A stretch of DNA of 64,000 nucleotides from Candidatus Omnitrophota bacterium (GCA_028716965.1 JAQUOV010000001.1:70448-134447); one strand, 5' to 3'; positions 1 to 64,000 are shown, numbered from the stretch's first letter. Notes: generated from the sequence alone by a model not told the origin. Numbers and translations are program-made.

Positions 1-527
1 AGCTTGGTCGCGCTGACCCTTAGCCCGCAGGCATCAGCCAAGCCGTAAATCTCTTTAGCGGTATAATAGTGTTTATGGTCGGTTACTTCTTCGGCTGTAA
101 CAACTTTTAGCTTAAAGGCAAGAAACTCCAGGACCGCCTTCGCCCGAGGGGTCGGCGTAGTGATAATTACACGGCCTTTCTTTTTTAAAACCCTGGAAAA
201 TTCAAAGAAAAGCGCCTGGACTTCTTTTACTTCAATGTGCTCCAGGACAGCAAGTAAAAAAACTTTATCAAAGAAACCCTCTTTTAAAGGCAATCTGCCC
301 TGGTACTTGTAACTTAGCAGGTGAATATTGCCTTCCTGGGAGTCCTTTACGTCATAATCCAGGCCATAACCAAGCCTGAACTTATTTTTCCCGCAAGTAA
401 GCAAATAATGCTGTACGCCGCAGCCTAAATCAAGCACAACGTCATCATCTTCAATATATTTTGCGGCAACCCATAAACGGTACTTTGAAATAAACTTATC
501 AAGCAAATTCCATTCTTTTGTATTCAT
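1..527 (-). CDS. Class I SAM-dependent methyltransferase, 5' part only (ORF runs off the window start)
   Basis: Own translation of the minus strand from the ATG at 527: MNTKEWNLLDKFISKYRLWVAAKYIEDDDVVLDLGCGVQHY... The VLDLGCG motif I (glycine-rich SAM loop) and a later acidic motif (LLAVLEH) are typical of Methyltransf_11/23 enzymes. There is no stop before position 1. Confidence 0.5.
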   Translation of the reverse strand, partial: MNTKEWNLLDKFISKYRLWVAAKYIEDDDVVLDLGCGVQHYLLTCGKNKFRLGYGLDYDVKDSQEGNIHLLSYKYQGRLPLKEGFFDKVFLLAVLEHIEVKEVQALFFEFSRVLKKKGRVIITTPTPRAKAVLEFLAFKLKVVTAEEVTDHKHYYTAKEIYGLADACGLRVSATK

Positions 528-530
528 AAT

Positions 531-1481
531 CTATTTAATTGGTTTATTTAAGAAAAACGCTCCGAGGAACCCGTCTTTACCAGTGCCCGCGTCAACAAAG
601 TCGTCATTTCCATACAGAGAAAGCCCGGAAGGGTTAATTATCTCATCAAAAAGTTTTTGCCTATATCCAAATCTTAAGCCTTTATCAGCAATCAGCACTT
701 TTCTATCAGGCCCATAATCAATAGTAAGGCCGACAATGCCTCCGGGCTTTAAGACGCGCGCTACCTCCCGCATCATCCTGCGCCGGACGCTTGAGGAAAG
801 ATGTTCTACCGTGCATATTGAAAAGACACGGTCAAAACTATTATCCGGAAACGGGATTGGCTTTGAAATATCCCTGTCAAAAACCTCAATATCCCATTTC
901 ATCTTTCTGGCTACATATTTTGTATTATAGATCATCCCGCAACAGCTCCAGTCATTATCAATGACCTTTACCGTGCATCCAAGGCTGGCTAAATAAAATA
1001 CAAACGCGGTTGAGGCCCCGCCAATGTCTAAGACTTTATCTCCTGCCTCAACCGCCGAATGGGCCGCCACCCAGGCATTCTCCCAGAGCTTGCGCTTCTC
1101 CGAATCCTGAGTATATGTGGCAGGAGTAAACATCCCTGCTGGCGAAGTATAGCGCAAGCCTCTTGCCTTAAGCAAAACCTTAACGGCTTCTATTTTCTGC
1201 GCGGCATCCTTTATCCCCGGCAAGGATAAATCTTCCTCAATCCAATAAGCGCTCTTATTAACAGTATCTTTTGGGTTAACTTTAGCCGCCCCGTTAAATG
1301 ACGCGAATTCCCCGTCACAAACAACATCTGCCGGGCCGCTTATTTTAGCTCTATGTTCATCTATGCGAACGCAGGTCTGGCGCTTGAGCTTACGGGCTGC
1401 GCAAAATATACGGTAATATAACGGCATATAAGCCGGGAATTGTTCAGCTCTATTTTTTATCATATTGGACACTGGCAGCAC
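531..1481 (-). CDS. Class I SAM-dependent methyltransferase
   Basis: VLDIGGASTAFVFYLASLGCTVKVIDND (motif I) and LKPGGIVGLTIDY (motif III-like). The 5' end overlaps the upstream polymerase-like gene, so the start may be an internal Met. Confidence 0.7.
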   Translation of the reverse strand: MLPVSNMIKNRAEQFPAYMPLYYRIFCAARKLKRQTCVRIDEHRAKISGPADVVCDGEFASFNGAAKVNPKDTVNKSAYWIEEDLSLPGIKDAAQKIEAVKVLLKARGLRYTSPAGMFTPATYTQDSEKRKLWENAWVAAHSAVEAGDKVLDIGGASTAFVFYLASLGCTVKVIDNDWSCCGMIYNTKYVARKMKWDIEVFDRDISKPIPFPDNSFDRVFSICTVEHLSSSVRRRMMREVARVLKPGGIVGLTIDYGPDRKVLIADKGLRFGYRQKLFDEIINPSGLSLYGNDDFVDAGTGKDGFLGAFFLNKPIK

Positions 1482-2742
1482 CGGAACCCAGCTTAATTAT
1501 AGCAACCGTTAAACCAAGCATAAACCAGAATAAAACTACAAGTTGCAGCGAATAAAAATGCGTATCAAAGAAAGCATGTGCCAGAAAAGCTAAAATACCT
1601 GATAAAAATCCCAGCGCCAGGTAATCTTTTTTCTGGTTAAGGTATCTTAAACCCATTCTGAAAAAACTATATAAAACAAAAAGAAAAGCAAGCAATCCGG
1701 GCAGGCCAGTTTCGGCTGCTTTCTGAAGATAAGAATTATGCGGATATACCCCCCCGCCTTCAAAACTCTTATACTTCTTGGCTACTATGGAATACGTATT
1801 TAGCCCACAGCCGAATAAAGGATAATCCCGTATTATCCTTACAGATTCTTTCCAAAGCATCACTCGTGCAGAAGTTGATGGGCCGCTTGACATAGACTTT
1901 AAACTTTCGTTAATCTGGCGGCTGAACGGAAAGTTAACCCAAATATAATATTTTACATTTATAACTACTGATCTCGGCAACAACAATCCAATGGCCAACA
2001 GAGATATAACCGTAATTATGCACGTTTTCTTAACTACTAAATTAGAATTCTTTAAAACATAATAAGCAATAAGCATAATCCCTGCCAGGAAACCAAACCA
2101 TCCTCCCCGGGAATAGGTTTTAATCAAATATAGGGACTGAATAGTAACCGCTGTTGATAATAAGATTTTCAACCTCAAATCCGGTATTACATTAGCAGCG
2201 ATTATCCCGATAAATATAGGAATAATTACAGTTAACCAGGCGGCAAAACCAGTTGAATTAGAAAATGAGGCACAAAAGGGATACAGCCCTAACTCATGCC
2301 CTCTTAAAAAATCCACCCCTTTAAAATACATCACTCCTGCGTCGATTATTATAAACACCGCAGAAGAAATAATCGCAATTAAAATAATTTTAAGGCGCTT
2401 TTTGCTGTTAATAACCTCAACCAGCATAAAATATATACCCAAGAATTTTAAATTTTTACCGAGAAGCCCGCGTAAAGACAAGCCAAAATTAGTACTGAAG
2501 ATGACAGATAACACATTAATCGCAATAAATGCTCCTAAAGCCATATTCAATTCAGTCTTGGGGAATATCCGCCATACTGAACCGGCCCTATATCCTAATA
2601 CTCTCTTTAAAAGAAAAATAAAAATTGCCGGCCAGACAAAACTTTCAATACCTGCTTTTGAAAAAGGTAAACAAAAAATTACAAAGCACAAGAAAGTAAT
2701 TATTGCGCAGTCACAATATAAGAAAATCTTATCTTTATTCAA
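1450..2742 (-). CDS. O-antigen ligase / Wzy-family polytopic membrane protein
   Basis: About ten predicted TM helices and a periplasmic-loop motif GGGVYPHNSYLQKAAETGLPGLLAFL, which resembles the Wzy_C / O-antigen ligase signature (H-N...ETG). Confidence 0.55.
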   Translation of the reverse strand: MNKDKIFLYCDCAIITFLCFVIFCLPFSKAGIESFVWPAIFIFLLKRVLGYRAGSVWRIFPKTELNMALGAFIAINVLSVIFSTNFGLSLRGLLGKNLKFLGIYFMLVEVINSKKRLKIILIAIISSAVFIIIDAGVMYFKGVDFLRGHELGLYPFCASFSNSTGFAAWLTVIIPIFIGIIAANVIPDLRLKILLSTAVTIQSLYLIKTYSRGGWFGFLAGIMLIAYYVLKNSNLVVKKTCIITVISLLAIGLLLPRSVVINVKYYIWVNFPFSRQINESLKSMSSGPSTSARVMLWKESVRIIRDYPLFGCGLNTYSIVAKKYKSFEGGGVYPHNSYLQKAAETGLPGLLAFLFVLYSFFRMGLRYLNQKKDYLALGFLSGILAFLAHAFFDTHFYSLQLVVLFWFMLGLTVAIIKLGSGAASVQYDKK

Positions 2743-4569
2743 CTATGCCCCTACTATCTCTTGCAATTTCTTCCTTACTCCAGGTTCATCCATTTCATTT
2801 ACAATCTTCTCTAACTCTTTTATTTTAAACCTCAATATATGCGAATCAAAATAATCTGACTGAGCAATATAAATCTTATCTATCTTGGTAGCTTTATCCT
2901 TTTCACTACTTAACAAGGTTTCCTCAAAAAGTTTCTCTCCCGGCCGCAGGCCAATAAATTTTATCTTTATGTCTTCTTCAGGCTTTAAGCCATAAAGACC
3001 AATCAACTCATTTGCCAAATCTAATATCTTGATCTGCTCACCCATATCCAAGATAAATATCTCTCCTGCCTTACCCATGCCACCGGCCTGCAGGACAAGT
3101 TGACTGGCTTCATGCACACTCATAAAATACCGCTTAACTTCCGGGTGCGTTAATGTTACAGGGCCGCCTTCTTCAATCTGTTTCTTAAATAAAGGAACAA
3201 CACTTCCGTCAGAACCTAAAACATTTCCAAATCTAACCGCCATAAACTTAGTTTTACTTATTTTGGCTTTAGACTGCAAAACCATCTCTGCGATCCTTTT
3301 AGTAATACCCATTACACTTGTCGGATTTACCGCCTTATCAGTAGAAATAAGAATAAACCTCTCGACTTTGTAGTGATCCGCGGCATAGATAAGGTTACGG
3401 CTTCCAATAATATTGTTCTTTACCGCTGCCACAGGATTTTCTTCCATAAGGGGAACATGCTTATGGGCTGCCGCGTGGAATATAACTTGCGGCTTATAAA
3501 GCGAAAACACGCTCTTCAACAGGCCGATATCTTTTATATCCCCGATTATGGTTTTAAACTTAATCTGGGGGTATTTTGTCAAGAATTCAATCCCCAAATA
3601 ATAAACATCATTCTCGTTATGATCAAATAACAATATCTCCTTGGGGTTAAAATTCACTATTTGTCTGCAAAGAGATGAGCCAATTGAGCCGCCCGCACCA
3701 GTAATCAAAACTACCTTCCCAGATAGATAACCCTTAATTTCATTTTCATTAATATTTACCGTTTCTCTACCAAGAAGGTCTTCTGGCTTAACGTCCCTGG
3801 GCTTAACCTCTAAATCGCCGTTGAGAATCCTTTGCAAACCAGGGACTATGCGAATTCTTACAGAAGATATTTGGCAATTTGAAATTATACTCCTGATTGC
3901 TTCGCCATTAGCAGAAGGGATAGCTATAATGACCTCATCAATCCCATATTTTTCAACAATTGAAGGTATATCACTACAGGCCCCTAAAATACTTATGCCT
4001 TGAATACGATAATTCTTTTTATTTCGATCATCATCAATAAAACCGATTATTTCTATATTTGCTTTAGGGTTAACCCTCACTTCTCTTAACACCATCACTC
4101 CGGCTTCCCCTGCACCTATAATAATAGCCCTTTTTAGCTTACTTCCTATAGCCGGACGGAATTTCTCCCGCAATAGCCGGGTAACAAAGCGGATCCCAGC
4201 CACCAAACAGAAACTTAAAACACATTCTAAGATGAAGATTGAACGCGGAAAACCTGCAAAAGTATGGAAAAAAGCAATCGTAGGGATAAAACAGAGCGTG
4301 GCTAAAACATGCGCCTTGGCTATTCTCCAGATATCATCTATACTGGCATATCTCCACAAACCAGAATAAAGGCCAAAGTATCCAAGAATAACCAATTTAA
4401 TACAGACAAAAATGGGGAGAGTTTTAAGAATCAGCTGCCAGACATCACTATCAATTCTAAAATCTAAGCGTAGATAAAAAGCAAGTATGTAGGCGCTCAC
4501 CACTAAAATTAAATGGATAGTTACAATAATTAAACGCCGACATTTAAAAATTAGCTCTTTCAGGCTCAT
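2743..4569 (-). CDS. Membrane-anchored UDP-sugar 4,6-dehydratase (PglF/CapD/WbpM family polysaccharide biosynthesis protein)
   Basis: Four N-terminal TM helices, then two Rossmann regions (IIIGAGEAG and VLITGAGGSIGSSLCRQI) and a catalytic region ISTDKAVNPTSVMGITKR, typical of CapD-like extended SDRs. Confidence 0.85.
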   Translation of the reverse strand: MSLKELIFKCRRLIIVTIHLILVVSAYILAFYLRLDFRIDSDVWQLILKTLPIFVCIKLVILGYFGLYSGLWRYASIDDIWRIAKAHVLATLCFIPTIAFFHTFAGFPRSIFILECVLSFCLVAGIRFVTRLLREKFRPAIGSKLKRAIIIGAGEAGVMVLREVRVNPKANIEIIGFIDDDRNKKNYRIQGISILGACSDIPSIVEKYGIDEVIIAIPSANGEAIRSIISNCQISSVRIRIVPGLQRILNGDLEVKPRDVKPEDLLGRETVNINENEIKGYLSGKVVLITGAGGSIGSSLCRQIVNFNPKEILLFDHNENDVYYLGIEFLTKYPQIKFKTIIGDIKDIGLLKSVFSLYKPQVIFHAAAHKHVPLMEENPVAAVKNNIIGSRNLIYAADHYKVERFILISTDKAVNPTSVMGITKRIAEMVLQSKAKISKTKFMAVRFGNVLGSDGSVVPLFKKQIEEGGPVTLTHPEVKRYFMSVHEASQLVLQAGGMGKAGEIFILDMGEQIKILDLANELIGLYGLKPEEDIKIKFIGLRPGEKLFEETLLSSEKDKATKIDKIYIAQSDYFDSHILRFKIKELEKIVNEMDEPGVRKKLQEIVGA

Positions 4570-4723
4570 GGTTTAATATTATATACCTAAATTTAAGTTT
4601 AGCAATTAGGAAAACACGGTAAGATTAAGCAAAATTATTTGATAAGATTTTATTTACGGACAAAATCATATTTATAAGGTATTTTTATACCATAACCTAT
4701 ATTACGCAGTTAATTATATTAAA

Positions 4724-6259
4724 TTAATTTCTTATTTCATTTCTATTTTTATCAATCCAAGCAGCAATATCATTATTGGTCTTTGTTTCATTCCTGAGAA
4801 TAGATAGAATTAAATCTCCTGTTAATACCGTATTAAAAGTTTTAGTGTATTTAACAAAATTATTTTGGCCAGCCATCTTGACCATAAATGGTATTCGATT
4901 GTCTTGCTTCATATTAAAAATTTTACTGTTGCGCAAATAATGGTCTGAAGTTACAATAATTGTGATATCATCATAAAGCTTGGATTTTTCAAGCATCCTT
5001 CGAATTTCCCCTAATGTCTTATCCGCCAATAGAAGGTTAGAAAAATATCCATTACTTTGGTCAACGAATAAGCTTATTTTTTGTTCTTTTTGGTCATAAA
5101 TAGAAGGCAAATGCGGTATGGGAAAATGCACCATGGCCAGATTGTAATCTGGATGGCCAATTATCTGCTTAACATTGTCCATTGTTTCCTCAAAAGCATC
5201 AATATGTTCTATAATTGCTGCAAAAGGCAACAAATGGATAAATTGTTCTTTCATGTTTTCTAAAAGACTGTCATAATTTCTAACAAGAAAGTATTCCCCG
5301 TGGACCTGAACACAAAAATCCAAATTATTCCCTAAGATATTACAATACGGATGATACCATCCGACAAAAGCGGAATTAAATCCTAAATTTCTAATCCGGG
5401 AAAATATGTTAGGCTGGGTTCCCCAAATAAAACGCTGATTTGTATCGGCATAGGTAATTTCCAATTTATTATTAGCCACAGGCAAAATTTTGCTCACAAG
5501 CTTCCCATCAATAAGAGCCGGAAAAACAACCATAGTTTCATCACCCGCAGGATAAGCATTCGTAGCATAAAAAGACTCTGACCGAAACCTGTCTAACTCA
5601 GGAAAGCTTAAACCGAACGGTCTTTGATCAAAAACAATCTTTTGATCGATTTCATCAAAAACTAACCATAATATACGTAAATGGTTTTGTTTTCCAACTG
5701 GTTCAACTTCTAAAATACAATCTTTTGGAGATACTGGTTTAGTTTTCTCGCATTTAACTATAGCTCCTATTGCCCCGCTAAAAGTAAAAAAAACAAAAGG
5801 AAATAAGAAAATTATACCCGCGGTTAACATTTTAAACAACAGACGGCTGAATTTCTTATAAAGCAATATCCCGAGAACAATAAGCAAAAACACAGCAACT
5901 AAACAAACCCAAATATTTAACTTCTTTAGAAAAAGTGAGACAGTAATTAACAAGGTTTGTAAAGAAAAACTCGTAGAAGTCTTCCTAATTACATTAAGAA
6001 TATTCAAAATTAAAACAAAAAAAGTAAATCTGGCGGTGCGTTGCACAAAGATATTATTACTTTTCCGAATGAGTCTTATAAAAATAAAAATCAGCGATGC
6101 CGCTATGAACACGTTGGTCATAAGCGCGAAATAACCGCTTGCGTTCGGCAAAACATGTATAGAATATTTTTGCGAATCAATAAGAAACAGGTAATTTATC
6201 CACAATTTTAAGAAACAAAGATTCGCAAAAGACATTGAGAACATTGCATCTTTAATCAT
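4724..6259 (-). CDS. Sulfatase / alkaline-phosphatase superfamily membrane protein (LtaS/EptA-like phospho-substituent transferase candidate)
   Basis: N-terminal polytopic TM region followed by a soluble domain with IIVTSDHY (the SDH motif of sulfatase/PEA-transferase folds). Confidence 0.5.
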   Translation of the reverse strand: MIKDAMFSMSFANLCFLKLWINYLFLIDSQKYSIHVLPNASGYFALMTNVFIAASLIFIFIRLIRKSNNIFVQRTARFTFFVLILNILNVIRKTSTSFSLQTLLITVSLFLKKLNIWVCLVAVFLLIVLGILLYKKFSRLLFKMLTAGIIFLFPFVFFTFSGAIGAIVKCEKTKPVSPKDCILEVEPVGKQNHLRILWLVFDEIDQKIVFDQRPFGLSFPELDRFRSESFYATNAYPAGDETMVVFPALIDGKLVSKILPVANNKLEITYADTNQRFIWGTQPNIFSRIRNLGFNSAFVGWYHPYCNILGNNLDFCVQVHGEYFLVRNYDSLLENMKEQFIHLLPFAAIIEHIDAFEETMDNVKQIIGHPDYNLAMVHFPIPHLPSIYDQKEQKISLFVDQSNGYFSNLLLADKTLGEIRRMLEKSKLYDDITIIVTSDHYLRNSKIFNMKQDNRIPFMVKMAGQNNFVKYTKTFNTVLTGDLILSILRNETKTNNDIAAWIDKNRNEIRN

Positions 6260-7688
6260 GCCTTATCCCTTTTAATGACAAAATATAAATATATCTTTCG
6301 GAACCTTCAATCCTCTCAAAACGTAGTATATTAAACTTTTCTAAAACGGCTTTCTCAAAACTCTGGCGAGTCAGATAAGCAAATAATTTCTCTCTTCCGC
6401 GCACTAATATTTTAAACATCTGGTCTTTTGGGTCAATATATTCAATAACAAGATGCCTGGTTGTCAACTCAGCTGCTAAATCCAGAATTTCATTCATGGG
6501 GATCCGCTCAGTTACCATCATGTGGTGCTTGACCGCCAGCATAAAAACAGCATCAAACTTACCCCTAGCCCTCTCTAAAAATGATTCACATTCTTTATTT
6601 AACCAACCGATACTCGGAGAAGGACGTGTCAAGTCTATATTTAATGGCAGTATATCTAATTTATATTCATACGCCTTCCGCCATAAACTACTTATAACCA
6701 CAGGGTCACTATCAATAGCTACGACCTTACTGCCGGCTTTGGCCGCAATTTCACTGAAATACCCCGTATTGCAACCTACATCCAATACCTGACGAGGCCT
6801 AAACTCATTTAAAAAATTAGAAACTATTCTATCCTTAACCTTCATTCCGTCTTCAGAATATGACATATTATTCTTAGCATAATCTGCCCATATGGATTGT
6901 CTGAGATTTACAGGCTTAAGGTTATTTATTTGCTTACGAATATTCTTAAAAAGCGCAAGAAGGATGAATGTTGCTATTTCATCTGCCTCTTCCAGCCTTT
7001 TTTTATAAATACCATAATCTTTTTTCTTTTGGATCTTTGATAATAAATTAGGTATTGCCACTATAGACAAAAAAGGCGGCAAGAATTGGCGCAAGCTACC
7101 GCAAAAATGTGATACATCTTCCGGTTCAATGCCGTCTCTACGGCTAAAGAAAATATCCGGCATCCGTAAACTAAAATATTTATTTACAAGTAGCGGTAAA
7201 GTAAAAGTACGTATAAACTGTCCATAAGGCAACCAAACGCTATCACGGGGATCGCGTTTTTCGAATGAAAGCATATCAATAAGAATGGGGTTGGGGCCTT
7301 CAAACATAATATTATATGGAGTAGCATCTTTAAGGGTATACCCTGCCGGTAGAATATCTACGGCAATATCCACCGTCAAGCAGGCTGCGGTATAAATCAT
7401 TTCAGGTGCCCACTCATAGGGATAAGACGGAAAATAGATCGCTTTGTGCTCTACTATTTCGAATTCTTCTTCTTTTAATGATATCCTATACCCTATCTCT
7501 TTTTTTTCTGGCTGTTTTAAAAACCTAGTCGCAATAACCTTCTCTTTATTTAAGAGTTTTTTACCTATGTCAGAACTTAAAAAAGATTCCAGGTCATTGC
7601 ACGAATCTTTACCTATAATTCTGAATATTTGCTTATCCAATCTAACAACAAAACCTACCGGATCCCGAAATGAAAGAACCTGCATCAA
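6252..7688 (-). CDS. Two-domain protein: unknown ~280-aa N-terminal domain fused to a class I SAM methyltransferase
   Basis: The C-terminal half carries VLDVGCNTGYFSEIAAKAGSKVVAIDSD (motif I) and DAVFMLAVKHH. The N-terminal half has no motif I recognise. Confidence 0.55.
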   Translation of the reverse strand: MMQVLSFRDPVGFVVRLDKQIFRIIGKDSCNDLESFLSSDIGKKLLNKEKVIATRFLKQPEKKEIGYRISLKEEEFEIVEHKAIYFPSYPYEWAPEMIYTAACLTVDIAVDILPAGYTLKDATPYNIMFEGPNPILIDMLSFEKRDPRDSVWLPYGQFIRTFTLPLLVNKYFSLRMPDIFFSRRDGIEPEDVSHFCGSLRQFLPPFLSIVAIPNLLSKIQKKKDYGIYKKRLEEADEIATFILLALFKNIRKQINNLKPVNLRQSIWADYAKNNMSYSEDGMKVKDRIVSNFLNEFRPRQVLDVGCNTGYFSEIAAKAGSKVVAIDSDPVVISSLWRKAYEYKLDILPLNIDLTRPSPSIGWLNKECESFLERARGKFDAVFMLAVKHHMMVTERIPMNEILDLAAELTTRHLVIEYIDPKDQMFKILVRGREKLFAYLTRQSFEKAVLEKFNILRFERIEGSERYIYILSLKGIRHD

Positions 7689-7691
7689 TAT

Positions 7692-7889
7692 CTACTCCTT
7701 ATTTTTCTTGCGCCAAAAAAACCTTAAGATCTTCTTTATTGAAAATAGGGCGCCAACAAAAAAAGAAAATACAAGTTGCCACAATAATAACCCGGAACCC
7801 GGATCAATATATGCATATGCTGATTTTACGGTCAAAAAGCTCAATATTAAAAAAACCAGAAAAATTTGACATAAATGTCTTATTTTCAT
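7692..7889 (-). CDS. Small (65 aa) signal-peptide/TM protein, hypothetical
   Basis: Hydrophobic N-terminus with a signal-like sequence, a YIDPGSGLLLWQ segment and a second hydrophobic stretch. It sits 3 nt from the next gene. It could equally be an unannotated leader or a spurious ORF. Confidence 0.3.
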   Translation of the reverse strand: MKIRHLCQIFLVFLILSFLTVKSAYAYIDPGSGLLLWQLVFSFFVGALFSIKKILRFFWRKKNKE

Positions 7890-8453
7890 CTAGTGCTTTA
7901 CTCCTTCTTTTCTTATAACCTTAGATATGGTCAATAAAATAATCTTAACATCTAAAATTAAGTTTTTATTTTTTAAATAATACTCATCAAATTCAACTTT
8001 AACCGGGATGGGCAATTCATCCCGTCCGTTAACCTGGGCCCATCCGGTAACCCCCGGGATAAGAGTATGTACATCTTTTTTAGTCCTTAATTTTATCAAA
8101 TCATCCTGATTGAATAAAGCCGGCCTTGGCCCCACGAATGTCATCTCTCCTGAAACTATGTTAAATAGTTGCGGCAATTCATCCAAACTGAAACTGCGCA
8201 AGAAAGAACCGACAGGTGTAAGGTATTGATTCACCTCTTTAAAAAGGTGTGTAGCAACTGGCGGAGTATCTGTACGCATCGTACGAAACTTATACATTTT
8301 AAATATCTTATTATTTTTCCCTACGCGGTCTGACCTGTACAATACCGGTCCGCGAGAGGAAAATTTAATAATTACCGCAAGTATGATTAACGGCAAGCTT
8401 AAACAAATCAATAATAAGACTGCGATAATTACATCAACAACCCGTTTTATCAT
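7890..8453 (-). CDS. Initiating phosphoglycosyl transferase, small monotopic PglC/WbaP-C-terminal type (bacterial sugar transferase family)
   Basis: 187 aa with a single N-terminal membrane helix and the hallmark KFRTM...DELPQLFNIVSGEMTFVGPRP motifs. Confidence 0.85.
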   Translation of the reverse strand: MIKRVVDVIIAVLLLICLSLPLIILAVIIKFSSRGPVLYRSDRVGKNNKIFKMYKFRTMRTDTPPVATHLFKEVNQYLTPVGSFLRSFSLDELPQLFNIVSGEMTFVGPRPALFNQDDLIKLRTKKDVHTLIPGVTGWAQVNGRDELPIPVKVEFDEYYLKNKNLILDVKIILLTISKVIRKEGVKH

Positions 8454-8554
8454 GTTTTACACAATTCTTAGAGTCGATAGAGACTCCATTATGGTAATAT
8501 ATCATGACTTTTATACAAAGGCTATTTTCTAGAAAAACAGGGGATACTTTAATT

Positions 8555-10219
8555 TTAGATGAAACTACGCAGTACGATTCCCAACCTTTGAATTTTCTTG
8601 AACACATGGTGATGATTCCTAACTAAAGAAAACCTCATGGTGTAAGCCCAAATTAATCTTATCGACATATACAAAACCGTAACAACCGATGAATACTCTC
8701 TGGGAAATGCTTGTTTTTGCGAAATCTTAAACCACGCGGAACAGTGTAAACAGAAGACTACCATATTAGGGGCGACAATAGCCATAAATTTTTTATGAAC
8801 CTGCTCGCTGCCGCAGAACGGACACCGTAATCGAAGCTCATAGAAATGCTTATTCCTAAAACGCTCATTAAGACGGCGCGTAGCAATGAGCGTCCCGGAA
8901 GTTATATACGTATTCATAAGATTCCACCAGCGTACTCTTAACACCAGATTATAGTACTGTCTGTCTGACATTTTTGTTAGATTTACCATTGGGAGATTCT
9001 TAACATGAGTCAACTTATTTTTAATAAGTCCCTTTTCTATCGCAAGGCGATAAATCGGTGCATCAGGAGCCGCATAAATAAGGCTCATGGTTATATGATA
9101 CACAGGATTATCCTTCCACCACGCTATGGATTCGTTGATTGTAGCAACGGTGTCAGCCGGATCGCCAAGAATAATATTGCCGACGCATTCTAGCTTTACC
9201 TGCCGGCATATTTCTAGGGCATTAATAATTTCGGCACGAGTGATGTGCTTCTCCATACTCTTCAGCACTTCATCGTTCATACTCTCTATACCAAAACCGG
9301 CAAGCATCAAACCGGAGGAGACTAATTCTTCCATTATTTTGCGACTTACATTTGTAACTCTGAACAAGGCGGTCCACTTAATATTATACGGCTTGATAAG
9401 CCTGGCTAACGCTAGCATACGGTCGTTATCAACAGATAGAAGCTCATCATTAAAACTGATCACATTTACCCTGAATGTTTTATATAAATAATCGATCTCA
9501 GCAAAAATATGAGCGAGCGACCGTTGACGGTATTTTTTGCCTAATGGATGATAGCAAAAAGTACAGGAAAATGGGCAGGATCGAGATCCTATAATCTCTG
9601 CGTAGCGAACCTCATCAAAAGCTTCCAGACTAATTATTTGCCGAGCATACTTAATATTTCCCATTGCGTCTCGAAAACCAAAATCTTTGTACTCAGGAAT
9701 CGGCAAGATATCCAGATCTTTTATTTCCTCACGCTTCTCTGTAAATATCAACCGGCCGTCGGCACTCCTAAAAGCCAGACCTTTCACAGCATTAGGCTGA
9801 TTCCGGGATTCAATTGCCTCTATCAATTCAATCAGTGTATATTCTCCTTCACCGATAACAGCATAATCCATCGGAAGATGTCTCAGGGCCAATTCAGGAT
9901 CGGCTGTTACAATCGGCCCCCCAGCCACTGTAATAACATCCTTATTGATACGTTTTGCGCTAAAAAGAATGTCATTAATTAACTCCCAGCTCCTGGTCAT
10001 CCCGCCTGTACATATCATATCCACGTGCCGTTTTGCAAGTTCCCGCTTCATCAATACATGGGTATTTTGCGATTCATGACAAAGATTTAAACACGAAACT
10101 GAGACACCGTGTCTTTTAAGAAAAGCGTAAACGGAAGCCAACCCTATCGGATAGCTATAAAATTGACCGGGGGCCGCAAAGCGGGGTATGACAAACATTA
10201 CATGTTTATTAGTAGTCAT
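8555..10219 (-). CDS. B12-binding radical SAM enzyme (class B) with C-terminal Cys-rich zinc-ribbon-like tail
   Basis: Rossmann-like N-terminal B12 domain (MFVIPRFAAPGQ...). Radical SAM cluster GSRSCPFSCTFCYH (CxxxCxxC). C-terminal CPFCGSE...CLHCSAW. The track start is probably upstream of the real one. Confidence 0.75.
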   Translation of the reverse strand: MTTNKHVMFVIPRFAAPGQFYSYPIGLASVYAFLKRHGVSVSCLNLCHESQNTHVLMKRELAKRHVDMICTGGMTRSWELINDILFSAKRINKDVITVAGGPIVTADPELALRHLPMDYAVIGEGEYTLIELIEAIESRNQPNAVKGLAFRSADGRLIFTEKREEIKDLDILPIPEYKDFGFRDAMGNIKYARQIISLEAFDEVRYAEIIGSRSCPFSCTFCYHPLGKKYRQRSLAHIFAEIDYLYKTFRVNVISFNDELLSVDNDRMLALARLIKPYNIKWTALFRVTNVSRKIMEELVSSGLMLAGFGIESMNDEVLKSMEKHITRAEIINALEICRQVKLECVGNIILGDPADTVATINESIAWWKDNPVYHITMSLIYAAPDAPIYRLAIEKGLIKNKLTHVKNLPMVNLTKMSDRQYYNLVLRVRWWNLMNTYITSGTLIATRRLNERFRNKHFYELRLRCPFCGSEQVHKKFMAIVAPNMVVFCLHCSAWFKISQKQAFPREYSSVVTVLYMSIRLIWAYTMRFSLVRNHHHVFKKIQRLGIVLRSFI

Positions 10220-10255
10220 ATTCTATGAAAAAATGCAAATGGAACTACGGATTAA

Positions 10256-11095
10256 TTATAGTTTAACCTTAGTTATTTCTACGTTAAATTTTTCTATACG
10301 AGAAGAAGATGCGGCAATCAACCCATCAGCGCTTACGCTCTCTCGTATTTTATGAGAAGCAATAATATGGTATTTATTCCTTGTTAAAATATCTAAGCAA
10401 GATTTATGTTTATTGTTTTTATGTGTTGAAATAAAAATATAGTCAATCTTAGCTGCCTTTAATGATTGCCTAGCACCTAATAACATATCGTATTCTGCCC
10501 CTTGGATATCTGAATGCAGAAGAGTCAAATTCTCCTTTATATCAAAACGCTTGATTAAATAATCAACAGAGTAGCGGGGGGTGATAAATTTTGCAGAGTC
10601 CCAATCAACAAATCTATCCTTTTCTTTATATGATCGCCCTATAAATCCGTTCAAGGCTATACAATTAAGATTATTAAGGTTAAAATTAGCTACGCCAATC
10701 TTCAACTTTTTCATGTTTGGTTCAACAATTACCGCCTTGCCACCGACCTGTTTTGTAAACCACATTGAATAGTACGACCAATTGGCTCCTAGTTCAATCA
10801 TAATATTATTTTCAGATTTTGGTATCCTTTGCAAAACTTCATAGAATACTTTCTCCTCTTGTGGTTCGTGATGCCCCTTTAATCTATCAATGATATAGGT
10901 CATCCAATCGCCTTCATAACATCCTCTAATAATTTTAAGACCATTAAACATATATTGTATTTGTTTATCTATTGTATCATCGTATTCGCTTTGACCTGCC
11001 TTACTGCATTTCAGAATGTAGTTACAATCGTCACAAGAGACGGTTAATGCTGCACGTTTCTTTTTGTCATTAGAAAAATTATTTATGTCCATCAA
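10256..11095 (-). CDS. FkbM-family methyltransferase (putative sugar O-methyltransferase)
   Basis: ELGANWSYYSMWF...AVIVEPNMKK resembles the FkbM-domain motif (D/EVGAN.G..S), and the size fits. Confidence 0.5.
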   Translation of the reverse strand: MMDINNFSNDKKKRAALTVSCDDCNYILKCSKAGQSEYDDTIDKQIQYMFNGLKIIRGCYEGDWMTYIIDRLKGHHEPQEEKVFYEVLQRIPKSENNIMIELGANWSYYSMWFTKQVGGKAVIVEPNMKKLKIGVANFNLNNLNCIALNGFIGRSYKEKDRFVDWDSAKFITPRYSVDYLIKRFDIKENLTLLHSDIQGAEYDMLLGARQSLKAAKIDYIFISTHKNNKHKSCLDILTRNKYHIIASHKIRESVSADGLIAASSSRIEKFNVEITKVKL

Positions 11096-11113
11096 TCTAT
11101 GCTCCTCATTGAA

Positions 11114-12232
11114 TTAATTATTCAATAAATCCATATCCCTGCTTTTTTGAATTATTTTTTTCTCTATAGCGGTAGCTAATAACTTGTGGCCATTTTCATT
11201 CCAATGTCCGTCTTTTAAAAAAAGCCCTCCCAAAGCAGATTTATATACTTGAAGTTGTTCTCTTCTTATATCTATCACATCAACACTTAAACTTACACAT
11301 AGCTTTTTAATAATATTAAGTGGTTTATCAATATTAATTTTGTTTAAATCCAGCTCGCTCTGAGTTAATAAATTCCTGCGATAAGGATCAAGGACATACG
11401 AAGGATACGCCAGACACACGATTGGCATTGACCCTTCATTAAAAATTGACAATAAAAATTTCTTCAAAATTGCCTCTGTCCGGTTAACACAATCTGTTAT
11501 CTCTGGAGGATATTTATCGCTATATAATTCCATTTCCTTTGTATAGAATTGCTGCTTTCTTGCATGCTGAGCCTTTAGCCTAAAAATGGCGTTGCGCAAA
11601 AAAGACAATAACCTTACTCTTGATAATGCGCTTCTTAAGAAACCTTTCTTGTATGGAACAAACTCCTCAGCTACAAGATCACCGTTTTCTGAAACAGAAA
11701 AATATGGCCTATGCCTCATTAAATCAATACTAGGCAGGCACTCTGAAAGGATTTTATCATTATCTATAAAGTCATTGACCGAAAATACGATAATCACAAA
11801 ATCAGGGCGATACTTCTTTACATACGCCCAATAAGTTAAATATTCATTGGTTGTTCCAAAACTAGATACGCCAAAATTCATAACTTCACTTTTTATAACT
11901 GAATTTAAACTCTTTTCTAAAACAGTAGTTAACATGTCACTTTGGTTAACTTGTAATGCTTCAACAAAAGAATCCCCTATTACTGCTATTCTCAAAACTC
12001 CCTTTTTATTTTCTAACTGGTGATCAATATCACGAAACCCTTCTTTATTAAATTTTACTTTTGCTTTAAACCCTGGTCCATAGAATACCCCAGAGAAATT
12101 CGGAGTATGCTTCCACCCTATCAGATTGTCGCTTTGCCAATAGTTAATATCAATCAGCAAGGCTTGAGATATGATTATTAAGAGAAAAAAAGGTACTGCT
12201 ACAATTATAAGTAAGCTTTTTGTTTTGCTCAT
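11114..12232 (-). CDS. SGNH/GDSL hydrolase-fold protein with N-terminal membrane anchor (AlgX/AlgJ-like glycan O-acyl modifying candidate)
   Basis: N-terminal TM helix, then RIAVIGDSFVEAL (GDS block I) and a later DGHWNENGH (block V-like DxxH). Confidence 0.5.
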   Translation of the reverse strand: MSKTKSLLIIVAVPFFLLIIISQALLIDINYWQSDNLIGWKHTPNFSGVFYGPGFKAKVKFNKEGFRDIDHQLENKKGVLRIAVIGDSFVEALQVNQSDMLTTVLEKSLNSVIKSEVMNFGVSSFGTTNEYLTYWAYVKKYRPDFVIIVFSVNDFIDNDKILSECLPSIDLMRHRPYFSVSENGDLVAEEFVPYKKGFLRSALSRVRLLSFLRNAIFRLKAQHARKQQFYTKEMELYSDKYPPEITDCVNRTEAILKKFLLSIFNEGSMPIVCLAYPSYVLDPYRRNLLTQSELDLNKINIDKPLNIIKKLCVSLSVDVIDIRREQLQVYKSALGGLFLKDGHWNENGHKLLATAIEKKIIQKSRDMDLLNN

Positions 12233-12268
12233 TTATTACCAGCGGCTCAAGAATTATAAACTGTTATC

Positions 12269-13081
12269 TTAGTTGCTACGATCGTGATCTTTCTCCAAAA
12301 ACCATAGATTTGCCCAGACAGCAAAACGAAATACCGAATAAAGCACGGCTAATATAAAACCTTCAACACCATCTAAAAATCCTGCACGCACTATATACAT
12401 TACCATAAAAGTCCTTAAAGGCTGGAAGATAAGTTTGTGTAATCTAAATTTCTTCTTTTTATCAAACATATTTTTAGCTTCAATTAAAGCATATATACCA
12501 ATTGTCTTATCAATATATCTTTTAATCGAAGGATATGGGTAATGTTCTATATAATAACTGAGTGGTAATTCTTCTCGGTTTTTTACCTTTTCTTTTAAAT
12601 TAATAAAATCGTGATGTATAAATTCATCACGCTGATCATAAGTTTCTAAATATACTTTTTTTCTAAAGAACCTCGGGAAATTATTACTAAAAAATCCTCC
12701 GTGCCTAATCATTTTTCCAAAGTAATTATAGAAAATCCCGACAAATACCACATCCACCCTGTCTTGCTTAGCAATTTCCTTTAACTTTATGGCTAACCTT
12801 TCAGTCATTACCTCATCAGCGTCAATTACTAATACCCATTCGCAAGAGGCGTTTGATATAGCAAAATATCTGGTGGGCGAAACATATCCGATTTTTTCAT
12901 AATAAACAACAACCGCCCCTAATTCTTTAGCTATTTCAACCGTCTTATCCTCACTATACCCATCGCAAACTATGATTTCGTCAGCTATACACTTGACACT
13001 TTCTATGCAGCGACGGATATTGCTTGCTTCGTTCAAAGTATTAATAACTACCGAAATCTTCTTCAGCTTATTTTGCGTCAT
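12269..13081 (-). CDS. Family 2 glycosyltransferase
   Basis: ISVVINTLNEASNIRRCIESV, DGYSEDKTVEIAKE and VIDADE (DXD) are a classic GT-A/GT2 N-terminal domain. Confidence 0.85.
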   Translation of the reverse strand: MTQNKLKKISVVINTLNEASNIRRCIESVKCIADEIIVCDGYSEDKTVEIAKELGAVVVYYEKIGYVSPTRYFAISNASCEWVLVIDADEVMTERLAIKLKEIAKQDRVDVVFVGIFYNYFGKMIRHGGFFSNNFPRFFRKKVYLETYDQRDEFIHHDFINLKEKVKNREELPLSYYIEHYPYPSIKRYIDKTIGIYALIEAKNMFDKKKKFRLHKLIFQPLRTFMVMYIVRAGFLDGVEGFILAVLYSVFRFAVWANLWFLEKDHDRSN

Positions 13082-13110
13082 TCATATGGAGTCGAATTAA
13101 ACGACTTATC

Positions 13111-13728
13111 CTATTTTTGGTCCAATATTGTTTTTATATAATCAATCAACGGTTCCGAATCTGTAATATGGACATGCTCATCGCTCTTCTCTGGAATTAG
13201 AAATCCGTCTTTATCGGAGTATTTTTCATAAACATCAATAAAAAGATATTTGCTCTCCCGCAAGCGATCATTAAGCCTCTTAACAAAACTAAGGCGCTCT
13301 TCATCTGAACCCAGAAAAGGAAAATCCAAGTTTTCCTTAACTTTTGCTTTACGCGGAGGAGGTAGAACATTAAAAAGCCAAATATTCGGGTGAATCTTTG
13401 CGTTATGATCTACGGCCGCCAAATAATCACTGGCTAGCTTATCAATTGTTTCCGGCCAAGGAGGATGCTTATAAATATGGCAACGACAATCTATCTCCCC
13501 AAAACAAAAAACTACAATCGCATCCTTAGGGATATCTTTAACTACTATTGGACTATCCTGACCAAAACTGTACATTGTCATTGGCCCAATAGTCTGCGTC
13601 TTTACAAAAGGAATCTTAATCCATGCGTATCTACAATGGCTATCTCCTACCGTATAAATAAGTGGTTTATCTTTTAACAAAAATCTATTCCAGATTATTT
13701 TCCAGGATAGCACTCTATACACTCCCAA
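13111..13728 (-). CDS. Hypothetical protein, possible SGNH-hydrolase-like
   Basis: YTVGDSHCRY (GDSH), FGEIDCRCH and C-terminal DEHVH are weakly SGNH-like. No other motif recognised. Confidence 0.35.
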   Translation of the reverse strand: MGVYRVLSWKIIWNRFLLKDKPLIYTVGDSHCRYAWIKIPFVKTQTIGPMTMYSFGQDSPIVVKDIPKDAIVVFCFGEIDCRCHIYKHPPWPETIDKLASDYLAAVDHNAKIHPNIWLFNVLPPPRKAKVKENLDFPFLGSDEERLSFVKRLNDRLRESKYLFIDVYEKYSDKDGFLIPEKSDEHVHITDSEPLIDYIKTILDQK

Positions 13729-13939
13729 AGTTTTAATCGCATATTGATAAACTTCTTAAACTCCAGAAATATTTTCTGTTGTTCTCTAGCTCCAAACCGA
13801 CACATTTCATGCTTTACTTCTTACGCACTTTCTCACTCACAAGCCATTACCCTATCCTTAAACTTCCTAGAGTCTTTCGGACCGCATTTTATTGCTCTTT
13901 TATATAAACCAATCTTAGATGCGTTAAGATTACCGCCAA

Positions 13940-15238
13940 TCAGGCCTTTATATAATTCCGGAAGATAGCATACGCTGCCCACAACCAAGCAAAAATGAAG
14001 AAGATTAATTTTATAGAATTATATTTAATTGCACCCTGATTTCCGAAAAAACATATTTCGCTAGCTACGTTATCCAATAACGAGACAACTACCAAACAGA
14101 TTACTGTTAATTCTAATGAGAATAAGGACCCAATATAAATTGCAATAAGCGTTACCGCCACACGAATAATGCCCAATATAGTATAAATATAACCAAAGCC
14201 TAATATTTTCGAGTAATCATAGTTAAGACCAACAATCATTCCGGTAGGCAAGGAAACGGAGAATATTTGTACTAGAGGTATCATTGGATTCCATTTGCTC
14301 CCCATAATCGCAGGAATAACTATGGGCGATAGAAAATATGTAGCAATACTTAAGATAAACGATATCAAACCAATAATATAAAAATACTGATAGTACCTTA
14401 AATTGTAATAATTATAATCATTTTTACGTTGAGCAATATCGGAAAAAACAACTTTTTGTACCTGCGGAGTAACAGTATTGGGTATTAAATAAGATAAAGT
14501 ATTACCTGTTTTATAAAAACCCAAATTGTAAATGCCTAAAATTTTTCCGACAATAAGCGAATCAACTTGGGTAACAAAGAAACCACATACGGAAAAAGCC
14601 AAGATATGTTTTCCTAAATTAAACAAGCGCGAGAATACGGCCAGGTTAAAATAAAGTTTTGGCTTCCATCCAGATCTCACTAAAAGAAAACAAACGGTCA
14701 TCGCCCTCCCAGAGAGATAGCCGATAATTAAAGCAAAAACTCCAAAGCCCTTTAGGGCTAATAAATAAGTAATTACTCCATATAATAAAACAGGCAATAT
14801 CTGACGATAAAACAAAACGTTATATTTGTTACTTTTCATATAGAAAGTTTCTAACGGGTACTCTAGGCAGTAAATAAAAATCATTAACCCATAAATAATC
14901 AACACAATTTTAAGCGCAGGAACTTCAAACCAAAAGGCAATATATTTTGCCAGAATAAAAATAATAGCATAGATAATAACTCCCAAAAACAGCTGGACCG
15001 TAAATTGCATAGAAATTAAATTATTATCATCCTGCTCAATGATAATTGCTTGAGAGATCCCCAAATCTTTAATGATCTCAATAAAACCAATTACCGCAGC
15101 GGCGATCGCAAATAATCCAAAATCATCGGGGTTTAAAATTCTCGCAATCAAAATCGTAAAAAGTGGGAAGATCGCCTGCGCGAGAAATTTGCCGCCGATA
15201 TTCCAACCGACATTCTTAACTATTTTCTTATTCAACAT
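13940..15238 (-). CDS. wzx: Wzx-type oligosaccharide flippase (MOP/polysaccharide biosynthesis protein family)
   Basis: 432 aa with about 12 TM helices. The N-terminus KNVGWNIGGKFLAQAIFPLFTILIARILNPDDFGLFAIA is typical of Wzx/PST family proteins. Confidence 0.7.
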   Translation of the reverse strand: MLNKKIVKNVGWNIGGKFLAQAIFPLFTILIARILNPDDFGLFAIAAAVIGFIEIIKDLGISQAIIIEQDDNNLISMQFTVQLFLGVIIYAIIFILAKYIAFWFEVPALKIVLIIYGLMIFIYCLEYPLETFYMKSNKYNVLFYRQILPVLLYGVITYLLALKGFGVFALIIGYLSGRAMTVCFLLVRSGWKPKLYFNLAVFSRLFNLGKHILAFSVCGFFVTQVDSLIVGKILGIYNLGFYKTGNTLSYLIPNTVTPQVQKVVFSDIAQRKNDYNYYNLRYYQYFYIIGLISFILSIATYFLSPIVIPAIMGSKWNPMIPLVQIFSVSLPTGMIVGLNYDYSKILGFGYIYTILGIIRVAVTLIAIYIGSLFSLELTVICLVVVSLLDNVASEICFFGNQGAIKYNSIKLIFFIFAWLWAAYAIFRNYIKA

Positions 15239-15258
15239 TTTATTTTAGCAATTTAGGT

Positions 15259-16080
15259 CTAGCTGAAATCAACTCTCTTGATATAAAAATAAGTCTTTTT
15301 AAACATAAGCGGTAAATTTAAAGACTTAATTCTTAAATATAGCCAAATTTTAGAAAAAAGCTGGCACAATTTATTAACATGTACATATCTCTTATGAACG
15401 ATACCATTTTCATCTTCAATTATTTTTCCTAAGGTTGCCGACATAGTCGCATTGTGACAACGGTATCTTGCCAAAGTTTTATTTATGCGTAAAAAACGAC
15501 AACACTTTCCAGCCTTAGCATAAAAATCAAAATCTCCCGCATACTTAAACAAGGTATTAAAATAACCTATTTTTTGATGAACACTGTTTCGCCAGAAAGT
15601 TGCCGGTTGTGCTAAGCTACTAGAATTAAAACAAACGTAAGCCTGCCATTTGTATTTAGGGTAACGGTAATTATAGAGAAGCTCACCGTTAGATCCTATG
15701 AAATCACAATTTCCATAAACCAATTCCGTATCCGGATGCTTTCGGAAATAGTCAACCACTGTCTCCACTGTTTCAGGATAATAAAGATCATCCGAATTAA
15801 GGTATGCCAAAATTGAACCGGAAGCAGCACGAATACCCTTATTAATTGCCGCATACATTGAGCAGTCCGGCTCACTTAACCAGTATTTTATCCTGGTTGC
15901 GTACTTTTTTATCGTATCAAGTGAACCGTCCGTTGAGCCGCCATCAATGATAATATATTCAATGTTGCCATAAGTCTGGCCGAGGACTGACTGGATAGCC
16001 TGCCCAAGGTATGCATTACCGTTTAAAACCGGAGTAATAATGCTAACTAAAGGATTAGCCGAATTTGATTTTTCTTGCAT
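15259..16080 (-). CDS. Family 2 glycosyltransferase
   Basis: VSIITPVLNGNAYLGQAIQSVLGQTY, IEYIIIDGGSTDGS and NSDD (DXD-like). Confidence 0.85.
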   Translation of the reverse strand: MQEKSNSANPLVSIITPVLNGNAYLGQAIQSVLGQTYGNIEYIIIDGGSTDGSLDTIKKYATRIKYWLSEPDCSMYAAINKGIRAASGSILAYLNSDDLYYPETVETVVDYFRKHPDTELVYGNCDFIGSNGELLYNYRYPKYKWQAYVCFNSSSLAQPATFWRNSVHQKIGYFNTLFKYAGDFDFYAKAGKCCRFLRINKTLARYRCHNATMSATLGKIIEDENGIVHKRYVHVNKLCQLFSKIWLYLRIKSLNLPLMFKKTYFYIKRVDFS

Positions 16081-16082
16081 TT

Positions 16083-17027
16083 TTACAATAGCTGAGTTTT
16101 TTCTCTATACCATCTGATAACTTCTTTTAAACCGTCTTTGAACTTGGTGTTTGCTTTAAAACCGAATTCCTTAAGTGCCTTTTTAGTATCCACGCACCTG
16201 CGCGGCTGGCCTTCAGGCTTACTGCTATCCCAGATAACCTTCCCTTTAAAACCGGTCAGCTTAACAATCAAATCAACAAGATCTTTAATTGATATCTCAA
16301 TCCCTGTGCCCAAATTCACCGGATCGCTTTTATTATATTGCTGCGTTGCCAAAACTATGCCCCTAACAGCATCCTGGATATAAATAAACTCCCGCGTTGA
16401 GTTACCTCTACCCCATACCGTAATCTTTTTAGCACCCTTACATCGAGCGTCAATACATTTTTTAATCAGAGCGGGAATTACATGAGATGTAATAGGATCA
16501 AAATTATCTCCCGGACCATAAAGGTTTGCTAAAATAAGATTAATAGAATTAAAACCATATTGTTGACGATATGACTGTGATTGAACTAAAAGCATTTTCT
16601 TGGCTAAGCCGTAAGGGGCATTAGTTTCATCGGGATAACCATTCCAAATATCTTCTTCTTTAAAAGGAACAGGCACAAATTTTGGATAGCTGCAGATTGT
16701 GCCGATAGTTACAAATTTCTCGATGCCTTTTTGCCTGCCTATTTCCATTAGCTGCGCTCCCATCAGGAGATTGTCGTAGAAAAATTTCCCGGGGTTATCC
16801 CTGTTTGCGCCGATGCCGCCGACTTTAGCTGCCAGGTGGATAACAATATCCGGTTTTGCATCGTCATAAACCTTCTTTACAAACTCCATTTGCACCAGGT
16901 CATAATCCTTGCTGCGCGGGACAAATATTTCTCTACAACCGATTTTTCTAAGGTACTGCACAAGAAACGTCCCCAGAAAACCATTGCCTCCGGGTATCAG
17001 GATAGATTTGTTCTTTAAATTAATCAT
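16083..17027 (-). CDS. fcl: GDP-L-fucose synthase (GDP-4-keto-6-deoxy-D-mannose 3,5-epimerase/4-reductase)
   Basis: [11 protein letters not shown] Rossmann motif. [55 protein letters not shown] closely mirrors the Fcl catalytic block (YxxxK, NLYGP.DNF...SHV.PAL). Confidence 0.85.
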
Positions 17028-17838
17028 CGCTGGCCAGTATACCTTTCATTGCTTTATTATTGATGTTTTTTCTCTCTTTATCAAAAAACCATCCCCATTT
17101 ATTAAAATATTTAATCCCTGAGCAGACAAGGTGTTTAAAAACTACCGGATCTTTATTGGAGCTTCTTTCATACTTGTGGTAAATCCAGGCTTGCGGATAA
17201 TATACTGTCCTATATAATTCATGTATCCTTCTGGTTAAATCAAGGTCCTCAAAATGGATAAAAAACCTTTCATCAAATAAACCTACCTGCCGGAATATAT
17301 TGCTTCTGATAAACATGAAGCAGCCTGATAAGTATGGCACATCCGTTACCCCGGAAAAACCTGCGCAGTTAAGCCTCTTGCGGCTTAACAACCTGTTTAA
17401 TGGCCGGATATTGGCTTTCCTGAAAAACATATCGCAGGGATTTGGCAAGAGCTTACAGAGATCCTGCAAAGAGCCGTCCGGGTATAAAACTTTCGGCATG
17501 GCAAGTCCGACAGCCGGGTTTTGTTCCATAAAATCAAAAAGCCGCTCAAGCGTCCCCCCTTCAAAATAAACATCCGGGTTCAAGATTAAAGAATACCTGC
17601 TTTTTCCGGATGCCTTGCGTATGGCGATATTGTGCCCGGCGCCAAAACCCAGATTATTATTATTAAAGATATATTCTACATTTTTAGAAACGCAAACATC
17701 CCTCAAATCATCCGCAGGAGAGTTGTCTATTATGTAAAGATATGTATTTAACCGGCTATTAAGAAAACTGACAATTGCTTTTTTTATATCATCTTTGCTA
17801 TTTTTAAATGTTACTATTGAACCTACGATATCATACAT
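17020..17838 (-). CDS. Family 2-like glycosyltransferase
   Basis: N-terminal GT-A-like beta-alpha-beta with [11 protein letters not shown] and later acidic motifs. Less canonical than the other GT2s. Confidence 0.55.
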
Positions 17839-17876
17839 CGCTAAACTCCTCGCATATCTTTATCTTAAGCTTATAT

Positions 17877-18980
17877 CTAGTTTGCCGATAATAATATATC
17901 AAACAGCCCTTTCCAATCCCGCGAAAAAGGCTCGGCAATTATTTCAGGATTTATATTTTCAAAAACAGCTACCCCATCCATCACTATTTTCATCACATCA
18001 GCCAATTGCTCATGGTTATCGGTATTAAAAAACTTGGCCTTGCCATAAGCGCCTAAAGTCTCGTGGGCATAAGGCAGGTCCGCAAGCAGTAACGGTTTAT
18101 CGTATTTTTTAAACTCGGTAATCGGTAATCCCCAGGTTTCTAACTTTGAGGGGAAAATCAGGCAATCTGCGGTATCATAAAGATTAATGATATCCTCCCT
18201 TCTCTGCAGGCCCAGGAAAATAATATTCTTCATATTCCCGAAAGAATTATAAATGCCCCTGGAATACCAGTTTTCTTTTCCGGAAATTGTAAATATGACC
18301 TTAAAATTAGTGACTCCCCGTTTCAACAGCGCCTGCGCAGCCTTGCAGATAACTTCAAAGTTTTTAAAAACCCTGGGAAAGGCCGGATAAAGGAAGGTAA
18401 AATCTCCTTCGCGCCTTATAATGCCCCCCTGTCTCTTTGAGAAATTTCCATCATGGACTTTCGGGTGGGCAACGATTACGTTCTTAAGCCCGAACAGCTT
18501 CCTGAATTCCCGCCTTAACCAATCTTGTTGCACAATCACGAAATCAGCCTTGCGGATATTTATCATATAGAGGTATTTATAAAACAGGTTAAACAAGGCA
18601 AATCTCGGATCCTTTATAGCCTGTCCGAACGATAAATCATAAAAAGGCGAGGCGTTGTGGCAATAAACCGCCAAACGTTGCGCTTTAACATTCGAAGTAA
18701 TGTCGTGAAGGGACAACCAAAGAAAAGGATTGAGCCGTTTCGACAACTTGTTAAAAAAAATGTATTCATAGTATAAACGGTTAAGCCATGATTTCTTTGA
18801 TTGCGGGAATTCCAAATATTCCATATTCCCACAGCTAAACAGCCCTTTTCTGTTTACGAGCGCAATTATCTCGTATTTATCCGATAAGTCTTCCGATAAA
18901 TACTCCAGGCATTCCTGCAATACGGTTAAAGGCCCTGCCTCAAGCAGGTTAATAGCGGAAACAATGATTTTTCTTCTCAT
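17877..18980 (-). CDS. GT-B fold glycosyltransferase (GT4/GT1-like)
   Basis: C-terminal CLIFPSKLETWGLPITEFKKYDKPLL matches the GT4 E-x7-E motif region. Confidence 0.6.
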   Translation of the reverse strand: MRRKIIVSAINLLEAGPLTVLQECLEYLSEDLSDKYEIIALVNRKGLFSCGNMEYLEFPQSKKSWLNRLYYEYIFFNKLSKRLNPFLWLSLHDITSNVKAQRLAVYCHNASPFYDLSFGQAIKDPRFALFNLFYKYLYMINIRKADFVIVQQDWLRREFRKLFGLKNVIVAHPKVHDGNFSKRQGGIIRREGDFTFLYPAFPRVFKNFEVICKAAQALLKRGVTNFKVIFTISGKENWYSRGIYNSFGNMKNIIFLGLQRREDIINLYDTADCLIFPSKLETWGLPITEFKKYDKPLLLADLPYAHETLGAYGKAKFFNTDNHEQLADVMKIVMDGVAVFENINPEIIAEPFSRDWKGLFDILLSAN

Positions 18981-20287
18981 GATTTCTTGGCAACCAAAAT
19001 ACCCGGCCCGGTTTTATTATGGATTTTATATGCAAAATAATAAACCCATACAAAGAAAAACAAACCATTGTAAAAATAATGGGCCTGCCGCAACAAGTAT
19101 AGGATAAATAGTATGAATATCCCGTTGCTTATTATTTGCAGCTTATGGTTATTATCCATTTTAAGCCGGAATCTAAATATAAAAAAGAAAACTATAATGA
19201 TGCCGAATATACCTGTTTCGGAAACCAACCGGAGGAAAAGCGAGCCAGAATCGCCTTTGCAAACCTCAATAGTTTGCCCAACAGGTAATGTAGGATACAA
19301 AAATCCCCTTGAAACACCTAAGTTAAAGAATTTATCATATGAAACGGGATGGCTCCCTAAACCCATGCCAAATAAAAAGTTATTTATAAAACTATTGAAA
19401 GCAATAAAAGCATTACTAACAACCGCATAAACGCTCATGTGCGTAGCATGACTTACGGATGGATGACTGAAAAATGCTATGGTACCATTAATCCTCATGC
19501 GTATATCCGGTATTAAATTATAAACAGCAAAACTTAAAACCGGAATGGTTACCGCTAAAATTAATAAATATCGTTTTTTCTTAGGGCGCGGGAACAGTAG
19601 CAGACTTATTAAAATTGCCGCATAGGCAATGATTGAAAATGTTAAAATATAACTAATTATTATCACGAAATTTGCCCACCTTGCCTTTAGGAAAAGGTTG
19701 CTTTTCTTAATGATAGCCAAGAACGAGGCAAAGAATGCCGGGGCCATGGAAATAGCAAAATGTGCCGGCTCCATAAAAATTGAATTGATTCTCAGCAACT
19801 TTGACAATGCCCCTCCCGCATGTCCACACTCCCACTTTACCAACATCGGTATCCACTTAAAATCATAACCCGCTTTAAATCCTACTAAAAAACTAAATTG
19901 CTGGAATATCCCGATAGCCGCCACTATAAACGCAATCTGCAAATAAATTTTAAACAAATTATCAATTTCGTAATTATTGATTTTAACTAGGATATAATAA
20001 GCAATCCCGGTAATTAAAATACCTGAAATCTGTTTTGCTAAAAGAAAAATAGTATTGTTGCCAAGATATACGTTAAAAAGTGATGATATGGTTAAAATAA
20101 TCAGGATAAAAATAAAGCTTAGGTTTATGCACAGGCTACGATAAAATCTAAGATACGCAACCAGAAAAAATATTATAAAAAGATAGCCGAGATTGAACTC
20201 AAACGGATAGCGAAACAAAGTAAATGCTCCACCGAAAACATTAAAAACAAGTAAATAATTAAAAACTGTGATCATGCGCGAAGGCAT
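18977..20287 (-). CDS. Polytopic membrane protein, putative oligosaccharide repeat-unit polymerase (Wzy-like)
   Basis: 436 aa with at least ten hydrophobic helices and a larger loop near the C-terminal third. No catalytic motif can be assigned. Its position between glycosyltransferases is typical for Wzy. Confidence 0.4.
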   Translation of the reverse strand: MPSRMITVFNYLLVFNVFGGAFTLFRYPFEFNLGYLFIIFFLVAYLRFYRSLCINLSFIFILIILTISSLFNVYLGNNTIFLLAKQISGILITGIAYYILVKINNYEIDNLFKIYLQIAFIVAAIGIFQQFSFLVGFKAGYDFKWIPMLVKWECGHAGGALSKLLRINSIFMEPAHFAISMAPAFFASFLAIIKKSNLFLKARWANFVIIISYILTFSIIAYAAILISLLLFPRPKKKRYLLILAVTIPVLSFAVYNLIPDIRMRINGTIAFFSHPSVSHATHMSVYAVVSNAFIAFNSFINNFLFGMGLGSHPVSYDKFFNLGVSRGFLYPTLPVGQTIEVCKGDSGSLFLRLVSETGIFGIIIVFFFIFRFRLKMDNNHKLQIISNGIFILFILYLLRQAHYFYNGLFFFVWVYYFAYKIHNKTGPGILVAKKS

Positions 20288-20289
20288 CT

Positions 20290-21330
20290 CTATATACTCC
20301 GTGTAAGAAATAGTTTCTTAATCTTATGTACCCGGGGGCTTTTAACTATCTTGCGCTTTAGATTTACCGCTATAGCCACAAGCTTTTTTTGCCTACCCAG
20401 GGAATAGCAGGATTGCGCCATTCTTCGGCTATAACCAAATTTAAGCAATTTAGCGCTAAAATCCCTCCATAATTCCGGGCTGCCAATAAATGATGCCGCA
20501 TGGATTATCGTGTACCACGGATGCTCGCGTGTCATAACTTTCAAAAAAGCCTTTCTTACCTTGAGGTCATCCGATAAATACTTATTTGCCAGCCGCAAAT
20601 AGCCGTTAAAATCCAAAAGGAACCTGTCGACCAGCCCTCCGTCATCCTGAAAGCTTACGTTATCATTACGCCACAAAACAAGCGGGCTTTTAATATACTT
20701 CAGCCTGCATTTATGCCTAACAAAAGATAAAATCACCGAAGCAGAAGCATAAGCCGTCCCTTCAAAATCATGGCTATACCCTGCTTTATTCCATTCCCGC
20801 CGGCTTAGGATAACCGAACTCCAGAAACTAAAAAGCGCTCCGATTGAACTGGCCCTTTCGCAATACTCAATAAGCTCATCCTTCTTGTGAAGGTTAAAAA
20901 CCCTGTCATTAACTTTAGCAGAAAGCCAAAACCGGTCTCTGATTGGCTTCATATCCAGATTGCAGGCTGTTACGTTGCAAAGGTATATTTCATACCCGGA
21001 ATCAATCTCTTTTAACATTCGCTCAATTGAGCCAGGCTTTAAAGCATCATCGTCCGAAAACAACCAGCAGTATTCTCCGCGCGCTGCGGCAATAGCTTTT
21101 GCCATATCTCTGTCCACTCCGCCGTTTTCCTCCTGGCGACAGTAAATTAAATTCCTGAATTTCTTCCGATAACCAAGCACCACCTCCTGCGTGTTATCGC
21201 AAGAGGCACCGTCAACAACTACAATCTCTATACTATTATCAGCCTGAGAAATAATACTCTCAATGGCCGTACCGATAAAATTGGCGCGGTTACGCGTAGG
21301 TATACATATAGATATTCTTATATTATCCAA
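20290..21330 (-). CDS. Family 2 glycosyltransferase
   Basis: ISICIPTRNRANFIGTAIESIISQ, IEIVVVDGASCDNT and FSDDD. Confidence 0.85.
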   Translation of the reverse strand: MDNIRISICIPTRNRANFIGTAIESIISQADNSIEIVVVDGASCDNTQEVVLGYRKKFRNLIYCRQEENGGVDRDMAKAIAAARGEYCWLFSDDDALKPGSIERMLKEIDSGYEIYLCNVTACNLDMKPIRDRFWLSAKVNDRVFNLHKKDELIEYCERASSIGALFSFWSSVILSRREWNKAGYSHDFEGTAYASASVILSFVRHKCRLKYIKSPLVLWRNDNVSFQDDGGLVDRFLLDFNGYLRLANKYLSDDLKVRKAFLKVMTREHPWYTIIHAASFIGSPELWRDFSAKLLKFGYSRRMAQSCYSLGRQKKLVAIAVNLKRKIVKSPRVHKIKKLFLTRSI

Positions 21331-22306
21331 CTCTCTCCCTTTCTAAATCAGCTTCAACCATAAGTTTAACCAGTTTTTTAAACTTAATCTTTGGGCTAAA
21401 CCCGAATGTTTTTCTGGCTTTTGTTATATCCCCAACCAATGAAGATGTCTTGCTCGGGCGGATTAATTTAGGATCAATAACCAGGTATTTATCCGGCTTA
21501 AGATTTAAAACGGAAAAAGCCTCCTCCACCCATTCCTTGACGGAATGCGACTGTCCCGTAGCGATAACAAAATCATCCGCTTTATCTAATTGCATAATCT
21601 GCCATGCCGCCTCCATAAACTCTTTGGAATAACCCCAATCAATACGCGCGCTTAAATCCCCTAAAACTAATTTCTTTTGCTTGCCTAGATATATACGTGC
21701 CACAGCTTGAGTAATTTTACGCGTTACATATTCGGGAGTCCTGCGGGGGGATTCATGGTTATATAGTATGGCACCTGATGCAAATAAACCAAAGGCCTGG
21801 CGATAATACCGCGTAAGATAATAAGCAAAGACTTTGGCGCAGGCATACGGGCTTTGGGGGTTAAAAAAGGTAGATTCATTTTGTTTGGCAGTAGGCGTTA
21901 AGCCAAACATATTGGACGTACAAGGTTGAAAATAACGTATCTTATGGTTAACCTGCCGGATAATCTCTAAAATACGGCCTACTGCTGCGCCGGTGATATC
22001 CGCAGAGTAACCCACCATATCATAGCTCCAACTTACATGGTCCTGGTCAGCTTCATTATAAATCTCCTGGGGCCTTACGGAATTGATAATCCTAAAAATG
22101 GAGGTCGCATCAGCAAGGTCGCCGCGGTGCAAGAAAAAATTATGATTAAAAATCTCTCTATTTTGAATCAGATGTTCAATATTGCGCGTGTTACCGGTTG
22201 CAGAGCGGCGGAGCATTCCGTGCACCTGATACCCCTTTTCAAGCAAGACCTCTGCCAAATAACTGCCGTCTTGTCCGGTTACTCCTAAAATCAATGCTTT
22301 TTTCAT
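21323..22306 (-). CDS. gmd: GDP-mannose 4,6-dehydratase
   Basis: MKKALILGVTGQDGSYLAEVLLEKGYQVHGMLRRSA...NTRNIEHL is near-identical in pattern to Gmd N-termini. The YxxxK region is present. Confidence 0.9.
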   Translation of the reverse strand: MKKALILGVTGQDGSYLAEVLLEKGYQVHGMLRRSATGNTRNIEHLIQNREIFNHNFFLHRGDLADATSIFRIINSVRPQEIYNEADQDHVSWSYDMVGYSADITGAAVGRILEIIRQVNHKIRYFQPCTSNMFGLTPTAKQNESTFFNPQSPYACAKVFAYYLTRYYRQAFGLFASGAILYNHESPRRTPEYVTRKITQAVARIYLGKQKKLVLGDLSARIDWGYSKEFMEAAWQIMQLDKADDFVIATGQSHSVKEWVEEAFSVLNLKPDKYLVIDPKLIRPSKTSSLVGDITKARKTFGFSPKIKFKKLVKLMVEADLERERVG

Positions 22307-22321
22307 AATTTATCCTCTTTC

Positions 22322-22750
22322 TTATTTAACAAAACCCCTGATCTTAAAATCCCCGGGGAGTTTCTTTGAGAACTTAAACTTTGAACTTTGATTATCCAGT
22401 TTTACCGGATCCAGCCCGTCTATAACAGCAGTAAACACAACGCTGACAGTATGATATTTAAAATTCAAGCCAAAAGGGTTGGCCCCGTTAATCAGTTCAT
22501 AATAACCGATAGGCCGGATATCCTTAATTCTTTGTCCGGTTTCTTCTTTTACTTTACGCGCTACTGCCTGCTCTAATGACTCGCCCTTAAGCAACCGGCC
22601 TCCGATCACCCACCAATGGCCTTTTTTAGGCTGATTAGCGCGTTTGACTAAAAGGTACTCACCCTTATTATTTTGTACGGCTATATCAACACAAAGAATA
22701 GGCAGATTTTCCAGGATTTTTCTATATTGCTCTCTTGGTATTAAACTCAT
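22322..22750 (-). CDS. gmm: GDP-mannose mannosyl hydrolase (Nudix; Gmm/NudD/WcaH-like)
   Basis: Nudix box GGRLLKGESLEQAVARKVKEETG. The upstream block LPILCVDIAVQNNKGEYLLVKRANQPKKGHWWVIGGR parallels E. coli WcaH. Start trimmed to the ATG at 22750, which forms an ATGA overlap with the upstream stop; the track's longer 161-aa form overlaps the upstream gene by 61 nt. Confidence 0.8.
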   Translation of the reverse strand: MSLIPREQYRKILENLPILCVDIAVQNNKGEYLLVKRANQPKKGHWWVIGGRLLKGESLEQAVARKVKEETGQRIKDIRPIGYYELINGANPFGLNFKYHTVSVVFTAVIDGLDPVKLDNQSSKFKFSKKLPGDFKIRGFVK

Positions 22751-23955
22751 GGAACTACCCTGAATTCCGGCAAGGGCACTATAAACTTGCCGCCTGCCTT
22801 GCGCCATTCTTTTTCCCGCTGATAGAACTCATCAAAAAAAGCCCACGGCAATACCAGAAAATAATCGGGCTTGGCCTTACGCGCATCCTCTTCGGAAACA
22901 ATAGGAATCCATGAGCCGATGGTATATTTACCCCATTTTTCCGGGCTTCTTTCGGCGGCAGCGCTAATCAGCGTATTATCCAGGCCATAATATTGCAAAA
23001 TCACGTTGCCTTTGGTAGAGGCTCCGTAAACATAAACCTTTTTCCCCTTGGCCACCTCTGCTTTGATAAAATCTACGCAACGCCTGCGGTTATCCTCAAT
23101 CCGCCTGGCAAACTGCAATAAATCGCTACGGGTGAATTTTTCTTTAAATTTTATTCCCGTGCCTTTATAATGCCGGGCAAAGATACGGTAACTGCCTCCG
23201 TTAACATCATTTTCTTCAATACGGAACATCTCAAGGCCGTTAGTTTCAAACAAATATTTTAATGAATCAAGCGAATAATATTCCAAGTGCTCATGGCAGA
23301 TATTGCCCAGATCATTCTTTTCTAGCATAGGAGCCAGGCACATCAGTTGAGCCACAAATACCCCGTCTTCAGTTAAGGCCATCCGGGCATCTTTAATAAA
23401 TTGATTCGGGTCCTCTAAATCATAAAACATCCCGATAGCGGTGATAACTTTGGCTTTACCGAATCCCCACTTCTTCGCCAACTCCATATAGCGGCTGTAA
23501 TTCCAGAAATCATGCATTACATAGGAAGTGTTTTCTTCAAGCATCGGGATAAGGTTATCCGCCGGCTCGCAACCTACTTTGCGGATGCCTTTGGCGGTAT
23601 AAGCAGCAAGCATCGTCCCGTCATTGGCTCCGATATCCAATACCACATCGCCCGGCTTTAACCGGACAATAGATTCTACCTGCGCGGTTATATCCCTTAA
23701 CGCCAGGCGCATTGTATCAGTTACTCCTGACCTGTACCAGTAATGACGGGAATATAACAGCTCCTGGGGAGCGCTATGACGCAACTGCAATAAATTGCAT
23801 TTTGCGCAGATCACCAGGTCAAGAGGAGCCTTCAAACCTTTCCCGACCATCTCTTTAGGCACAAAATCATTGACGTACTGCTCGCCTAAAGAAAACACAT
23901 CTTCAAGTTTTTGCGATCCGCACAACCGGCAGCTTGTTCGGGTAATTGTCTCCAT
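22747..23955 (-). CDS. NDP-sugar C-methyltransferase-like SAM-dependent methyltransferase (TylCIII/NovU-type architecture)
   Basis: N-terminal Cys pairs (CRLCGS...CAKC), a putative zinc-binding domain, then motif I VVLDIGANDGTMLAAY, then a C-terminal extension. This three-part layout is characteristic of sugar 3-C-methyltransferases. Confidence 0.55.
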   Translation of the reverse strand: METITRTSCRLCGSQKLEDVFSLGEQYVNDFVPKEMVGKGLKAPLDLVICAKCNLLQLRHSAPQELLYSRHYWYRSGVTDTMRLALRDITAQVESIVRLKPGDVVLDIGANDGTMLAAYTAKGIRKVGCEPADNLIPMLEENTSYVMHDFWNYSRYMELAKKWGFGKAKVITAIGMFYDLEDPNQFIKDARMALTEDGVFVAQLMCLAPMLEKNDLGNICHEHLEYYSLDSLKYLFETNGLEMFRIEENDVNGGSYRIFARHYKGTGIKFKEKFTRSDLLQFARRIEDNRRRCVDFIKAEVAKGKKVYVYGASTKGNVILQYYGLDNTLISAAAERSPEKWGKYTIGSWIPIVSEEDARKAKPDYFLVLPWAFFDEFYQREKEWRKAGGKFIVPLPEFRVVP

Positions 23956-23956
23956 A

Positions 23957-25075
23957 CTAATTCACCTTTTGTTTTAAGATTAATTCTAAAGCGCTAATAA
24001 CCTGATCAATCTCTTTTTCAGTCAGGGCAAGGCCGGAAGGCAAATACAGCCCCTGGCGGCTGATACGCTCAGTAACCGGATACCTTTCTTTCTTAAACAA
24101 ACCAAGTTTGTGTAAGGCCGGCTGTTGATGCAAACCGATAAAAAACGGCCGCGTAGCAATCCCCTTTTTAGCCAGGCCGTCCATAACATCCTTTGCCTTT
24201 AAACCAAAACCCTTGCCCAGCTCAATACAATACATCCAATAAACCATTTTTGCCCAGGATTTCTCTGTCTGGGTTTTTATGCCATTAAACTTGAGCAGGC
24301 TCTTACGGTAGTATTCCCCTAACCTGCGCTTAATTTGAATAAATTCATCAATACGCTCCATCTGGGCTATTCCCACGGCTGCCTGTAAATTAGTCAGGCG
24401 GAAATTATAGCCTAACTCCGTATGGTAAAATCTTTTCTCCGGCCGGAAACAGAGATTGCGGTAAGACTCTGCGCGCTTGGCCATCTTTGAATCAGAGGTA
24501 AGCACCATTCCGCCCTCGCCAGTCGTAATTATCTTATTAGCATAGAATGACCATGCGCTGATATGCCCTAACGCTCCGCATTTACGGCCTTTATACTCTG
24601 CGCCATGGGCTTCCGCAGCATCTTCAACCACAACAAGATTGCGTTTTTTGGCTATATCTAAAAGCGGATCCATATCTACCGGATGGCCGTAAATATGCAC
24701 CGGCATAATTGCCTTGGTTTTGGGCGTCAGACGGCTTTCAATCTGGCTTACATCCATATTCCAAGTCTCAGCTTCTGCATCTACTAATACCGGTATTGCG
24801 CCAAGCCGGATAGCTGCCAAAGCGCAGGAGATGATCGTAAAAGCCGGCATAATTACCTCATCCCCCTTACCTATGCCTGCGGCAAACAAGGCTGTTTCCA
24901 GGGCTGCGGTGCCGTTACAAACCGTAACCCCATGCTTTGTCCCTATATAATCGCTGAATTTACGCTCAAACTCGGCGACAAACGGCCCATCGGAAGAGAT
25001 CCAGCCGCTCTCGATGCACTGAGCGAGTAATTCTTTTTCGCGTCTGCCGATTATCGGCTGATTAACCGGTATCAT
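23957..25075 (-). CDS. PLP-dependent sugar aminotransferase (DegT/DnrJ/EryC1/StrS family; perosamine-synthase-like)
   Basis: PVNQPIIGRREKELLAQCIESGWISSDGPFVAEFERKFSDYIG and the later ISAWSFYANKIITTGEGG (Lys region) are typical of DegT-family enzymes. Confidence 0.85.
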   Translation of the reverse strand: MIPVNQPIIGRREKELLAQCIESGWISSDGPFVAEFERKFSDYIGTKHGVTVCNGTAALETALFAAGIGKGDEVIMPAFTIISCALAAIRLGAIPVLVDAEAETWNMDVSQIESRLTPKTKAIMPVHIYGHPVDMDPLLDIAKKRNLVVVEDAAEAHGAEYKGRKCGALGHISAWSFYANKIITTGEGGMVLTSDSKMAKRAESYRNLCFRPEKRFYHTELGYNFRLTNLQAAVGIAQMERIDEFIQIKRRLGEYYRKSLLKFNGIKTQTEKSWAKMVYWMYCIELGKGFGLKAKDVMDGLAKKGIATRPFFIGLHQQPALHKLGLFKKERYPVTERISRQGLYLPSGLALTEKEIDQVISALELILKQKVN

Positions 25076-25488
25076 TTAACCCTCACCTTAGGCGTGAAAT
25101 TCACCTTATCCACTCCCTGAAGATATGGCCCGTTTTTGATTTCAAAAATAACAGCTTTCGTAATAAATTTAAAAGCATGGCCTGCGCCGGCAATAAAAAT
25201 TATATCCCCGGCATTTAGCTTGCGGCTTCTTAAGAAGACCCTTTTTAGGGAGTAGAAGTCAATGCGCACCTGCCCGCTTTTAATAACTAAAACTTCTTGA
25301 GCGTGCGTAGTAACGCGCTTAATCGGCTTATGCATATGCGGCATAATCTGATAACCTTTAGGCCGGGACATTGCCCCAAGCTGCAAAGGGTAATCATTGA
25401 GTGAGAAGAAATTTAACGCTTCCGGTTTATAACCCTTGCGGATAATCAAGGCGATAATATTGCCGTTGTGCGTAATTTTCTCAATCAT
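25072..25488 (-). CDS. Cupin-fold NDP-4-keto-6-deoxyhexose 3,4-ketoisomerase-like protein (FdtA/QdtA/WxcM-like)
   Basis: 138 aa. MPHMHKPIKRVTTHAQEVLVIKSGQVRIDFY has the His pair of cupin sugar isomerases. It is translationally coupled (4-nt overlap) to the aminotransferase. Confidence 0.5.
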   Translation of the reverse strand: MIEKITHNGNIIALIIRKGYKPEALNFFSLNDYPLQLGAMSRPKGYQIMPHMHKPIKRVTTHAQEVLVIKSGQVRIDFYSLKRVFLRSRKLNAGDIIFIAGAGHAFKFITKAVIFEIKNGPYLQGVDKVNFTPKVRVK

Positions 25489-26369
25489 AGCTCCTCCTTT
25501 ACGAACCTGCTTATCCCGCTAAACATCCCTTTTAATACATAAGCATAGTGGCATCTTTTGTCCTTCTGTTCATACTTGCCTTTTAGAATCAATTTCTGCA
25601 ATAACCTTATAAAGGCCTTGCTGGCTAATTTCAAGGCGATAAAAAAATACACAAGGAAATGCCATTTATCATTAATGCTATTTTTTGTCAGGCATGCTGC
25701 TATAGCGCATGAATAATTATATACATATTTCGGAGGCGCAATTGGTATAGGGTGGTAAAAAATCAAATCCGGCAGATACAACACCTGCTCATTAGCCGCC
25801 TTAAGCCTGAAGAATATGTCGGTTTCTTCGGAGCCAAAGAATTTGGAACCCGAACCAAAGCGTTCATCATAATTGCCTATCTTTTTAACCGCCTTCCTGC
25901 TTAATACGTGCGCGCTGCCCATAAAATACTGAAAATCCAACCGGCCCAATCTCTTAACGTTATTATCGCTAAAAAGGATGCTAAAGGGGATATTCTGAAC
26001 CGGATCAATCAGCCTGCCGCAAAATGCGTTAACCTCGCCGTAGAAAGAGCCCCTATTAGATAAGACGCGCAGAAAATCTTCTTTAACTTTAGCATCATCA
26101 TCAATAAATACAAGATATTCTCCAGAAGACTCCCTGATCCCGATATTTCTGGCCCCGGATAACCCCACATCCTCATATGTATGAAATTTAACTAAATGAG
26201 GATAACGGCTTTCCACGGATTTATTCATTATCCCATTGGCCTTAAAGACGACCAGGATTTCAACATCAATATCATGATTGCTATAATCATACGCCTTGCC
26301 GATAGAGGCGAGGCAATCCTTTAAATCATCATACCTGTCTACTGAAGATATAATAAATGAAAATTTCAA
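25485..26369 (-). CDS. Family 2 glycosyltransferase
   Basis: FSFIISSVDRYDDLKDCLASI and VFIDDDAKV (DXD). Confidence 0.6.
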   Translation of the reverse strand: MKFSFIISSVDRYDDLKDCLASIGKAYDYSNHDIDVEILVVFKANGIMNKSVESRYPHLVKFHTYEDVGLSGARNIGIRESSGEYLVFIDDDAKVKEDFLRVLSNRGSFYGEVNAFCGRLIDPVQNIPFSILFSDNNVKRLGRLDFQYFMGSAHVLSRKAVKKIGNYDERFGSGSKFFGSEETDIFFRLKAANEQVLYLPDLIFYHPIPIAPPKYVYNYSCAIAACLTKNSINDKWHFLVYFFIALKLASKAFIRLLQKLILKGKYEQKDKRCHYAYVLKGMFSGISRFVKEEL

Positions 26370-27287
26370 CTATGCCCCCCTGTACCAGTCAAGCGTTTCC
26401 CTGATTGCTGCTTTTAATTGGACGTCCGTAAAATCTATTTTCTTAAACCGCGAGATTTTCTTATTTTCGCCGACGCTCCACGGTATGTCGTTGGCTTTAA
26501 ATTTAGCAGGGTCAACTTCAAAGCTGATTTTCTTGCGCGCCAATTTCAACAATTGCTGCAGAACATCCCCGATCTTTACCGGACGGGATGAACAAATATT
26601 ATAAACCTCTGCGTGTTCTCCGTAAATAGCAAGCTCCTTTAAGCATTCAGCAACTGCTTTAACGGGTAATAAATCCCTGTAGCTTTCCAGATTTCCCGTT
26701 TTAATCACAGATGAGCTCACCAGGCCCTTCTCAATATCAACTACCTGCCTTGCAAAGCCACCCAGGAAAAGGCTGCTGTGCATGCCGCTTCCGATCATAT
26801 TAAACAACCTGGCGATGACAACTTGCGGCGACTTATTACTTTTAGCAAACCTCATTGCCATAAAACTCTGGCAAGCCTTGCTTATCCCGTAATCTGATAG
26901 AGGATTAAGCGCAAAATCTTCGGATATTTTCTTACCCTTTCTGGTTGCCCCGTATTCGGCAGCGCTTCCTATCAGGATAAGCTTGCAATTCAGCCCGGCC
27001 GCAGCCTCTAAAAATGCAACGGGCGCAAAACAATTTGCCGTAAAAAGCTCAACCGGAGACGGCGAATTAAAGATTCCTGCGAGGTTAAAAATAACATCCG
27101 GCCTTTCAGTTTCACACAAAGAGACCAATTTAGATGTATCCTTCAAATCTATCTGATATTCATTTTTTGCCTTTTTGTCTTCTAAGGCCAAATCTGCTTT
27201 CAGCAAGATATCGCCCTGGGAGGAGCTTAAAACTCTAGATAACGCCTTACCCAAAAATCCTTCGCTGCCTATAATCAAATATTTCAT
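26370..27287 (-). CDS. NAD(P)-dependent epimerase/dehydratase (extended SDR)
   Basis: MKYLIIGSEGFLGKALSRVL Rossmann motif and a YGISK (YxxxK) catalytic motif. Confidence 0.7.
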   Translation of the reverse strand: MKYLIIGSEGFLGKALSRVLSSSQGDILLKADLALEDKKAKNEYQIDLKDTSKLVSLCETERPDVIFNLAGIFNSPSPVELFTANCFAPVAFLEAAAGLNCKLILIGSAAEYGATRKGKKISEDFALNPLSDYGISKACQSFMAMRFAKSNKSPQVVIARLFNMIGSGMHSSLFLGGFARQVVDIEKGLVSSSVIKTGNLESYRDLLPVKAVAECLKELAIYGEHAEVYNICSSRPVKIGDVLQQLLKLARKKISFEVDPAKFKANDIPWSVGENKKISRFKKIDFTDVQLKAAIRETLDWYRGA

Positions 27288-27355
27288 CGCGCCTTTCCTC
27301 TTTCAAAAAAATTCTCAAGTTAAGAAATCTTTTCTTGAATTATCAATTCTCACTC

Positions 27356-27805
27356 TTATTTATGCACAAGTTCCCAGTTATAAGGAATCTTTTCTGAAAA
27401 AGGATCTAATCTTATAATCTCATCCGGATCATGAGGAATAGTTGCGCAATTAGCTACCATAGCCAGCTTAGTGCCTATGCCCTTAAAACCATTCCAAACT
27501 TCAGCAGGAATTTTTACTAAACAATAATTATCTTCGCCGATAAATAATTCCATAATTTCCCCTTTAGTAGGAGAATCTTTTCTATCATCGAATAGAACCA
27601 ATTTTATCATCCCGGTTATGACAGCATAATTGAGTACCATTATTTTATGCAAATGCCAGCCTTTGATTACTCCGGGATAGACTGCCGAAAAATATATCTC
27701 TCCGAATTTCTCAAAATGTTTCACATCACTTCGCAGCATATGCATTATTTTACCTCTCTCATCAGCTATCTGTTTTAAAGGTACGACCTCTACGCCTTTA
27801 ATCAT
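27356..27805 (-). CDS. Cupin-fold NDP-sugar epimerase/isomerase (RmlC/FdtA-like)
   Basis: 149 aa. GWHLHK...NGFKG and the overall size and profile match dTDP-4-dehydrorhamnose 3,5-epimerase-like / WxcM-like cupins. Confidence 0.5.
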   Translation of the reverse strand: MIKGVEVVPLKQIADERGKIMHMLRSDVKHFEKFGEIYFSAVYPGVIKGWHLHKIMVLNYAVITGMIKLVLFDDRKDSPTKGEIMELFIGEDNYCLVKIPAEVWNGFKGIGTKLAMVANCATIPHDPDEIIRLDPFSEKIPYNWELVHK

Positions 27806-27817
27806 TTTAATATCTCC

Positions 27818-28633
27818 TTATTTTATTAATCTGGTTGCGGCTTGCTTTAAAATCTGTCTGGAGCCCATGTTAATAAATTTCAAATAAAAAGAAAAATATG
27901 TGGCAATAAGTATGCCCTTGGGGACAAAAGGCGCAAATTCATCTATCACAGCCTTGGTGCACCTAAATATTTTAAAAAGTCCACCGGAGAGATTATTCCC
28001 GTGCAGCACATAAATTGCTAACGGCTCATCAATAAAACCTATTTTATGTTTTCTGGCAATAGATAGCCATAATATATAATCTTCAACGGTAATAAACCTT
28101 TTATCTTCGGGGAAAAAATATTGTTCGGAGTTTTTTTGATTCACCATCATAACTGTAAGGCATGCGATAAAATTGAGCTCAAGGTAGAGCCGGTTAAAGA
28201 CATTGCCCGCATTCGCTTTCTGAGGGGTTATTCCGGAGATCTTCCCATTTGTCTTTATAAAACATTTTGAATAAACAAGAAAATAATCATTATTATTCTC
28301 TAGGAAATCTACCCCCAGCTTAAGTTTATCCGGTAACCACAGGTCATCACTGTCTAAAAAAGCAAGGTATTTACCTAAGGCATTTCTTATGCCTATATTC
28401 CTTGGTCTTGCGGGGCCACCAGAATTATAATCAGACTCAATAAGTCGGATTCGACTATCTTGTTGGATAATCTCCTTTAGCACATCCCGGCTTCTGTCTG
28501 TTGAACGATTATCAACAACTAACATTTCCCAATTCTGGTATGTCTGCGCCTGAACAGAACGAATAGTCTCCCGTACAGTATTCTCGGCATTAAACATGGG
28601 AATAATTACTGAAACTAACGGATTATTTGCCAT
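27818..28633 (-). CDS. Family 2 glycosyltransferase
   Basis: VSVIIPMFNAENTVRETIRSVQAQTY, WEMLVVDNRSTDRS and LDSDD. Start trimmed to the ATG at 28633 (MANNPLVSVIIP); the longer track ORF would overlap the upstream SDR gene by 134 nt. Confidence 0.85.
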   Translation of the reverse strand: MANNPLVSVIIPMFNAENTVRETIRSVQAQTYQNWEMLVVDNRSTDRSRDVLKEIIQQDSRIRLIESDYNSGGPARPRNIGIRNALGKYLAFLDSDDLWLPDKLKLGVDFLENNNDYFLVYSKCFIKTNGKISGITPQKANAGNVFNRLYLELNFIACLTVMMVNQKNSEQYFFPEDKRFITVEDYILWLSIARKHKIGFIDEPLAIYVLHGNNLSGGLFKIFRCTKAVIDEFAPFVPKGILIATYFSFYLKFINMGSRQILKQAATRLIK

Positions 28634-29597
28634 TTTTAAAGTATTTTTTGCAGAATCGCAAAGTAGCATCAATTTCTTCGTTAAAATTGGATAGCAGGGA
28701 AAAACCGGTTGCCTTAAGCTTGTCTGACCGATAATCAAGCTTCTGCATAACTTCATTCTTCTGTGCTTGTTGCCGCTTAATAGGAGGAATAAAACCTAAA
28801 ATCTCTTTACACCTCCCAGCAATAATCTCTGCTAATTCAAAAACAGAGGTTGATTTTGCTTCCCCCACATTAAATATCCCATTACTGCATTTGTCCATAG
28901 GAATAAACAATGTATATTCTATGGCTCTAATTATATCTGTCAAAGTAATAAAATTTCTACTTTGTAGGCCTGACGAATTTAGAATAAGCTTTTGCGTAGT
29001 CACTGCTTGCCTGCACAAATCGTTTACAATGAGTTTCCACCGGTTAATAAAAGGATCCGCCGGAACACCAAATCCATTTGCAGGCCTTAAGATAATTCCA
29101 GGTAGTTTTCTTTCAAAGCCCGCGGCAACAACAAAATCTTCGGCAGCCCGGTGCGTAACTGCATAGGCGTGGCGCGGGCAAGGAACAGTTTCTTCCGTAA
29201 TTGTCCCAGAAAGCGGCGCTCCGTAAACATGTATAGTTGATAAATAGATAATCCGTTTTACCCCGGCATTCTGGGCGGCTTCAATGAGATTAAGAGTGCC
29301 AAGGGTGTTTATCAAGAAAGCCTTTTGCGGATCAGCAAAACTATCAACCTCATTTAAAGAAGCAAGATGAATTACAAAATCAACCCCCTTGCAGGCTGAA
29401 TTTAAAGTTTTCTTAGATGAAACATCTATTTTTACCACATCAAGGCTATTATCTCTGACCCAGCGCGGATAGCTCCTATCATCAGTGCTATGCGCTCCTA
29501 ATCTTAAGGAATAATCCGGATTCTTAGAAAATGCAAGCGCGGCCCTTCCGCCTAAATAGCCTAATCCACCGGTAATTAAAATTATTTTTTTTGCCAT
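28623..29597 (-). CDS. NAD-dependent epimerase/dehydratase (extended SDR)
   Basis: KIILITGGLGYLGGRAAL Rossmann motif and a YAVTHRAAE (YxxxR/K) region. Confidence 0.75.
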   Translation of the reverse strand: MAKKIILITGGLGYLGGRAALAFSKNPDYSLRLGAHSTDDRSYPRWVRDNSLDVVKIDVSSKKTLNSACKGVDFVIHLASLNEVDSFADPQKAFLINTLGTLNLIEAAQNAGVKRIIYLSTIHVYGAPLSGTITEETVPCPRHAYAVTHRAAEDFVVAAGFERKLPGIILRPANGFGVPADPFINRWKLIVNDLCRQAVTTQKLILNSSGLQSRNFITLTDIIRAIEYTLFIPMDKCSNGIFNVGEAKSTSVFELAEIIAGRCKEILGFIPPIKRQQAQKNEVMQKLDYRSDKLKATGFSLLSNFNEEIDATLRFCKKYFKNGK

Positions 29598-29603
29598 CTA
29601 CCT

Positions 29604-31130
29604 TTAGATAAAAACCCTTTCGGTATATCTTTCTAATAAATCAGATTTCAACCTATCGTTTAGGACATAATGAAAAGGAGACTTGGTTATTCTTGGTATG
29701 CTCGATATATCCCCTACCAGTTCCCGTATCTTGGGATCAGAATTGTAAATCTCATATGCTTCAGGATCAAGGCCCCCGTAAGTATTAAATGTGATATTAA
29801 AAAACAGCTGGAGCCGATTGAGAAGCTCAATCTTCTTTTCATCAATCCACGGCCGGAATTTAAGGTCAAGGTCTCCATACATGTCAGTTTTACTCCATTC
29901 TTCAAATCGGTCCGGAAATACCAGGCCATACTTTGAAATCATTATATCCGTAAGCGGCGCTCCGGGATAAGGCATATATTGATAAATAGCCATTCTAGAG
30001 GCCGGATTTATATTTTTAAAATCTTTGCATAAATTAACTGTTGCGCGAATATCTTCATCAGTCTCAAAAGGAAATCCCAAAATAAATGTATGCACCGTGG
30101 CTATTCCCATATCATAAAGGCGCTTATTCAATAATTTCATCTTTTCATAACTGGCTCTTTTATTTAATATAGCCTGAATTTTAGGGGAGCCAGTTTCCGG
30201 AGAATAAGCAACATAATCACAGAATCCGGGCAACTCTTTTATTACCCTGTCATGATAAGTATTAAAGTTGCTGCGGATTGCCGATATTTTGTAGCCTTTA
30301 CTCTTAAAAATACGTATAATCTCTACCGCCCTATCCACATCAAGTATGAAATTTTCATCAGACATCTCAAAAACGTCAAAACCGAAATTACGATTCAAAT
30401 AATCAGCTTCCTCCACAACCCGCTCAACATTAAAAGGCCTCCATGGCTTGGCTACACCAATATCGATTCCCCCTTTATAACAGTAAGTACAATTAAACGG
30501 ACAACCGCGTGAAGTAGTAAGTGTAGCAAGAATGGGATATTGCGCAGGATTTAAGTGTTCTGCAAAATGATGCCAAGCCGGCATAGGCAAGACGTTTAGC
30601 GAATCAAGCTGTGCATGCGCGGGCGTCTTTACAATCTTGTCGTTATTTTTAAAATACAGACCGTGGACACTATCCAGCGGCTTATTCCCGGCAATCGCTT
30701 TAGCTAATTCTACCACCGTATAGTCAGCCTCCCCGTAAACAATAATATCCACAAGCGGATGCAGTATCGTTTTTTCCGGGAAAATTGTAGGATGCACTCC
30801 GCCCCATACCAAAGGTACATCCTTATCGTATTTGGAGCGCAACCTATTAGCGATATCAAGGCCGTCCATAATCTGTGACCCGGTCATCGTCGAAATGCCT
30901 ATAAAAAGTATTTCGTCCAGGTCAGATATTTTTTTAAGCAATTCGTCGGTCGTATTTAACCTATGGTCGAGCAGGAGCACAGGAAAACCCGCAGATTCAA
31001 GCGTGGCAGCTAAGACCATAATTGAAAGTGCCGGATAAAGCCTTTTTACTTGATGAGTATCACGCCTGCGTTCTTTAGCATAACCCTGCGTCGGCCGCGG
31101 GTATATCAGTACGATATGTTTATTTTTCAT
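29604..31130 (-). CDS. B12-binding radical SAM enzyme (class B)
   Basis: N-terminal cobalamin-binding-like domain (HIVLIYPRP...) and a radical SAM cluster TSRGCPFNCTYCYKG. Confidence 0.8.
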   Translation of the reverse strand: MKNKHIVLIYPRPTQGYAKERRRDTHQVKRLYPALSIMVLAATLESAGFPVLLLDHRLNTTDELLKKISDLDEILFIGISTMTGSQIMDGLDIANRLRSKYDKDVPLVWGGVHPTIFPEKTILHPLVDIIVYGEADYTVVELAKAIAGNKPLDSVHGLYFKNNDKIVKTPAHAQLDSLNVLPMPAWHHFAEHLNPAQYPILATLTTSRGCPFNCTYCYKGGIDIGVAKPWRPFNVERVVEEADYLNRNFGFDVFEMSDENFILDVDRAVEIIRIFKSKGYKISAIRSNFNTYHDRVIKELPGFCDYVAYSPETGSPKIQAILNKRASYEKMKLLNKRLYDMGIATVHTFILGFPFETDEDIRATVNLCKDFKNINPASRMAIYQYMPYPGAPLTDIMISKYGLVFPDRFEEWSKTDMYGDLDLKFRPWIDEKKIELLNRLQLFFNITFNTYGGLDPEAYEIYNSDPKIRELVGDISSIPRITKSPFHYVLNDRLKSDLLERYTERVFI

Positions 31131-31927
31131 GCCTTACGCTTCCATGGTAAGAATTCTTTTTCGATATCTGCGCCTTCTTTACGCAAAGACTTAATATATC
31201 CTTCATTCCTGCCGATACCCTGGTTTATAGCCGCTATTTCCGGATGGGCTTTTAAAAAATCAAGGATATCCTGCATATAAAAAACTTTATCCACGCTTTT
31301 GTATAAACCCTTATATATCTCACTGACAAATAAAAAATCTTTTTCTTCATCAACGGTCCAGCGCATATGCGAAAGATCCTCATCGCAAGCGACATTTAAC
31401 TGCCGGAATATCCGGTTATTCTTCCAGATATACGAGGTTACATATTCCCGCTCCGTTTGTTTCTTGGCCTCTTTCCAAGCCTTCTCCAGCGCCGCAAATG
31501 AAAAAATCTCCGCATCTAAACCGTCGGGATATGTGGGAGGAATACAAATAGTGCCATAATCAACGTTCCCTTTATTTTTAAGATAACAATTAATCAATTT
31601 ATCGATTACCTTAGGATCTATTAATGGGCAGTCAGCGGTAATTCTGATAATCGGATCCGCGCAAAATTTACTTGCGGCCTGATAATATCTGTCCAGCACA
31701 TCATCTTCACTGCCGGCAAAGAACTCAACACCGCACTCTTGGGCAACACCAAGAATCGGCCGGTCTATTTCTTTTATGCTGGTTGCCACAATAATTTTTT
31801 CAATTAAATGCGATTTTTTTAACCGGTTTATTAAATGCCATAACATCGGCTTACCCAGGATTTCCCGCAAAACCTTCCCGGGAAGCCGGGTTGAAGACAT
31901 TCTTGCCTGAACGATTGCTGCAATCAT
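31127..31927 (-). CDS. Cytidylyltransferase, SpsF/NeuA-like (CMP-nonulosonate/ulosonate synthetase family)
   Basis: MIAAIVQARMSSTRLPGKVLREILGKPMLWHLINR is the canonical N-terminal nucleotide-binding motif of the CTP-transferase family 3 (SpsF/KdsB/NeuA). Confidence 0.75.
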   Translation of the reverse strand: MIAAIVQARMSSTRLPGKVLREILGKPMLWHLINRLKKSHLIEKIIVATSIKEIDRPILGVAQECGVEFFAGSEDDVLDRYYQAASKFCADPIIRITADCPLIDPKVIDKLINCYLKNKGNVDYGTICIPPTYPDGLDAEIFSFAALEKAWKEAKKQTEREYVTSYIWKNNRIFRQLNVACDEDLSHMRWTVDEEKDFLFVSEIYKGLYKSVDKVFYMQDILDFLKAHPEIAAINQGIGRNEGYIKSLRKEGADIEKEFLPWKRKA

Positions 31928-31940
31928 TTTTACCCCTCTA

Positions 31941-32954
31941 TCAAATTACCATATCCAGCCTAATAATTTCATCAGGGATAATATCTCTTTTTGCCTTTCT
32001 ACCAATAATAAAATCTGTATATCCCGGATTAAGTCCAATACCCGGCCTTTTAAAACTAAGCATATCTTTAGTAATACAGCTGTTCTTAGGGATTCTTTTG
32101 CCGGCGACAATACTGCGCCGGGCGAATTTTAACGTATTTTGTTCAGTTGCTAGGGGCTCCTTAACAGTTGAGCCGAGGATTATTTCGATATGGCGCAGAT
32201 GATCTATCATGGTTTTTAATTCATCAGGCTCCAAAGAAACCGAATAATCAGGGCCCAATTTCGCACGGTCCAATGTAAAATGTTTTTCAATAACTTTAGC
32301 CCCCAACACACCAGCTATCAGCGGCGCAAGATAACCTTCTGTGTGGTCGCAAAATCCGATAATTTCATCAAAGGCAGACTGCAATGTGGCGATTACACGC
32401 AGATTGATCTCTTTTAATGGGGTAGGATAATTTGTATTGGTATGGTAAAGCACGATCTTATCGTTTCCTTCATCTCTTACTGCGTTCCTTGCTATTTCAA
32501 TTTCACCTAAAAACGCTGCCCCGGTAGAGATAAATAACGGCAGTCCGGTTTTTGCGCAATATTTAATAAACGGAGTATTAGTTATATCGCCTGAAACTAT
32601 CTTTATAAAATCAATACCAAAATCAACCATCTCATCAACGCTTTCTTCATCAATAACGCATATTCCGCAGAGAAGTTTCTTGCTTTTAGCAAAAGAAATC
32701 AACTCTTTAATTTCTTCTTTTTTTAAGACCCATTTTTTCCATTCCAGTTTTTTCGGCCCGGGCTGCTTAATATTAAGCTCACTATCAATGATATGCTGAA
32801 ACGAAATTGCATCGGCTCCTGTATGTGCAGCAGTTTCAACCATCTGTTTTGCTATTTCAAAATTTCCCGAGTGATTGACCCCTGCTTCGGCAATAATAAA
32901 AATGCTCCCTTGCTTACCGATAAACTTATTGCCAATCCTGATTTCTTTAGCCAT
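31941..32954 (-). CDS. NeuB-family nonulosonic acid synthase (sialic/legionaminic/pseudaminic-acid-synthase-like) with C-terminal SAF domain
   Basis: FIIAEAGVNHSGNFEIAKQMVETAAHTGADAISFQ (NeuB TIM-barrel N-terminus) and a C-terminal SAF-like segment. Confidence 0.85.
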   Translation of the reverse strand: MAKEIRIGNKFIGKQGSIFIIAEAGVNHSGNFEIAKQMVETAAHTGADAISFQHIIDSELNIKQPGPKKLEWKKWVLKKEEIKELISFAKSKKLLCGICVIDEESVDEMVDFGIDFIKIVSGDITNTPFIKYCAKTGLPLFISTGAAFLGEIEIARNAVRDEGNDKIVLYHTNTNYPTPLKEINLRVIATLQSAFDEIIGFCDHTEGYLAPLIAGVLGAKVIEKHFTLDRAKLGPDYSVSLEPDELKTMIDHLRHIEIILGSTVKEPLATEQNTLKFARRSIVAGKRIPKNSCITKDMLSFKRPGIGLNPGYTDFIIGRKAKRDIIPDEIIRLDMVI

Positions 32955-32972
32955 GTTTACCTCTTACGAAGT

Positions 32973-33584
32973 TTAAAACTTATTAAAATGCACTACTTTG
33001 ACAAGATCTCTTTTAGGCACATGTAGTATTCCTTTGGCATCCTTCCAGTACTTACAATCATTCCTTAATCTCTCTACTTTGGGGCTTTCAGCGGGATAGC
33101 CCAAGGCTAAGATTGAATCAATTATGAATCTCTTTGGTATATTCAAAATCATACCTAAAGCCACCCTATTAATTGAACCTATCCAGCAGGAACCCATGCC
33201 TTCTTCCGAAGCCGCCAAAATCATATTCTCCATTGCCGCTCCGACATCCCACTGGTAATTTTGTTTACTAATCTTAGTATTAACTAAAACCAGAATGTAG
33301 GCTACCGGTTGCTCCTCCTCTTTAGGCGTGCCATTTGGCGAAATATAACCTGCCCAAGCCAAAGCATTAAAAACACCCTTAAGCGTTTTTTTGTCATTAA
33401 TAACCATAAATTCCAAAGGCTGCAAGTTCGCACCTGAAGGAGCCAAACGCGCGGTATTTACCAATTTTTTCAGAATTCTTAATGGCACCCCATCCTGTTT
33501 AAATCTCCTTATGGAACGCCTGCTCAAAATGAGCTTATAAACTTGATTTTTCAACTTCGGCATAACGTTAATATGTGATTTCAT
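32973..33584 (-). CDS. Nitroreductase-family flavoprotein
   Basis: LILSRRSIRRFKQDGVPLRILKKLVNTARLAPSGANLQPLEF is the classic nitroreductase N-terminal FMN-binding motif (RRSxRxF...APSxxNxQP). Confidence 0.7.
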   Translation of the reverse strand: MKSHINVMPKLKNQVYKLILSRRSIRRFKQDGVPLRILKKLVNTARLAPSGANLQPLEFMVINDKKTLKGVFNALAWAGYISPNGTPKEEEQPVAYILVLVNTKISKQNYQWDVGAAMENMILAASEEGMGSCWIGSINRVALGMILNIPKRFIIDSILALGYPAESPKVERLRNDCKYWKDAKGILHVPKRDLVKVVHFNKF

Positions 33585-34501
33585 AATTTACGGTACCAGT
33601 TCAATGGATTCAGCCAATATTCATCGTTAACTCTTAAAGTTAAAAGTTTCCTCAAAGCAATGTCAGAGAGTTTACATTTTTTCTCTTCCTTAATCGCAAA
33701 CATAAGCTCATCCATTGTGCGTATCCCGACTAACACGGTGCTAACGCCTTTAATTGACAAACAAAATCTCAAAGCTAACCCAGTCAAATCCTCCCAACTA
33801 TCAATATTCATCGTGCTTTTTATCTTCTTAGCAGCGTTTTTCAAGAAGCTCCAATCATTATCCAAATAAGTTATTTTCTTTGTCAGCATTCCCCTAAAAT
33901 AAGCCGAACGACTTATAACCCCTGTATCATTTTTAACGGCAGCTGGCAATACTTTATCCAATATCCTCTGATCCATAATATTAAACGCAATCTGCAAACA
34001 ATCAAAAAAGCCTTTTTCCAATACGGCTAAACCATCAGCGGGCTCATAAACCGAAGCTCCGAAAAACCTGATTAATCCCTGCTTGCGCAGGTTTTTTAAG
34101 TTTTCCAATATTTCAGGTTGCCTAATTATACCGCCTGTTGCATTATGAATCTGTACAATATCAATGCATTCTCTTTTTAATCTTCTTAAGCTTTTGCCGA
34201 TAGACGCCTTAATTGATAAGGCGTCGCTTCTTTTATCAATATTTATTTTGGTTGCGATATAACAAGGTTCTAGCCCAATAGTATCCCCAAGTAATTTTTC
34301 GCTTTCTCCATAACCGGGCGCAGTATCAAAGAAATTAATTCCATTATCTAAAGCTTTATGGAGCATCTTCTTAACGGCCTGTTTCCCCGGCTTTCCATAT
34401 TCGCCGGGAGCCTTGATACCGTAATCAATACCCAGCTCTGTTGAACCAAAACCGACAACCGATACCTTTAACCCAGTTTTACCTAATATTCTATATCTCA
34501 T
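33581..34501 (-). CDS. Aldo/keto reductase
   Basis: MRYRILGKTGLKVSVVGFGSTELG, then INFFDTAPGYGESEKLLG (catalytic D/Y region). Confidence 0.8.
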   Translation of the reverse strand: MRYRILGKTGLKVSVVGFGSTELGIDYGIKAPGEYGKPGKQAVKKMLHKALDNGINFFDTAPGYGESEKLLGDTIGLEPCYIATKINIDKRSDALSIKASIGKSLRRLKRECIDIVQIHNATGGIIRQPEILENLKNLRKQGLIRFFGASVYEPADGLAVLEKGFFDCLQIAFNIMDQRILDKVLPAAVKNDTGVISRSAYFRGMLTKKITYLDNDWSFLKNAAKKIKSTMNIDSWEDLTGLALRFCLSIKGVSTVLVGIRTMDELMFAIKEEKKCKLSDIALRKLLTLRVNDEYWLNPLNWYRKL

Positions 34502-34593
34502 ACACTTACCACTAAAATCATTGATATTTTATTGCCGTAATACACAATTGTAACAAGGTTTATAACCTTAAGCAATCATATGCGATAAAACAA

Positions 34594-36426
34594 TCAATTG
34601 CCTAAAAAAGGCTCAAGCGTTTCTTCAGAAACCGGTGTAAAATATAAGTCACGTATACGCAGTGATTCGGCTTTAAAACGCGAGCGTTCGGACAAAGACA
34701 GCGAATAGTAATATGTTAACGCCAAAGCAAGCTCTGAAGATGAATAACATACACGGGCAATCCCATCGGGTATAGCAACTAGCGGATTGTGGCTAAAACA
34801 ATTCTGCCTGGCCACAAAAATCACAGGCCTATTGCAAGCTAAGGCCTCAACAAGCGAGCTGGAATGTGTCCCAACCACAACCAATGCCCGGGAAAACTCC
34901 TCTTTAAGGGTCTTATCGCATAACTGCCCGGGCCATTCACCAATTTTTAAACTAAGGGAGCCCATATCCAAAAAAGGATGGCTCTTGATCCGAATCGCTA
35001 TATCCTGCACAAGTAACTTTTTCGCTTCTCGAACAAGGCTTAAGAGTTCAAGCGCCTCATCGTGGATATACGGGAGTAATACCAAAATATTCTTTTTAAT
35101 AACATCTTGATCAATATCAGGAAGATTATCAAACACATGGGCACTGCGTAGAGCAGCGCAAGGCAAGCATCTAAACCCATCGCTAAATGCCTTTGCCATT
35201 TCGCATTGTAATTTGCTGACACACAAAACTGTGTCCGGTACAACCCTGAATCTGACTTCTGTTTTAGTGGGAAAATGATTTAAGAAATTCAGCGAATGCA
35301 TAAACATCTGAACACCAATAAGTTTGGCTTTAGGGAATGCTTCCCGCGCTCCAAAAATAAAAGCCCGGTCAATTACCTGATTTTCGTACCAATCTAGAAT
35401 AATCTCCGGCGAAGGTTGATTTTGCTTAAACCTCATAAAAAAACGATAAATAAGCACTGCATACATAGGACCGGAAAAAAGCGCAAATCTTCGTTCCTCT
35501 TTTATTAATGGAGTAATATCTATCCCTAAAAAAGGCATAGTTTTAATACCCCTGCCAAAGAATCTTAACGGATAAAGAATAATACTGGCATAATCCCTAA
35601 AGCGCAAATAATCCTCAGGCAAGACAAACTGATAGTTGCTTTTACGCATCTGCTTATAAAGCGAATAAAAATTCATCTGGGCAATATCCAAAACAGGGTG
35701 AATCATAATACTATAACTTTTGGACTCTAAAAACTGGTACAAACCCGGATAATAAGGATCATAAAATGAATTACTATCTTGGAATGAATTGGCATGGATG
35801 AATGTATCGATAAGTATGCGTGGATGCCCTAAAATGGTTTTTTTCTGCTGTCCGTGCGCCCTAGTGAATGAAGCTGCCATAAGGCGGGATAGTAATTGAC
35901 AGATAAAAAAACAATAATTATGTAAGCTACTTAAGCTTCTTTTTATTGTCTTACCTATAAAGAAATGCCTGTAAAGAATTACTTTAACTCTTTCTTGCCT
36001 TAACCAAGCTGCCAAAACATTCGCCAATCCTTCAGAATCAACAAAAATTATAGTAGGCAACTCTAAAGAATTTTGACTAAAAATTCCCCTAATTATCTCA
36101 ACATAACAACAATTTTGAAAGAGATCGCTTTCGTATACATTTCTGCAAGAAACAGATTCAAACCACCATTCTTTATTGGTGCCCCGTAAATCGTTTAATT
36201 CATCCAGCCAATCAATGAACGGTTTACGAATTCGTTCAGCAACAATATTATGCAGTTTACCGACTATTATTTGCCTAAAATGGCTCGGCAGTTTATTTTC
36301 AAGGGGATTAACGGCTGAAAAATCTTTACCAAGATAAAGCCAGTTTATTGATTGACCGCGGTTCTTAAATCTTTTTACCGCGTAAGCATAATAACTAACT
36401 GGCAAGATTAATACTGAAGCGCTCAT
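34594..36426 (-). CDS. Large (610 aa) uncharacterized protein, possible GT-B-like transferase
   Basis: No canonical motif. The C-terminal VVVGTHSSSLVEALACNRPVIFV loosely resembles the donor-binding region of GT-B / glycerophosphotransferase folds. Confidence 0.3.
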   Translation of the reverse strand: MSASVLILPVSYYAYAVKRFKNRGQSINWLYLGKDFSAVNPLENKLPSHFRQIIVGKLHNIVAERIRKPFIDWLDELNDLRGTNKEWWFESVSCRNVYESDLFQNCCYVEIIRGIFSQNSLELPTIIFVDSEGLANVLAAWLRQERVKVILYRHFFIGKTIKRSLSSLHNYCFFICQLLSRLMAASFTRAHGQQKKTILGHPRILIDTFIHANSFQDSNSFYDPYYPGLYQFLESKSYSIMIHPVLDIAQMNFYSLYKQMRKSNYQFVLPEDYLRFRDYASIILYPLRFFGRGIKTMPFLGIDITPLIKEERRFALFSGPMYAVLIYRFFMRFKQNQPSPEIILDWYENQVIDRAFIFGAREAFPKAKLIGVQMFMHSLNFLNHFPTKTEVRFRVVPDTVLCVSKLQCEMAKAFSDGFRCLPCAALRSAHVFDNLPDIDQDVIKKNILVLLPYIHDEALELLSLVREAKKLLVQDIAIRIKSHPFLDMGSLSLKIGEWPGQLCDKTLKEEFSRALVVVGTHSSSLVEALACNRPVIFVARQNCFSHNPLVAIPDGIARVCYSSSELALALTYYYSLSLSERSRFKAESLRIRDLYFTPVSEETLEPFLGN

Positions 36427-37469
36427 AAAAACATGTTCTTTCTATTTAACCCATCTACAAAAAAACTTTTGATCAAATGGCGATTTTTAATTTTCAGCCT
36501 CTTCCTGTTCCGCAGAGGCCACGGTGTAAGATCCTTATAGAAACTATGGCATTTCTTGCATAATACAGGAGGAGACAACCGCTTCATCGAGCTGCGGATA
36601 GCCTCTGCGCGCTCCGATGCCCATATCTGACTAATACTTCCGTCTGACATTATATTACCGATCTTAAGCTCAAGATTCATATCTATACAACAGAGTGTTG
36701 CATCGCCAGTAGCGCTCACTGCCAGCATCTCAAAAGGTATTGAGCAAGGTTTCGGGATTTTAAGAATATAGTCCTTTGCCGCATGCAATACATTCTCTGC
36801 TGGAACCTGGCCTGCCCAGTCAATGCTGTCCACCGTCACCAGGCTGGTATTCTTAAATTTCTCAACAAATTGAAAACTTTCATAAAATTTATCAGTTGAA
36901 TCCTGATTTACCATGTTCTTTATAATGCCCACATGAACCGCTACATCAAATTTCTTCAGCCTATCCCTCTCCTCTAAAAGGAACCTAATATTATCCTTTA
37001 CTGTGGTAAATGACCCGCCGGTGCGTATTTTGGCGTAACTGTCATTAGAAAAACCATCAGGCCAGATACCTATAGAGTCAAAACCGGGAAGTAACAATTT
37101 AGCCACCACCTCCTTTTTTTCCAAAGAGACAGTAGTTGATATCCCGAAGTGAGTATTGGGAAGCTTTTGCCGAGCCCATGAAACAAAAACATCAAAATCA
37201 TTTCTCATGGTTATCTCGCCGAACATATGAAATCCTAAAAGCTTCAAATCCGGATAATCACGAGTTATGTCAACAATCACTTTCTCAAAGACTTCTTTCG
37301 GCATGTTCCCTCTTTTATTATTGGAATAAGTGCGGGGACAAAGCGGGCAACGTAAATTACATGCCCCTGTAATTTCAACAAAAACCTTTTGAGGGGGTGT
37401 AGTCTTCGGATTAAATGAATAATACTGTTGTAAACGTTTTAGTTTTGCAATCATCTGACTACTCGACAA
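36423..37469 (-). CDS. Radical SAM enzyme with C-terminal SPASM/twitch-like Cys-rich domain
   Basis: VEITGACNLRCPLCPR (CxxxCxxC) and a C-terminal CCIDMN...GNIMSDGSISQIWAS...CKKCHSF. Confidence 0.75.
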   Translation of the reverse strand: MSSSQMIAKLKRLQQYYSFNPKTTPPQKVFVEITGACNLRCPLCPRTYSNNKRGNMPKEVFEKVIVDITRDYPDLKLLGFHMFGEITMRNDFDVFVSWARQKLPNTHFGISTTVSLEKKEVVAKLLLPGFDSIGIWPDGFSNDSYAKIRTGGSFTTVKDNIRFLLEERDRLKKFDVAVHVGIIKNMVNQDSTDKFYESFQFVEKFKNTSLVTVDSIDWAGQVPAENVLHAAKDYILKIPKPCSIPFEMLAVSATGDATLCCIDMNLELKIGNIMSDGSISQIWASERAEAIRSSMKRLSPPVLCKKCHSFYKDLTPWPLRNRKRLKIKNRHLIKSFFVDGLNRKNMFL

Positions 37470-38967
37470 GATTCAATAAACCACTTTCTAAAAATTCATT
37501 TTTTAATTCATCGTAAATCTTTTGCCCTTCCGGAGTTTCAGCTTCAGCTTTTCGAATCTCCGTCCACCGGGATTCCGGGAATTTCACATACATATTAAAT
37601 GTCTTCACCAGGCCATTAACTTCTGATTGTGGAAATTGAGGCATATTCAAAAGTGAACCGCCAATAACAACTGACTGTACAATATCTTCGTAACTGATAA
37701 AACCTAAGCGCTCACATTCATCCCGTAACGGCGTACCATGAAACGGCGTAAATGGATAAGCATTACGATCCCATGATCTCACGAGCCGGTTAAACCTAAT
37801 AGTATCAAATGCAAGATCCCTGGTTTCATGAGGAAATCCTATAAGATTATTTACGCTGAAAGGAATGCCGGATTCTTCAATTAGCCTGAATTTTTCCAGC
37901 ATCGCCTGGTTGCTTATTCTACGATTGAGCACATTCTGCCTGAATTTCTCATTACCATGCTCAATACCAAATGACATCCGTGCGCAGTTGATCTTTTTTA
38001 AAGCGGCTAATCTGTCTTTGGTTATTGTTTCTACGCGTGTCTGGCACCAAAATGGTAACTTAATTTGTTGATACATTGAACAAAATTCCTCAAACTCTTC
38101 ATTAGTCCAACACAAAAATGTATCTGCCCAAAAATACAAATACTCAGCCTTCATTGTATCTTTGTAAAATAATAATTCTTTAAGGATATTTTCGTTTGTT
38201 TTTTTGCGTAAAAAAGAGCGCCCCTGTTCTTTCCGGTAAAGGATCATCTGCGCAGGAGAATTACAATACGCGCACGTATTGGGACAACCGCGGAATGTTT
38301 CAACGGGAAACATCCTATAAACCTTGCCCCCCATGGGCCGGTAAAAACGCGCTTCTTCAAAAATCGACATATCAATCAATGGATTTTTATTTATATCTAC
38401 CATCCTGAGCGGATTTTTCTTGATGGTTCCGTCTCCTTGCTTGACCCATAAATTCGTAACATCATCGTATTTCAAGCCGTTTTCCAGCCGATAACACAAC
38501 TCGACTAACGCATCCTCACCTTCACCGCGACAAATAATATCTACTTCCGGATAGCTTAATACTAAATCGGGGGCAAAAGTCGGAAAAACTCCCCCCGCAA
38601 TCGCGGGTATTTCCAGATCGCTCACCTTTGATAAAAGCTTAATCCCAAGCTTAAACATATCTTCCGTGCAGGAAAGCCCGATCAAATCCGGTTTAAAATC
38701 CAAAACGCTTGAGCGAAAATCATCAAAACAGTTTGTTGTTTTGCATGAAATCTGGCGCGGCATTTCAAACGGACGGGCCATTAATCGGTCAGATTTTGAC
38801 TTATCCGAATCCGCTTCCTTACCGTCAACCGACTTGTAGTAAGTTGTATCAAATAGCTGAACCTCATATCCTGCCCGTTTCAAAACAGCAGATAATAACC
38901 CAATAGCCGAGGGAAGCATATTCATTCCTCTTGCATTCGGATAAACAAGCATAACTTTAAACGCCAT
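37459..38967 (-). CDS. B12-binding radical SAM enzyme (class B)
   Basis: MAFKVMLVYPNARGMN...GYEVQLFD (B12 domain) and FRGCPNTCAYCNSP (CxxxCxxC). Confidence 0.8.
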   Translation of the reverse strand: MAFKVMLVYPNARGMNMLPSAIGLLSAVLKRAGYEVQLFDTTYYKSVDGKEADSDKSKSDRLMARPFEMPRQISCKTTNCFDDFRSSVLDFKPDLIGLSCTEDMFKLGIKLLSKVSDLEIPAIAGGVFPTFAPDLVLSYPEVDIICRGEGEDALVELCYRLENGLKYDDVTNLWVKQGDGTIKKNPLRMVDINKNPLIDMSIFEEARFYRPMGGKVYRMFPVETFRGCPNTCAYCNSPAQMILYRKEQGRSFLRKKTNENILKELLFYKDTMKAEYLYFWADTFLCWTNEEFEEFCSMYQQIKLPFWCQTRVETITKDRLAALKKINCARMSFGIEHGNEKFRQNVLNRRISNQAMLEKFRLIEESGIPFSVNNLIGFPHETRDLAFDTIRFNRLVRSWDRNAYPFTPFHGTPLRDECERLGFISYEDIVQSVVIGGSLLNMPQFPQSEVNGLVKTFNMYVKFPESRWTEIRKAEAETPEGQKIYDELKNEFLESGLLNLVE

Positions 38968-38982
38968 TATAATCCTTTCATT

Positions 38983-39624
38983 TCATAAGGTGTCCAAAAT
39001 TGCAGGGAGCTCAGAAAAATCATTCATTTTTAAACAATCGCTTGCTTTAAAAATATTCTCGTTATTCTTGATACGCGCGATAAACTTTACCCCGTTATCT
39101 TTTGCCGCTAAATAATCACTCATTGCATCTCCGATATATAAAGCACCCTGCGCGCTGATCTTATTATCCATAAGGATTTTCTTTACCGCATCAAACTTTG
39201 CCAGCGGGGCGCCATACACAGATATAAATATCTTATCTAAACCTCTCCTGCGCACGATATCACTTATCTCATCTTGAGGAGTTGCAGAAACAATAAATAA
39301 TTTGCTCTGTTTTGATCTGTTAATGAGAAATTCCTGAACCCCCTTCACGTAAGGAGCCTTAACTACGGCATCTAATACTAAAGAAGCGAATCTTGTGCAG
39401 AGAGAGTTGAATTCTTTATCATCAAGCTGCCGGTGCAGGATATTACGGTATATGTAGCGGAATTTGTCAAACCGGGATACCCCCATGTTGTCCTTATGAT
39501 ATGATACAACCTTTTCAACAACTCTCTCTCCTTCTATCTCAAAAAGTTTAGCGAAAGCCTCTGTTTTTATATCAGTGGACTCAACGATTACCCCGTCAAA
39601 ATCAAAGATTATTCCCTTAATCAT
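38983..39624 (-). CDS. HAD-superfamily hydrolase (phosphatase/beta-phosphoglucomutase-like)
   Basis: MIKGIIFDFDGVIV (DxDG motif I), then SATPQD (motif II) and GDAMSD (motif IV). Confidence 0.8.
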   Translation of the reverse strand: MIKGIIFDFDGVIVESTDIKTEAFAKLFEIEGERVVEKVVSYHKDNMGVSRFDKFRYIYRNILHRQLDDKEFNSLCTRFASLVLDAVVKAPYVKGVQEFLINRSKQSKLFIVSATPQDEISDIVRRRGLDKIFISVYGAPLAKFDAVKKILMDNKISAQGALYIGDAMSDYLAAKDNGVKFIARIKNNENIFKASDCLKMNDFSELPAILDTL

Positions 39625-40282
39625 TGAATTCTCCGATTACCATACAAGGCGCGCTATCAATGCCAGAAACTACTATCGGCGATATTATCACTCTGCGCAA
39701 AACGGGTAATTTAAGATTAATGCGCATATCTTCAACTAAAAGCAGAGCTCTATCTTGACCCTTGGAGTCTAAAAAAGCCCGATGCGCCTCCCTGCCAAGC
39801 TCTCTATTCTTAATTGAAGATATAGATAACCAATCTATACCTATGGCCCTTAGATTACGGCAGTTTTTCTTCAAATAAACCGCTACTTCCGGATGTATAC
39901 CCGGGTTTTGTTCTACATATTTCTTATGCCTTCTTAAGGCCGACCATCCTGACCTGAATATCAAGATATCGCACAAAGGATTTATTGCTTTCATCCATTT
40001 GCCGATCCTCAGTATCTCCGCGGGCCCCAAAGGGGTATTAATGACCTGCGGAGCTGTAAAAACCCATTCCGAGCACGGATAATCCTCTATACATTTTCCG
40101 TTATCAAAGAAATGGCGTGGGGCATCTATATGCGTACCCCAATGGCTTTCCATGGAAAACTTATAAACATTCGCGTTATCCCCGGATGATATGGCGCGTT
40201 TTGCCTTAATCCCCAGATCAGCCTTACCGCCATATACCGGCATACCCTGTGAAACGGGATAAGACAAATACCTGTATTTCAT
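39617..40282 (-). CDS. Cyclase-family metal-dependent hydrolase (kynurenine-formamidase-like fold)
   Basis: HWGTHIDAPRHFFDNG matches the HxGTHxDxPxH signature of PF04199 cyclase family proteins. Confidence 0.65.
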   Translation of the reverse strand: MKYRYLSYPVSQGMPVYGGKADLGIKAKRAISSGDNANVYKFSMESHWGTHIDAPRHFFDNGKCIEDYPCSEWVFTAPQVINTPLGPAEILRIGKWMKAINPLCDILIFRSGWSALRRHKKYVEQNPGIHPEVAVYLKKNCRNLRAIGIDWLSISSIKNRELGREAHRAFLDSKGQDRALLLVEDMRINLKLPVLRRVIISPIVVSGIDSAPCMVIGEFND

Positions 40283-41205
40283 CGTTTTTTCTTATCCTTG
40301 ATTACCATCCCATCGCAAGTAGGCAGTGGGCTGATCTGTTTATACGCATCATATACTGACTCCAGAATACCCTGGCTAAGATCCAAATAAGTTTTGCTAA
40401 TGAGCCGCCTACCGATCTTCGGGGCAAAAGAATACGGCGTAATCTCATAATGCGTATTCTCTTTTGAAGGAAGAAATTCCACTTTCACATTATTGCCTAA
40501 CATTTCCCTGATCATGAAAAATAAATCTTTAACCTTCATTTGCTGGTTTCCGGTTAAAATAACATGCTGGTTGACGAATTCATCAGACAGTATTTCTACG
40601 CTTCCCTTTGCGGCATCACAGACATGGATATACTCTCTAATCTCTTCCCCGTCACCATGCCGGGATATCCTATTCTGAGTCAAAGCCTGCCTTATAATAT
40701 TATAGATGAAGTTTCTATCATCTGCCCTGGGGCCATATAGCGAACCGTAACGCAAAATGGTGTATGGCAGATTGAATACTTCGTGATAATTTTCTATCAA
40801 GAGTTCACAGGCTTGTTTTGTGCTCCTGTAAAATGCTCCAGCTTTGCTATACACATAAAGGGAACTGGCAAAGACAAAACGCTTTGCCCCTGCTTTTCTG
40901 GCTGCCTCTAACAGGATAGAATTGCCAAGGATATTGCATTTTACGCTCTCAAGCGGCCTTTTGCTTGCCTCATCAATATCGGCAATGCCCGCAAAATTGT
41001 AAACTATATCGCAATTCTTGACGGCTGCCTCCACCTTCTTCTGGTCCAATATGTCGCCTGTTATCATAGACTGCGCTTTTCGTAAATGCGCTGAAGGCTT
41101 GATATCGTAAATTACTACCTTATACCCTGCATCATCTAATGCGTCCGCTACATGGCTGCCAAGAAATCCCGAACCTCCGAAAACTATCGCTTTCATTTTA
41201 ATCAT
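40279..41205 (-). CDS. NAD-dependent epimerase/dehydratase (SDR)
   Basis: MKAIVFGGSGFLGSHVADAL and a YRSTK (YxxxK) motif. Confidence 0.8.
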   Translation of the reverse strand: MIKMKAIVFGGSGFLGSHVADALDDAGYKVVIYDIKPSAHLRKAQSMITGDILDQKKVEAAVKNCDIVYNFAGIADIDEASKRPLESVKCNILGNSILLEAARKAGAKRFVFASSLYVYSKAGAFYRSTKQACELLIENYHEVFNLPYTILRYGSLYGPRADDRNFIYNIIRQALTQNRISRHGDGEEIREYIHVCDAAKGSVEILSDEFVNQHVILTGNQQMKVKDLFFMIREMLGNNVKVEFLPSKENTHYEITPYSFAPKIGRRLISKTYLDLSQGILESVYDAYKQISPLPTCDGMVIKDKKKR

Positions 41206-42113
41206 GCCCCCTCTTTTAAACCCTTAATTAAGTTTCTTACCGCTTCCAACTCCATATTTATCCTGGCCTCTTTGGCGTAAGAGCCTATATGCGGCGTAAG
41301 AATCACATTATCCAATTCCTTAAGCATCCCGCTGTAAGGCTCCTGCTCAAATACATCTATCGCTGCACCCGAAATATCGTTGTTCTTAAGCGCCTTAATC
41401 AAAGCGGCCTCTTCCACGGTTTCTCCGCGCGAAACATTTACGATCCAAGCTCCTTTTTTTAATGCCTTAAACTCTTTCTCTCCTAAAATCTTATCCGTAG
41501 AAGAGGCGTGAATCGTAAGAATATCCGCCCAGCGCAACAATTCTGTTTTCGGCATATTCTTAAATCCCGGATTCGAACTTTTTATGTTTGGGTCCGTATA
41601 GGAAATCTCACAACCAAACGGTTTTAATAACTCGGCTACTTTCTTCCCAATCTTTCCAAAACCGATTATGCCGATTTTCTTATTTGAAAGAAGGTTTCCC
41701 ATCAATTTTTGCCATTCCCCGCGCCGCATAGCCGCATCCATCTTATTTATTTTTCTTAACAGGTTCAACATTAGACCGACGGTTAGCTCTGCCACGGCAA
41801 GCGTTGGGGCATCAGGTGTATTTACTACCTTTATATTGTAATGTTTAGCCGCCTCAAGATCCACATTATCTAATCCTGCCCCACACCTGGAGATTACCTT
41901 TAGCCTTGGCAGAGTTGAAATTATATTTCGATCGATCAATTCTGTCCCGGCGATTAAGCCTGCGGCATCTTTTGCTAATTTAACTAATTCTTCAGGTTTT
42001 ATCTTACGGCCATAGGGGTTAGCCATTATTCTATAACCGCTCTTCTCTAGTAATTCGAGAGGAGACTTATCGTATTCTGCAAATGAAGTTGTCGAAATGG
42101 CTATAATTTTCAC
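41202..42113 (-). CDS. D-isomer-specific 2-hydroxyacid dehydrogenase (phosphoglycerate-dehydrogenase-like)
   Basis: GIIGFGKIGKKVAELLKPFGCEISYTD (NAD GxGxxG), then a catalytic R/E/H arrangement (SRG...E...TPHIG). Confidence 0.85.
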   Translation of the reverse strand: MKIIAISTTSFAEYDKSPLELLEKSGYRIMANPYGRKIKPEELVKLAKDAAGLIAGTELIDRNIISTLPRLKVISRCGAGLDNVDLEAAKHYNIKVVNTPDAPTLAVAELTVGLMLNLLRKINKMDAAMRRGEWQKLMGNLLSNKKIGIIGFGKIGKKVAELLKPFGCEISYTDPNIKSSNPGFKNMPKTELLRWADILTIHASSTDKILGEKEFKALKKGAWIVNVSRGETVEEAALIKALKNNDISGAAIDVFEQEPYSGMLKELDNVILTPHIGSYAKEARINMELEAVRNLIKGLKEGA

Positions 42114-42122
42114 CTTACCCTC

Positions 42123-42944
42123 CTACCAATCTTTATATTTAGAAGACCAGCTGCTATCCCTGCTAAGCACCAGGCCATAAAATCCCTCATAATCGCTCTT
42201 TCTCCAGTAAGGGCGCGTAACCCTTAATAAGCCTCTCTGCGGATATTGCAGATAGATATTTTCGGTTTTAATGCGCCAACCGGAGTGCAAAATAAGTAAT
42301 TTCCAATCGTTTGGGCTCAATTCAAAGATGTGCGTATTCTCGGCATAAACGTCACTTTGTGCACAGTGCCGAATATGATGTAATCCTACCCTGCTATTCG
42401 CAAGATAAGGTACGGTCACTATTAAATACTCTGCTTTTGTGCCTAATGACAAACTCCGCAAAAAATTGCACGGATCCATTAGATGCTCTAATGTCTCAAA
42501 ACATAAGAAAATATCTGCTTTAATGTCGTAGTTTTCCAAGTTTTCAGCTTTTGCGCAAACAGCGTCCAAACCCTTAGCCTTGATCCTGGCAACCGCTTTT
42601 TCATCAAGATTCACGCTCATTGATCTTACCTTAACCTTTTGCGAATAAAGGCCTTTTATGTATTGTATGTGAGTGCCGGCAGAATCACCAATATCAACAA
42701 TTACGGCTGAATCCTGAAAATTACGCATCGCCTTATCAAGCAGAGACATTTGGAAAGCATGCATTGCCCTCACTTTTGCCTTAAGATAACCTTCCTTAAC
42801 TTCAAACAAGCTGTATTGCTGGCTTATATCAGGGACTATTCTTTCTAACTTGTCCACCAACACTTCAAGCCCCTGCTCTCTAACAGCGCACCTGATCGAT
42901 CTTGTCAGTATTGTTTGCACGGGGATTATACTGCTTATATTCAT
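42123..42944 (-). CDS. Class I SAM-dependent methyltransferase
   Basis: VVDIGDSAGTHIQYIKG (motif I-like) and LCFETLEHL (motif II/III). Confidence 0.55.
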   Translation of the reverse strand: MNISSIIPVQTILTRSIRCAVREQGLEVLVDKLERIVPDISQQYSLFEVKEGYLKAKVRAMHAFQMSLLDKAMRNFQDSAVIVDIGDSAGTHIQYIKGLYSQKVKVRSMSVNLDEKAVARIKAKGLDAVCAKAENLENYDIKADIFLCFETLEHLMDPCNFLRSLSLGTKAEYLIVTVPYLANSRVGLHHIRHCAQSDVYAENTHIFELSPNDWKLLILHSGWRIKTENIYLQYPQRGLLRVTRPYWRKSDYEGFYGLVLSRDSSWSSKYKDW

Positions 42945-42949
42945 TTTAT

Positions 42950-43723
42950 TTATCCCTGCCTGTACCTTTCAAATAATTTATCCGATGCCATCATCGCGCT
43001 CACCGTTTCCAGGTCAGCCAGGGTATCCACAGACTTGGTCTCATAATTTGTTAAGACCATCTTCACCTTTTGCCCATTCTCAAGTATTCGCATCATGTCA
43101 ACAGATTCAAATATCTCTAAAGGGGTCGGCTTCATCTTTGTATATTCCAAAAGAAATTCTTTCTTAAATGGTATTATACAAACCTGTTTGAGCATTGTAA
43201 CATTAGGAGAACCCTTTTTTCTTGAAGGTATGGGTTCTCTGGAAAAATATAACGCGTTATTAAGTTTATCCACTACTACCTTCACTTCGTTAGGATCCTC
43301 AAACTCTTTGACAGTCTTTATCCGGGCCATCAAATTCGTTATTTTAACTGCACTATCTTCCAAGAGAGGCTTCAGAGCCTCATCGATCATTTCCGGATAA
43401 GTGAGCGGCTCATCCCCCTGGATCATTACAACGATATCCACTTTCTTACCGGTCTCATTTTCTATTTTCAAAACTGCTTCGGCAGCGCGGTCCGATGCCC
43501 GCTCATGGGTGGCAGCAGTCATAACCGCCTTTGCGCCTAATGCATCCAAGTATTGTTTTATTTCTTGATCGCAGGTAGCAACATAAACCTCATTCATCAG
43601 TTTCGACATCTTGCTTCTCAGATAAACATGGCCAATCATGGGAATACCACATATTTTAGCCAGTGGTTTGCCGGGAAACCTTGAAGAAGCCATACGGCCA
43701 GGAATAATCCCGATGATATTCAT
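42950..43723 (-). CDS. KdsB/NeuA-like CMP-sugar cytidylyltransferase (CMP-ulosonate/nonulosonate synthetase)
   Basis: MNIIGIIPGRMASSRFPGKPLAKICGIPMIGHV parallels the KdsB N-terminus (IPARYASTRLPGKPL). Start trimmed to the ATG at 43723, one nt after the upstream stop; the track's 299-aa form carries a non-conserved leader. Confidence 0.75.
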   Translation of the reverse strand: MNIIGIIPGRMASSRFPGKPLAKICGIPMIGHVYLRSKMSKLMNEVYVATCDQEIKQYLDALGAKAVMTAATHERASDRAAEAVLKIENETGKKVDIVVMIQGDEPLTYPEMIDEALKPLLEDSAVKITNLMARIKTVKEFEDPNEVKVVVDKLNNALYFSREPIPSRKKGSPNVTMLKQVCIIPFKKEFLLEYTKMKPTPLEIFESVDMMRILENGQKVKMVLTNYETKSVDTLADLETVSAMMASDKLFERYRQG

Positions 43724-43724
43724 T

Positions 43725-44720
43725 TTACAATCCTTTGCTTTTGCGCGCCACAACCAGCATATGGCTTGATAACCGGTTTTCAGATAAAAATTTTTGAAAA
43801 TTACGTAATACCTGATCATCCTGACCCAAAAGATAATCGATAAATTCATTCGTTTTCATATCCAAACCAGATTTTCTTTCTTTAAGAATGATATCTACGT
43901 CCAATTCTCCGGGGGTCTCTACAGACACCGGTTCAAAACCAGCTCTCTCAAGAAGACGCGCGAGAGAAACAGGATTAAAATAGTTAAGATGTTCCGGCGG
44001 CGTAATATTCTTCGTCTGCTCCTTTAGTATTTTAAAGTCAAATCCTTCTCCATTAGGCGTAGCTATAGATATAAATCCTTTTGTCTCTAATGCTCTGTTG
44101 CATGAGATTAAAAATTCAATAGGCTCAAATAGATGTTCTATTAAATCATTTATGGATATTAGAGCTACTGAAGCCGGATCAATATTATCAACAGTACCAA
44201 GACGGGCATCAAGGCTTGCTCTTTTGCACGCCCCCACGCAATCGTTAGATAAATCCAAAGCAATAATATTGCGAAAAAAACCCTCCTTCTTCAAGCATGC
44301 GGCGAACGCTCCGGATCCAGCTCCAATATCAACGGCCGTTCCTGTCGAATTAATGCCTAATCTTTTCATTATATCAATTATCCTCTTCGCCCTTGGCGTA
44401 TATTGAATTTTTTTTCTTTCGATATCGGCTTCCAATAAAAGCTTAGTCCACATAGCAAGAGAAGGATAATTGTTGTAATAGAATTTTAACAGTGTATCGT
44501 CCGGCCTTGGAGAACAATAAAGAGTTTGGCAATCACTGCAATACTTATGGTTAAAGCCGTATTTATTAAAAGATTTGCGTCCGTCCGCGCCACAGGCCGG
44601 ACATTTTACCTCAACAAATTGCCCAGAATATCTGGCAAAAAAATCCTTCGCATCTGCCTCACGCTGAGAGAGAATATCTTCATAAAGCTTTTTCGGCCTC
44701 ATTAAATCTATCTTCTTCAT
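43725..44720 (-). CDS. SAM-dependent methyltransferase with N-terminal Cys4 zinc-ribbon
   Basis: CPACG...CSDC, then AVDIGAGSGAFAACLKKEG (motif I) and LDLS. Start trimmed to the ATG at 44720, which forms an ATGA overlap with the aldolase stop. Confidence 0.55.
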   Translation of the reverse strand: MKKIDLMRPKKLYEDILSQREADAKDFFARYSGQFVEVKCPACGADGRKSFNKYGFNHKYCSDCQTLYCSPRPDDTLLKFYYNNYPSLAMWTKLLLEADIERKKIQYTPRAKRIIDIMKRLGINSTGTAVDIGAGSGAFAACLKKEGFFRNIIALDLSNDCVGACKRASLDARLGTVDNIDPASVALISINDLIEHLFEPIEFLISCNRALETKGFISIATPNGEGFDFKILKEQTKNITPPEHLNYFNPVSLARLLERAGFEPVSVETPGELDVDIILKERKSGLDMKTNEFIDYLLGQDDQVLRNFQKFLSENRLSSHMLVVARKSKGL

Positions 44721-45478
44721 CGGTATCGTTTCGTCATAGGAACACAAGATACTGCTTTCTGCAAAAATATTGTATCCATCCCATAAGCTATGAATTTAAA
44801 TCCCTGGGCGATCCTGCGCTTCAGATCGCGCTCGTCAGGATTAACTATATGTATGCCCAGCAGTTTATCTGAATCCTTCACCGCCTTGATTATTTTGTCA
44901 AGAACGGCATTAAATCTCTTATCGTTAAATTTACCGGGTATCCCCATTGAACCCGAAAGGTCATAAGGCCCGATGATACAGGCATCAATCCCTTTTAAAT
45001 TTAAGATCGAATCCAGGTTATCCAAAGCGTTAATATGCTCTATCTGGACTACCAGAATACTTGACCTATTTGCTTTACGGATATAACTCTCAAATTTCTT
45101 GCCGTATTGATGAGCCCTGCCTAAACCAAAGCTCCTTTTCCCAGTAGGAGGATAATTGACGGCATCGAGAGCCTTACGCGCGTCTTCTTCACAATTAATC
45201 ATCGGCACGATAACCCCTCCTGCGCCCGCATCCATGACGCGGCGTATTGTGCTGGGATCGTTTTCATTCAAACGAACAAGCGGAACTCCCCCTGAAAGAT
45301 TAATCACCTGAATCAACTTATAAACGTAATTTAAATCTATTAACCCGTGCTCCATATCAATAGCAAGCCAATCAAAGCCGGCTTTCGCCATAATCTCAGC
45401 ACTAAAAACATCCGGAAGCTGGATCCAGCTTCCTATTGATAACCTTTTTTTGCTTATCGAACTTTTTAGGTCTGTCAT
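44717..45478 (-). CDS. HpcH/HpaI-family class II (metal-dependent) pyruvate aldolase
   Basis: SIGSWIQLPDVFSAEIMAKAGFDWLAIDMEHGLID is the canonical N-terminal beta-strand/E-H region of HpcH/HpaI / citrate-lyase-beta-like aldolases. The size (253 aa) fits. Confidence 0.8.
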   Translation of the reverse strand: MTDLKSSISKKRLSIGSWIQLPDVFSAEIMAKAGFDWLAIDMEHGLIDLNYVYKLIQVINLSGGVPLVRLNENDPSTIRRVMDAGAGGVIVPMINCEEDARKALDAVNYPPTGKRSFGLGRAHQYGKKFESYIRKANRSSILVVQIEHINALDNLDSILNLKGIDACIIGPYDLSGSMGIPGKFNDKRFNAVLDKIIKAVKDSDKLLGIHIVNPDERDLKRRIAQGFKFIAYGMDTIFLQKAVSCVPMTKRYR

Positions 45479-45508
45479 TCATTCCCCCTTTAAGCTATCA
45501 TATTTATA

Positions 45509-47326
45509 CTATTCCACGCCTTCTTGCGATAATACTTTCTTACTCGCTATGTTTTGAAAAACAGGCGAGCGAAGGAATAACTCATTATAATTACCTTGAT
45601 CTGCTATTTTGCCGTGCTCCAGGACATAAATAAGATCCGCATGCTCAAGCGTGGCCAGACGATGAGTAACCAGTATAATAGTCATGCGGTCCTTTAAATT
45701 CTTAAGGGCTGCGTACAACTGTGCTTCGGTGTGGCCGTCTAATGCGGAACTCGCCTCATCAAGTATGAGTATTTCCGGATTCCTGTATAAAGCGCGAGCT
45801 ATGCCTATCCTCTGTCTCTGTCCCCCGGAAATCCTGACTCCTCTTTCACCTACTTTAGTATCCAAGCCTTCAGGCAGGGTTTTAATGAAAACTTCCAGCT
45901 GTGCGACTCTAATCGCATATTCAACCCTTGCACGGTCTATCTCCTGCTCAAGAACACCAAAAGCGACATTAGAAATAATACTGCCATCTAACAAAAAGAT
46001 ATGTTGAGGAACATACCCTATTTTACCCTGGTATTGGACCATGTTATCCTGGCTAATGGGCATATCGCAATAATCCAGGCGGCCTTTAAGCGGAGTAAGT
46101 AATCCTGTGAGCAGGTCAATAACTGTGCTCTTACCTGATCCAGTTTCACCGACAATAGCGCAAATACGATGAAGCGGAAAAAATATAGTTAAGCCTTCAA
46201 AAATTGGATGGGCTGCTGTTTGATAGCAAAACGTCACTTCTCTAAGAGAAATATTTTTAACTTGTGAGGAAACATTGATAGTCAAAACACCCTGATGACG
46301 ATCGTAATCATTTTCTTCCTTCAACACATCGTAAACGATATTCAAGCTATTCCCGCCAAAATGAAAAGATGCTACACTTTCGTATATTTTAGAAAAGGAA
46401 GCTGAAAGACGCATCATCGCTACCGCAAATACTGACATCATCGGAATAAACTCAATAAAGGGCTTATGCGAATATATAACAAAAAATACACCTAAAAGCG
46501 CCAGAATGACAAAAACTGTTTCAAGTATCTGCTTAGGTAAACTCGACACAGTAATAAATTTTACCAGGGCACTTGTATAACTTTTTGTAGATGTAAAATA
46601 TCCAGAAGCAAAATAATCATGGACATTGTATATTTTGATCTCTTTAACAGCCCCCAGAGATTCAAGAGCATTTTTATACAGCATCACGCTAAAAGTCTCG
46701 CGCTGCGCAGCATATGCCTTTATGCGTTTCCTAAAAAAAACGTTGACCAATAACGAAAGCAACCCGAAAATAACAAAGATGGCTATCGTCAATACAGGAT
46801 ATGTGTAGATAAGAAACAAGCATACGCCAGCGAGAATAATAACCTCGGAGGCGATGGATATAGCAGGACTTAATAAATAGTTAACGCAATTGTTCGCCTC
46901 TGATGAAGTATTTTTAAATAATTCGGATGAATTGTAAACCAAATGGTAGGAGTATGGTTTTTCTAAATAAGACGAAAGAACTTTTGACGTCAGACGACTA
47001 TAGATATTACCTAAAACCTTTTGTTTCTGATAAAGCATAAAAACTGAATACGCAGATCTTGCCAATAGAATCACGCAGGTCACTGCAATTAAAATAGCCA
47101 CAAATAAAAAAGTATCAGGAGAGCCACAAACATGATAAAGCCAGTTTAATACCGGGGTTGAACTGATCTTCTGAGGGAATATAAATAAAGTCATAAGAGG
47201 AAGTACTATCGCAATGCTGAATGTCTCTAAGAGCGACAATAGCATAGCGCCCACTCCCAACAAAACTAGCCGCCTCTTTTCAGATGCAGTAAGAATATTT
47301 CTTAACTTACTTAACAGTTCTTTCAT
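45509..47326 (-). CDS. ABC exporter, fused permease-ATPase (MsbA/ABCB-type)
   Basis: Six N-terminal TM helices, then Walker A GETGSGKST, signature LSGGQRQRIGIARAL, Walker B ILILDEASSALD and an H-loop VTHRL. Confidence 0.9.
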   Translation of the reverse strand: MKELLSKLRNILTASEKRRLVLLGVGAMLLSLLETFSIAIVLPLMTLFIFPQKISSTPVLNWLYHVCGSPDTFLFVAILIAVTCVILLARSAYSVFMLYQKQKVLGNIYSRLTSKVLSSYLEKPYSYHLVYNSSELFKNTSSEANNCVNYLLSPAISIASEVIILAGVCLFLIYTYPVLTIAIFVIFGLLSLLVNVFFRKRIKAYAAQRETFSVMLYKNALESLGAVKEIKIYNVHDYFASGYFTSTKSYTSALVKFITVSSLPKQILETVFVILALLGVFFVIYSHKPFIEFIPMMSVFAVAMMRLSASFSKIYESVASFHFGGNSLNIVYDVLKEENDYDRHQGVLTINVSSQVKNISLREVTFCYQTAAHPIFEGLTIFFPLHRICAIVGETGSGKSTVIDLLTGLLTPLKGRLDYCDMPISQDNMVQYQGKIGYVPQHIFLLDGSIISNVAFGVLEQEIDRARVEYAIRVAQLEVFIKTLPEGLDTKVGERGVRISGGQRQRIGIARALYRNPEILILDEASSALDGHTEAQLYAALKNLKDRMTIILVTHRLATLEHADLIYVLEHGKIADQGNYNELFLRSPVFQNIASKKVLSQEGVE

Positions 47327-47342
47327 TGTTAAAGGATACCTC

Positions 47343-49097
47343 TTAAAGTTTTCTTACAAACTGAGCCCATTCATTACGCCATTTCGTTGACGAACGGGCA
47401 AACTGAAAACAAAAATCATTCTTTGCACGTTGTAAATCAGGATTATTCCACCACACTAAAACATCTGGCCAAATATCATTTATCTTTTTAGCTGCCGTTT
47501 CTGGTCTATCATACAATATTCCGACAGACCGTAATTTATCAAAATACGGGGAGGCAGCTTCACAGACTCTGAAATGCGCAGGATCCCAATAAATAATTGT
47601 AGGAGTATTCATGGCCAGCGCCTCAAGAAAACTGGTAGTCTGATGATCAATCACGGCAAGCCTTGTCCGAGAAAAAAAGTTGCTTAATGACCCTGTGGTG
47701 AGAAACTGATTTTCAGGCAAAATTTGCTTAATAAACTCTAGTTCTTTGGTGCCATAATCATTGAAATAAGGCCTATATTTTACTTTTTTGAGTATATCTT
47801 TTCTAAGATGCTTCAAAAATATCATTTTACTTTTCATGTAATCAATTATCTGTCCCGGTTCCAGGTAATTATTCAACCTATACAGATAGGTGCCTGTTTC
47901 TGTTCCTACAAAAATAATACTATCTTCTTTTTCTGCATGCTTTTTCAACTTGCTAAGCATTGGAGAGGGTAATGCAAGATAATTCGCATTATATATATGC
48001 TTATGCCCCCATCCCCATGTTATAAACTCTCCGGAAGTTTCATATTCAAGCTTACCAACTGGAAACGATATAGATTGACCGTAAACACCGCCGTGTTGAG
48101 TAGAAATCCAACGGCCGCCGCTCTCCAGAATAAAAGCTATATCAGAACACTCTTTTTCTGATAAATACACATCCATACCCACCCATATTTTAATATTCGG
48201 GTCGATCTTTGTGTTATATTTGTAAACGCTCAGCAGCATATCCGGTATATGCTTTAACAATATCTCTTGTACAATCTTTTCAAATTTATTTTTCGCTCCG
48301 AAATCCAAGCGGACACGATTAAGATCTTCCCTTGCAATCTTAATCATCTTAGCAGGAATATCTACCTTTTTTTTTAATAAAAATACGGGGTCACGAACAA
48401 ACTGTAAATACATCTTATCTGTTAAAGACAAGCCGTATATCTTACCTAAGAAAACAGAAGAAGTAAAAAAACTATTTAGATAATTTTTAACGTTTTCTTT
48501 AGTTGATAATAAAATTTCTCTGATGCCGCTTTTAAAACTTTTTTCTTGACTAATGGCTCTCACATTTTGAAATATACTTACCTTAGTACAGTCTAAGAAA
48601 TCAAATCGCGCGTGATTTATAATATCTGTCATCAATAGAAGATTATGATAATGGCCTTCTGTAATCCTTGAGATAAAACCCCAGAAATCTCTAACCGTGG
48701 GATCATATTGATCAAGAATCTTAACCTCGAATCTTTCCTTAAAATTCTCTCCAATATATTCCAGCCTTCTATAGCGATCGTAAACAATACCCAACCAATG
48801 ATGCAGCCATAATATCATATAAGCATTCCAAAATTTTTCGCTATACGCCAAACGATGCAAGCTATTCATAATGCTGGCCATCTTTGGAATAATCCGATTA
48901 TATAATTCATCTATATATAACGTTGAATCAAGCATATCCTGTGACTTTTCCCATGGCGATGGCGCCAACTGAAATTTATCTTGTTCAAAAAAATCATATT
49001 TATCGTTATAACAAAAACAGTGCGCGCCAAGAAAAAGCGCCTGCTTCTCATTAGTTGGCCAAGTTTCTTTATGTCCAGTTAATACTAGTTCTCGCAT
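47343..49097 (-). CDS. Large (584 aa) uncharacterized soluble protein, candidate novel transferase
   Basis: No recognised motif. It lies between the ABC exporter and pseI. There is a faint GT-B-like C-terminal region (TIIYWDP...). Confidence 0.3.
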   Translation of the reverse strand: MRELVLTGHKETWPTNEKQALFLGAHCFCYNDKYDFFEQDKFQLAPSPWEKSQDMLDSTLYIDELYNRIIPKMASIMNSLHRLAYSEKFWNAYMILWLHHWLGIVYDRYRRLEYIGENFKERFEVKILDQYDPTVRDFWGFISRITEGHYHNLLLMTDIINHARFDFLDCTKVSIFQNVRAISQEKSFKSGIREILLSTKENVKNYLNSFFTSSVFLGKIYGLSLTDKMYLQFVRDPVFLLKKKVDIPAKMIKIAREDLNRVRLDFGAKNKFEKIVQEILLKHIPDMLLSVYKYNTKIDPNIKIWVGMDVYLSEKECSDIAFILESGGRWISTQHGGVYGQSISFPVGKLEYETSGEFITWGWGHKHIYNANYLALPSPMLSKLKKHAEKEDSIIFVGTETGTYLYRLNNYLEPGQIIDYMKSKMIFLKHLRKDILKKVKYRPYFNDYGTKELEFIKQILPENQFLTTGSLSNFFSRTRLAVIDHQTTSFLEALAMNTPTIIYWDPAHFRVCEAASPYFDKLRSVGILYDRPETAAKKINDIWPDVLVWWNNPDLQRAKNDFCFQFARSSTKWRNEWAQFVRKL

Positions 49098-50144
49098 TTA
49101 TCGCACTAAACCCCATGTTAAAGGAGTACCTCTTGTAATATCTTTGCGCGCGACTTTTCTTAGTATTCTTTTATAATATTTAGGTTCGATTCCGCAGGAC
49201 GGTCTTATCGAACGGATATTTTCTTCAGTCAACTGCTCACCTCTGCTTATGTCCTTAACTGCAAAAAGCGACCTTCTAAAATCCAAGCTTGTTTTTTCCT
49301 TAGCTGTTGGCCCGTAAAAAACATCACCTACCGCTCTTTCTGCCATCCTCACACTATTAACAAGTTCTTTTAATTCGATCGGCTCAATAGAAAAAGAACT
49401 ATCCGGAGTTTTTATCTTTCGTGATAATGTAAAATGCTTTTCAACCACTATAGCCCCAAGGCAGACTGCGGCAATCGATACTGCTGTTCCAAGCGTATGA
49501 TCCGAAAGCCCCACCCGACATCCAAAACGTTTTTTCATGTCCAATATGGTGCTAAGGTTCATCTCCCTTGGATCCGCGGGATAACTGCTCACACATTTAA
49601 GAAGAGTAATATCTTTTGATCCCGACTTCTTTGCTATATTAACGGCTTCCCTTATCTCCTGAATAGTAGCCATTCCTGTGGATAATATTATGGGTTTCTT
49701 AGTTTTGGCCGCATATTCGATCAATGACAAATCAATAAGTTCAAAAGACGCAATTTTATGGAAGGGAACTTTTAGATCTTCAAGGAAATCAATAGCTGTT
49801 TTATCAAAAGCTGTCGCAAAGAATGCCAGTCCTAAATTATCCGCTATGGTTTTTAGTTTTTTGAACCATCCCCAAGGTGTATACGCCTTTTTATACAATT
49901 CGTACAGGGTCTGACCTTTCCACTTACCGCTCTTTATCTTAAAATAATCATTGTTGCTATTAAAGGTGATGGTATCAGGAGTATAGACCTGAAATTTAAC
50001 TGCATCGGCGCCTGCTTCCTTTGCCGCCTTGATCATCTTGATAGCGTTATCGATCTTTTGATAATGGTTTGCCGATATTTCCGCTATTATGAAGGCTGAT
50101 TGTTTAAAACCAATCTTCTTTTCATATCTTCCCAAATTAGCCAT
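49098..50144 (-). CDS. pseI: Pseudaminic acid synthase-like NeuB-family enzyme
   Basis: FIIAEISANHYQKIDNAIKMIKAAKEAGADAVKFQ, plus the pseB/C/G/H context. The 5' end overlaps the WbqC-like gene by 58 nt, so the real start may be a non-ATG codon further in. Confidence 0.8.
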   Translation of the reverse strand: MANLGRYEKKIGFKQSAFIIAEISANHYQKIDNAIKMIKAAKEAGADAVKFQVYTPDTITFNSNNDYFKIKSGKWKGQTLYELYKKAYTPWGWFKKLKTIADNLGLAFFATAFDKTAIDFLEDLKVPFHKIASFELIDLSLIEYAAKTKKPIILSTGMATIQEIREAVNIAKKSGSKDITLLKCVSSYPADPREMNLSTILDMKKRFGCRVGLSDHTLGTAVSIAAVCLGAIVVEKHFTLSRKIKTPDSSFSIEPIELKELVNSVRMAERAVGDVFYGPTAKEKTSLDFRRSLFAVKDISRGEQLTEENIRSIRPSCGIEPKYYKRILRKVARKDITRGTPLTWGLVR

Positions 50145-50848
50145 TTAGAAGTACCTCCTTTAATAAGCTCTAATGTTTCTTTCGGCCCTACATTCATAAG
50201 CGCATCCGCAATTGAGAGGTAAGGAATAAAGCTATGAAGCGAACCAATCTGCTTATATTCTTTCGGTGTAAAACTCTGAAATATCACTTCAATATCTGCA
50301 ACAGGGAAAACTCCATCTTCCAGCATATATTCGAAAGCCCCCTTAGCAGAGAAGTACCGCTTTGCGCCACACCAATGTAAAAGCTCTAAAACTCGCTTTG
50401 AACGTTTTGATGATACGGGAAAATCCGAGCTAAGTCGGAATTCACGCTTCAAATCTAATAGACCACAAACCATCTTGATAAAAGATATGTTCATTTCCGC
50501 TAAAGAACTAAAATCTCCAAAAATCCATTCCTTTAGAGGTTTCAACATATCCTTAAAGAATGGTGCTTTTGAATAGTTTAGCTCTATCGCCTTCCACATC
50601 TTCACCCGCCATTTTGTAGCCTCGTTAATCCTTACTTCATTTAGCGGGGCCATAAATGAGGAAGTCTTTTGAACAGGCACAGTATACCATCCTATTTTTT
50701 CTTTATTCACAAAAAGACGGTTACGCTGCTGATAACTCTGCACAGAAAATTGGAAATCATCGAGAAGTATAAAAATTTCCGATCTATATATCAACTCAAA
50801 ATATCCCTGCCAAGGCGCGAAAGTAGGCTGCATCATAGCTACATCCAT
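50087..50848 (-). CDS. WbqC-family protein (conserved nonulosonate-cluster protein of unknown function)
   Basis: MMQPTFAPWQGYFELI...ILLDDFQF... is the characteristic WbqC-like N-terminus. Confidence 0.55.
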   Translation of the reverse strand: MDVAMMQPTFAPWQGYFELIYRSEIFILLDDFQFSVQSYQQRNRLFVNKEKIGWYTVPVQKTSSFMAPLNEVRINEATKWRVKMWKAIELNYSKAPFFKDMLKPLKEWIFGDFSSLAEMNISFIKMVCGLLDLKREFRLSSDFPVSSKRSKRVLELLHWCGAKRYFSAKGAFEYMLEDGVFPVADIEVIFQSFTPKEYKQIGSLHSFIPYLSIADALMNVGPKETLELIKGGTSKWLIWEDMKRRLVLNNQPS

Positions 50849-51339
50849 TCATCCCTCCGCAATCTTAAAAAGATGATCCTGCATCCGCGACTGGACCACT
50901 CATAATCAAGATTTAATTCTGCTTCCTTGAAACCGTTCTTTTTATAAAGGTTAATGGCCGCCAAATTAAAGTCAGCAACATGTAAATAAATCTCTTTTAA
51001 GCCTAATTTTTCAAAACAGTTCTCAAGCATCCCCTTCAGTGCTTTATCACCTATACCCATTCTTCTAGCAGGATGATCCCCGATATATATCCATACCTCC
51101 GCGCTTCTTTTAGACAAATCAATGTTCTTAATACCACAGTTCCCTACATGTAAATCATCTGAGATAATCGCATATACTTTTTGCGTAGGATCGCTCAATA
51201 CCTTTTTAAAATATTGAATATGCTGGCTGTAAGATACCTCACCGCGCATGAGGAATGCTCGACGCAACTCAACATCTTGAATCCATGTAAATGTTTTATC
51301 GATGTGTTCCTTGTTAAAATCTATTAAAACGGTTTCCAT
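50839..51339 (-). CDS. pseH: GNAT N-acetyltransferase, PseH-like (UDP-4-amino-4,6-dideoxy-N-acetyl-beta-L-altrosamine N-acetyltransferase)
   Basis: 166 aa. TFTWIQDVELRRAFLM...HIQYF and a later GNAT core (IGD...RRMGIG), in pse context. Confidence 0.65.
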   Translation of the reverse strand: METVLIDFNKEHIDKTFTWIQDVELRRAFLMRGEVSYSQHIQYFKKVLSDPTQKVYAIISDDLHVGNCGIKNIDLSKRSAEVWIYIGDHPARRMGIGDKALKGMLENCFEKLGLKEIYLHVADFNLAAINLYKKNGFKEAELNLDYEWSSRGCRIIFLRLRRDEWM

Positions 51340-51342
51340 ATC

Positions 51343-52410
51343 TTAAATATCATAGTCCGTGCAACTTCGGCAAAAATCTATTTCCCCTATTTTTCCGATT
51401 TTGTTAAGCTTAAGGATATTCTTGCGTTCTTTGCCATTCCAAATCTCGTAGAGCGTACGCTCTTTGATATTACCCAGTTTTATTTCTGCATTATAAGCAG
51501 CATCACAAAGAGTAACATCTCCATTCGAAAAAATAAAACAGTCGTTGCGAGTGACGCGTAAACACGAAGTAAGGGGTTTCCGAATCCTTTGTTTTAACCC
51601 GAAAGAATTGTTAGGAAGAGTTACATACTCTAGCATATTGACGCTCACAATTTCGGCCTTTTTATAATGCATTCTAATGAAATCATCAACTTCATGACAG
51701 GTAGTCTCCTGTTCTATCATTTGACAATGCAGATATGGTCTTTTCGGCAACCCCGCAGATCCCTTTATCTCATAGAATTTATTCAGGTTATTCTGAACTG
51801 CATTAAAATCCCCCTGTGGAACAACGGTTTTATAAGCTTTCTCCGTAACCGCATGAACAGAAAAATTTATGTAGTGTAGATTTGATCCAAATACCAAGCG
51901 TATCTTCTCTTCCGTAAAATATTGTCCGTTAGTACTCATCCATATAATACCTAAGTTGTTCTTGGTACTTATATGCTTAAGGTTATCCGAAAATTCCGGA
52001 TGCAATAATGATTCTCCCAAATGATAAAGCCATATACCCTCTATACCATGACTATCTATCTCGTCTATCACTTTTCTGTAAAGCTTCCCGTCCATATCCA
52101 TCCGCGGGCGCTTCAAGCCATGCTGGGGACACATTCTACAAAGATAATTACAACGGCTAGTCATTTCAAATAATATTCTGCGTGGAAAACTTTCGCGATT
52201 CAAATAACTACTTGTGGGAGGCTGTCGCCGTATAGGAACCACGGCAAACTCTTTTCTTGCTAGCTCCTCAGCATATTTTAAATTATTCGGATCTGTAACT
52301 AACGAAAGATGCTGTGTCATCAGGACAGGGGCAATCTTTTTAAGATCAAGAAATTTTGGAATTACTGGATTATTTACTTTTACATATCTTGCAAGATCTA
52401 CAAATTCCAT
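51343..52410 (-). CDS. Radical SAM enzyme with SPASM/twitch-like C-terminal domain
   Basis: EMTSRCNYLCRMCPQ (CxxxCxxC) and a C-terminal CDAAYNAEIKLGNIKERTLYEIWNG...CRSC. A paralog of the 36423..37469 protein. Confidence 0.75.
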   Translation of the reverse strand: MEFVDLARYVKVNNPVIPKFLDLKKIAPVLMTQHLSLVTDPNNLKYAEELARKEFAVVPIRRQPPTSSYLNRESFPRRILFEMTSRCNYLCRMCPQHGLKRPRMDMDGKLYRKVIDEIDSHGIEGIWLYHLGESLLHPEFSDNLKHISTKNNLGIIWMSTNGQYFTEEKIRLVFGSNLHYINFSVHAVTEKAYKTVVPQGDFNAVQNNLNKFYEIKGSAGLPKRPYLHCQMIEQETTCHEVDDFIRMHYKKAEIVSVNMLEYVTLPNNSFGLKQRIRKPLTSCLRVTRNDCFIFSNGDVTLCDAAYNAEIKLGNIKERTLYEIWNGKERKNILKLNKIGKIGEIDFCRSCTDYDI

Positions 52411-52425
52411 ATGACTAACCTCACG

Positions 52426-53316
52426 TTATTTGTTAATTGGGCTCGCATATATCGTAACCTGCCTGCCCAGATCCAACTCAGCTAATGCCTTATATAGCTT
52501 TAAAAGTTTATCTTCCTTCCCATATTTGCGCATCAACCGTTCAAATCTTACCCGGCGCAGATGGCATATTTTACCTAAATCCGGATTGCCTACGTATACA
52601 TCCCCCATCAGCATAAATATCTCAAGCGGAAAAGAAGATTCACTATGGATAACTTTATAACCGCATTTGGATAAAAGCCTCTTTAAAGACGTCGCGGAAA
52701 AATAGTTAATGTGATTCGGTGGACATACCCACCATCTCTTCAGGCCATATTCTTTATCGGCAAGCTCCTGAAAATCGTTAAATTCATTAGGCACATCTAC
52801 TACAAGTAATCCTTTAGGCTTGATCAATTTTCTCTTAATATTTAAGAGCGTACTAGCAGGATGACGCAGGTGTTCCAAAACGTTAATCATCGTAATTATA
52901 TGAAACCGCTCTTTTCCTACACAAGAGAAATCTTCAATGCCACATTGAAAAACATTCAACCCTTTACTCTTTATATATTCCGCTCCCTCCTTAGATGGCT
53001 CCAGGCCGCTCACCCTAATACCTTTATTATGAAAGTAAAGCAGTGCTTGACCAAAACCACATCCAACATCAAAGAGTGTTAATCCTTTATGCGTTTTAAA
53101 ATATTCGCTACAATACTTGGATATTGATGCCCAGCGACTGTTGAAAAAACCCTGCTCTTCTTTTTGCACTTTTAACGATGAATCATTAAATTGTTTATAC
53201 GTAGTAGAGTAAAAATCTTCCAGATAGAATCTCTCTACCTCTTCTTGTGTTGGAATGGGGTCTATACGTAAATAGCCATATTTTGGATCAGCTATAATCT
53301 TGTATCGTTTCTTCAT
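52426..53316 (-). CDS. Class I SAM-dependent methyltransferase
   Basis: TLFDVGCGFGQALLYFHNKGIRVSGLEPS (motif I), LLVVDVPN and FDVITMINVLEHL. Confidence 0.8.
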   Translation of the reverse strand: MKKRYKIIADPKYGYLRIDPIPTQEEVERFYLEDFYSTTYKQFNDSSLKVQKEEQGFFNSRWASISKYCSEYFKTHKGLTLFDVGCGFGQALLYFHNKGIRVSGLEPSKEGAEYIKSKGLNVFQCGIEDFSCVGKERFHIITMINVLEHLRHPASTLLNIKRKLIKPKGLLVVDVPNEFNDFQELADKEYGLKRWWVCPPNHINYFSATSLKRLLSKCGYKVIHSESSFPLEIFMLMGDVYVGNPDLGKICHLRRVRFERLMRKYGKEDKLLKLYKALAELDLGRQVTIYASPINK

Positions 53317-53336
53317 AATTTTATCCCTTTAAGACC

Positions 53337-54353
53337 TTAAGAAAACATGGCATTAGCGCATCTTTGGACGCCAAGGCCATCAACCAATTTAAAACTTGCT
53401 TCTGAATACCGTTTTAATATCTCAGAGTTTGATAAAAAATAGTCTATTCTATCCCTTATGTCTGTTGCAGTGACATCTTGAGCATCGCCAAGATAGTCAA
53501 GTATTTCATTTCTTGCCAAGTACTCTATAATCCTGGCTTGATTCTCTGTTACTGTCATTACCATAGATGGCAACCCTAAGCAACAACGTTCCCAGGTCGC
53601 TATTCCGGCCGAACCTATAAACAAATCAGATTCAAGCATCAACTCGGCAATGTTCTCTACGTTATGATAACAAAAAACAGTAGCCTTATCTTTTATAAGA
53701 TGCTGCAATTCAGTCTTGTTGGGATTATCAACCCCTATAACTAGATTTACAGCGATCTCTTGTCTTTTAAGCAAAAAAACGCCTTCAAGGATATTTTTTG
53801 TTATATTTTTCATATCGCTTCCACCAAAAAAAATCAATATTTTCTTAATCAAACCGCTCCTGACTCTTGTCTTTTGTCTTGCGATGGCAAATTCCTTTCG
53901 CAAAAGTGCAAATCTCGGCCCTAGAAGCATCTGGCAATTTCCAGACACTAAAGACTTATAATGATCTTCTAAGCCTTTATATAAATTCTGATCAAGCAGA
54001 AAATCACAAATATGCTCACGACTCCCCATATCATCGATAACCATGACTTTATCTACGAAAGGCCTTATCGCTTTCTCCCATTCAATATTCAATCCATAGT
54101 TATCAATAACCAAGTAAGATGGTCCACTATTATTCGTACATATTTTTTTGATTGCTTGCGGTGAATCATCCTCAATATAAAAAATGTCACACCCGTTCTT
54201 GTTTATTAAACTTTCAAATCCTTTATTCAACCTACGGCATATAAAGGATACATGCAATCCGCGTTCAACTAAGATATTTGCCAACGCCAGACACCTTATA
54301 AGATGGCCAGAGCCTATTTCCGGCGCAGCATCAACTCTGAATAATGCTTGCAT
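53337..54353 (-). CDS. pseG: UDP-2,4-diacetamido-2,4,6-trideoxy-beta-L-altropyranose hydrolase (PseG-like, GT-B/MurG-like fold)
   Basis: MQALFRVDAAPEIGSGHLIRCLALANIL is the signature PseG N-terminus (FRxDA..IGxGHxMRCL.LA). Confidence 0.8.
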   Translation of the reverse strand: MQALFRVDAAPEIGSGHLIRCLALANILVERGLHVSFICRRLNKGFESLINKNGCDIFYIEDDSPQAIKKICTNNSGPSYLVIDNYGLNIEWEKAIRPFVDKVMVIDDMGSREHICDFLLDQNLYKGLEDHYKSLVSGNCQMLLGPRFALLRKEFAIARQKTRVRSGLIKKILIFFGGSDMKNITKNILEGVFLLKRQEIAVNLVIGVDNPNKTELQHLIKDKATVFCYHNVENIAELMLESDLFIGSAGIATWERCCLGLPSMVMTVTENQARIIEYLARNEILDYLGDAQDVTATDIRDRIDYFLSNSEILKRYSEASFKLVDGLGVQRCANAMFS

Positions 54354-54369
54354 AATATAAATTTCTCCC

Positions 54370-55680
54370 CTAGGTTAATCTCTTGAATCCGGAATGGCAG
54401 ACGGGTCCTTTCAAATAAAGTTCCGGTCTATTCTTTTTAAGCGCTTTTGATATAGAAGCAAAAACGCTCTCTACAGCTTCTAAATAAACTTCAATGTGCT
54501 TCTCTTTATGCGCATAAGAAGCATAGTAAGCGTTTGTCGCTAAGAATCCCTTCTGAAGCATGTACTGCGTAAAAAGCGTCTTCAAAACTAGAGGTTCCTT
54601 ATAATTAAAAGAGAAATGAGAAAGTGGGTATATTCCATCTACTTTTATATCTACAGAATGTCTCTCCGCTGATATTTTCCATCCATTCTGAATCTTCATA
54701 CCCATAAGGTTAAGATGTTCAGGAATATTGTTAAGTTTCATCTTTTTTATAGCGGCCAACGCTGCCGCCGGTCCAATACGGTCAGTCCAATAGGTGCTGC
54801 TGATAAAGCTATCTTGGGCGTTCTGCATAATCTTTTTTCTACCTATTATCGCTGCCATTGGAAAACCATTGCTGATAGCCTTAGCAAATACCGCTATATC
54901 CGGTTCTATATTAAACAATTTATGCGCGCCGCCAACACATAGGCGCCATCCGGAAGAAACTTCATCCATAATAAGCACGGCTTTTGCTTTACGACTTTCA
55001 TTTCTTACAACTTCCAGAAAACCGCTTGACGGATATTTGTTTCTTATCGGCTCAATAATCACAGCTGCAATTTTACCCTTATATTTATTTATCAGGCTCA
55101 AGAATGTTTGCGTATCATTATAATTAAAGGGTATGGCTGTACCCTTTAATGCACGGGGCACTCCCTTAGGTTCTAATCCCGATAATAGATGCCCATCCAA
55201 AGATTTGTCATCTGCAAGGTTAGATGCCAAATACCAATCACTCCACCCATGATAGCCGCAAAAAAGTATTAAGTCCTTTCCTGTCGCAGCGCGCGCGATT
55301 CTAACGGCAATTGCCATTGCCTCTCCACCGCATCTGGCATACCTAACCATATCAGCCCAAGGATGAAGCTTAATAAGTAATTCCGCCAACTCTACTTCTT
55401 CGGGCACATTAAGCGTTGTCATGTTGCCACAGCTTACTGCTCTTTTTACCGCTTTATCAATATCGGGATCAGTATATCCTATAATACAGGCGCCAATTCC
55501 CATATAACTCATATCTATATATCGTTTCCCATCAAGATCCCAAATTTCACATCCTTTAGCTTTACTGTAATAAGCCGGCCAGTTTTCCGGTAAGAACATC
55601 TCCGGCCGCTTTGAAAAAAGTTGCGTGCCTCCAGGTATCAACTTTTTAGCTTTTTTATATAGTTCCTGTGATTTACCCAT
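54370..55680 (-). CDS. Class-III PLP aminotransferase (glutamate-1-semialdehyde aminomutase-like)
   Basis: LIPGGTQLFSKRPE, then a PLP Lys region (FAKAISNGFP). Start trimmed to the ATG at 55680 (MGKSQELY); the track start at 55704 is a TTG. Confidence 0.75.
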   Translation of the reverse strand: MGKSQELYKKAKKLIPGGTQLFSKRPEMFLPENWPAYYSKAKGCEIWDLDGKRYIDMSYMGIGACIIGYTDPDIDKAVKRAVSCGNMTTLNVPEEVELAELLIKLHPWADMVRYARCGGEAMAIAVRIARAATGKDLILFCGYHGWSDWYLASNLADDKSLDGHLLSGLEPKGVPRALKGTAIPFNYNDTQTFLSLINKYKGKIAAVIIEPIRNKYPSSGFLEVVRNESRKAKAVLIMDEVSSGWRLCVGGAHKLFNIEPDIAVFAKAISNGFPMAAIIGRKKIMQNAQDSFISSTYWTDRIGPAAALAAIKKMKLNNIPEHLNLMGMKIQNGWKISAERHSVDIKVDGIYPLSHFSFNYKEPLVLKTLFTQYMLQKGFLATNAYYASYAHKEKHIEVYLEAVESVFASISKALKKNRPELYLKGPVCHSGFKRLT

Positions 55681-56836
55681 TTTTATGACGATTGCATACC
55701 TCAAAAACAGTGTTAATGATATATTGAATTTCCCTGCTGGTCAACGCAGGATATATCGGAAGACTGATTTCTCTATGATAAAAATCTTCAGCTGCTGGAC
55801 AGATTCCTTTTTTAAAGCCGAGTTTTTTATAGTAAGGGTGCAAATAAACAGGAATATAATGTACCTGAACCCCTATTTTTTTATCCCTAAGGAGCTTAAA
55901 TATACCGTCTCTTTTTAATTCTAAATCTTTTTTCAGCCTGATGGGATAAAGATGGTAGGCGCAAAACACATCTTTATTTTCTTTAGGAACATCGAAGAAA
56001 TGATTGCCATTAAAAGCTTTATTATATGTAACGGCAATTTTACGCCTTTTTTCTATAAAAAAATCCAGCTTCTTCAACTGAGATATTCCAAGCGCGGACT
56101 GGATATCAGTCAAACGATAATTAAATCCAAGCTCCTGCATCTCATAATACCAACCACAATATCTCATTTTTCTATCTAACGATTTAGAATCCTTGGTAAT
56201 CCCATGATTGCGCAGCATTAAAAGACGTTGATATAGTCTTTTATTGTTCGTCAATACCGCCCCGCCTTCCCCTGTAGTAATTGCTTTTACAGGATGAAAA
56301 CTAAGAATAGCCATATCTGAATATTTACAAGAGCCTATTTTTGAACCTTTATACCTAGCTCCCAAGGCATGCGCCGCATCTTCAATAATCAATAAATCAT
56401 TCTTTCTTGCAATAATAGCTATCTCCTGCATATCGCATGGATATCCGGCGAAGTGAACTGGTACTAAAACTTTTGATTTCCTGGTTATTTTTTTAACTAT
56501 ATCGATTGGGTCTATATTACCGGTTTCCGGTTGTATATCCGCAAAAATAGGCTTTGCTCCGCAATAAAGAATGCAATTCGCAGAAGCTGCGAACGTTATA
56601 GGTGAAGTTATGGCCTCATCCCCGCGCCTTAATCCGGCAGATAAAGCTGCAATATGTAACGCGGCCGTACCGCTTGATACAGCCACCGCAAATTTAACGC
56701 CTGCATAATCACAAAGAGCGCTTTCAAATTCCGCGATCTTTGGCCCCTGCGTAATCCATTCAGAATTAAGGGCTCCTACTACTTCCCTAACATCATCCTG
56801 GTTAATACATTGATGTCCGTAAGGAATAGTTTTCAT
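55673..56836 (-). CDS. pseC: UDP-4-amino-4,6-dideoxy-N-acetyl-beta-L-altrosamine transaminase-like (PseC; DegT family)
   Basis: IPYGHQCINQDDVREVVGALNSEWITQGPKIAEFESALCDYAGVKFAVAVSSGTAALHIA is the typical PseC N-terminus. Start trimmed to the ATG at 56836 (MKTIPYG), immediately after the pseB stop. Confidence 0.85.
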   Translation of the reverse strand: MKTIPYGHQCINQDDVREVVGALNSEWITQGPKIAEFESALCDYAGVKFAVAVSSGTAALHIAALSAGLRRGDEAITSPITFAASANCILYCGAKPIFADIQPETGNIDPIDIVKKITRKSKVLVPVHFAGYPCDMQEIAIIARKNDLLIIEDAAHALGARYKGSKIGSCKYSDMAILSFHPVKAITTGEGGAVLTNNKRLYQRLLMLRNHGITKDSKSLDRKMRYCGWYYEMQELGFNYRLTDIQSALGISQLKKLDFFIEKRRKIAVTYNKAFNGNHFFDVPKENKDVFCAYHLYPIRLKKDLELKRDGIFKLLRDKKIGVQVHYIPVYLHPYYKKLGFKKGICPAAEDFYHREISLPIYPALTSREIQYIINTVFEVCNRHKNG

Positions 56837-57855
56837 ATTGATTTTAACGCCTTTCGTAGCTCTGTTTGCGTCAACCATTTTTTATTAGTATCACTAGCAT
56901 AGCTGAATCCTACAGGCACTTTTGTATATTTTTCATATTTTTCGTTAATTGCCCTTCCCCCTGAGAATTGCGGCATAATAACATAGAGACCATTAAATAT
57001 CTTTGCATTCCGCGCCTCATCACATGAAATTAGAAGCTCATGCAGCTTTTCTCCCGGTCGAATACCTATTTTCTTAAATTTGCATTCAGGCAGGATCGCT
57101 CGGGCAAGATCTACTATCTTCATAGACGGTATTTTTGGAACAAATATTTCGCCGCCTTCGGCCTCTTTAAGAGCCGTAATCACAAAATTAACACTCTGTT
57201 CCAAAGTCATCCAAAAACGCGTCATTGCATCATCGGTAATGGGAAACTCGGTTATACCGCGCCGTTTAAGATCAAGAAAAAGCTCAATAACGCTTCCTCT
57301 TGAAGCCATAACATTACCATAACGAACGACGGAGAACTTAACACGATTTCCGCCATAAGCGTTCGCGTTGATAAATATCTTTTCAGCTACCAGCTTAGTG
57401 GCACCATAAAGATTAATAGGATTTACCGCTTTATCCGTCGACAGTACTATAACTTTTTTTACGCCTCGGTCAAGAGCCGCATCAACAATATTATCGGCCC
57501 CTTGTATATTAGTCTTTACCGCTTCAAGAGGGTTATATTCAAGCGCTGGCACCTGTTTTAAGGCAGCGGCATGAATAACATAATCTACCCCCTCAAAAGC
57601 CCTACAAAGACGCCCCTTATCCCTGACATCTCCTAAGAAAAAACGAATCGGGTACTTGTCATCCGGAAATACTTTTGCCATTTCGCTTTGCTTGAATTCG
57701 TCCCTGCTGAAAATTATAAGCTTCTTTAATTTGAATTTTTTAAATACCATTTCGGTAAACTTCTTACCGAAAGAACCTGTTCCACCGGTCACCAGAATTA
57801 CTTTATCTTTCAAGTTCACAATCCCCTCCTCGCTCATCTTCCCATAGGCCATCAT
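56833..57855 (-). CDS. pseB: UDP-N-acetylglucosamine 4,6-dehydratase (inverting) / 5-epimerase (PseB/FlaA1-like)
   Basis: KVILVTGGTGSFGKKF...IIFSRDEFKQSEM...STDKAVNPINLYGATK is the short CapD/PseB-type SDR. Confidence 0.85.
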   Translation of the reverse strand: MMAYGKMSEEGIVNLKDKVILVTGGTGSFGKKFTEMVFKKFKLKKLIIFSRDEFKQSEMAKVFPDDKYPIRFFLGDVRDKGRLCRAFEGVDYVIHAAALKQVPALEYNPLEAVKTNIQGADNIVDAALDRGVKKVIVLSTDKAVNPINLYGATKLVAEKIFINANAYGGNRVKFSVVRYGNVMASRGSVIELFLDLKRRGITEFPITDDAMTRFWMTLEQSVNFVITALKEAEGGEIFVPKIPSMKIVDLARAILPECKFKKIGIRPGEKLHELLISCDEARNAKIFNGLYVIMPQFSGGRAINEKYEKYTKVPVGFSYASDTNKKWLTQTELRKALKSI

Positions 57856-59752
57856 TTATAAAGAAAGCACTCTCTATGTTATTTACTTTCTTATACCGCT
57901 CCGCTGCTAAATCCAGCGATTTAATAGGATCCCTGCTTACGACCACATCTTCCATAAAAATTCGGATAAATTCGCTTATTCTACTCTGACCTTTAAAATC
58001 ACCGAAATAGTTAAAAACATCTTTCCATTTAGAAAAATCTCCTATCCTGGTATCTCCTGTGCTCACTCGATTAAGAGCTGATACTATTTCCTCGAGATTC
58101 TTAAAAAATATCTTTTGCTCCGGATCTCTGTATATCGGATAATGTAGAAATCCGGATAAGTCCCAATGTATAGCCCTATGACCATAAATACCACTTATTA
58201 TTCCCGCCGAGTTCAAACCATAACAAACTGATATATTTGCATACGCCGCAGCTGTAATAGGCGAAACTTTGTTATTAAGAAAAACAAGTCTTCTCTGATT
58301 GATAAGCAACATTGCTTTTGAAACGATATCTTTACCGAAAGGCAAAGATTCAAGGTCATTTATTCTACCCCAGATTTTACTCTTTATTATCCCACCCCAT
58401 TCTGAGTTTTCCTCAAGCATCTCCAATACCTTAAGGTAGAATCTGGCCAAAGTCTCCTCTGATTGATGTATATTATACGCCACAGTAGAATCAAAAATTG
58501 CCATGATAAATCTTAGATCATCTTTCATACAGATCGCGCTGACATCTTCAACCGAGGGTCCCAACCATATACCCACCGGCAAAACATGACGGGCAATATT
58601 GCCCCTCTTTTGCATCCGTTCATACATCACTTTACCCCAAACAAAATATACATGCTGAGGATGGGACATCAAAGCTTCCTTGTAAAATGGAAAATTGGAC
58701 CAATGATACCCCAGCATAATCCCACCTACTTCTTCAAGTGCTATCATCTGTGGCTCTTTCACCCAAGACCCTTCCTGATGTTCAATCAGCACTTTCACCT
58801 TAAAGCGGCTGAAGACCGCTTTGTAGAGAAGATAAAACATTCTGAATTCGAACCGGAAAACTCTAAACCAAAACGGAGAACTCGAATAAGCGGAAAGAAA
58901 AGTACAAAACATATCCCAAAGTTGCCAAACACCTATATTGGCAAGCCGCACAAGAGAACCTGAACGCAAATCTACCCATTTTAAGCCCATATCCTCTATA
59001 GCCCTGATCTCATCCTCTAAAGAAACACCATCATTCCGATCAAGATAACAAACGATATCAAATTTCTTTCTATCTATGACATCGTGATTAAATGGAAAAC
59101 TACACCTACCATAATGAAGATACTCTAACCAGACGGATGGCTTGGGCTCATGAATATTAGTTCTTCCTCTTTTCTGAAATAACCTTTTCACCACAATTGA
59201 AAAAAGCCTGCAACACGGTATTAAAAAATAATTAACATACCCAAAAGATAACCCAGATTCCCTTATGCTATAACCTTTATCTCTATAATACTTCTTAATC
59301 ACTGAAGTTAAAGGATGCTTAGCCAGATAAATCACATTTATTCCACCATCTTGCTTAAACTTATCGCTACCCTCAACCATAGTTATAAATGTAACATAAG
59401 GCGCTAAATAAAAACTTATATATACTTTTACCGCGCTTTTAAAGCGCTCTGGTTCTTTCGGAATATACCTCTGGCAAAATTTACTCAGACAGATATCAAG
59501 ATCATTCTCCTTCCTATAGTTAAGGGCATAGCCTATCACATCTTTTTTATCCAAAGTCAATTTTGCCATATAAAAATTTTTGCAACAACCATAACTTTGC
59601 AATTTGCCAATTAAGAATGCTGCAATACCAGAAATCTTTTTTTCATCATACCTAACAGGAATTCGAGAAAAAAAAGTTTCGATAAATAGCCATATAAAAT
59701 CAAACATACCAAGCTTTTCAACCCAAATTGACAGTATCCTTTTATATCGCAT
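57803..59752 (-). CDS. Large (649 aa) uncharacterized protein, candidate novel transferase
   Basis: No recognised motif and mostly soluble. It sits between a B12 radical SAM gene and pseB, and its 3' end overlaps the pseB start by about 50 nt. Confidence 0.3.
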   Translation of the reverse strand: MRYKRILSIWVEKLGMFDFIWLFIETFFSRIPVRYDEKKISGIAAFLIGKLQSYGCCKNFYMAKLTLDKKDVIGYALNYRKENDLDICLSKFCQRYIPKEPERFKSAVKVYISFYLAPYVTFITMVEGSDKFKQDGGINVIYLAKHPLTSVIKKYYRDKGYSIRESGLSFGYVNYFLIPCCRLFSIVVKRLFQKRGRTNIHEPKPSVWLEYLHYGRCSFPFNHDVIDRKKFDIVCYLDRNDGVSLEDEIRAIEDMGLKWVDLRSGSLVRLANIGVWQLWDMFCTFLSAYSSSPFWFRVFRFEFRMFYLLYKAVFSRFKVKVLIEHQEGSWVKEPQMIALEEVGGIMLGYHWSNFPFYKEALMSHPQHVYFVWGKVMYERMQKRGNIARHVLPVGIWLGPSVEDVSAICMKDDLRFIMAIFDSTVAYNIHQSEETLARFYLKVLEMLEENSEWGGIIKSKIWGRINDLESLPFGKDIVSKAMLLINQRRLVFLNNKVSPITAAAYANISVCYGLNSAGIISGIYGHRAIHWDLSGFLHYPIYRDPEQKIFFKNLEEIVSALNRVSTGDTRIGDFSKWKDVFNYFGDFKGQSRISEFIRIFMEDVVVSRDPIKSLDLAAERYKKVNNIESAFFINDGLWEDERGGDCELER

Positions 59753-59764
59753 CCTTTATACCTC

Positions 59765-61177
59765 TCAGGTTTGCCTAAAACCTCTAAAATCTTTGTTTTT
59801 ACTTAAGTAGAGCTTCTCTGCCTCACTGATCATAGTATCTGCCTTTTTACTAAAATAATTACTTATAAGCTTTGTGTTAGCCGATAATAAAGCCTTGTGA
59901 ATTTCTTTATCGCTCATTTCGGTAAAATTAACCGCTAAAAGATCGGAATTTATATGCTTATTTTCATAAAAATCTTCGCAATCTTTTAATAGACCCTTCT
60001 CTATAGCATGATAGTAAAGTGGCGAACCAGGATATGGAGTAACCGGGCGTATCGTGCGCATTTGCGCACCATCATCGTATTTTAATAAAAATTCTACACC
60101 CTTTTGTAGAGTTTCATCACTATCACCAATATTGCCAAAAATAATATTGAATCCAGGACTAATCCCACTAGCTAGCGTTGCATTAATACCTTCGATAATT
60201 TGTTTTACTGTTAGAATCTTTTTCATGTTCTTCAATACTTGATCATCCATAGCCTCAATTCCATAATTTATAAAAACACAACCTGCCTGCTTCATTAATT
60301 TAAGGAGGTCAATTTTCGCATAATTAAGACGTCCGTTACAGTCCCATTTGATATTAAGTTTCGCTTTAATAAAATCCTTACAAAGCATTTCAGTTCTTTC
60401 CATTGAAGACATCAATAATTCATCGGAAAAAGCGATATACGTTATCCCATATTTCTCCTTCAATAACCGGACCTCATCAATTATGCTCTCATTTGAACGT
60501 GGCCTAAACCCTTCATCAAGACGATAACAAAAACTACAGGTAAAGTTACATCCCCTACCAGAAAGCACAGGCATTACAAAATCAGTATTGGTCACATGAG
60601 GCATCCGTAAAAGTCTATAATACTCTACCGGAAAAAGATGGAAAGCTGGAAAAGGTATTTGATCAATATCTTTGATCAGCTCACGTTTTTTATTTATGAC
60701 AACATCATCTCCTTCACGAAAAGCGATTCCATTAATATTTGAAAGAGATTTTTTATTGATAATTGCATCCAACAATTCCACAATCGTTACTTCCCCTTCA
60801 CCCATAACAACAGCATCTGCAGAGGTACGTCTTAGAAAAAACTCTGGTTCTGGAGACGGGCCATGCCCTCCAATAATGTAAAATGGCCGACGGCGCGAGT
60901 TGTTTATTGCTCGGGAAATACGTAAAAGTTTATTATATTGGTAATAACCAGCAATCACGCTAACACCGATAATATCAAATACATTCTTATTTAGGTATTG
61001 AGTAAGATGGTTATCGTGATAATGTTCTTTATCTTGATTGTATATTTCAACATAATATCCCGCCTTTTCCATTACCGATGCTATATACGCCAAACCTTGC
61101 GGAAACCAATGAATATATGAATCGTTATCGTAAGCTACCAGTAAAATTTTGGCATTCTTATTTTTTCTAGTATGCAT
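59765..61177 (-). CDS. B12-binding radical SAM enzyme (class B)
   Basis: KILLVAYDNDSYIHWFPQGLAYIASVM (B12-like domain) and LSGRGCNFTCSFCYR (CxxxCxxC). Confidence 0.8.
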   Translation of the reverse strand: MHTRKNKNAKILLVAYDNDSYIHWFPQGLAYIASVMEKAGYYVEIYNQDKEHYHDNHLTQYLNKNVFDIIGVSVIAGYYQYNKLLRISRAINNSRRRPFYIIGGHGPSPEPEFFLRRTSADAVVMGEGEVTIVELLDAIINKKSLSNINGIAFREGDDVVINKKRELIKDIDQIPFPAFHLFPVEYYRLLRMPHVTNTDFVMPVLSGRGCNFTCSFCYRLDEGFRPRSNESIIDEVRLLKEKYGITYIAFSDELLMSSMERTEMLCKDFIKAKLNIKWDCNGRLNYAKIDLLKLMKQAGCVFINYGIEAMDDQVLKNMKKILTVKQIIEGINATLASGISPGFNIIFGNIGDSDETLQKGVEFLLKYDDGAQMRTIRPVTPYPGSPLYYHAIEKGLLKDCEDFYENKHINSDLLAVNFTEMSDKEIHKALLSANTKLISNYFSKKADTMISEAEKLYLSKNKDFRGFRQT

Positions 61178-62412
61178 TAATCATCTACTCCGTCATTATT
61201 CACTGTATGCCGCAATCTCCACTTACCATTCACTTTAGTCCATAAATGAGGAGACCGAAACTTATCACATAATTCCATGAAATGCTCAGGCGTAATCCCA
61301 ATATAATCTAAAACTTCCTTGGAATACCTACTTGGAACTTCCCCATCGAATCGCTTAACCAAAGACTTTCCCTCTTCTCTGTTCAGATGTTTATTTCTGA
61401 TTTCTTGAGAAGCATCATATGAAGCTCGGCCGATACCAAATTTAATAAAAGTGGTATAATAATGGAAGTCATCACATTTATCATCGATACTATTGTATTT
61501 ACTATAGGTTCCTTCGGTTCGAAACGGCCTAGCCTGAAAATTAGTATGTTCAACGGCGTAATAATACGCTTCTTGGGGCGTCCATTTAACATAATACCCC
61601 ATATAATGCACTTCAATATTACCTTGTTCTAATTCTGTATAATTAGGAGGTAAATATACCATCAAGTCATTTAGACACAAACCATATTTCTCAATCAATT
61701 CTTTTATCGAAACACCACTCAGTAAGATACCCGACATATTTTGCATGGCATAATAAGATTTATCTCTTAGTGACGTCTTGGTTTCCGCGATAGGATTCCC
61801 ATACTCAGCTTCAGATTCACCGTAAAAAACAAGCGGCACTTTATATTTTAATGCTATTTTTGGTGGGAGATTTTTTTGCCCCAGAGCAAACGTATGAAAA
61901 GGATGTAGAAGATTCTCAAAAGACAACTTAGTGAGCAGTTTATGAATTTTGGCATTTGGTTTAAAAGTTATATTGTCAAAACCACCTACATCAATCCAGT
62001 TGCAGAAATTCTTATATCCGTATTCAGTATACAAAAGCGGCGACCAGGTAACGGTTAACGGGTGCATACCATATTTATATTTCAATAAATGAGAGGCGTA
62101 AACGCTATCCTTTCCGCCGCTACCTGGAACAATACAGTCATATCGACCGTCATTTTTTCTGTGCCTATCCAAAAGTCTTAACAACTCTTTTTCTCTTTTT
62201 CCCCAATCAATCTGTTCCTTCTGTTCTGCGAATCTACAGGCATCACAAATTCCTTCTTTATCGATTTGCAGACCTGTATGTTTATGTCTCACAGAATGCT
62301 TAAATTCCACGTTAGATTTTGGTCTTTGATTAGACATTACACACCGCTTGCAAAAAATAATATTTTCAGGCAAACCGGTTATGGAAACTAACCTTTCTTT
62401 TTTCTCCACCAC
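61177..62412 (-). CDS. N-acetyl-sugar amidotransferase, PP-loop ATPase (PseA/WbuX/LfnA-like; makes acetamidino sugars)
   Basis: CIVPGSGGKDSVYASHLL (SGGxDS PP-loop) and N-terminal Cys motifs (FCKRCVMSN...CDACR). Confidence 0.8.
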   Translation of the reverse strand: MVEKKERLVSITGLPENIIFCKRCVMSNQRPKSNVEFKHSVRHKHTGLQIDKEGICDACRFAEQKEQIDWGKREKELLRLLDRHRKNDGRYDCIVPGSGGKDSVYASHLLKYKYGMHPLTVTWSPLLYTEYGYKNFCNWIDVGGFDNITFKPNAKIHKLLTKLSFENLLHPFHTFALGQKNLPPKIALKYKVPLVFYGESEAEYGNPIAETKTSLRDKSYYAMQNMSGILLSGVSIKELIEKYGLCLNDLMVYLPPNYTELEQGNIEVHYMGYYVKWTPQEAYYYAVEHTNFQARPFRTEGTYSKYNSIDDKCDDFHYYTTFIKFGIGRASYDASQEIRNKHLNREEGKSLVKRFDGEVPSRYSKEVLDYIGITPEHFMELCDKFRSPHLWTKVNGKWRLRHTVNNDGVDD

Positions 62413-62421
62413 TTTACCTCC

Positions 62422-63084
62422 TTAATAACTCTTAACGATTTGTGCCCACTTACCATAAATCTCTAAACCCATCTTCGCACTCTTTTCCGGATGAAATTGA
62501 CAAGCAAATACATTTCTCCAAGAAAGACTAGAACAATATTTTATACCAGCATAATTCGATACAGATAATATTACCTTTTCATCCACAGGCTTACAATAAT
62601 AGGAATGCACAAAATACATAAATTCCCCGTTCTTCTGTCCTTCTAATGGCGTTCTATCCCAGGAAATTTCGTTACCACCATACCTACTCCTTTTAATCAT
62701 ATTCCAGCCAACTTGAGGTATTTTATATGAGTTACCCTTATTGTTAACCGTAGGGAATTTTGTAACGATCCCCGAAAAAATGCTGAGTCCTTTTGACTTA
62801 CTGAATTCTTCGCTTTCGCTAAACAAAAGTTGCATACCCAAACAAATCCCCATAAAAGGCTTACCTAATTTTATATAATCTACAATTAAATCAACTAAGC
62901 CTCTCTCTTGTAAAGTTTTCATCGCTTCGGCAAATGCCCCAACACCAGGCAATATTACTCCGGAGGATCTAAAGATATCACTCTTTAAACAAGTAATTTT
63001 AGCTGGCAAACCTACATTCTCACACGCCTGTTGTATACTAAATAAATTTCCCATATCATAATCAATGATTGCCACCTTATGCAT
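62422..63084 (-). CDS. hisH: Glutamine amidotransferase subunit, HisH paralog (WbuY-like ammonia donor for amidotransferase)
   Basis: MHKVAIIDYDMGNLFSIQQACENVG, then a GICLGMQLL catalytic Cys region and H/E near the C-terminus. Start trimmed to the ATG at 63084. Confidence 0.85.
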   Translation of the reverse strand: MHKVAIIDYDMGNLFSIQQACENVGLPAKITCLKSDIFRSSGVILPGVGAFAEAMKTLQERGLVDLIVDYIKLGKPFMGICLGMQLLFSESEEFSKSKGLSIFSGIVTKFPTVNNKGNSYKIPQVGWNMIKRSRYGGNEISWDRTPLEGQKNGEFMYFVHSYYCKPVDEKVILSVSNYAGIKYCSSLSWRNVFACQFHPEKSAKMGLEIYGKWAQIVKSY

Positions 63085-63958
63085 GAACTGCCTCCGCATT
63101 CACACGATGCCGACAGTCAACCTGGAAGCGATGTAGATATTCTTTGATCTCCGGAAGATTCGCCGTTTGTATTTTTGAGAAACTTTTACCGCTTTTTAAG
63201 TATTCAATATTACCTTCAATCTTAAATAGTTCCTTATCCACAATTTGCTTTTTTATAAAGTCATAGTGCAGAACTGAAGCCAAACAAACTGCGTCTGCAC
63301 ATCCCTCTAAAATAACATTTGTTATATCGGATAAATTTCCTGCACCACCGCTTGCGATAACGGGTATAGAGACTGCGCATGAGACCATCTTTGTCAAAGT
63401 AAGATCATATCCTGAACCCGTGCCTTCCCGATCAATTGAAACTAATAAGATTTCACCGGCACCAAGTGCTTCAACCCGCTGAGCCCATTCTAACACTTCT
63501 ACCCCCGAATATTCCCTGCCATTATCAGTATATGCTAAATAACGTCCATCCGATTGTTTTATCGCCTCAATGGCAACCACAATTGTTGATGAACCAAATC
63601 TTCGCGCCGCTTCGCTAATAATCTTCGGATCTTTTAAAGCCGCAGTATTTAATGAAACCTTATCCGCTCCGGCACGCAAAACGTTTCTTATGTCATCGAT
63701 TGTACGCAAACCGCCACCTACTGTTAAAGGAATAAAAATTTCTTTAGCTGTTTTTGCAATTATATCATGAAGGCTATTTCTATTGTATAAGCTGGCAACT
63801 ACATCTATATATATAAGTTCATCAGCACCGTTTTCATAATAATATTTTGCGAAATTCTCGGGTTTACCTAAAACCCTCAGGCCTTCCAGATGAATGCCTT
63901 TTACTAAATTCGGCCCTTTTATATCTAAACGGGGAATAATTCTAATGTTTTTTGACAT
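63077..63958 (-). CDS. hisF: Cyclase subunit, HisF paralog (WbuZ-like, ammonia channel partner)
   Basis: IRIIPRLDIKGPNLVKGIHLEGLRVLGKP and (beta/alpha)8 repeats with GADKVSLNTAA and GAGEILL. Confidence 0.85.
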   Translation of the reverse strand: MSKNIRIIPRLDIKGPNLVKGIHLEGLRVLGKPENFAKYYYENGADELIYIDVVASLYNRNSLHDIIAKTAKEIFIPLTVGGGLRTIDDIRNVLRAGADKVSLNTAALKDPKIISEAARRFGSSTIVVAIEAIKQSDGRYLAYTDNGREYSGVEVLEWAQRVEALGAGEILLVSIDREGTGSGYDLTLTKMVSCAVSIPVIASGGAGNLSDITNVILEGCADAVCLASVLHYDFIKKQIVDKELFKIEGNIEYLKSGKSFSKIQTANLPEIKEYLHRFQVDCRHRVNAEAVHA

Positions 63959-64000
63959 AGTCGCTTATTTCTTGCTTTGATTCGCTTTTATGAATGCGGC

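Follow-up and report, generated by a model that had tools for sequence, protein, structure and literature searches.

A known three-part machinery turns the acetamido group of a sugar into an acetamidino (Am) group; it consists of a PP-loop amidotransferase, a HisH-like glutaminase, and a HisF-like barrel. In Campylobacter, the hisH- and hisF-like genes Cj1315c and Cj1314c adjoin pseA, and the AglX, AglY, and AglZ proteins of Methanococcus maripaludis, described by Jones et al. in 2012 (J Bacteriol 194:2693, as cited in PMC10117864), reportedly target a ManNAc3NAmA-type N-glycan sugar and not a nonulosonic acid (NulO). The motifs of the N-acetyl sugar amidotransferase (NASAT) family, SGGXDS and a tetracysteine, were defined in a structure paper whose alignment takes in Campylobacter members, and in which the reaction, with ATP cleaved to AMP and PPi, is a proposal even for the solved enzyme, PDB 8WEX (PMC10607449). 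The same paper gives hexosamine or uronic sugars (FucNAc and ManNAcA types), not NulOs, as the substrates of WbuX and WbpG. The Legionella O-antigen is Leg5Am7Ac-based (PMC3766260), and in Campylobacter, for which pseA and ptmG are named, the Am group is made at the CMP-sugar stage (PMC5378307).

We analyzed a 64-kb stretch of DNA (64,000 nucleotides, here called the window) from an Omnitrophota metagenome-assembled genome, in which such a triad lies next to a radical SAM protein (rSAM) with a B12-binding domain. The four open reading frames claimed for this locus in an earlier note were all found in place on the minus strand, and because their family-match E-values range from 1e-16 to 1e-107, they are not chance reading frames. 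In the order of transcription, they encode the HisF-like (beta-alpha)8 barrel (positions 63077-63958, 293 aa; PF00977 His_biosynth, 221.6 bits), the HisH-like class I glutaminase (62422-63099, 225 aa, or from a start at 63084; TIGR01855 and PF00117), the WbuX/NASAT PP-loop amidotransferase (61177-62412, 411 aa; TIGR03573), and rSAM (59765-61177, 470 aa; PF02310 and PF04055). The earlier note had rSAM precede the triad, which is true of plus-strand coordinates only, as rSAM is transcribed after it, a point that the text of that note makes too; the junctions were described correctly, including the 1-nt overlap in which the WbuX stop and the rSAM start have one base in common (TAATG). The HisH stop is separated from the GTG start of WbuX by a 9-nt spacer containing GGAGG. 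The HisF and HisH genes overlap by 23 nt. An alternative HisH start, the ATG at 63084, would reduce the overlap to 8 nt; it lies 6 nt downstream of a GGAGG, agrees with the public gene call, and is probably the true start, giving a protein of 220 aa. A cytidylyltransferase gene ends 6 nt upstream of HisF, and the next gene downstream of rSAM follows after 12 nt.

The four genes form the head of a pseudaminic acid (Pse) operon within a 64-kb surface-glycan cluster. In the 1,792 nt that follow position 64000 lie genes for the PseF-like NulO cytidylyltransferase (158 bits, below the cut-off of 206) and a CBS-nucleotidyltransferase. Directly after rSAM, a gene at 57803-59752 (minus strand) encodes a 649-aa protein to which no family was assigned: searches of Pfam, NCBIfam, and PDB sequences gave no match, a weak PF27878 match is listed in the public record, and relatives lie directly after rSAM or WbuX in loci L011, L016, L025, L035, L092, and L138. 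It is followed by a string of Pse genes, all on the minus strand (49098-57855), encoding PseB (56833-57855; score 477, cut-off 408), PseC (55673-56878; 507, cut-off 424), a class III aminotransferase (54370-55704), PseG (53337-54353; 274, cut-off 154), a methyltransferase (52426-53316), a SPASM radical SAM protein (51343-52410), a PseH-like protein (50839-51339; 67, below the cut-off of 93), a WbqC-like protein (50087-50848; PF08889), and PseI (49098-50144; 468, cut-off 340). The window also encodes a PglF-like dehydratase, Gmd/Fcl-like proteins, and other sugar enzymes.

In the test that the earlier note had asked for, the WbuX product proved a true TIGR03573 (NASAT) member, scoring 357.4 bits (cut-off, 203.2) with residues 19-381 of 411 covered. 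It contains the PP-loop motif SGGXDS as SGGKDS (residues 98-103) and the zinc tetracysteine CXXCXn[GN]XCXXC as C21-K-R-C24 ... G-I-C56-D-A-C59, and it is 58% identical to the L. pneumophila NASAT (PDB 8WEX) over 400 residues (E = 2e-155). From its sequence, we predict that it is an N-acetyl sugar amidotransferase, a zinc-ribbon-containing ATP pyrophosphatase of the PP-loop type. The name PseA-like, which had been given to it, is apt at the family level and loose beyond that, as its closest characterized relative is the Legionella enzyme from a legionaminic acid (Leg) cluster. The HisH-like protein passed the TIGR01855 cut-off (186.6 bits versus 105.4) and has the Cys-His-Glu triad (Cys86 in GICLG, His203-Pro-Glu205) and the oxyanion strand PGVG at residue 51; its predicted role is of the WbuY/AglY type. 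The HisF-like protein remained below the cut-offs for WbuZ (TIGR03572; 276 bits versus 299.7), HisF (TIGR00735; 269.3 versus 294.55), and AglZ/HisF2 (NF038364; 208.2 versus 310). Its ammonia-gate residues R5, E46, K99, and E167 are intact and conserved, and both phosphate-binding sites are kept, as is D11, while the other catalytic aspartate of HisF, D130 (T. maritima numbering), is replaced by glutamate in this protein and in 70 of the 72 HisF-like orthologues, making the exchange a family signature. The protein further has a conserved insertion of ∼30 aa with the motif EGNxE[FY]L. It is presumed to be the ammonia-channel subunit of the amidotransferase, in a WbuZ/AglZ-type role.

HisF, HisH, and WbuX formed one uninterrupted block in 47 of 52 orthologue loci; of the 33 loci that were well-flanked, 31 contained NulO genes. 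Together with the subthreshold HisF score and the D130E signature, this upholds the earlier note's view of HisH and HisF as pathway-dedicated paralogues within a known acetamido-to-acetamidino machinery; within that system, the triad is unremarkable. That the two might instead be real histidine biosynthesis genes located here by chance could be read from the HisH score above the TIGR01855 cut-off, from the D11 and phosphate-binding sites kept in the HisF-like protein, and from its database name, since the identical protein at NCBI is called "imidazole glycerol phosphate synthase cyclase subunit." This reading is hardly credible, given the near-invariant synteny with WbuX, the HisF-like score below the equivalog cut-off, and the D130E exchange. 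Moreover, no hisA, hisB, hisC, hisD, hisG, or hisI gene was found across the window and the 1.8 kb beyond it, where the earlier note had considered that a continuing his operon might lie and where the cytidylyltransferase and CBS-nucleotidyltransferase genes were found. The substrate of the triad could also be another N-acetylated sugar in the glycan, for instance a UDP-sugar of the FucNAc or ManNAcA type, since the characterized WbuX and WbpG use such sugars (PMC10607449) and the PglF-like, Gmd/Fcl-like, and other sugar enzymes are encoded in the window. We consider this improbable, however, as the WbuX gene lies between those for the NulO cytidylyltransferase and PseB, nearly all well-flanked orthologue loci contain NulO genes, and the closest characterized enzyme comes from Legionella, with its Leg5Am7Ac-based O-antigen (PMC3766260).

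rSAM matched PF02310 (B12-binding) with 59.7 bits (gathering score, 32.1) and PF04055 (Radical_SAM) with 77.4 bits (gathering score, 29.5), and its CX3CX2C cluster motif is formed by C210, C214, and C217. The B12 label is a domain assignment; cobalamin use is putative. It is indeed the fourth such protein in the window, as had been claimed, with paralogues at 8555-10219, 29604-31130, and 37459-38967 that are 23-27% identical. No NCBIfam equivalog was reached (best, BchE with 134.9 versus a cut-off of 481; AprD4, 70 versus 500), and rSAM falls outside the characterized subfamilies that we checked (BchE, HpnJ, PhpK, HpnR, TsrM, MCR Gln methylase, AprD4, and others), with all scores far below the cut-offs. 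The folds nearest to its AF2 model (pLDDT, 89.5) were those of TsrM, AprD4, MgmA, OxsB, CysS, and TokK, with Foldseek E-values of 1e-17 to 1e-23, TM-scores of 0.6-0.72, and identities of 16-19%.

Among GTDB species representatives, 332 relatives of rSAM were found. Our figures on synteny and conservation apply only to the set of close orthologues, the best 80 of the 332 by similarity. Within this set, identities were 66-77%, and more than 12 phyla, including archaea, were represented. Approximately 85% of the well-flanked loci were NulO clusters: a NulO synthase was present in 44 of these 51 loci, a cytidylyltransferase in 43 (directly adjacent in 17), a CBS-nucleotidyltransferase in 39, and a LegC/PseC-type aminotransferase in 38, and LegB, NeuC/LegG, a NeuD-type acetyltransferase, and a PtmA-like SDR were also identified as neighbors. 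Full-text searches of a literature library found no paper tying such a radical SAM enzyme to nonulosonic acids. By sequence and gene neighborhood, rSAM belongs to a strongly conserved clade, so far unnamed, that goes with NulO clusters in many anaerobes, whether or not the triad is present.

The earlier note had proposed that amidination and radical modification follow one another on the same substrate. The NulO setting of the rSAM orthologues agrees with this, but an obligate two-step pathway does not fit the distribution of the genes. Coupling, in which rSAM would need the amidine or the reverse, is suggested by the 1-nt overlap of WbuX and rSAM in the window and, among the best 80 rSAM loci, by the 10 in which WbuX adjoins rSAM directly and the 20 with a complete triad within 10 kb. 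Against this, WbuX was found within 10 kb in only 18 of the 51 well-flanked rSAM loci (35%; absent from 65%), rSAM was present in only 5 of the 33 well-flanked WbuX loci (15%; absent from 85%), and two organisms in culture, Geomonas silvestris (L050) and Desulfoscipio geothermicus (L068), carry rSAM but no WbuX. WbuX-linked and WbuX-free orthologues of rSAM showed no sequence split (mean identities of 0.689, 0.683, and 0.680), and a nearest-neighbor test was not significant (8 of 17 observed versus 5.3 ± 2.6 expected, with 374 of 2,000 shuffles reaching the observed value). Coupling is therefore quite unlikely, and these patterns indicate that the triad and rSAM are independent tailoring modules. 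As to what rSAM does, our favored guess, with about even chances of being right, is cobalamin-dependent C-methylation of an unactivated carbon, and in its favor most solved fold neighbors are cobalamin-dependent methylases (TsrM, MgmA, CysS, and TokK). AprD4, a cobalamin-independent sugar diol dehydratase of similar length, counts against this, since its structure (6fd2) ranked first in the PDB both by sequence (6e-18) and by two-way TM-score (0.72/0.74), and the top NCBIfam matches, BchE and HpnJ, are not methylases either. rSAM could accordingly tailor NulOs by AprD4-like dehydration or deoxygenation, by epimerization, or by rearrangement, in a cobalamin-independent or nonmethylating manner. 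This is possible but rather doubtful: the AprD4 model reaches only the core (residues 165-405), whereas true B12 radical SAM models match from residue ∼23, and the BchE, PhpK, ladderane, and HpnJ models and the Pfam B12-binding domain also include the N-terminal domain. In addition, by established sugar chemistry, Leg and Pse lack a vicinal diol on which an AprD4-type reaction could act.

Overall, it is likely that two independent tailoring modules, the amidotransferase triad and the B12-domain rSAM, head a Pse-type NulO operon, although the AprD4 match, the HisF-like scores below the WbuZ and AglZ/HisF2 cut-offs, and the other sugar pathways in the window, together with the non-NulO substrates of WbuX and WbpG, count against parts of this. 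In the triad, which would act as a glutamine-dependent amidotransferase, HisH would hydrolyze glutamine and dock on the HisF-like barrel, through which ammonia would pass to the PP-loop enzyme. There, ATP would activate the carbonyl in the N-acetyl group of a sugar, releasing AMP and PPi, and ammonia would displace the activated oxygen to give an N-acetimidoyl (acetamidino) group, most likely on CMP-activated Pse or, more generally, on a 5,7-diacetamido NulO. rSAM would tailor NulOs separately, with no need for the amidine or the amidotransferase, and it probably recognizes the 5,7-diamino-3,5,7,9-tetradeoxy-NulO scaffold common to Leg and Pse. We tentatively suggest, well short of an even bet, that it carries out an undescribed step, widespread in anaerobic bacteria and archaea, in which cobalamin-dependent radical C-methylation of the skeleton or an N-acyl methyl of a CMP-activated 5,7-diamino-tetradeoxy-NulO gives C10 or branched "higher-carbon" ulosonic acids. 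Mass spectrometry has yielded signals without explanation, namely a CMP-linked C10 ulosonic acid in Magnetospirillum gryphiswaldense and CMP-NulOs shifted by +14.01 Da in anammox bacteria (bioRxiv 10.64898/2026.04.20.719630), and if NulO C-methylation by rSAM is real, it may account for both.

Compared with known systems, the triad shares SGGXDS, the tetracysteine, and the adjoining HisH/HisF-like pair with WbuX/WbuY/WbuZ of E. coli O145, WbpG of P. aeruginosa O5, and 8WEX, but its setting is a Pse-type NulO operon, not an O-antigen hexosamine pathway, and its HisF partner scores just below the WbuZ cut-off and has the ∼30-aa insertion and D130E. With Campylobacter PseA and PtmG (LegA), it has in common the family, the NulO locus, and the predicted reaction on a 5,7-diacetamido NulO; the likeness to PseA is a family-level statement only, the Legionella enzyme being the closest characterized one. 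AglX/AglY/AglZ follow the same logic of amidotransferase, HisH-like glutaminase, and HisF-like channel, and the HisF-like protein matches the AglZ/HisF2 model NF038364 below its cut-off. rSAM, finally, has the N-terminal Rossmann B12-type domain and CX3CX2C radical SAM barrel of TsrM, MgmA, CysS, TokK, OxsB, and AprD4, for none of which a niche in NulO clusters has been described.

Every large ORF between 54 and 64 kb lies on the minus strand, and the four genes that an earlier note had described were recovered there when we assigned families with Pfam and NCBIfam profiles and read the junctions straight from the sequence. They encode a HisF-like protein of 293 aa (63958-63077, minus; PF00977, 221.6 bits), a HisH-like protein of 225 aa (63099-62422, minus; TIGR01855, 186.6 bits against a cut-off of 105.4), a PP-loop protein of 411 aa (62412-61177, minus; TIGR03573 WbuX, 357.4 bits against a cut-off of 203.2), and a radical SAM protein of 470 aa with a B12-binding domain, here called rSAM (61177-59765, minus; PF02310, 59.7 bits, and PF04055, 77.4 bits). 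The HisF and HisH genes overlap by 23 nt. Translation of HisH from the ATG at 63084, the start chosen in the public gene call and one with GGAGG 6 nt upstream, would shorten the overlap to 8 nt. A 9-nt spacer containing GGAGG separates HisH from the GTG start of the amidotransferase gene; the amidotransferase/rSAM junction is TAATG, with a 1-nt overlap, and 12 nt separate rSAM from the next gene. When 54-64 kb were scanned for promoters and terminators, there was no excess over shuffled sequences, and the scan thus neither supported nor split an operon.

The note had assigned the three upstream genes to the conversion of an acetamido to an acetamidino group and had proposed TIGR03573 membership as a check. 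The PP-loop protein exceeds that cut-off, and it matches PDB 8WEX (E = 2e-155, 58% identity over 400 residues), the N-acetyl sugar amidotransferase of Legionella pneumophila (PMC10607449). Both motifs that define this family, the PP-loop SGGXDS and the zinc tetracysteine CXXCXn[GN]XCXXC (PMC10607449), are present, as SGGKDS at residues 98-103 and as C21xxC24 ... G-I-C56-D-A-C59; together, the score, the structural match, and the motifs back the triad as probable amidine-forming machinery. The HisH-like protein keeps the oxyanion strand PGVG, Cys86, His203, and Glu205. If the triad works as PP-loop amidotransferases and imidazole glycerol phosphate synthase do, the glutaminase would free ammonia from glutamine and the barrel would conduct it to the PP-loop enzyme, which would adenylate the acetamido oxygen; displacement of AMP by ammonia would then yield the amidine. 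Cleavage of ATP into AMP plus PPi has been proposed for the 8WEX family (PMC10607449), and in Campylobacter amidination takes place at the CMP-sugar stage (PMC5378307).

Scanning metagenomes with the amidotransferase as the query gave 80 WbuX loci at 65-75% identity. HisF, HisH, and WbuX are contiguous in 47 of the 52 loci with enough upstream sequence, and nonulosonic acid (NulO) genes occur in 31 of the 33 that are well flanked. Because of this contiguity and company, the HisF/HisH pair is pathway-dedicated, as the note had held. Six NulO loci (L026, L058, L063, L109, L127, and L128) carry two WbuX-family amidotransferases, at 67-70% and 28-33% identity to the window protein and sometimes with a second HisH/HisF pair; their product may be amidinated at both N5 and N7.

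The HisF-like protein scores just under the cut-offs for WbuZ (276 against 299.7) and the HisF equivalog (269.3 against 294.55) and under that for AglZ/HisF2 (208 against 310). We aligned it with a T. maritima HisF reference sequence, cross-checked against the HMMER alignment to HisF-LUCA, and a second alignment covered 72 triad-linked HisF-like orthologues. The ammonia-gate residues R5, E46, K99, and E167 are kept in 70 to 72 of the 72, and D11 and both phosphate sites are retained; the catalytic D130 is replaced by Glu in 70 and D176 by Glu in 67. An insertion of ∼30 residues follows beta8 (window residues ∼239-269) and bears a conserved E-G-N-x-E-[FY]-L motif. In a (beta-alpha)8 barrel the post-beta8 loop belongs to the catalytic face, and the insertion may be where the amidotransferase docks; in the AF2 model the loop has low confidence (pLDDT 45-53), and the barrel is confident. 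The identical protein (P0271) is named "imidazole glycerol phosphate synthase cyclase subunit" at NCBI; relatives of it are entered at JGI as "cyclase" or "HisF". Such naming can mislead metabolic reconstructions of MAGs by wrongly crediting them with a step of histidine biosynthesis.

According to the note, his genes directly after position 64000 would have indicated a histidine operon. A Logan contig found by exact-protein look-up (L001) shares 6,880 identical nt with the window and runs 1,792 nt past 64000, where it encodes a PseF-like cytidylyltransferase (TIGR03584, 157.6 bits, under its cut-off of 205.7) and a CBS-plus-nucleotidyltransferase protein (CBS-NT). There are no his genes in these 1,792 nt, so this test for a histidine operon was negative, and we found no histidine gene in the 64-kb window. 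Given these absences from the 64 kb and the 1,792 nt beyond, the synteny, and the D130E replacement, we rejected a histidine operon fragment as very unlikely.

Downstream of rSAM, PseB, PseC, PseG, and PseI each exceed their equivalog cut-offs, accompanied by a PseH-like GNAT, a WbqC-like protein, a class III aminotransferase, a methyltransferase, a SPASM radical SAM protein, an LIC12162-family transferase, and a PglK/MsbA-like ABC exporter. The class III aminotransferase (54370-55704) lies inside the Pse operon and resembles glutamate-1-semialdehyde aminomutase; relatives at 48-61% identity adjoin an rSAM orthologue in loci L016, L020, L035, L011, and L041. The gene right after rSAM in the downstream direction encodes a 649-aa protein (57803-59752, minus) that matched nothing in Pfam up to E = 1, in NCBIfam, or among PDB sequences, and that does not resemble the LIC12162 transferase. 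Its relatives stand directly after rSAM or WbuX in the Omnitrophota-type loci L011, L016, L025, L035, and L092, and one in L138 shares 63% identity; the protein is a candidate NulO transferase or other tailoring enzyme. The rest of the window is devoted to glycan biosynthesis (Gmd, an Fcl-like protein, glycosyltransferases, Wzx, a priming phosphotransferase, and a PglF-like dehydratase) and includes a second NeuB-like and KdsB-like set. Identical proteins are on record at NCBI for a Candidatus Omnitrophica MAG, on a contig of 276,780 bp. The second, ulosonic-acid-like set (31127-45478), interleaved with B12 and SPASM radical SAM genes, comprises a short cytidylyltransferase-like ORF (31127-31927), a NeuB-like synthase under the NeuB and PseI cut-offs (31941-32954), a HAD phosphatase (38983-39624), a 2-hydroxyacid dehydrogenase (41202-42113), a KdsB-like cytidylyltransferase (42950-43849), and an HpaI-like aldolase (44717-45478).

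The note had counted rSAM as the fourth B12 radical SAM enzyme of the window, and three further B12-domain paralogues, at 23-27% identity to it, are indeed present. With two SPASM/twitch proteins, they form the other radical SAM complement of the glycan cluster (8555-10219, 29604-31130, 37459-38967, 36423-37469, and 51343-52410). Extra rSAM paralogues at 23-33% identity are common in related loci, such as L005, L014, L023, and L027.

We examined the company of rSAM by tblastn and de novo neighbour clustering at 51 loci flanked by 5 kb or more on each side. A NulO synthase was found nearby in 44, a NulO-type cytidylyltransferase in 43 (directly adjacent in 17), a CBS-NT in 39, and a LegC/PseC-type aminotransferase in 38; WbuX was near rSAM in 18 and directly adjacent in 7. 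Typical neighbours also include LegB (TIGR04180, 511 bits against 475), NeuC/LegG (TIGR03568), a NeuD-type acetyltransferase, and a PtmA-like SDR. This set is legionaminic-type; a few loci, the window among them, are pseudaminic-type, and rSAM probably recognises something common to both sugars. A recurrent gene order is CBS-NT, cytidylyltransferase, rSAM, with the triad placed between the latter two in the window. Counted in reverse, an rSAM orthologue occurs in only 5 of the 33 well-flanked WbuX loci. The rSAM sequences could not be separated by the presence or absence of WbuX beside them (mean identities 0.689, 0.683, and 0.680), and a nearest-neighbour test gave 8/17 against 5.3 ± 2.6 expected, a value reached in 374 of 2000 shuffles. 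On the two-way counts and the missing sequence separation we rejected an obligate WbuX-rSAM pair, and the note's proposal of amidination and a radical step as a coupled sequence on one substrate is not supported as an obligate arrangement. We infer from the same data that the triad and rSAM are independent accessories of NulO clusters.

The rSAM is the most conserved protein of these clusters: its median pairwise identity is 68.5%, against 35-54% for canonical NulO enzymes of the same loci, which were picked by rSAM similarity. Orthologues occur in Archaea as well as Bacteria, in over a dozen phyla. The best 120 database matches listed, at 71-77% identity, come from Omnitrophota, Nitrospirota, Planctomycetota (Brocadiaceae), Desulfobacterota, Chloroflexota, Actinomycetota, and others. 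Among 185,579 species genomes scanned there were 332 relatives, and among the best 80 of these, at 66-75% identity, are Methanolobus and a Promethearchaeota MAG as well as two cultured species, Geomonas silvestris and Desulfoscipio geothermicus. In an exhaustive search of representatives (5,245 at E <= 1e-30), identity fell gradually (66, 57, 51, 50, 48 ... %), so the family edge is not sharp and its boundary cannot come from sequence alone. Loci L100 and L103 (2300-3700) carry a radical SAM protein at 40% identity right upstream of cytidylyltransferase-HisF-HisH-WbuX in a Pse-like setting, an arrangement that points to a sister clade sharing this genomic niche.

No NCBIfam equivalog was reached by rSAM, the top scores being BchE (134.9 bits against 481), ladderane rSAM (133), HpnJ (129), and PhpK-type models (105-113). 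Its AF2 model is confident (pLDDT 89.5), and the Foldseek neighbours, all at 16-19% identity, are TsrM (7.6e-23), AprD4 (TM 0.72/0.74), MgmA, OxsB, CysS, and TokK. Most characterised relatives are cobalamin-dependent methylases and the N-terminal domain also fits true B12-rSAM models; for these reasons we favour C-methylation, a reading with about an even chance of being right. An AprD4-like or other non-methylating reaction is a serious rival, possible though doubtful: AprD4 ranked first in a profile-to-PDB sequence search, over the core only, and the AprD4 model scores 70 bits on rSAM, over residues 165-405 only. Full-text searches of a paper library for radical SAM or cobalamin alongside nonulosonic, legionaminic, or pseudaminic acid turned up nothing relevant. 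A CMP-activated C10 "higher-carbon" ulosonic acid from Magnetospirillum gryphiswaldense and +14.01 Da CMP-NulOs from Ca. Kuenenia have been described, neither with a known biosynthetic source (2026 preprint, 10.64898/2026.04.20.719630). Orthologues of rSAM are present in Brocadiaceae and Scalindua MAGs. An enzyme C-methylating NulOs would fit both products, as a candidate lead only.

Nonulosonic acids influence surface charge as well as recognition by phages and by the immune system. If true, radical C-H functionalisation of NulOs would represent a modification of a new type and offer a new tool for chemoenzymatic synthesis, and the two cultured carriers, G. silvestris and D. geothermicus, make the question testable. 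The uncharacterised rSAM clade, a widely distributed NulO-cluster enzyme, is a useful lead that is worth an experiment. The triad, a new and ordinary member of the known amidine-forming system, adds little as a further copy of it.
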